Shown: piece after piece, positions 1 to 32,000 of the stretch | How the letters are laid out: each line of letters opens with the position of its first letter | How positions within the stretch are numbered: the first letter of the stretch is position 1 | Source of the DNA: Methylophaga frappieri | GTDB lineage: Bacteria > Pseudomonadota > Gammaproteobacteria > Nitrosococcales > Methylophagaceae | Reading direction: 5' to 3' | DNA: 32,000 nucleotides | NCBI RefSeq assembly: GCF_000260965.1 | Contig: NC_017856.1 | Location: 2,280,001 to 2,312,000, forward strand | Program-made: the position numbers and the translations under genes | Notes under the pieces: model-generated | What the model was told of the DNA's origin: nothing | Database searches by the model: none | The model's input: only the letters and a program-made list of their open reading frames with translations

Positions 1-177
1 CATGGTACGACCTTAATCATTATTTCTCATAAAAAAGGCATTTTGGGTCAGCTGGATAACCTGTTGATGATGCGTGATGGTTATCAAGTGGCTTATGGTT
101 CGAAAGAAGATGTGATGAAGCATATCCAGCAAAGTACGCAAGCAATCAAAAATACTGCAACAACGGCCCAATCATGA
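1..177 (+). CDS. Type I secretion system ABC transporter (ATPase/permease), C-terminal fragment; the gene starts upstream of the window
   Basis: Frame 1 is open from base 1 to TGA at 175-177. It translates to HGTTLIIISHKKGILGQLDNLLMMRDGYQVAYGSKEDVMKHIQQ..., typical of the region after the D-loop/H-loop (IISH) of PrtD/AprD-type exporters. The stop overlaps the ATG of the HlyD-family gene (ATGA). Confidence 0.7.
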   Translation, partial: HGTTLIIISHKKGILGQLDNLLMMRDGYQVAYGSKEDVMKHIQQSTQAIKNTATTAQS

Positions 178-1523
178 AAGATATAACTGAATTTAACAGC
201 GACGCGACGCGGGCTAAAGCGGAGCAGTCCCAATCGTCACTTTCTGTTTCAGACCGGCCTTACCGTTGGTTCGGTGTCTTGGTGTTGTTGCTGACATTTG
301 GGATTTTTGGCGGTTGGGCTTATACCGCCAAAATAGACAATGCGTCACTAGCGCCGGGCTTTGTCAGTGTTAAATACAATAGTAAATCAGTACAGCATTT
401 GGATGGTGGCATCGTGACAGAGCTGAACGTCCGTGAAGGTGATCTGGTCGAAGCGGGAGACGTGCTGATTGTATTGGATGATACACAAATTCGAGCTCAG
501 CGCGATATTACGATGGGACAACTATTGTCTTTGAGTGCTTTGGAGTCGCGTCTCATTGCAGAGCAAACCTGGCAGGAAAAAGTTGATTATCCCGAGTTGT
601 TGCAAGTCGCTGATGATCCGCGGGCGGCCGAAGCCATGATGGTTGAAAATGAAATTTTCAAGGCACGTCGAGAATCCATGACTGGTGAAGTCAAAGTGCT
701 GGAACAACGTATTCAACAATTACGTAATCGGCGCGTGGGTCTGGAAGCGCAACGTGACAGTAATGAAAGGCTGACCAAGTCCCTGACCGAGGAAATCGAT
801 GAGTTGCGTGATCTGCTCAAAGAAGGATTCGCTGAAAAACAACGTCTGCGCGAGCGCGAGCGTCAGTTTAATGAGGCGGAAGGATCTATTGGCGAATTGA
901 CTGCCGAGATTGCGGCCCTTGATGTTCAGATTGGTGAAACCCGACTGGAAATTCTGCAATTGCGTAAAGAACGCAGTGAAGAAGTTGCCACCCGGTTGGC
1001 AGAAGTTCAAAACAGTCTCTTTGATGTCCGTGAAAAACTGACTGCTCAGGAAGATGTATTGAGAAAAACCCAGATTCTAGCACCGGTCACAGGCAAAGTG
1101 CTGGGCTTGGCTGTCCATACAATTGGTGGGGTTATCGGGCCGAGAGAACGAATCATGGAAATTGTGCCTGAAGACGAAGAGTTAGCCATTATTGCTAGAG
1201 TGAATCCGATAGATATTGACCGTGTGTCGGTTGGTCAGTCAGCCGAAGTCCGGTTCAGCGCTTTCCACTTTGGTACGACACCACGCATGTTTGCAGAAGT
1301 GGTTAAAGTATCGCCAGATCGGATTCAAGATAGAGACAGTAAGGAGGTTTATTACGAAGCCCGTCTGGAAGTGACAACCGAGAGTTTGCTGGAGATGAAT
1401 AATTTGGTCGTTTTACCGGGTATGCCGGCCGAGGTGTTGATTTCATCCGGTGAGCGCACTCTCTTTGAATATCTGTCCAAACCGGTGACCGATGCCTTCT
1501 CCCGTGCTTTTTTAGAAGAATAG
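174..1523 (+). CDS. HlyD-family type I secretion membrane fusion (periplasmic adaptor) protein
   Basis: 449 aa. It has one N-terminal TM segment (WFGVLVLLLTFGIFGGWAY), a lipoyl-like VQHLDGGIV..L.V.EGD.V..GDVLI.LD motif, a long E/Q/R-rich coiled coil, and a C-terminal beta-barrel ending in LPGMPAEV. The ABC-MFP-OMP gene order matches PrtDEF/AprDEF/RsaDE. Confidence 0.9.
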   Translation: MKDITEFNSDATRAKAEQSQSSLSVSDRPYRWFGVLVLLLTFGIFGGWAYTAKIDNASLAPGFVSVKYNSKSVQHLDGGIVTELNVREGDLVEAGDVLIVLDDTQIRAQRDITMGQLLSLSALESRLIAEQTWQEKVDYPELLQVADDPRAAEAMMVENEIFKARRESMTGEVKVLEQRIQQLRNRRVGLEAQRDSNERLTKSLTEEIDELRDLLKEGFAEKQRLRERERQFNEAEGSIGELTAEIAALDVQIGETRLEILQLRKERSEEVATRLAEVQNSLFDVREKLTAQEDVLRKTQILAPVTGKVLGLAVHTIGGVIGPRERIMEIVPEDEELAIIARVNPIDIDRVSVGQSAEVRFSAFHFGTTPRMFAEVVKVSPDRIQDRDSKEVYYEARLEVTTESLLEMNNLVVLPGMPAEVLISSGERTLFEYLSKPVTDAFSRAFLEE

Positions 1524-1535
1524 CGAGCCTAGACT

Positions 1536-2843
1536 ATGTTGCGAAGACCGTCTTTTTTTCTAGTCATACTTCTTACAGTCAGTTTTTCAAAGCAGATATT
1601 GGCGCAGGATCTGGTCGCCATCTATCAACAGGTTGAACTGTCTGATCCTCGTTTGTTGATCGGCCATCAAAATTACCAGATCGGCGAAGCCCGACAGCGG
1701 CAAGCCTTAGGTGAGTTATTGCCACAGGCCAACTTTAGCAGCAGTCTGACCAGTACAGAGCGGGAGGTGGATGACCTCGACTCGTTCGAGCAATTTGGTG
1801 GTGAACGTTATGCCATCTCCGTGCGTCAACCGTTATTCAATATGGAGCGGTTTCGTTCATGGCAACGGGCCAAATCCGTTACCGAACAGTTTGGTTATAA
1901 ACGTGACGATACGGTAGCTAAGGTAAGGCTGGATACAATTGAACGTTATTTTCAATATCTAAAAGCCAAAGATGAATTAAACCTGATCACTGAAGACAAG
2001 GCTGATACCAAACTGAGACTCGAACAAACGCAGGCATTGTTTGATAAAAATCTGGTCCGCATAACCGAGTTACTGGAAGTCCAGTCGTCGTTGGATTTAC
2101 TGGAAGCACAGGAAATTAGCGCAGAACAAACGCTGGAAATGGCGCGCGAAAGTTTAATTGAAATTACTGGCCAGCCAGTCAGTTATGTGGCCCAGTTGCG
2201 GGAAGAGACGAACTTTGCCAGACCGGAAATGAGCGTTGATGAATTACTGGATCGGGCCATGCTGCACAACCCGGCGCTCAATGCATTAGGGTCGGAAATT
2301 GATGCCGCTAAAAAGAATATTCAAAGTAAACGTGCGCAGCATTTGCCAACGGTCAATCTGGAACTGAGCAAACAGGAAACCGACATTGGTTTTGATAACA
2401 CGCAGACACCGAAAAGCGACAGCGAAGTTATTTCATTGAGTATTAATGTGCCGATTTATTCTGGTGGTGTCACTTCAGCGCGTGTTGAAGAGTCTGCAAG
2501 ACAGCTAGTTGTCAGTCAGGCCACATTAGATCAGACACGTAGAGAGATTATCAAAGAACTCAAAGATATGTTTTTCGGCATGCGCTCGACCCTGAGACAG
2601 ATTGAAGCGACTGATAAAGCGATTACCTCGGCCAGTAAATCCCTGGAAGCCATGAATCGCGGCTTTGAACTCGGAATGAGCACAATTTCTGATGTTTTAG
2701 ATGCGCAAAAAGAGTTATTGAGCGCCAAACGCAGTCACCAGCAAGCACGATATGATTATGTCATTACTAGAGCCAGACTGGCTTTTCTCTCTGGTGGAAT
2801 GGATGAGCAGGTGATGGCTGAAATTAACAGCTGGTTAGACTGA
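1536..2843 (+). CDS. TolC-family type I secretion outer-membrane channel
   Basis: 435 aa with a signal peptide (LVILLTVSFSKQILAQDL). The N-terminal LVAIYQQVELSDPRLL motif and the two-fold repeated coiled-coil/OEP architecture are typical of TolC/PrtF/AprF. It sits directly after the MFP gene. Confidence 0.9.
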   Translation: MLRRPSFFLVILLTVSFSKQILAQDLVAIYQQVELSDPRLLIGHQNYQIGEARQRQALGELLPQANFSSSLTSTEREVDDLDSFEQFGGERYAISVRQPLFNMERFRSWQRAKSVTEQFGYKRDDTVAKVRLDTIERYFQYLKAKDELNLITEDKADTKLRLEQTQALFDKNLVRITELLEVQSSLDLLEAQEISAEQTLEMARESLIEITGQPVSYVAQLREETNFARPEMSVDELLDRAMLHNPALNALGSEIDAAKKNIQSKRAQHLPTVNLELSKQETDIGFDNTQTPKSDSEVISLSINVPIYSGGVTSARVEESARQLVVSQATLDQTRREIIKELKDMFFGMRSTLRQIEATDKAITSASKSLEAMNRGFELGMSTISDVLDAQKELLSAKRSHQQARYDYVITRARLAFLSGGMDEQVMAEINSWLD

Positions 2844-2846
2844 TCC

Positions 2847-3956
2847 TTGAACATACTTCATGTTTATAAATGTGCCTTGCCACTCAGTACCGGTGGCATT
2901 GAGCATGTGATCGAAGAGCTGTGTCAGCAGACCATCAAATTCGGTCACCGCAATACCATTGTTTGTCTGTCCGATAAGGTTGCCGACAAACAAACGATGG
3001 ATTTGCCCTACGGACAATTAATCGTATTTCCACAAAATGTCGAAATTGCTTCCTGTGGATTTTCCCTTTCGTTGCTGAAGGCATTTCGCCAACTGGCGCA
3101 ACAACATGATATTTTGCATTTTCAGTTTCCCTGGCCGTTTGCCGATGTATTGGCAATGCTGACGAATCGGCCTTATGTTGTCACCTATCAATCCGATATT
3201 GTTCGTCAGCGTGGCTGGTTGAAGCTGTACCGGCCATTGATGAAACGTTTTTTATCCCGCGCGGCAGCCGTGACGGCCAGTTCGCCTAACCTGCTTAAAA
3301 ATAGTCCGGTATTAAGCCAGTTAACCAAAACCCCCGTTGTCATTCCTAATGGCATTGGGGACGAAATACCCGCATTGGATACGGCCTTGGTAGCGCGTTT
3401 TTCGGCTCAGTTACCGGATAAATTTATCCTGTTTATTGGCGCTTTTCGCTATTACAAGGGCATTGATACCTTGATTGAGGCAGCCGCCAAAACAGCAGTA
3501 CATATTGTGATTTGTGGTGATGGACCGTTGCGTCAGACTTTCGAATCGCAAATTGAAGCGCAACAACTGGATAACGTAACATTATTGGGCTTTGTTGAAG
3601 AAGGCGAAAAAAATGCCTTGCTCAGTTTATGTACCGCGCTGGTTTTGCCTTCAGGTTACGCTTCGGAAGCGTATGGGATGGTATTGGTTGAAGCGGCCAG
3701 AATGGGGAAACCGTTAATTTCGACTGAGCTAGGCACGGGGACAACCTTTATTAATCAGGCCGATAAGACAGGGCTAGTCTTGCCACCCGGTGATGCTGAG
3801 AAATTGGCGTCAGCCATGACCTGGTTGAGTGAGCATCCCGAGCAGGCCACAGAAATGGGCCAAGCCAGTCGACAACGATTTGCTGATCACCTCACAGCAA
3901 GCCGCATGGGCGTGGCTTATGATGGCCTTTACCGCAGCATCATGGCGGCTGTCTGA
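2847..3956 (+). CDS. GT-B fold (GT4 family) glycosyltransferase, rhamnosyl/mannosyltransferase-like (WbpZ-like N-terminus)
   Basis: 369 aa with a TTG start 3 nt after the tolC-like stop. The N-terminal MNILHVYKC..STGGIEHVIEEL matches the M(K/R)ILHVYK..GGIE signature of this GT class. The C-terminal part carries the SEAYGMVLVEAARMGKPLIST (E-x7-E) region. Confidence 0.85.
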   Translation: MNILHVYKCALPLSTGGIEHVIEELCQQTIKFGHRNTIVCLSDKVADKQTMDLPYGQLIVFPQNVEIASCGFSLSLLKAFRQLAQQHDILHFQFPWPFADVLAMLTNRPYVVTYQSDIVRQRGWLKLYRPLMKRFLSRAAAVTASSPNLLKNSPVLSQLTKTPVVIPNGIGDEIPALDTALVARFSAQLPDKFILFIGAFRYYKGIDTLIEAAAKTAVHIVICGDGPLRQTFESQIEAQQLDNVTLLGFVEEGEKNALLSLCTALVLPSGYASEAYGMVLVEAARMGKPLISTELGTGTTFINQADKTGLVLPPGDAEKLASAMTWLSEHPEQATEMGQASRQRFADHLTASRMGVAYDGLYRSIMAAV

Positions 3957-5038
3957 CCGATGTCACAGCGGCCTGCCCAGACAACAACAAAGGAACCGAC
4001 ATTGAAAACGGCGATAATTACCGGGATAACGGGCCAGGACGGCGCTTACCTTGCAGACCTGCTACTTGGCAAAGGTTACCGCGTGATAGGCACCTACCGT
4101 CGCAGCAGCTCCGTCAACTTCTGGCGTCTGGACATGCTGGGCGTTCGCCACCACCCGGATCTGCAACTTCGCGAATTTGACCTGACCGACCTCAGCAACT
4201 GCATTCGGCTGTTATCAGACAGCCAACCAGACGAAGTCTACAACCTGGCAGCACAAAGCTTTGTTGGCGTCTCCTTTGAACAACCGTTGACCACTGCCGA
4301 CATCAGCGGTATTGGTGTCTTAAACCTGCTGGAAGCCATTCGCATCGTTGACAAAGGGATCCGCTTTTATCAAGCCAGCACCTCCGAACTGTACGGCAAA
4401 GTCCAACAAATCCCCCAAACCGAAGACACCCCTTTTTACCCGCGCAGCCCCTATGCTGTTGCCAAACTGTTCGGTCACTGGAGCGTTGTCAACTACCGCG
4501 AATCCTACGACCTGTTTGCCAGCAGTGGCATCCTGTTCAACCACGAATCCCCATTACGCGGCAAAGAATTCGTCACCCGCAAAATCACCGACCGGGTTGC
4601 CCGCCTGGCCGATGGCGACCCGGCACCGTTACGGCTTGGCAACATGGACGCCAAACGAGACTGGGGCTATGCCAAAGAATACGTTGACGGCATGTGGCGC
4701 ATGCTGCAACACGAGCGTGCTGACACCTTCGTACTGGCGACTAATGAAACCCACTCCGTGCGTGACTTTGTCAGCTGGGCATTTGCCGCTGTTGACAAAC
4801 ACATTGACTGGCAGGGCAGTGGTGACACCGAACAAGGCCGAGACAGTCAAACGGGTCAATTACTGGTTGAAGTAGACCCGGCATTTTACCGTCCTGCGGA
4901 AGTCGAACTGCTGATAGGCGACTATCGCAAGGCAAAAGAGGCACTGGGCTGGTCGCCGCAGACCGACGTTGCGCAGTTATGCAAGATGATGGTTGACAGT
5001 GATCGGCAGAAGATTGCCAATGGGGTGTCGTTTTGACG
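3886..5038 (+). repeat. Direct repeat copy A (~1153 bp): last ~71 nt of the GT gene plus the whole of gmd
   Basis: Aligns without indels to 11138-12290 at a constant offset of 7252 bp. By eye I found about a dozen substitutions, clustered near the 5' end, and only one amino-acid change in Gmd (D32E). Confidence 0.9.
3960..5036 (+). CDS. gmd: GDP-mannose 4,6-dehydratase (copy 1)
   Basis: 358 aa. Contains [13 protein letters not shown] (Rossmann GxxGxxG), [34 protein letters not shown] (YxxxK), [20 protein letters not shown] and [14 protein letters not shown] motifs, colinear with bacterial Gmd (e.g. the P. aeruginosa type). Confidence 0.95.
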
Positions 5039-5107
5039 ATCAGATCGGTGAGACAAGCAGACCTGTTGGTAGATCAGGTGACACCTTAAGGCGAGGAAAT
5101 CAGGCTT

Positions 5108-5893
5108 ATGCTGCGTTCAATCTGGCATTATCGCGGGTTCATTTTTTCCTCGATTCGACACGAGTTCAGACTCCGTTTTGTGCGCAGTAAACTGGGCGGG
5201 CTATGGATTATTATCAGTCCCTTGGCGCAGATCGCTATTTATGCCATCGTCTTATCCAGCGTGTTGTCTGCCAAATTGCAAGGCGTCGAAAATACGCATG
5301 CCTATGCTATTTATCTGATTACCGGCATTTTTGCCTGGAGTTTTTTCTCGGAAATCATGAGCCGGTGTCTGACGGTCTATCTCGATAATGCCAATCTGAT
5401 TAAAAAAATCCGCTTTCCAAAGAGTGCGCTGCCCATCATTATCCTCGGCGGCAGCCTGATGAATAGTCTATTTTTATTCATGGCTGTAGTCGTTATTTAC
5501 ATGATCATGGGGCATTATCCAGATATACATTATTGGGCGCTCATCCCGGTCACGCTGGTGATGATGCTGTTTGCCATGGGCGTGGGGCTGATTTTAGGGG
5601 TGTTAAATGTGTTTATCCGCGATATCAGTCAGATCTTCCCGATACTGCTGCAATTAGGCTTCTGGTTAACACCGATTATTTATCCGATTAATATCTTGCC
5701 CGAGTCAGTGCAGTATTTGGTGCAATTTAATCCGTTATTTCATCTGATGGACAGCTATCATCAAATCATGGTGTATCAGGCGTATCCCGATTGGCAATCA
5801 CTGGGCGTGATGCTGCTCATCAGCTTGGGCTTATTAGCGCTTGCAATGACCTTGGTGCGGCGATCCGGCCCGCAAATGGTTGACGTGTTATGA
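5108..5893 (+). CDS. wzm: ABC-2 type polysaccharide/O-antigen export permease (Wzm-like)
   Basis: 261 aa and about 6 TM segments. The N-terminal LWHYRGFIFSSIRHEFRLRFVRSKLGGLWIIISPL motif is typical of Wzm/KpsM/TagG permeases. It overlaps the downstream ATPase gene (ATGA). Confidence 0.85.
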   Translation: MLRSIWHYRGFIFSSIRHEFRLRFVRSKLGGLWIIISPLAQIAIYAIVLSSVLSAKLQGVENTHAYAIYLITGIFAWSFFSEIMSRCLTVYLDNANLIKKIRFPKSALPIIILGGSLMNSLFLFMAVVVIYMIMGHYPDIHYWALIPVTLVMMLFAMGVGLILGVLNVFIRDISQIFPILLQLGFWLTPIIYPINILPESVQYLVQFNPLFHLMDSYHQIMVYQAYPDWQSLGVMLLISLGLLALAMTLVRRSGPQMVDVL

Positions 5894-7119
5894 CCTTATT
5901 ATCGGTCAAAAATCTGAGTAAAACCTATGTGCAATATCGATCTGAGTTGCATCGTATCGCCAGTTGGTTCGGTTGGCGCAATGCGCCGGTAACCACGATA
6001 CCGGTATTGCAGGACATCAGTTTTGATATCAGCCAAGGGGAATCGGTAGGCATTATTGGTCAGAATGGTGCCGGTAAATCCACTTTGCTCAAGCTGATTG
6101 TTGGCACTTTGCAAAAAACATCGGGTGATATCAACCAGTATGGGCGTATCTCTGCGATTCTGGAATTGGGCATGGGCTTTAATCCGGATTTGACTGGCAG
6201 GCAAAACGTACGTCATGCGGCAGGTTTGATGGGGTTTCATCCCAATGAAATTGAGACCATGCTGCCCGACATCGAAGACTTCGCTGAAATTGGTGACAAA
6301 TTTGATGCTCCGGTGCGGACGTATTCTACTGGTATGCAAATGCGGGTGGCGTTTGCGGTAGCCACGGCAGTGCGGCCAGATTTGCTGATAATTGATGAAG
6401 CTTTATCAGTGGGTGATAGCTATTTTCAGCATAAAAGCTTCGATCGCATCAAAGACTTTACCCGGCGTGGCACTTCTCTGTTAATTGTTTCGCATGACAT
6501 TAACGCTGTTTTATCCTTATGTAATCGCGCAATTTTATTGGATAACGGCAAGCTGCTGCGCGATGGTGAGCCGGAAATGATTATGGATTATTACAATGCC
6601 ATTATCGCTAAAAAAGAACGCAGCAAATTACAGGTGACACAAGTTGCCGATGGCCGGCAGCAGATCATTTCCGGGACGGGAGAAGTCCGGATCGAAAAAG
6701 TCCGACTCTGTGGAGAGGATGGCGCTGATATCAGCAATGTGCCCATTGGCGAACAGGTCACGTTGGAAGTCGCGACTTATGTCGAACAAGCGGTTGATGA
6801 GCTGGTGGTGGGCTACATGATCAAAGACCGACTGGGTCAGCAGGTCTTTGGTACGAATACCCACTATCTCAAAGCGACGTTGCATGATTTGAAGCCGGGC
6901 GACACACCGATTATTCGATTTACGTTTGAGGCCAATATGGGCGCTGGTAGTTATGCCGTCACTGTCGCCTTGCATAGCAGTGAAAATCATCTCAATGATA
7001 ATTATGAGTGGCGTGATATGGCGCTGGTTTTTTCTGTCATTAGCCTGCAAAAACTGACTTTTTTTGGTTATAACTGGCTACCACCGACGGTGACGACCAC
7101 TACCGATAAATCAGCGTAA
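5890..7119 (+). CDS. wzt: Polysaccharide export ABC ATPase (Wzt-like) with a C-terminal glycan-binding-type extension
   Basis: 409 aa. Contains Walker A GQNGAGKST, signature YSTGMQMR, Walker B LLIIDEALSVGD and H-loop VSHD. The ~160-aa C-terminal beta-rich extension (GTGEVRIEKVRL...GSYAVTVALHS) resembles the Wzt_C carbohydrate-binding module. Confidence 0.9.
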   Translation: MTLLSVKNLSKTYVQYRSELHRIASWFGWRNAPVTTIPVLQDISFDISQGESVGIIGQNGAGKSTLLKLIVGTLQKTSGDINQYGRISAILELGMGFNPDLTGRQNVRHAAGLMGFHPNEIETMLPDIEDFAEIGDKFDAPVRTYSTGMQMRVAFAVATAVRPDLLIIDEALSVGDSYFQHKSFDRIKDFTRRGTSLLIVSHDINAVLSLCNRAILLDNGKLLRDGEPEMIMDYYNAIIAKKERSKLQVTQVADGRQQIISGTGEVRIEKVRLCGEDGADISNVPIGEQVTLEVATYVEQAVDELVVGYMIKDRLGQQVFGTNTHYLKATLHDLKPGDTPIIRFTFEANMGAGSYAVTVALHSSENHLNDNYEWRDMALVFSVISLQKLTFFGYNWLPPTVTTTTDKSA

Positions 7120-7171
7120 ATCATGTCTTGCAACGTGATGAACGATCAGTAAAAGGGTTGGGTTTACCACC

Positions 7172-8347
7172 ATGCATATTTTGTTACTGACTACTTATCC
7201 GGTCGCAGTGCCTCGACATGGCGGGCAGATTCGGGCAGCAGAAATTGCCCGCTTTTATCGTCAGCAAGGGCATTCAGTGCAAGTCGCGGGTGTGCTTGGT
7301 TCGGCAACCTATGCATCGGCACCCGGCTTTGTGCCTTTCCCGGATGAAAAACAATTGAATCAATGGGCGGATCCGCTGTTTCTGATGGAAGATGTCGCCA
7401 TCGGTGAACACTTTTTGAAAAATGATGATGCCTTTGCCGCCCTCAGTCGTGTCATTCAACCCGTTCCTGATGTTATTCATGTCGAACAACCGTGGCTAAT
7501 GGGCTTTGCTCAGCGGTTTATTCAACAAACGCACGCTAGTGCTCCGTTGATTTACGGTTCGCAAAATATTGAAGCGCCATTGAAGGCGGCCATTGTCAAA
7601 ACCTACTATGGTCAGCAGATCGCGGAAAATCAGGCACAGCAAGTCAGGGCGATGGAAAATGCGGCCATTGAAATGGCGGATTCGGTGAGCTGTGTTTCGG
7701 AAGAAGATGCGCTGTACACGCGGCAACGCACGTCAAAACCGGTTGTGGTTGCACCCAATGGGGTCACAGAATGCCATGCCGATAAAGCTGCCTTTGCCGC
7801 TGCGGCCAAGATGAGCCAGGGTCGGCAATATGCGTTGTATTGTGCCAGTGCGCATCCACCGAATATTCACGGTTTTTTTGACTGGTTAGGTGGCAGTAAC
7901 GGTGCGTTAGATCACGACCAGCGTATTATCGTCGCAGGCTCTGCCGGGCAAGCCATTCAGGATGATGACCGTTTTCATCAATCGCCGGGGTTACCAGCAG
8001 TCTTTATTCAGGCCGGATTGGTTGATGACAGCACGTTAGCAGGATTAATTGCTGGCGCACATGCCATGATTCTGCCAATTAGCGCCGGTGGCGGCACTAA
8101 TTTAAAAACAGCCGAAGCCCTTTACAGTGGACAACATGTGTTGGCATCGCCAAAAGCCATGCGCGGATTTGAGCCTTTTGAAAACGATGCCGGTGTGGTC
8201 ATTGCGGAATCCGCCGGTCAATTCAAGCGACAACTTCGCCACATGATGGCACAACCACCCTTGCAGCTTGATGCAACAGCACGTCAATCACGTCAGTCAT
8301 TACGCTGGTCACACTGTTTGCAACCCTTGGGAGATCTGATTTCATGA
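7172..8347 (+). CDS. Putative GT-B fold glycosyltransferase (divergent GT4-like)
   Basis: 391 aa. The N-terminal MHILLLTTYP..PRHGGQIR and the C-terminal ILPISAGGGTNLKTAEAL motifs resemble group-1 glycosyltransferases. It is translationally coupled (ATGA) to the next GT gene. Confidence 0.6.
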   Translation: MHILLLTTYPVAVPRHGGQIRAAEIARFYRQQGHSVQVAGVLGSATYASAPGFVPFPDEKQLNQWADPLFLMEDVAIGEHFLKNDDAFAALSRVIQPVPDVIHVEQPWLMGFAQRFIQQTHASAPLIYGSQNIEAPLKAAIVKTYYGQQIAENQAQQVRAMENAAIEMADSVSCVSEEDALYTRQRTSKPVVVAPNGVTECHADKAAFAAAAKMSQGRQYALYCASAHPPNIHGFFDWLGGSNGALDHDQRIIVAGSAGQAIQDDDRFHQSPGLPAVFIQAGLVDDSTLAGLIAGAHAMILPISAGGGTNLKTAEALYSGQHVLASPKAMRGFEPFENDAGVVIAESAGQFKRQLRHMMAQPPLQLDATARQSRQSLRWSHCLQPLGDLIS

Positions 8348-10086
8348 GTCAACCCGTTATCTGGGTCAACATTACCACCAGCTATCACTGGCAACGTGCC
8401 GCGGTTGGTATTGTGCGCGTTGAATCAGAATTGGCTAGTCACTTACCGTCTGTGTTTTCGGATGCGAAAGTGAAATATTGCATTTGGGACAATGATCGTT
8501 TTGTCGAAGTTACCCAGCGCAAACATCCGCAAAAACAGGCAAAACCGGTCACACCAACAGCGGCACCACAAGCGTATCGAAGTCCGCTTAGTAAACGCGA
8601 TGCTCTAAAGCATATTGCCGCTGGTTTTCTCGCGCTGCTACCGGGACGTTGGCAACCCTTTGTTCGTCGAAGCTTAATTCGGATGAATCAGTTGCGACAC
8701 CGGGTAATACAACGTTGGCAGCAGTGGCGTGCCATGAAAGCCAAACCGGCCCCAACGCGACCGGCTAAAGCCAAGACAGACCCAAAGCCGACCTCTACGA
8801 TCTTTGCGCCAGGAGAGGTGCTGATTACCGTCGGACTGGACTGGAATTACCCGTATCGCCCGGAACTGCGCAAACTGAAAGCACAACAAGGCCTGCGTAT
8901 CGTCAGTTGTTGTTATGACCTGATACCAGTCTATTATCCGCAATACTGTGTCGGTGATGTCGCTTCTGTCTTCAGCGAATATTTTCTGGATATGGCGCGG
9001 CTGTCGGATTTAATCATGTGTATTTCCGAGCAGACTCGGCAGGATTTGCGCAGTCACTTGCTGGATGCCGGCGCACCGTTGCCGCCGGCAGAGGTGTTTC
9101 GACTCGGTGATGACAGTGTTGCCGAAACCGTCGACAAGCCGCTTGATGACGAGATAGCGACCATCATGGCAGCGCCCTATATCCTGTTTGTCTCTACCAT
9201 CGAACGACGCAAAAATCATCAAGTGTTGTATCTGGCTTATCATTTGCTGGCGAAAGCCGGTCATATTAATGACATACCACAAATGGTCTGGGTGGGGATG
9301 CCCGGCTGGGGCACGTCAGAGTTACTGGAAGATGTGCGTTTGGATCCGCTGCTGAAAGGCAAAATCACGTTATGTCATCATGTCAGTGATGCCGCTTTGG
9401 CGGCACTTTATCAGCAGGCGACATTGACGGTATTCCCGTCTTATTACGAGGGCTGGGGATTGCCGGTCGCAGAGTCATTGGCGCATGGCACACCAGTAAT
9501 CAGTTCCGATCGTGGCTCACTGCCCGAAGTCGGCGGTGATTGGGTGCAATATTGTGACCCGATGACGCCACAGGCTTGGGCGAATGCGATTTTACATTGG
9601 TCGCGTAATCCTGCTGCTTTGCAGGACTGGCGCGACCAACTGCGTGCCGCGTATCGGCCACAACCCTGGTCGGCGGCAATCACCGAAATTGCAACGTCGA
9701 TTCAAGCCATATTGGCGCAACCTGCTATCAGTCATACTGGCTACGCGGGTTACGACATGACTTGCTTGGCAGGTTATCAGGCGGGTTCAACGATTATCAG
9801 TGAACAACCTGCCAATCCGCTTTGTCGCAGTCGGGCTTATCGCCTTGCCCCCGGCGGGTATCAACTGACGATTTGGGCCGATGCCACTACGCAACAAAAT
9901 TTGAGTGTGCGCTTAATTAGCGATGATTTGGTGTTGCTTGAAGAAAATTTGCCATGGGATAAGGAAACCAGCGAACAATCATGTCGCTTTCAAGTTGACT
10001 CAACCGCTATGGTGCAATTACTGATTGGCCATGATGGACCGGCGTTAACCTGCCGACAGTTTCGCTTTGAACCGGTGACAGACTGA
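8344..10086 (+). CDS. Glycosyltransferase family 1 (GT4) protein with a K/P/A-rich linker and an extra ~110-aa C-terminal domain
   Basis: 580 aa. Contains FVSTIERRKNH, FPSYYEGWGLPVAESLAHGTPVISSDRGSLPEVGG (E-x7-E). This pattern is typical of WbdA/WbpX-type mannosyl/rhamnosyltransferases in ABC-dependent O-antigen clusters. Confidence 0.8.
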   Translation: MSQPVIWVNITTSYHWQRAAVGIVRVESELASHLPSVFSDAKVKYCIWDNDRFVEVTQRKHPQKQAKPVTPTAAPQAYRSPLSKRDALKHIAAGFLALLPGRWQPFVRRSLIRMNQLRHRVIQRWQQWRAMKAKPAPTRPAKAKTDPKPTSTIFAPGEVLITVGLDWNYPYRPELRKLKAQQGLRIVSCCYDLIPVYYPQYCVGDVASVFSEYFLDMARLSDLIMCISEQTRQDLRSHLLDAGAPLPPAEVFRLGDDSVAETVDKPLDDEIATIMAAPYILFVSTIERRKNHQVLYLAYHLLAKAGHINDIPQMVWVGMPGWGTSELLEDVRLDPLLKGKITLCHHVSDAALAALYQQATLTVFPSYYEGWGLPVAESLAHGTPVISSDRGSLPEVGGDWVQYCDPMTPQAWANAILHWSRNPAALQDWRDQLRAAYRPQPWSAAITEIATSIQAILAQPAISHTGYAGYDMTCLAGYQAGSTIISEQPANPLCRSRAYRLAPGGYQLTIWADATTQQNLSVRLISDDLVLLEENLPWDKETSEQSCRFQVDSTAMVQLLIGHDGPALTCRQFRFEPVTD

Positions 10087-11060
10087 TGGGCTATTTGCGC
10101 CTGTTTCTGGCCTGGCTGGTGTTATTGTCACATATCAACTGGCGGGTGGATGGTCTGAATCCCGGCGTATTTGCTGTGGTCATTTTTTATCTGCTGGCCG
10201 GCTCTGTGGTGACGCACCTTTGGCATGATGTGATGACGCCCGGCCCCGGTAAATTGCGCCGCTTTTATCAGGATCGGTTTTTACGCATTTATCCCATGTA
10301 TGCCTATGCCATGTTACTGACTTTGCTGTTTTTGCTTTATACGGGGTTCGGTCAGCCACAATACCAGCCACTGGCCTTGTTCAATAACCTGATTATGATT
10401 CCACTGAACTATTACATGGTGATCGATAGCACCGTTATGACTAATCCGGCCTGGAATCTGGTGCCACCGGCATGGTCTTTGGCTGTTGAGGTGCAGGTGT
10501 ATCTGTTATTGCCATTTTTACTGTTGCGCCCGGCGTGGGCAGGGCTGGCCTTCGTCGCCAGCCTGATAGTCTATATGCTGGCGAATCTGAGCCTGATTCA
10601 GCCGGACTATTTTGGTTATCGGTTATTACCCGGGGTGTTATTTATTTTCCTATTAGGTTCTATCTTGCAGCGGGCGCAGCAGCAACCTCGCTGGTATGGC
10701 TTTTTAGCGTTTTTTTGGCTGGCGATGGTGCTGACCTACGTTGGTTTTGCCTGGACACAGCAATTTCCAGAAGCCTATACCCGTGAGACCTTATTAGGCG
10801 TCATCATTGGCTTACCTTTGATCGCGGTACTGAATCACTGGCGGCCTAGACTGCCCGGCAATGGTTTTGCCGGACAGCTGTCCTATGGGGTATTTGTGCT
10901 GCATTTTCTAGTGATTTGGGGGCTGGCGCACTGGCAGGGTCATCACTTTAATAGCTGGCAATATGCTTTAGTGGTCACGGCATTGACCGTTTTATTGGCG
11001 CTTCCCGGTGTACTTCTCCTTGAAAAACGCATCAACCGGTGGCGATTTGCGCATAACTGA
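10086..11060 (+). CDS. Acyltransferase family 3 (polysaccharide O-acyl/acetyltransferase) integral membrane protein
   Basis: 324 aa and polytopic. Contains YLRLFLAWLVLLSH and PAWSLAVEVQVYLLLPFLL motifs characteristic of the OafA/WecH/NolL-type acyltransferase_3 family. It has an ATGA overlap with the upstream GT gene. Confidence 0.8.
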   Translation: MGYLRLFLAWLVLLSHINWRVDGLNPGVFAVVIFYLLAGSVVTHLWHDVMTPGPGKLRRFYQDRFLRIYPMYAYAMLLTLLFLLYTGFGQPQYQPLALFNNLIMIPLNYYMVIDSTVMTNPAWNLVPPAWSLAVEVQVYLLLPFLLLRPAWAGLAFVASLIVYMLANLSLIQPDYFGYRLLPGVLFIFLLGSILQRAQQQPRWYGFLAFFWLAMVLTYVGFAWTQQFPEAYTRETLLGVIIGLPLIAVLNHWRPRLPGNGFAGQLSYGVFVLHFLVIWGLAHWQGHHFNSWQYALVVTALTVLLALPGVLLLEKRINRWRFAHN

Positions 11061-11137
11061 ACCTGTTTATTATCAGCAGGACATGACAAAATACGCCGCA
11101 ACATAGCAGGCAAACAGATCAATCCACGTTTCTGCGC

Positions 11138-11208
11138 ATCATCTCACAGCAAGCCGCATGGGTATGGCTTATGATGGCCTTTACCGCAGCATCATGGCGG
11201 CTGTCTGA
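11138..11208 (+). pseudogene. Orphan 3' fragment (last ~23 codons plus stop) of the 2847-3956 glycosyltransferase gene, carried along with gmd copy 2
   Basis: Translates to ...HLTASRMGMAYDGLYRSIMAAV*, against DHLTASRMGVAYDGLYRSIMAAV* at the end of the intact GT. No upstream GT coding sequence precedes it. Confidence 0.75.
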
Positions 11209-11211
11209 CCG

Positions 11212-12288
11212 ATGTCACAGCGGCCTGCCCAGACAACAACAAAGGAACCGACATTGAAAACGGCGATAATTACCGGGATAACGGGCCAGGACGGCGCCTA
11301 CCTTGCAGAGCTGCTACTTGGCAAAGGTTACCGCGTGATAGGCACCTACCGTCGCAGCAGCTCCGTCAACTTCTGGCGTCTCGATATGCTTGGCGTTCGC
11401 CACCACCCGGATCTGCAACTTCGCGAATTTGACCTGACCGACCTCAGCAACTGCATTCGGCTGTTATCAGACAGCCAACCAGACGAAGTCTACAACCTGG
11501 CAGCACAAAGCTTTGTTGGCGTCTCCTTTGAACAACCGTTGACCACTGCCGACATCAGCGGTATTGGTGTCTTAAACCTGCTGGAAGCCATTCGCATCGT
11601 TGACAAAGGGATCCGCTTTTATCAAGCCAGCACCTCCGAACTGTACGGCAAAGTCCAACAAATCCCCCAAACCGAAGACACCCCTTTTTACCCGCGCAGC
11701 CCCTATGCTGTTGCCAAACTGTTCGGTCACTGGAGCGTTGTCAACTACCGCGAATCCTACGACCTGTTTGCCAGCAGTGGCATCCTGTTCAACCACGAAT
11801 CCCCATTACGCGGCAAAGAATTCGTCACCCGCAAAATCACCGACCGGGTTGCCCGCCTGGCCGATGGCGACCCGGCACCGTTACGGCTGGGCAACATGGA
11901 CGCCAAACGAGACTGGGGCTATGCCAAAGAATACGTTGACGGCATGTGGCGCATGCTGCAACACGAGCGTGCTGACACCTTCGTACTGGCGACTAATGAA
12001 ACCCACTCCGTGCGTGACTTTGTCAGCTGGGCATTTGCCGCTGTTGACAAACACATTGACTGGCAGGGCAGTGGTGACACCGAACAAGGCCGAGACAGTC
12101 AAACGGGTCAATTACTGGTTGAAGTAGACCCGGCATTTTACCGTCCTGCGGAAGTCGAACTGCTGATAGGCGACTATCGCAAGGCAAAAGAGGCGCTGGG
12201 CTGGTCGCCGCAGACCGACGTTGCGCAGTTATGCAAAATGATGGTTGACAGTGATCGGCAGAAAATTGCCAATGGGGTGTCGTTTTGA
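11212..12288 (+). CDS. gmd: GDP-mannose 4,6-dehydratase (copy 2)
   Basis: 358 aa, identical to copy 1 except D32E. The stop overlaps the TTG start of the downstream reductase gene (TTGA). Confidence 0.95.
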
Positions 12289-13130
12289 CGGAAACCGTCT
12301 GGATTACGGGTGGCAACAGCTTCACCGCAGGCCATTTATCGCCTGCATTAAAACAAGCGGGCTATCAGGTTAATCAGACAGCGATTGATATTACCGATGC
12401 TGCGGCTTGTGACACCTTTATTAAGCGCGAGCGACCGGACTATATTATTCATCTGGCGGCGATTTCATTTGTCCCGGCCGGGCAGGATGCCGAAATTTAT
12501 GCCGTTAATACACTCGGCACGGAAAATGTGCTGAAAGCAGCCACTATTGCGCCGCCTAAAAAAATCATTTTGCCCAGTACCTCGCATATCTATGGGCGTC
12601 AGTCGTTGCCGGTCATTGATGAAGCCGTCGCACCGGCACCGGTCAGTCATTATGGTTGCAGCAAACTGGCGATGGAATATCTGGCCGCCAATTACCAGCC
12701 CAGCCTACCGATTCAAATCGTGCGGCCGTTTAACTACACTGGCCGCGGTCAGGCAGCGCAGTTTTTAATACCCAAACTGGTCAGTCACTTTGCCCGCCGT
12801 GCTACCACCATCCAACTTGGTAATATTGATGTCTGGCGTGATATTTCCGATGTGCGTTGGGTGGTTCAGGCTTATCTTGGCTTACTGACAGCGTCGCCAC
12901 AGGGGCCATTAAACCTGTGCCGTGGTGAAGCGATCAGTATTCGCGAGATGCTGACAATGCTTGAGCAACTGACCGGCCATCAAATTAAGATTGAACAGGA
13001 TCCGGCGTTAATGCGTCGCGATGAGTTACCCAGACAATGCGGCAGCCAAATACAACTCCGCGCAGCATTGCCACTGCTGCCGGAGCCGCTGCCCATCACC
13101 GAAACGCTTGCCTGGATGCTCGCTGTCTGA
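12285..13130 (+). CDS. rmd: NAD(P)-dependent SDR, probable GDP-4-dehydro-6-deoxy-D-mannose reductase (Rmd-like; makes GDP-D-rhamnose)
   Basis: 281 aa. Contains [13 protein letters not shown] (Rossmann), [16 protein letters not shown] (YxxxK), [10 protein letters not shown] and [12 protein letters not shown], colinear with P. aeruginosa Rmd (..VQDPARMRRAE..). It is translationally coupled to gmd. An alternative 4-reductase or epimerase specificity cannot be excluded. Confidence 0.7.
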
Positions 13131-13176
13131 AGGGGCTTAATAGGAAAAATAGGAACCGCGTCAAGAATCAGCTACA

Positions 13177-13203
13177 CTGCCCTGATAACGAAAAACAGGG
13201 CAG
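13177..13203 (+). promoter_or_regulatory. Perfect 8-bp stem hairpin (CTGCCCTG-N11-CAGGGCAG) abutting the Shine-Dalgarno of the methyltransferase gene
   Basis: Read directly from the sequence. It is followed at once by GGAG and the TTG start at 13213. There is no T-tract, so it is not a classic intrinsic terminator. Confidence 0.3.
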
Positions 13204-13212
13204 GGAGCAACG

Positions 13213-14205
13213 TTGACCACCGCTTTTTATCGCGCTTTTGAAGATGCCTTTCGCGGCAGTGCCTCGCTGATTAAGCAACGCCTGCAAGTCTATCTCCCGT
13301 ATCTGGAAACGTATGCCAATCGCTCGCCAGCGGCAGTCGGGTTGGATTTGGGCTGTGGTCGGGGTGAGTGGTTATCGCTGCTGCGTGAGTTAGGTATCGA
13401 GCCACGGGGCTGTGATCAGGATGCCGATATGCTTGCGGGTCTGACAGAGCAAGGCTACGACGTGACGTGTCGAGATCTGTTTGCCCACCTCGCAGAAACA
13501 ACGGATGCCTCGATTGATATCCTCAGTGCCTTTCATGTTGTGGAACATTTGACCACGGCACAGCTTACCGACTTGTTACAACAGAGCCAACGGGTCTTAA
13601 AACCGGGTGGCATGCTGATACTGGAAACGCCGAACCCGGATAATATCCAGGTTGGTACCCATTACTTTTATCTTGACCCAACTCACCTGACGCCGATCCC
13701 ATCAGCACGACTGCAATTTATGGTGGCGTTTTACGGTTTGAAACAAACCCATACGCTGGGGCTGCAAGAACCACAACACTATCCCCTCGCTGAAATTGAT
13801 AGCTTAAGTCGGGTTTTTAGTGGTGTCAGTCCCGATTACGCCGTCATTGGCTATCAACCCGATCCGGGCAAAGCCGACACGGAGTCGTATCAATCCGAAG
13901 CCGGGCGAAGCCTGAATGATGTGTTAACCCACTACGACACCAACCAGCAGACGCGATATCAGGTGCTTGAGCAACAACTTCAAGCCCAGCAGACGATAGT
14001 GACCGCAATCCAAACACAGCATGACCAACTGATGCAACGCAACGCGCAACTTCAAGAACTTAACCAGGCGCTGCATGATGAATGTCAGGACATCCGAAAG
14101 CATCTGCAGATGATCTTTGACAGCCCCTGTTGGACATTGTGTAAGCCATTACGCTGGTTAAAGCGACAATGCCGGCAATACTGGCAACAAATTCGAAACC
14201 GCTAA
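13213..14205 (+). CDS. Class I SAM-dependent methyltransferase with a C-terminal Q-rich coiled coil
   Basis: 330 aa with a TTG start. Contains SAM motif I VGLDLGCGRGEW, post-I DQD, and VLKPGGMLILETPN. The C-terminal ~90 aa (YQVLEQQLQAQQ...LQELNQALHDE) are heptad-like and are followed by a ..CWTLCKPLRWL tail of the kind seen in O-antigen chain-terminating or modifying enzymes. Confidence 0.85.
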   Translation: MTTAFYRAFEDAFRGSASLIKQRLQVYLPYLETYANRSPAAVGLDLGCGRGEWLSLLRELGIEPRGCDQDADMLAGLTEQGYDVTCRDLFAHLAETTDASIDILSAFHVVEHLTTAQLTDLLQQSQRVLKPGGMLILETPNPDNIQVGTHYFYLDPTHLTPIPSARLQFMVAFYGLKQTHTLGLQEPQHYPLAEIDSLSRVFSGVSPDYAVIGYQPDPGKADTESYQSEAGRSLNDVLTHYDTNQQTRYQVLEQQLQAQQTIVTAIQTQHDQLMQRNAQLQELNQALHDECQDIRKHLQMIFDSPCWTLCKPLRWLKRQCRQYWQQIRNR

Positions 14206-14513
14206 CGCCATTCAACCTATTATATGAAGGTTTCATAGCATGCGTGATTGCCCAGGCCCACTGTGTTTGCGCAAGTGAATCCGCAAAAAAGACAAAATTA
14301 CGCTTTTACAGCAGGGTGTTAGCGCTTTTTTTTAAACCGATTTGTGACTGAATTCACGGTTATTAACAATCCAATAATGGCATCCGGGACTGCTGTCTGA
14401 CCAGCTGTCATCCGGTTAGGCCGGATCGCCATAGCCTTTTCCGGGCATCACGGTCAAAGGTCGCTGTATCAAGAGTTTGACTTAATTAGCAAAATTGAAA
14501 AAAAAGTGAAAAA

Positions 14514-14556
14514 AATGTGTCTTGTCATGTTATTCGACACATTTATTTGCTATGAT
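14514..14556 (+). promoter_or_regulatory. Candidate promoter of the surface-protein gene: extended -10 (TGcTATGAT, 14548-14556) overlapped by an 8-bp perfect inverted repeat (AATGTGTC-N14-GACACATT, 14514-14543)
   Basis: Read directly in an A/T-rich stretch of the 539-bp intergenic region. No good -35 hexamer lies at 17-bp spacing. This start would give a ~185-nt leader. Prediction only. Confidence 0.3.
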
Positions 14557-14744
14557 CAGGAGCAGTGACTCGCCGAGGCGGTCACCAAATGCGATGCGCC
14601 ATGGTAGTAACGCAGTTGTTGGACGCTTTCACGAAGGTGTTGACATCAGATACATACCTCGTGCATGTTATCACTCGCTGATATATTCACGCACCCGACT
14701 CCTATGGTGGAGTCAACAAGAAACTTTTTAATCAGGAGATTGAA

Positions 14745-17700
14745 ATGGCCTTAACTCAAACTCAAGTATCTGAGCTTTACGTCGCGATTTTTAATCGTGC
14801 ATCGGAAGGCGAAGGTAATGCCTTTTGGCAGACCTTTTCTGCCACAGATGATGTGTCAGAAGTTGCCAACATCATGCTGGGCACCACCGCTGCGCAAGAC
14901 TACTTTGGCAGTGCATTAGATAATGACCAGGATTTTGTTGAGTGGATTTACCAAAACACATTCAATAAAACCATTGCTGACGATCCAGACGGTATCGCTT
15001 TCTGGGTTCAAGAATTAGCGGATAATGGCGGCGACCGTGGTGCGGTTGTCGAAGCGATTATTTTCGCGGCTAAGCAACCTGAAAATGCCGGTCCTGCACA
15101 AGACCAGTTTTTAAACCGGGTTGCTGTGTCTAACTACGCAGCACAAAATCTGGATGAAGCACCTGCTGATCTGGGCTCACTGCGTTTTGATGACGAGCTG
15201 ATGGTATCAGACGACGATGCCACCGTAACTGCGGCACAAGATTCAATTGATGATCTGGCTGATGAAGAGCCTGTTGATCCAGGTGTGCCGGGTGATGAAT
15301 TCCTGCTGACGTCAGGTACCGATCGTTTTACTGGTACAGCCAATAACGACTTCTTTGATGCGCCAATCATGCAAAACCCATTTGCGGGTGGTGTATCTAA
15401 CTCACTGTCAACGGCTGACCGTTTAGACGGTGGTGCGGGTACCGACACGTTGTATGCTGAGTTGGTTTCTGAATTTGTTGGTACCGACACCAGCACTATC
15501 ACCGATGTTCAACCACGTACAACCAGCATTGAAATCGCTGAATTTGAAGCGTTGGATATGTCTGGCGAAGGTGAAAATACCGTTGTTGTTGATGCGTCTA
15601 AAATGCTGGGCGTTCAAAAAATCGGTTCTGCCTACTCAGACGGTGACTTGGTTATCGAAAACCTGACGACACTGGCTAACGATGGTTCGACCATCCGCAA
15701 CACGTCAGAAATGACCATCACCATGGATCACACTGACAACTTTAACTCTGATGAAGATGCATCAGACCTGACAGTTTTCTTTGATGAAGATTATCTGGTA
15801 ACAGGTCAGCAAACCTCAGGTGCGCAGTTATTGGTACGTTTGGTTAACGCGGTAGAAAACGAAGCCGGCCGTAACTCAGTTGAAAAATTCAACAACATCG
15901 AGTTTGCCGTTGGTGAAACAGTGGTAACCGTTGATATCTCAGCGATTGCTGCTGATGACACACTGGATTACACCACTGTTTACCAAGCGATCGTTGATGC
16001 GATTAATGCCCAGCTGGATGCCGACGGTTTCTCTGACGTATCTGCTGCCTTGGCGCCGGTTGAAAATGCGGTATTCTCAATCCCGGTTGCTGGCTTCCAA
16101 GCAGGCGACCCTGCAGGTCCTTACTTCCCGATCATCATTTCAAATGACGGTCCAGAGCCATTGACTGGCGTATCGATTGATACAGCAGAAGATGCCAGCG
16201 ACACTGACTTGAACAACTCGTTCTCGACATTTGATCCAACCACTGAGATCACACCGATTTCGGTTGATGTTGAGCTGCACAAAGTCGGTCAGGACGGTGA
16301 CGGTGGTAACCTAATCATTGGTGGTAAAGATCAAGACTCTATTGATGATGATGTTGACCAAAACGACGGTATTGAAGTATTCAATATCGAAGTATTGGGT
16401 AACGAAGATCGTCCATCGAACCTGGGTTACATCACATCAACCAATGGTGCGCTGCGTACCGTTAACATTGATTCAGAAACCCGTACAGATGATTCTTACG
16501 CGGCGCTGACTGTGCGTGGTTTATTGTCAAATGAACTGCAAGGTCAAAGTGCGTCTGCACCATTTGGCGGTACACTGACGAACCTGAATGCCAACACCTT
16601 CTTTGGTGATTTGTACATCGGTACCGTTTTTGCGGCACAGAACATTGATACGTTCAGCGCAACGGGTGGCGGCGATGTGTTCTACAACGCAGAGAAAGAT
16701 GATAACGGCGTATACACTTCAACCGTGACTGGTGCGGGTAGCGATACCATCATCTATGACATTGACGGTGACTCAGTCGATACCATTGGTGAAGGCTTTA
16801 TGGTCTCTACCGGTGCGAACGGTGATTCAATCGAAGTCACACTGGATAGCGGCGTATCCCAATCCACCATGTATCTGCTGGATAATCTGGATATCAGCAC
16901 CGGCAGTGGTGATGATTATGTCTTCGTCGGTGGTATTGCCAACGTTGATGTGATGGCGGGCAGCGGCAGTGATTTCGTTGAAATCGATACTGCGGGTGTA
17001 AGCGGTGTAACAGGTGGCAGCACAGGCACGTGGGAATTTGGTGATATCACTGGCCCACAAACCTTCGGTGATGCCTTCGGTCTGCAAGGTGGCGGTCGTG
17101 TCTTGTATCAAGCGCAACTGACGGCCATGTTTGCCGGCTTTGAAAGCACCGTTACTGTTGAAACCACTGCGGCCAACAACTATGTTGCCACGCAAATCGA
17201 TATCAACAATGCGATTGCTGATGCGATTGACAGTAACCCGGAACTGGCGCGTTTGCTTGAAGAAACGCTGGGCACCGGTCTGCAAACTATCAATGTTGCT
17301 TCGCTGGTAGAAGGTCTGAATGACTTTGCCATCAGCTTGTATCAGCCAACATTGGTCGATGCCGGTGCAGGTTCTGGTGCTAACGGTACAGCAGGTCCAG
17401 GTGAATTGACGGTGACTAACACTACTGTCTTGAATGATCTGGCTGAAGGTCTGATTGCAACGCAGCAAGAACCAAACTCTTCGTTGATGAGCGATGCCGA
17501 TGGTATCCGTACTCAATTTAACGAAGATGCCGGTTCACTGCTGCAAGACGGTTCAGTCGGTACCGGTGGTATCGCTGGTCTGGGTACCATTGCTTATGAT
17601 GGTGGCGAGATTGGTCGCGGTCTGTATGAGTATGAAGCGCCAAATGGCGGTGGCAGCGGTAATGGTGGCGACATCAACTACTCTGAAATTGACATGGGTA

Positions 17701-18452
17701 CGGGTGCCAATGACCTGCTGGTATTAAGCTCAGCTGATTTGAGTGCCAACACCATTCAGATCACCGACATCTTCGGTAAAGTGTCTGTCGTTAACTTCTT
17801 CGATAGTGGTGAAGATACATTCACTTATGAAGAAGACGATACGGTTGGTACTCAGTTGGCGGATGTCGGTATTCACCGTCTGGACTTCACCGCATACCTG
17901 ACCAATACCATGGATGAGTCTGACAATACACCGAATGACTTGTCTGAAATGCGTATTGCCACGGCGCTGGAAACCGACGTGACCGATCTGGGCGCGAACG
18001 AAGTCGCCGTTGTTGACTTCAACTTGGTTGACGGTTGGAATGGTGCGACAACGAACTTGTCATTCGCGACCCTGACTGCATCACAATTACTGGCAGAGAT
18101 GAATGCTGCTGGTGGTGCGGCTTCAGAAGGTGCGAAAACAGATCAAGTTCAGGATATCAACCAAACTATCGTCATGGTTGAAAACAACCGTAATGCAGGT
18201 GAGTACAAAGTATTCAGCGTTCAATCCGATGTGGATAACGCTGGTACAGATGGCTTCACCAGTGCAACACTGCTGGGTACGCTGGACTTCGGTTACAGCA
18301 TCAGCCGTGGTGAAACACCAACGGATGTTGATGAAACTGATGGTACTATCGTGACCAATGGTGACACGTTGAGTAACATCAACCTGACCGGTTCGGTGGA
18401 TTCAGATGCCCACTTTAACGATGTCTTTGGATTGACTTCGGTTGCTCCATAA
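14745..18452 (+). CDS. Large acidic secreted surface protein, candidate T1SS-dependent S-layer/surface-array protein (DUF4214-like N-terminus, degenerate RTX-type repeats)
   Basis: 1235 aa with a strong RBS (AGGAG). It has no Cys, no N-terminal signal peptide and very high D/E/T/G/N content. The N-terminal QVSELYVAIFNRASEGEGNAFW...FVEWIYQNTFNK..DPDGIAFWV resembles DUF4214 repeats. One canonical nonapeptide is present (GGAGTDTLY), along with degenerate ones (GAGSDTIIY, GSGDDYVFV, GSGSDFVEI). The gene is followed by a strong terminator. Confidence 0.8.
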   Translation: MALTQTQVSELYVAIFNRASEGEGNAFWQTFSATDDVSEVANIMLGTTAAQDYFGSALDNDQDFVEWIYQNTFNKTIADDPDGIAFWVQELADNGGDRGAVVEAIIFAAKQPENAGPAQDQFLNRVAVSNYAAQNLDEAPADLGSLRFDDELMVSDDDATVTAAQDSIDDLADEEPVDPGVPGDEFLLTSGTDRFTGTANNDFFDAPIMQNPFAGGVSNSLSTADRLDGGAGTDTLYAELVSEFVGTDTSTITDVQPRTTSIEIAEFEALDMSGEGENTVVVDASKMLGVQKIGSAYSDGDLVIENLTTLANDGSTIRNTSEMTITMDHTDNFNSDEDASDLTVFFDEDYLVTGQQTSGAQLLVRLVNAVENEAGRNSVEKFNNIEFAVGETVVTVDISAIAADDTLDYTTVYQAIVDAINAQLDADGFSDVSAALAPVENAVFSIPVAGFQAGDPAGPYFPIIISNDGPEPLTGVSIDTAEDASDTDLNNSFSTFDPTTEITPISVDVELHKVGQDGDGGNLIIGGKDQDSIDDDVDQNDGIEVFNIEVLGNEDRPSNLGYITSTNGALRTVNIDSETRTDDSYAALTVRGLLSNELQGQSASAPFGGTLTNLNANTFFGDLYIGTVFAAQNIDTFSATGGGDVFYNAEKDDNGVYTSTVTGAGSDTIIYDIDGDSVDTIGEGFMVSTGANGDSIEVTLDSGVSQSTMYLLDNLDISTGSGDDYVFVGGIANVDVMAGSGSDFVEIDTAGVSGVTGGSTGTWEFGDITGPQTFGDAFGLQGGGRVLYQAQLTAMFAGFESTVTVETTAANNYVATQIDINNAIADAIDSNPELARLLEETLGTGLQTINVASLVEGLNDFAISLYQPTLVDAGAGSGANGTAGPGELTVTNTTVLNDLAEGLIATQQEPNSSLMSDADGIRTQFNEDAGSLLQDGSVGTGGIAGLGTIAYDGGEIGRGLYEYEAPNGGGSGNGGDINYSEIDMGTGANDLLVLSSADLSANTIQITDIFGKVSVVNFFDSGEDTFTYEEDDTVGTQLADVGIHRLDFTAYLTNTMDESDNTPNDLSEMRIATALETDVTDLGANEVAVVDFNLVDGWNGATTNLSFATLTASQLLAEMNAAGGAASEGAKTDQVQDINQTIVMVENNRNAGEYKVFSVQSDVDNAGTDGFTSATLLGTLDFGYSISRGETPTDVDETDGTIVTNGDTLSNINLTGSVDSDAHFNDVFGLTSVAP
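14763..17228 (+). repeat. Direct repeat copy A (2466 bp): 5' two-thirds of the surface-protein gene
   Basis: Matches 18705-21171. The proteins are identical over residues 5-828. Spurious ORFs in other frames and on the opposite strand are duplicated verbatim in the track (15134..15502 equals 19076..19444; 15423..15617 equals 19365..19559; 16318..16509 equals 20261..20452). I found one substitution (16247 G vs 20190 A) and one 1-nt indel. Confidence 0.9.
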
Positions 18453-18504
18453 GATGGTGTAAATGGTCATCTGACAGTCGTGACTTGTCATGGCTGAATG
18501 AACC

Positions 18505-18540
18505 AAAAAACCCGCTCTGGCAACAGGGCGGGTTTTTTTA
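18505..18540 (+). terminator. Rho-independent terminator after surface-protein gene 1
   Basis: A 9-bp stem (CCCGCTCTG / CAGGGCGGG, with one G-U pair) and a GCAA tetraloop, followed by T7 and preceded by an A-run. Confidence 0.85.
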
Positions 18541-18686
18541 TGCTTGTATTTTGGTGATATTCGCCAATCACGCACATCCTATGATAGGGTTTAAAACAAT
18601 CGGTTTTACAAGGCCGTCGACTTGACTGCTGCACAGAAATGACGCGCAGTTAAGTGTCAGCTCACCCTATCTAACAGGAGTACAGA

Positions 18687-32000: not shown

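Follow-up and report, generated by a model that had tools for sequence, protein, structure and literature searches.

Direct repeats of gmd around an O-polysaccharide export module in a putative D-rhamnan locus of Methylophaga frappieri

Recombination in described surface-polysaccharide loci

In Brucella, dissociation from the smooth to the rough form occurs through excision of wbkA between flanking copies of ISBm1 (Mancilla et al. 2012, reviewed in PMC4700419). The segment is lost by RecA-type homologous recombination, which gives rise to spontaneous O-antigen-negative variants (PMC4700419). The Methylophaga frappieri locus described here resembles this system in that a segment of several kilobases lies between direct repeats in a putative ABC-transporter-dependent, gmd-based O-polysaccharide locus. 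However, in Brucella insertion sequences serve as the repeats and a segment of 5.5 kb with a single glycosyltransferase (GT) is lost, whereas here the repeats are working copies of gmd with no IS. Also unlike Brucella, wzm and wzt lie inside the removable segment, the product would be a scarless operon, and excision is predicted from sequence.

Strains of Pseudomonas syringae exchange by recombination the 'TET operon', wzm-wzt-methyltransferase-GT, which lies next to gmd-rmd-wbpZ (PMC7820976; PMC3560663). Genes for Gmd, Wzm, a Wzt that has a Wzt_C domain, GT4 transferases, a methyltransferase, and probably Rmd are common to the Pseudomonas CPA locus and the M. frappieri locus. Likewise, in the CPA and TET loci and here, the transport and elongation module appears as a unit whose history is separate from that of the adjoining conserved sugar-synthesis genes. 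In P. syringae, alleles are replaced by double crossover and gmd is single, whereas here the module appears to have been added and gmd is duplicated on both sides of it. Further differences from the Pseudomonas loci are the gene order, the presence here of an O-acyltransferase in the module, and the fusion of the M. frappieri locus to a type I secretion operon.

In Haemophilus influenzae type b, recombination between direct repeats of cap reportedly causes irreversible capsule loss at appreciable frequency. As in the present locus, long direct repeats are said to lie in a surface-polysaccharide locus, with an ABC export function removed or disabled. The cap repeat, however, reportedly comprises the whole 18-kb locus flanked by IS1016, and capsule is said to be lost by way of a pre-existing bexA deletion, whereas here the repeat is a 1.15-kb gene. 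A further parallel is the Campbell-type merodiploid, which forms by single-crossover integration of circular homologous DNA and is resolved by a second crossover. The A-R-B-R-C layout is alike, and a reciprocal allele mosaic relative to a putative empty site (contig L001, below) would fit, with copy A as recipient-left plus donor-right and copy B as donor-left plus recipient-right. Unlike such a merodiploid, the segment here contains no vector, plasmid, or phage backbone, and no plasmid relative was found.

Gene content and repeat anatomy of the locus

The window analysed, a 32,000-nt stretch of the M. frappieri genome, contains a locus in which a type I secretion (T1SS) operon adjoins genes resembling those of ABC-transporter-dependent O-polysaccharide clusters that make a D-rhamnan like Pseudomonas CPA (Table 1).

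Table 1. Features of the gmd locus in window coordinates.
Feature	Position	Strand	Basis
Type I secretion genes	1..2843	+	same T1SS-GT-gmd-rmd order in relatives L002, L090-L093
ABC ATPase, C-terminal end	1-173	+	translation
HlyD-family adaptor	174-1523	+	Pfam HlyD_3
TolC/OEP outer-membrane protein	1536-2843	+	Pfam OEP
GT_a, GT4 glycosyltransferase, 369 aa	2847..3956	+	Pfam Glycos_transf_1 / Glyco_transf_4
Repeat A: GT_a tail, spacer, gmdA	3886..5038	+	repeat comparison
gmdA ORF	3960-5036	+	TIGR01472
Unique spacer repeat A-wzm, 69 nt	5039..5107	+	sequence
wzm, ABC-2 permease	5108-5893	+	Pfam ABC2_membrane
wzt, ATPase with carbohydrate-binding domain	5890-7119	+	Pfam ABC_tran + Wzt_C (E 3e-38)
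GT_b, 391 aa	7172-8347	+	Pfam GT4 families
GT_c, 580 aa	8344-10086	+	Pfam GT4 families
Acyl_transf_3 family O-acyltransferase, 324 aa	10086..11060	+	Pfam
Unique spacer acyltransferase-repeat B, 77 nt	11061..11137	+	direct sequence reading
Repeat B: orphan 71-nt GT_a tail, spacer, gmdB (11212/11254-12288)	11138..12290	+	repeat comparison; L089
rmd-like GDP-4-keto-6-deoxy-D-mannose reductase, 281 aa	12285-13130	+	PDB RMD matches
SAM methyltransferase, 330 aa	13213-14205	+	Pfam methyltransferase families

GT_a is 41-47% identical to the GT adjoining gmd-rmd in many loci. Assignment of the duplicated gene as gmd comes from a score of 465.8 bits on the TIGR01472 equivalog (cut-off 415) and from Pfam GDP_Man_Dehyd (E 9e-137), and both copies are intact. 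The true start of gmdA is likely the TTG at 4002, which would give a protein of 344 aa as in homologues (short-start versions in the protein cluster). The spacer between repeat A and wzm has no promoter or terminator match. Wzm is accompanied by a Wzt with a C-terminal carbohydrate-binding domain, whose best named homologues are Pseudomonas proteins (~60% identity), and the wzm stop overlaps the wzt start. Homologues of the acyltransferase are named OafA/YrhL-type O-acetylases, and locus L095 also has GT_c adjoining an acyltransferase gene. The genes of this ~6-kb wzm-wzt-GT-GT-acyltransferase module are all intact, with overlapping start and stop codons. The transferases belong to GT4 families whose sugar specificity is not readable from sequence, and a D-rhamnan product attached to lipid A-core is putative.

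The rmd-like gene lies directly after gmd, as in rmd loci, and its start overlaps the gmdB stop. Its product is a short-chain reductase that matches solved RMDs (6x3b, E 6e-30; 2pk3, E 2e-21); its best PDB match is 4lw8, an unnamed 'putative epimerase', and it has no NCBIfam equivalog match. Homologues of the methyltransferase come after wzt in L011, L060, L062, L070, and L087. Large repetitive secreted proteins and the T1SS are encoded beside the locus, and the window also has a SapC-family gene. A neighboring pair of surface-protein genes shares a 2.47-kb near-identical 5' repeat and has divergent 3' halves.

A repeat search and a base-by-base comparison found long near-identical direct repeats around the module, each consisting of the last 71 nt of the GT4 gene and a complete gmd. 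The first-pass annotation had described a constant 7,252-nt offset without indels and with about a dozen substitutions, an orphan 71-nt GT tail in repeat B, identity ending 2-3 nt from the gmd stop, and an A-R-B-R-C anatomy. All of this holds. The two copies lie on the same strand, align without a gap over 1,153 nt at that offset, and differ at 12 positions (98.96% identity), three in the GT tail (3890, 3911, 3912) and nine in gmd (4046, 4058, 4130, 4133, 4139, 4637, 4943, 4985, 5012). On either side of the repeats, similarity falls to random. The left edge can be placed only to within ~5 nt, as partial matches begin at 3881. Copy B opens with the orphan tail (equivalent to 3886-3956), and the rest of the GT_a gene is missing there. 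At the right edge, the last matching base, 5038, is 2 nt past the gmd stop (5034-5036), and the final 6 matching bases double as the rmd TTG start and second codon in copy B. The outer junctions look native, as the GT is intact only at copy A and the gmd stop overlaps the rmd start in copy B. The one clearly non-native joint is 11137/11138, where sequence downstream of the acyltransferase meets the orphan GT tail with ~4 nt of possible microhomology (ATCA).

That the duplication is not an assembly copy, as had been argued from the substitutions, is corroborated by the Logan contig L089. It is 100% identical to window positions 10946-12476, carries all 12 B alleles, and independently crosses the acyltransferase/repeat B/rmd junctions; this support does not extend to the gmdA-wzm junction. 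The reported absence of an IS element, integrase, or att-like feature also stands. No integrase, transposase, or recombinase family was detected in any ORF of at least 90 aa within the 32 kb, and no IS, invertase, or att-like short repeats were found in the same span. A tRNA search and a repeat search of the window returned no tRNA and no inverted repeats, and the 7,252-nt segment has no repeat tract or invertase. The composition of the module is about that of its flanks, and this lack of contrast fits a closely related donor.

Relatives, a one-gmd contig, and divergence of the copies

The genome collection has no member of the window's species and metagenomes have hardly any, and the comparison therefore rests on distant relatives (gmd 65-76% and GT at most 47% identical). 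A search for one-gmd and two-gmd versions among relatives, proposed earlier, recovered the former but not the latter: a single gmd followed immediately by rmd in ~55 related loci, and two gmd copies in none of the ~90 loci fetched. The closest synteny is ABC-HlyD-OEP-GT-GT-gmd-rmd in L090-L093 and ...gmd-rmd-wzm-wzt-GT in L002. Because relatives have one gmd and then directly rmd, the 7.25-kb segment is read as an addition to an ancestral GT-gmd-rmd operon. The order gmd-wzm is native elsewhere (L011), and therefore only one illegitimate joint, 11137|11138, is needed. A donor with the order GT-gmd-wzm-...-acyltransferase was not seen among the loci compared.

After a simulated crossover between the repeats, gmd is intact and so are the genes for GT (369 aa), Rmd (281 aa), and the methyltransferase (330 aa), in agreement with the earlier prediction that loop-out would leave a complete GT-gmd-rmd operon. 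A metagenome contig of 1,789 nt, L001 (JGI sample 3300049839), is identical to this predicted recombinant at 1789/1789 bases. The match holds only with a crossover in 3912-4045, as L001 has A alleles at sites 1-3 and B alleles at sites 4-12. In other words, copy A agrees with it left of 3912 and copy B right of 4046. L001 is a single short contig from a low-coverage assembly of a near-identical environmental strain. A second contig from the same sample, L094, covers 2369-3698 at 99.85% identity, with both mismatches within 20 nt of the contig ends; a near-identical strain is therefore present in the sample at low coverage.

What does L001 represent? It may be an empty ancestral site, a deletion product, or a low-coverage assembly chimera. 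Its allele pattern has little power because the outer sites are physically linked to unique flanks, so that A alleles on the left and B alleles on the right would be seen whatever the origin. This pattern is expected for a Campbell insertion site and a deletion product alike. It is a doubtful but tangible possibility that reads from the two copies were joined into a chimera within 3913-4045, a stretch of 133 nt that is identical in both copies and in which reads are indistinguishable. Neither the circle junction (acyltransferase-R-wzm) nor a second independent one-gmd contig was found among the contigs searched.

The divergence of the two copies bears on their origin. Of the 12 differences, ten are synonymous, and two cause conservative replacements, D/E in gmd and V/M in the GT tail. 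All gmd differences fall at third codon positions (9/9; binomial P 6e-5), with a dS of 0.034 and a dN/dS of 0.037 between gmdA and gmdB. The third-position-only differences and the dN/dS of 0.04 mean that both copies diverged as working genes, and the pattern points to alleles from two strains rather than decay in place. It fits a Campbell-type origin from a ~1%-diverged donor without proving that origin.

Proposed gain and loss of the module

The favored reading, to which we give a probability of about 0.6, is a D-rhamnan-type locus in which the segment was gained by homologous recombination and can be deleted again, with a population polymorphic for the module. The ancestral order would have been T1SS-GT-gmd-rmd-methyltransferase. 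A 7,252-nt segment, comprising a gmd copy and wzm-wzt-GT-GT-acyltransferase, would have entered inside the GT-tail/gmd homology, most simply if a fragment of conspecific donor DNA circularised and recombined by one Campbell-type crossover. In that donor, gmd would have been ~1% different and natively followed by wzm. The module for export, elongation, and acylation would thereby have come to lie between direct repeats of 1,153 nt, each with a functional gmd. RecA-type recombination between the repeats would remove the module again without a scar, and the population should therefore hold 'module-plus' and 'GT-gmd-rmd only' forms. We infer both the direction (insertion versus deletion) and the identity of the circular intermediate as a circularised chromosomal fragment. 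The one-gmd form may lose O-polysaccharide export if the genome has no other wzm/wzt pair, with a possible effect on neighboring secreted proteins. The Campbell-type origin raised in the first-pass annotation fits the anatomy and the allele pattern, but the pattern is not proof and no donor was found. The on/off switch raised with it is overstated. The predicted circle carries only gmd, wzm, wzt, two GTs, and the acyltransferase, with no mechanism that restores the ON state. Lacking functions for replication or integration, the circle could not restore the module, and loss would go in one direction only unless the DNA were re-acquired. The locus is read as a gain/loss polymorphism driven by homologous recombination, not as a reversible switch.

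It is also conceivable, but on balance unlikely, that the duplication is fixed and stable, that L001 is an assembly chimera, and that no one-gmd form occurs in nature, the two gmd copies perhaps being retained for their dosage or because gmd is translationally coupled to wzm as well as to rmd. L001 and L094 are contigs of 1.3-1.8 kb with a 34-nt gap between them, which indicates very low coverage, and the A-to-B allele switch falls in the 133-nt identical stretch. The position of the L094 mismatches near contig ends means that the sample may hold the very same strain as the window, and both copies are under purifying selection. However, a true one-gmd genome yields L001 directly, whereas a chimera needs coverage gaps at the acyltransferase-repeat and repeat-wzm joints and loss of copy-A alleles at six internal sites, a combination estimated at a few percent. 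Long near-identical direct repeats are known substrates of RecA-dependent deletion; complete stability of 1.15-kb, 99%-identical direct repeats would be unusual, and no relative has the duplication.

A more speculative extension of the favored reading, and quite improbable, is that the gmd duplicate serves as a homology handle and the module as a mobile cassette that has no mobile-element genes. Looped out, the module would form a 7.25-kb circle with its own gmd and, after uptake, could re-enter conspecific GT-gmd-rmd operons by a single crossover. Strains would then swap or shed the glycan, and the attachment of the co-encoded T1SS-secreted surface proteins along with it, while the GDP-D-rhamnose operon stays unbroken. 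The 2.47-kb surface-protein repeat suggests that the whole locus may diversify by additive single-crossover integration.

An origin in place, as a tandem or dispersed duplication in a single lineage through replication slippage or unequal sister-chromatid exchange followed by deletions, with the 12 differences arising later in the same chromosome, is highly unlikely. It agrees with the lack of mobile-element features and with the same composition inside and outside the module, and since the order wzm-wzt-GT_b-GT_c-gmd-rmd is common in other bacteria (L034 and L052 have it), the B-side order could be old in part. However, both outer junctions look native, and to produce them in this way would take three or more precise events; the closest syntenic relatives have GT-gmd-rmd. 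A dS of 3.4% without any indel, and changes that are all synonymous or conservative, those of the orphan GT tail included, are hard to reconcile with long residence, since direct repeats of 99% identity at a distance of 7 kb would be expected to undergo homogenisation or deletion. Finally, a programmed, reversible phase-variation switch or site-specific excisable island controlling O-polysaccharide and hence S-layer attachment is very improbable. The geometry would allow excision, and the T1SS, large repetitive secreted proteins, and a SapC-family gene lie nearby, but the 32 kb contain no recombinase, integrase, invertase, att-like short repeats, tRNA, or IS (the island form was rejected on these grounds), and re-insertion of the circle would hang on chance homologous recombination. 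The big neighboring proteins match no solved or curated S-layer family; the suggested link to anchoring of a surface array is an analogy.

Under the favored gain-and-loss reading, the locus exemplifies an already known route for the acquisition and loss of surface sugars in bacteria. The region is intrinsically unstable, and short-read assemblies of it are liable to repeat collapse or chimeric joins. A surface-polysaccharide export module could be added to or removed from a sugar-nucleotide operon by homologous recombination alone, at the cost of one extra pathway gene. Should the one-gmd form be real, the O-polysaccharide module is present in some members of a natural population and absent from others; phage and tailocin sensitivity would then be affected, and retention of the neighboring type-I-secreted surface proteins might be as well.

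Two gmd copies bracketing an export module

Two direct repeats of 1,153 nt each (3886-5038 and 11138-12290), here called repeat A and repeat B, lie 7,252 nt apart. Repeat search and base-by-base comparison at the fixed offset identified 12 substitutions and no indels between them (98.96% identity), and similarity fell to background outside both ends. Each repeat consists of the last 71 nt of a GT4 gene (GT_a), a short spacer, and a complete gmd (gmdA or gmdB), and its identity stops 2 nt past the gmd stop; the GT tail in repeat B is an orphan. The first-pass annotation had read the offset, the lack of indels, the orphan tail, and the right edge almost to the base. It had also argued that the duplication is not a trivial assembly copy. 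Support for this comes from the 12 differences between the copies and from a 1,531-nt Logan contig (L089) that is 100% identical to 10946-12476 and spans both ends of repeat B with all 12 B alleles. Because this independent contig carries the B junctions and the B alleles, an artefact of a single assembly is ruled out.

The gmd ORFs extend from 3960 to 5036 and from 11212 to 12288. The true start is probably the TTG codon at 4002/11254, because homologues of 344 aa (first residues MKTAIITG) and the database entries for both copies begin there. In the 5033-5092 segment, the start and second codon of rmd (TTGACG) are also present in repeat A, where they open merely a 19-codon remnant ORF ahead of wzm.

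Annotated features of the repeat locus and its surroundings
Position	Feature	Remarks
1-2843	End of type I secretion ABC protein, HlyD adaptor, TolC-like OEP	
2847-3956	GT_a, GT4 glycosyltransferase	
4002-5036	gmdA	TIGR01472, 465.8 bits (cut-off 415)
5108-5893	wzm	
5890-7119	wzt	Wzt_C carbohydrate-binding domain
7172-8347	GT_b	
8344-10086	GT_c	
10086-11060	Acyl_transf_3 O-acyltransferase	
11254-12288	gmdB	
12285-13130	Rmd-like reductase	Start overlaps gmdB stop; solved GDP-6-deoxy-D-mannose reductases 6x3b (E 6e-30) and 2pk3 (E 2e-21)
13213-14205	SAM methyltransferase	
22445-24391	TPR + GT41 (O-GlcNAc-transferase-like) protein	
within 22445-29766	YceI; 2OG-Fe(II) oxygenase	
26478-27305	SapC-family protein	
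27368-28522	GT4	
28558-29766	Trypsin-like protease	Calx-beta domain

All five genes between the repeats (the module, wzm to the acyltransferase) are intact, and stop and start codons overlap at several of their boundaries. The named Wzt homologues nearest to this wzt are from Pseudomonas (~60% identity), and the best acyltransferase homologue found by search was 71% identical. From its gene content and the Pseudomonas Wzt match, the segment covers the export, elongation, and decoration steps of a pathway like that for CPA, the D-rhamnan polysaccharide of Pseudomonas. The SAM methyltransferase beyond rmd displays 37-43% identity to genes directly 3' of wzt in five fetched contigs (L011, L060, L062, L070, and L087). 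It probably serves the Wzt_C domain as its chain-terminating partner, though it stands apart from wzt here. The position of this methyltransferase, usually right after wzt, outside the removable segment hints that the ancestral locus also had a Wzm/Wzt system.

Origin of the second copy

All nine differences between gmdA and gmdB fall at third codon positions, eight of them synonymous and one a D/E exchange (dS 0.034, dN 0.0013, dN/dS 0.037; binomial P 6e-5 for the synonymous excess). The two copies of the 71-nt GT tail differ at three positions, two synonymous and one V/M in the GT frame, and the orphan tail looks as if it diverged while still within a working gene. The differences are also clustered, leaving a 498-nt difference-free stretch (P about 0.01-0.03 by simulation), a pattern compatible with a mosaic history or with partial gene conversion. 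The module bears no foreign-DNA signature, as its GC and GC3 overlap those of the flanks. Taken together, substitution pattern, clustering, and composition indicate a closely related strain as the most likely source of the second gmd, as opposed to decay in place.

The species itself is essentially absent from the scanned genome and metagenome collections. A scan of genome contigs with the GT found no relative above 47% identity, a metagenome scan with gmd gave at most 71% among the matches listed, which is fit for synteny and not for strain comparison, and exact-protein look-ups for gmdA, wzm, the acyltransferase, and rmd gave no matches. For this reason, synteny was assessed with more distant relatives by tblastn of the window proteins against ~90 fetched loci. 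In ~55 of these gmd is directly followed by rmd, and none has two gmd genes. For the comparison of one-gmd and two-gmd relatives proposed in the first-pass annotation, these scans gave no close relatives.

Which of the junctions are ancestral? The complete GT gene makes the GT/gmdA junction look native, and the gmdB/rmd junction looks so because of the stop/start overlap and the universal adjacency of gmd and rmd. A native gmd-wzm adjacency occurs in L011 (HlyD-OEP-gmd-wzm-wzt-methyltransferase), and the right end of the repeat is, by sequence comparison, the point where the gmd-wzm and gmd-rmd locus types lose homology. The sole clearly illegitimate joint is 11137/11138, at which the orphan GT tail abuts the sequence that follows the acyltransferase gene, with possible microhomology of ~4 nt.

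A type I secretion system (T1SS) operon (ABC-HlyD-OEP) beside a gmd-rmd/GT4 cluster recurs in distant gammaproteobacterial contigs (L002, L090-L093, L009-L011, and L027). The order is RTX protease-ABC-HlyD-OEP-GT_a-GT-gmd-rmd-wzm-wzt-GT in L002, a Methylomarinum MAG, and ABC-HlyD-OEP-GT-GT-gmd-rmd-GT... in the Tara Oceans contigs L090-L093, whose gmd is 75% identical. In the latter, wzm and wzt are absent within 16 kb, raising the question of how D-rhamnose is used there.

Downstream genes for large secreted-type proteins

A further direct repeat, even fresher than the first, lies in two tandem genes that encode large proteins of secreted type (14744-18452 and 18686-22287). Over the shared 5' 2.47 kb (14763-17228 and a copy 3,942/3,943 nt downstream), a single substitution (16247) and an inserted C separate the two, and beyond a sharp boundary at ~17229 the 3' parts are ~70% identical. 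The first gene (14745-18452) encodes 1,235 aa. The second is frameshifted: it has CCC at 20059-20061 in place of CC at 16117-16118, and because of the extra C it falls into two ORFs, 18687-20090 (467 aa) and 19873-22287 (804 aa). This apparently marks a frameshift pseudogene or a sequencing error. Like the sapA families of Campylobacter fetus, these genes combine a conserved N-terminal half with a variable C-terminal half, and recombination between them would yield a chimeric gene.

The only Pfam match in the large proteins was DUF4214, accompanied by a weak RTX motif, and no relative was found among solved structures (PDB); an S-layer identity is therefore not established. That they are secreted surface proteins is plausible, because the T1SS adjoins the locus and a SapC-family gene lies downstream. 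Anchoring to this polysaccharide would be an analogy only, drawn from Caulobacter RsaA and Campylobacter fetus SapA. The content of the gene run at 22445-29766 suggests that it modifies secreted proteins. An ORF of at least 693 aa (29922-32000) continues past the window end; within it, ten copies of a 24-nt tandem repeat (30459-30698; consensus ACGCCAGAACCAACTCCTGAGCCG) encode a Thr/Pro/Glu-rich linker.

Proposed gain and loss of the module

The best explanation for the locus, with a probability of about 0.6, is a gain/loss polymorphism in which recombination adds or removes the CPA-like export module that the duplicated gmd genes enclose. RecA acts efficiently on direct repeats of ~1 kb that share 99% identity and lie a few kb from one another, and for this reason the two-gmd form should lose its 7,252-nt segment often enough to be measured. 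The simulated product keeps GT (369 aa), gmd, rmd (281 aa), and the methyltransferase (330 aa), in line with the earlier claim that loop-out leaves an intact operon. Once excised, the circle would consist of the module and a single hybrid gmd, with no replication or integration function, so loss would be effectively one-way within a clone. The first-pass interpretation holds in part: its A-R-B-R-C anatomy and intact product stand, together with a matching contig, and its on/off switch gives way to a gain/loss polymorphism. On the features examined, the locus qualified neither as a site-specific island nor as a reversible phase switch. General homologous recombination is the only machinery required.

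The matching contig (L001; 1,789 nt, JGI metagenome sample 3300049839) was the sole further contig from an exact-protein look-up with gmdB. Its layout is GT tail-gmd-rmd with a single gmd: the first 1,306 nt align to 3733-5038 and the last 1,636 nt to 11138-12773. Its bases agree with copy A at 3890, 3911, and 3912 and with copy B at the nine remaining sites, and the contig is an exact substring of the simulated recombinant only if the crossover lies between 3912 and 4045. Another contig from this sample (L094) covers 2369-3698; it has two mismatches, each located within 20 nt of a contig end. L094 ends only 34 nt short of the start of L001, and the sample therefore contains a near-identical strain at low coverage.

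L001 can be read in three ways, which the allele pattern hardly separates because the outermost sites are linked to unique flanks. It may be an ancestral empty site that took up a circle, in which case copy A would be recipient on the left and donor on the right and copy B the reverse, exactly as seen. It may be a deletion derivative. Less likely is the third reading, a chimeric join of reads from both copies within a 133-nt identical stretch: coverage would have had to fail at both competing junctions, and the copy-A alleles at the internal sites would have had to drop out. The main rival to the polymorphism, a fixed duplication with L001 as such a chimera, is considerably less likely than the polymorphism itself. 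The protein clusters of the five module genes contain the window proteins alone; the L001 rmd fragment is equally missing from its cluster, so this carries little weight.

Nothing pointed to an origin of the module from a mobile element or plasmid: as the first-pass annotation had noted for IS elements and integrases, none was found in the window, nor was a transposase, tRNA, ops element, or Rfam family, and no plasmid relative appeared beyond distant wzt similarity. Promoter and terminator signals at the junctions did not exceed chance.

The nearest analogue by content is the Pseudomonas CPA locus, and by mechanism it is excision at Brucella wbkA. There, the O-polysaccharide locus is likewise gmd-based and dependent on wzm/wzt, and rough variants arise when flanking ISBm1 copies undergo RecA-type recombination and 5.5 kb of it is deleted (PMC4700419). 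Unlike in Brucella, the repeats here are two working copies of a pathway gene and not IS elements. Further features set the locus apart from known systems: its module was probably added, not replaced, removal of the module is predicted to be scarless, and a type I secretion operon is joined to the locus. Searching the literature for a duplicated gmd in such a setting gave nothing relevant. A neat anatomy is accompanied here by a candidate natural variant, yet the principle is well known. Cells of the one-gmd form would retain GDP-D-rhamnose synthesis, one GT, and the methyltransferase, and would have lost wzm and wzt.
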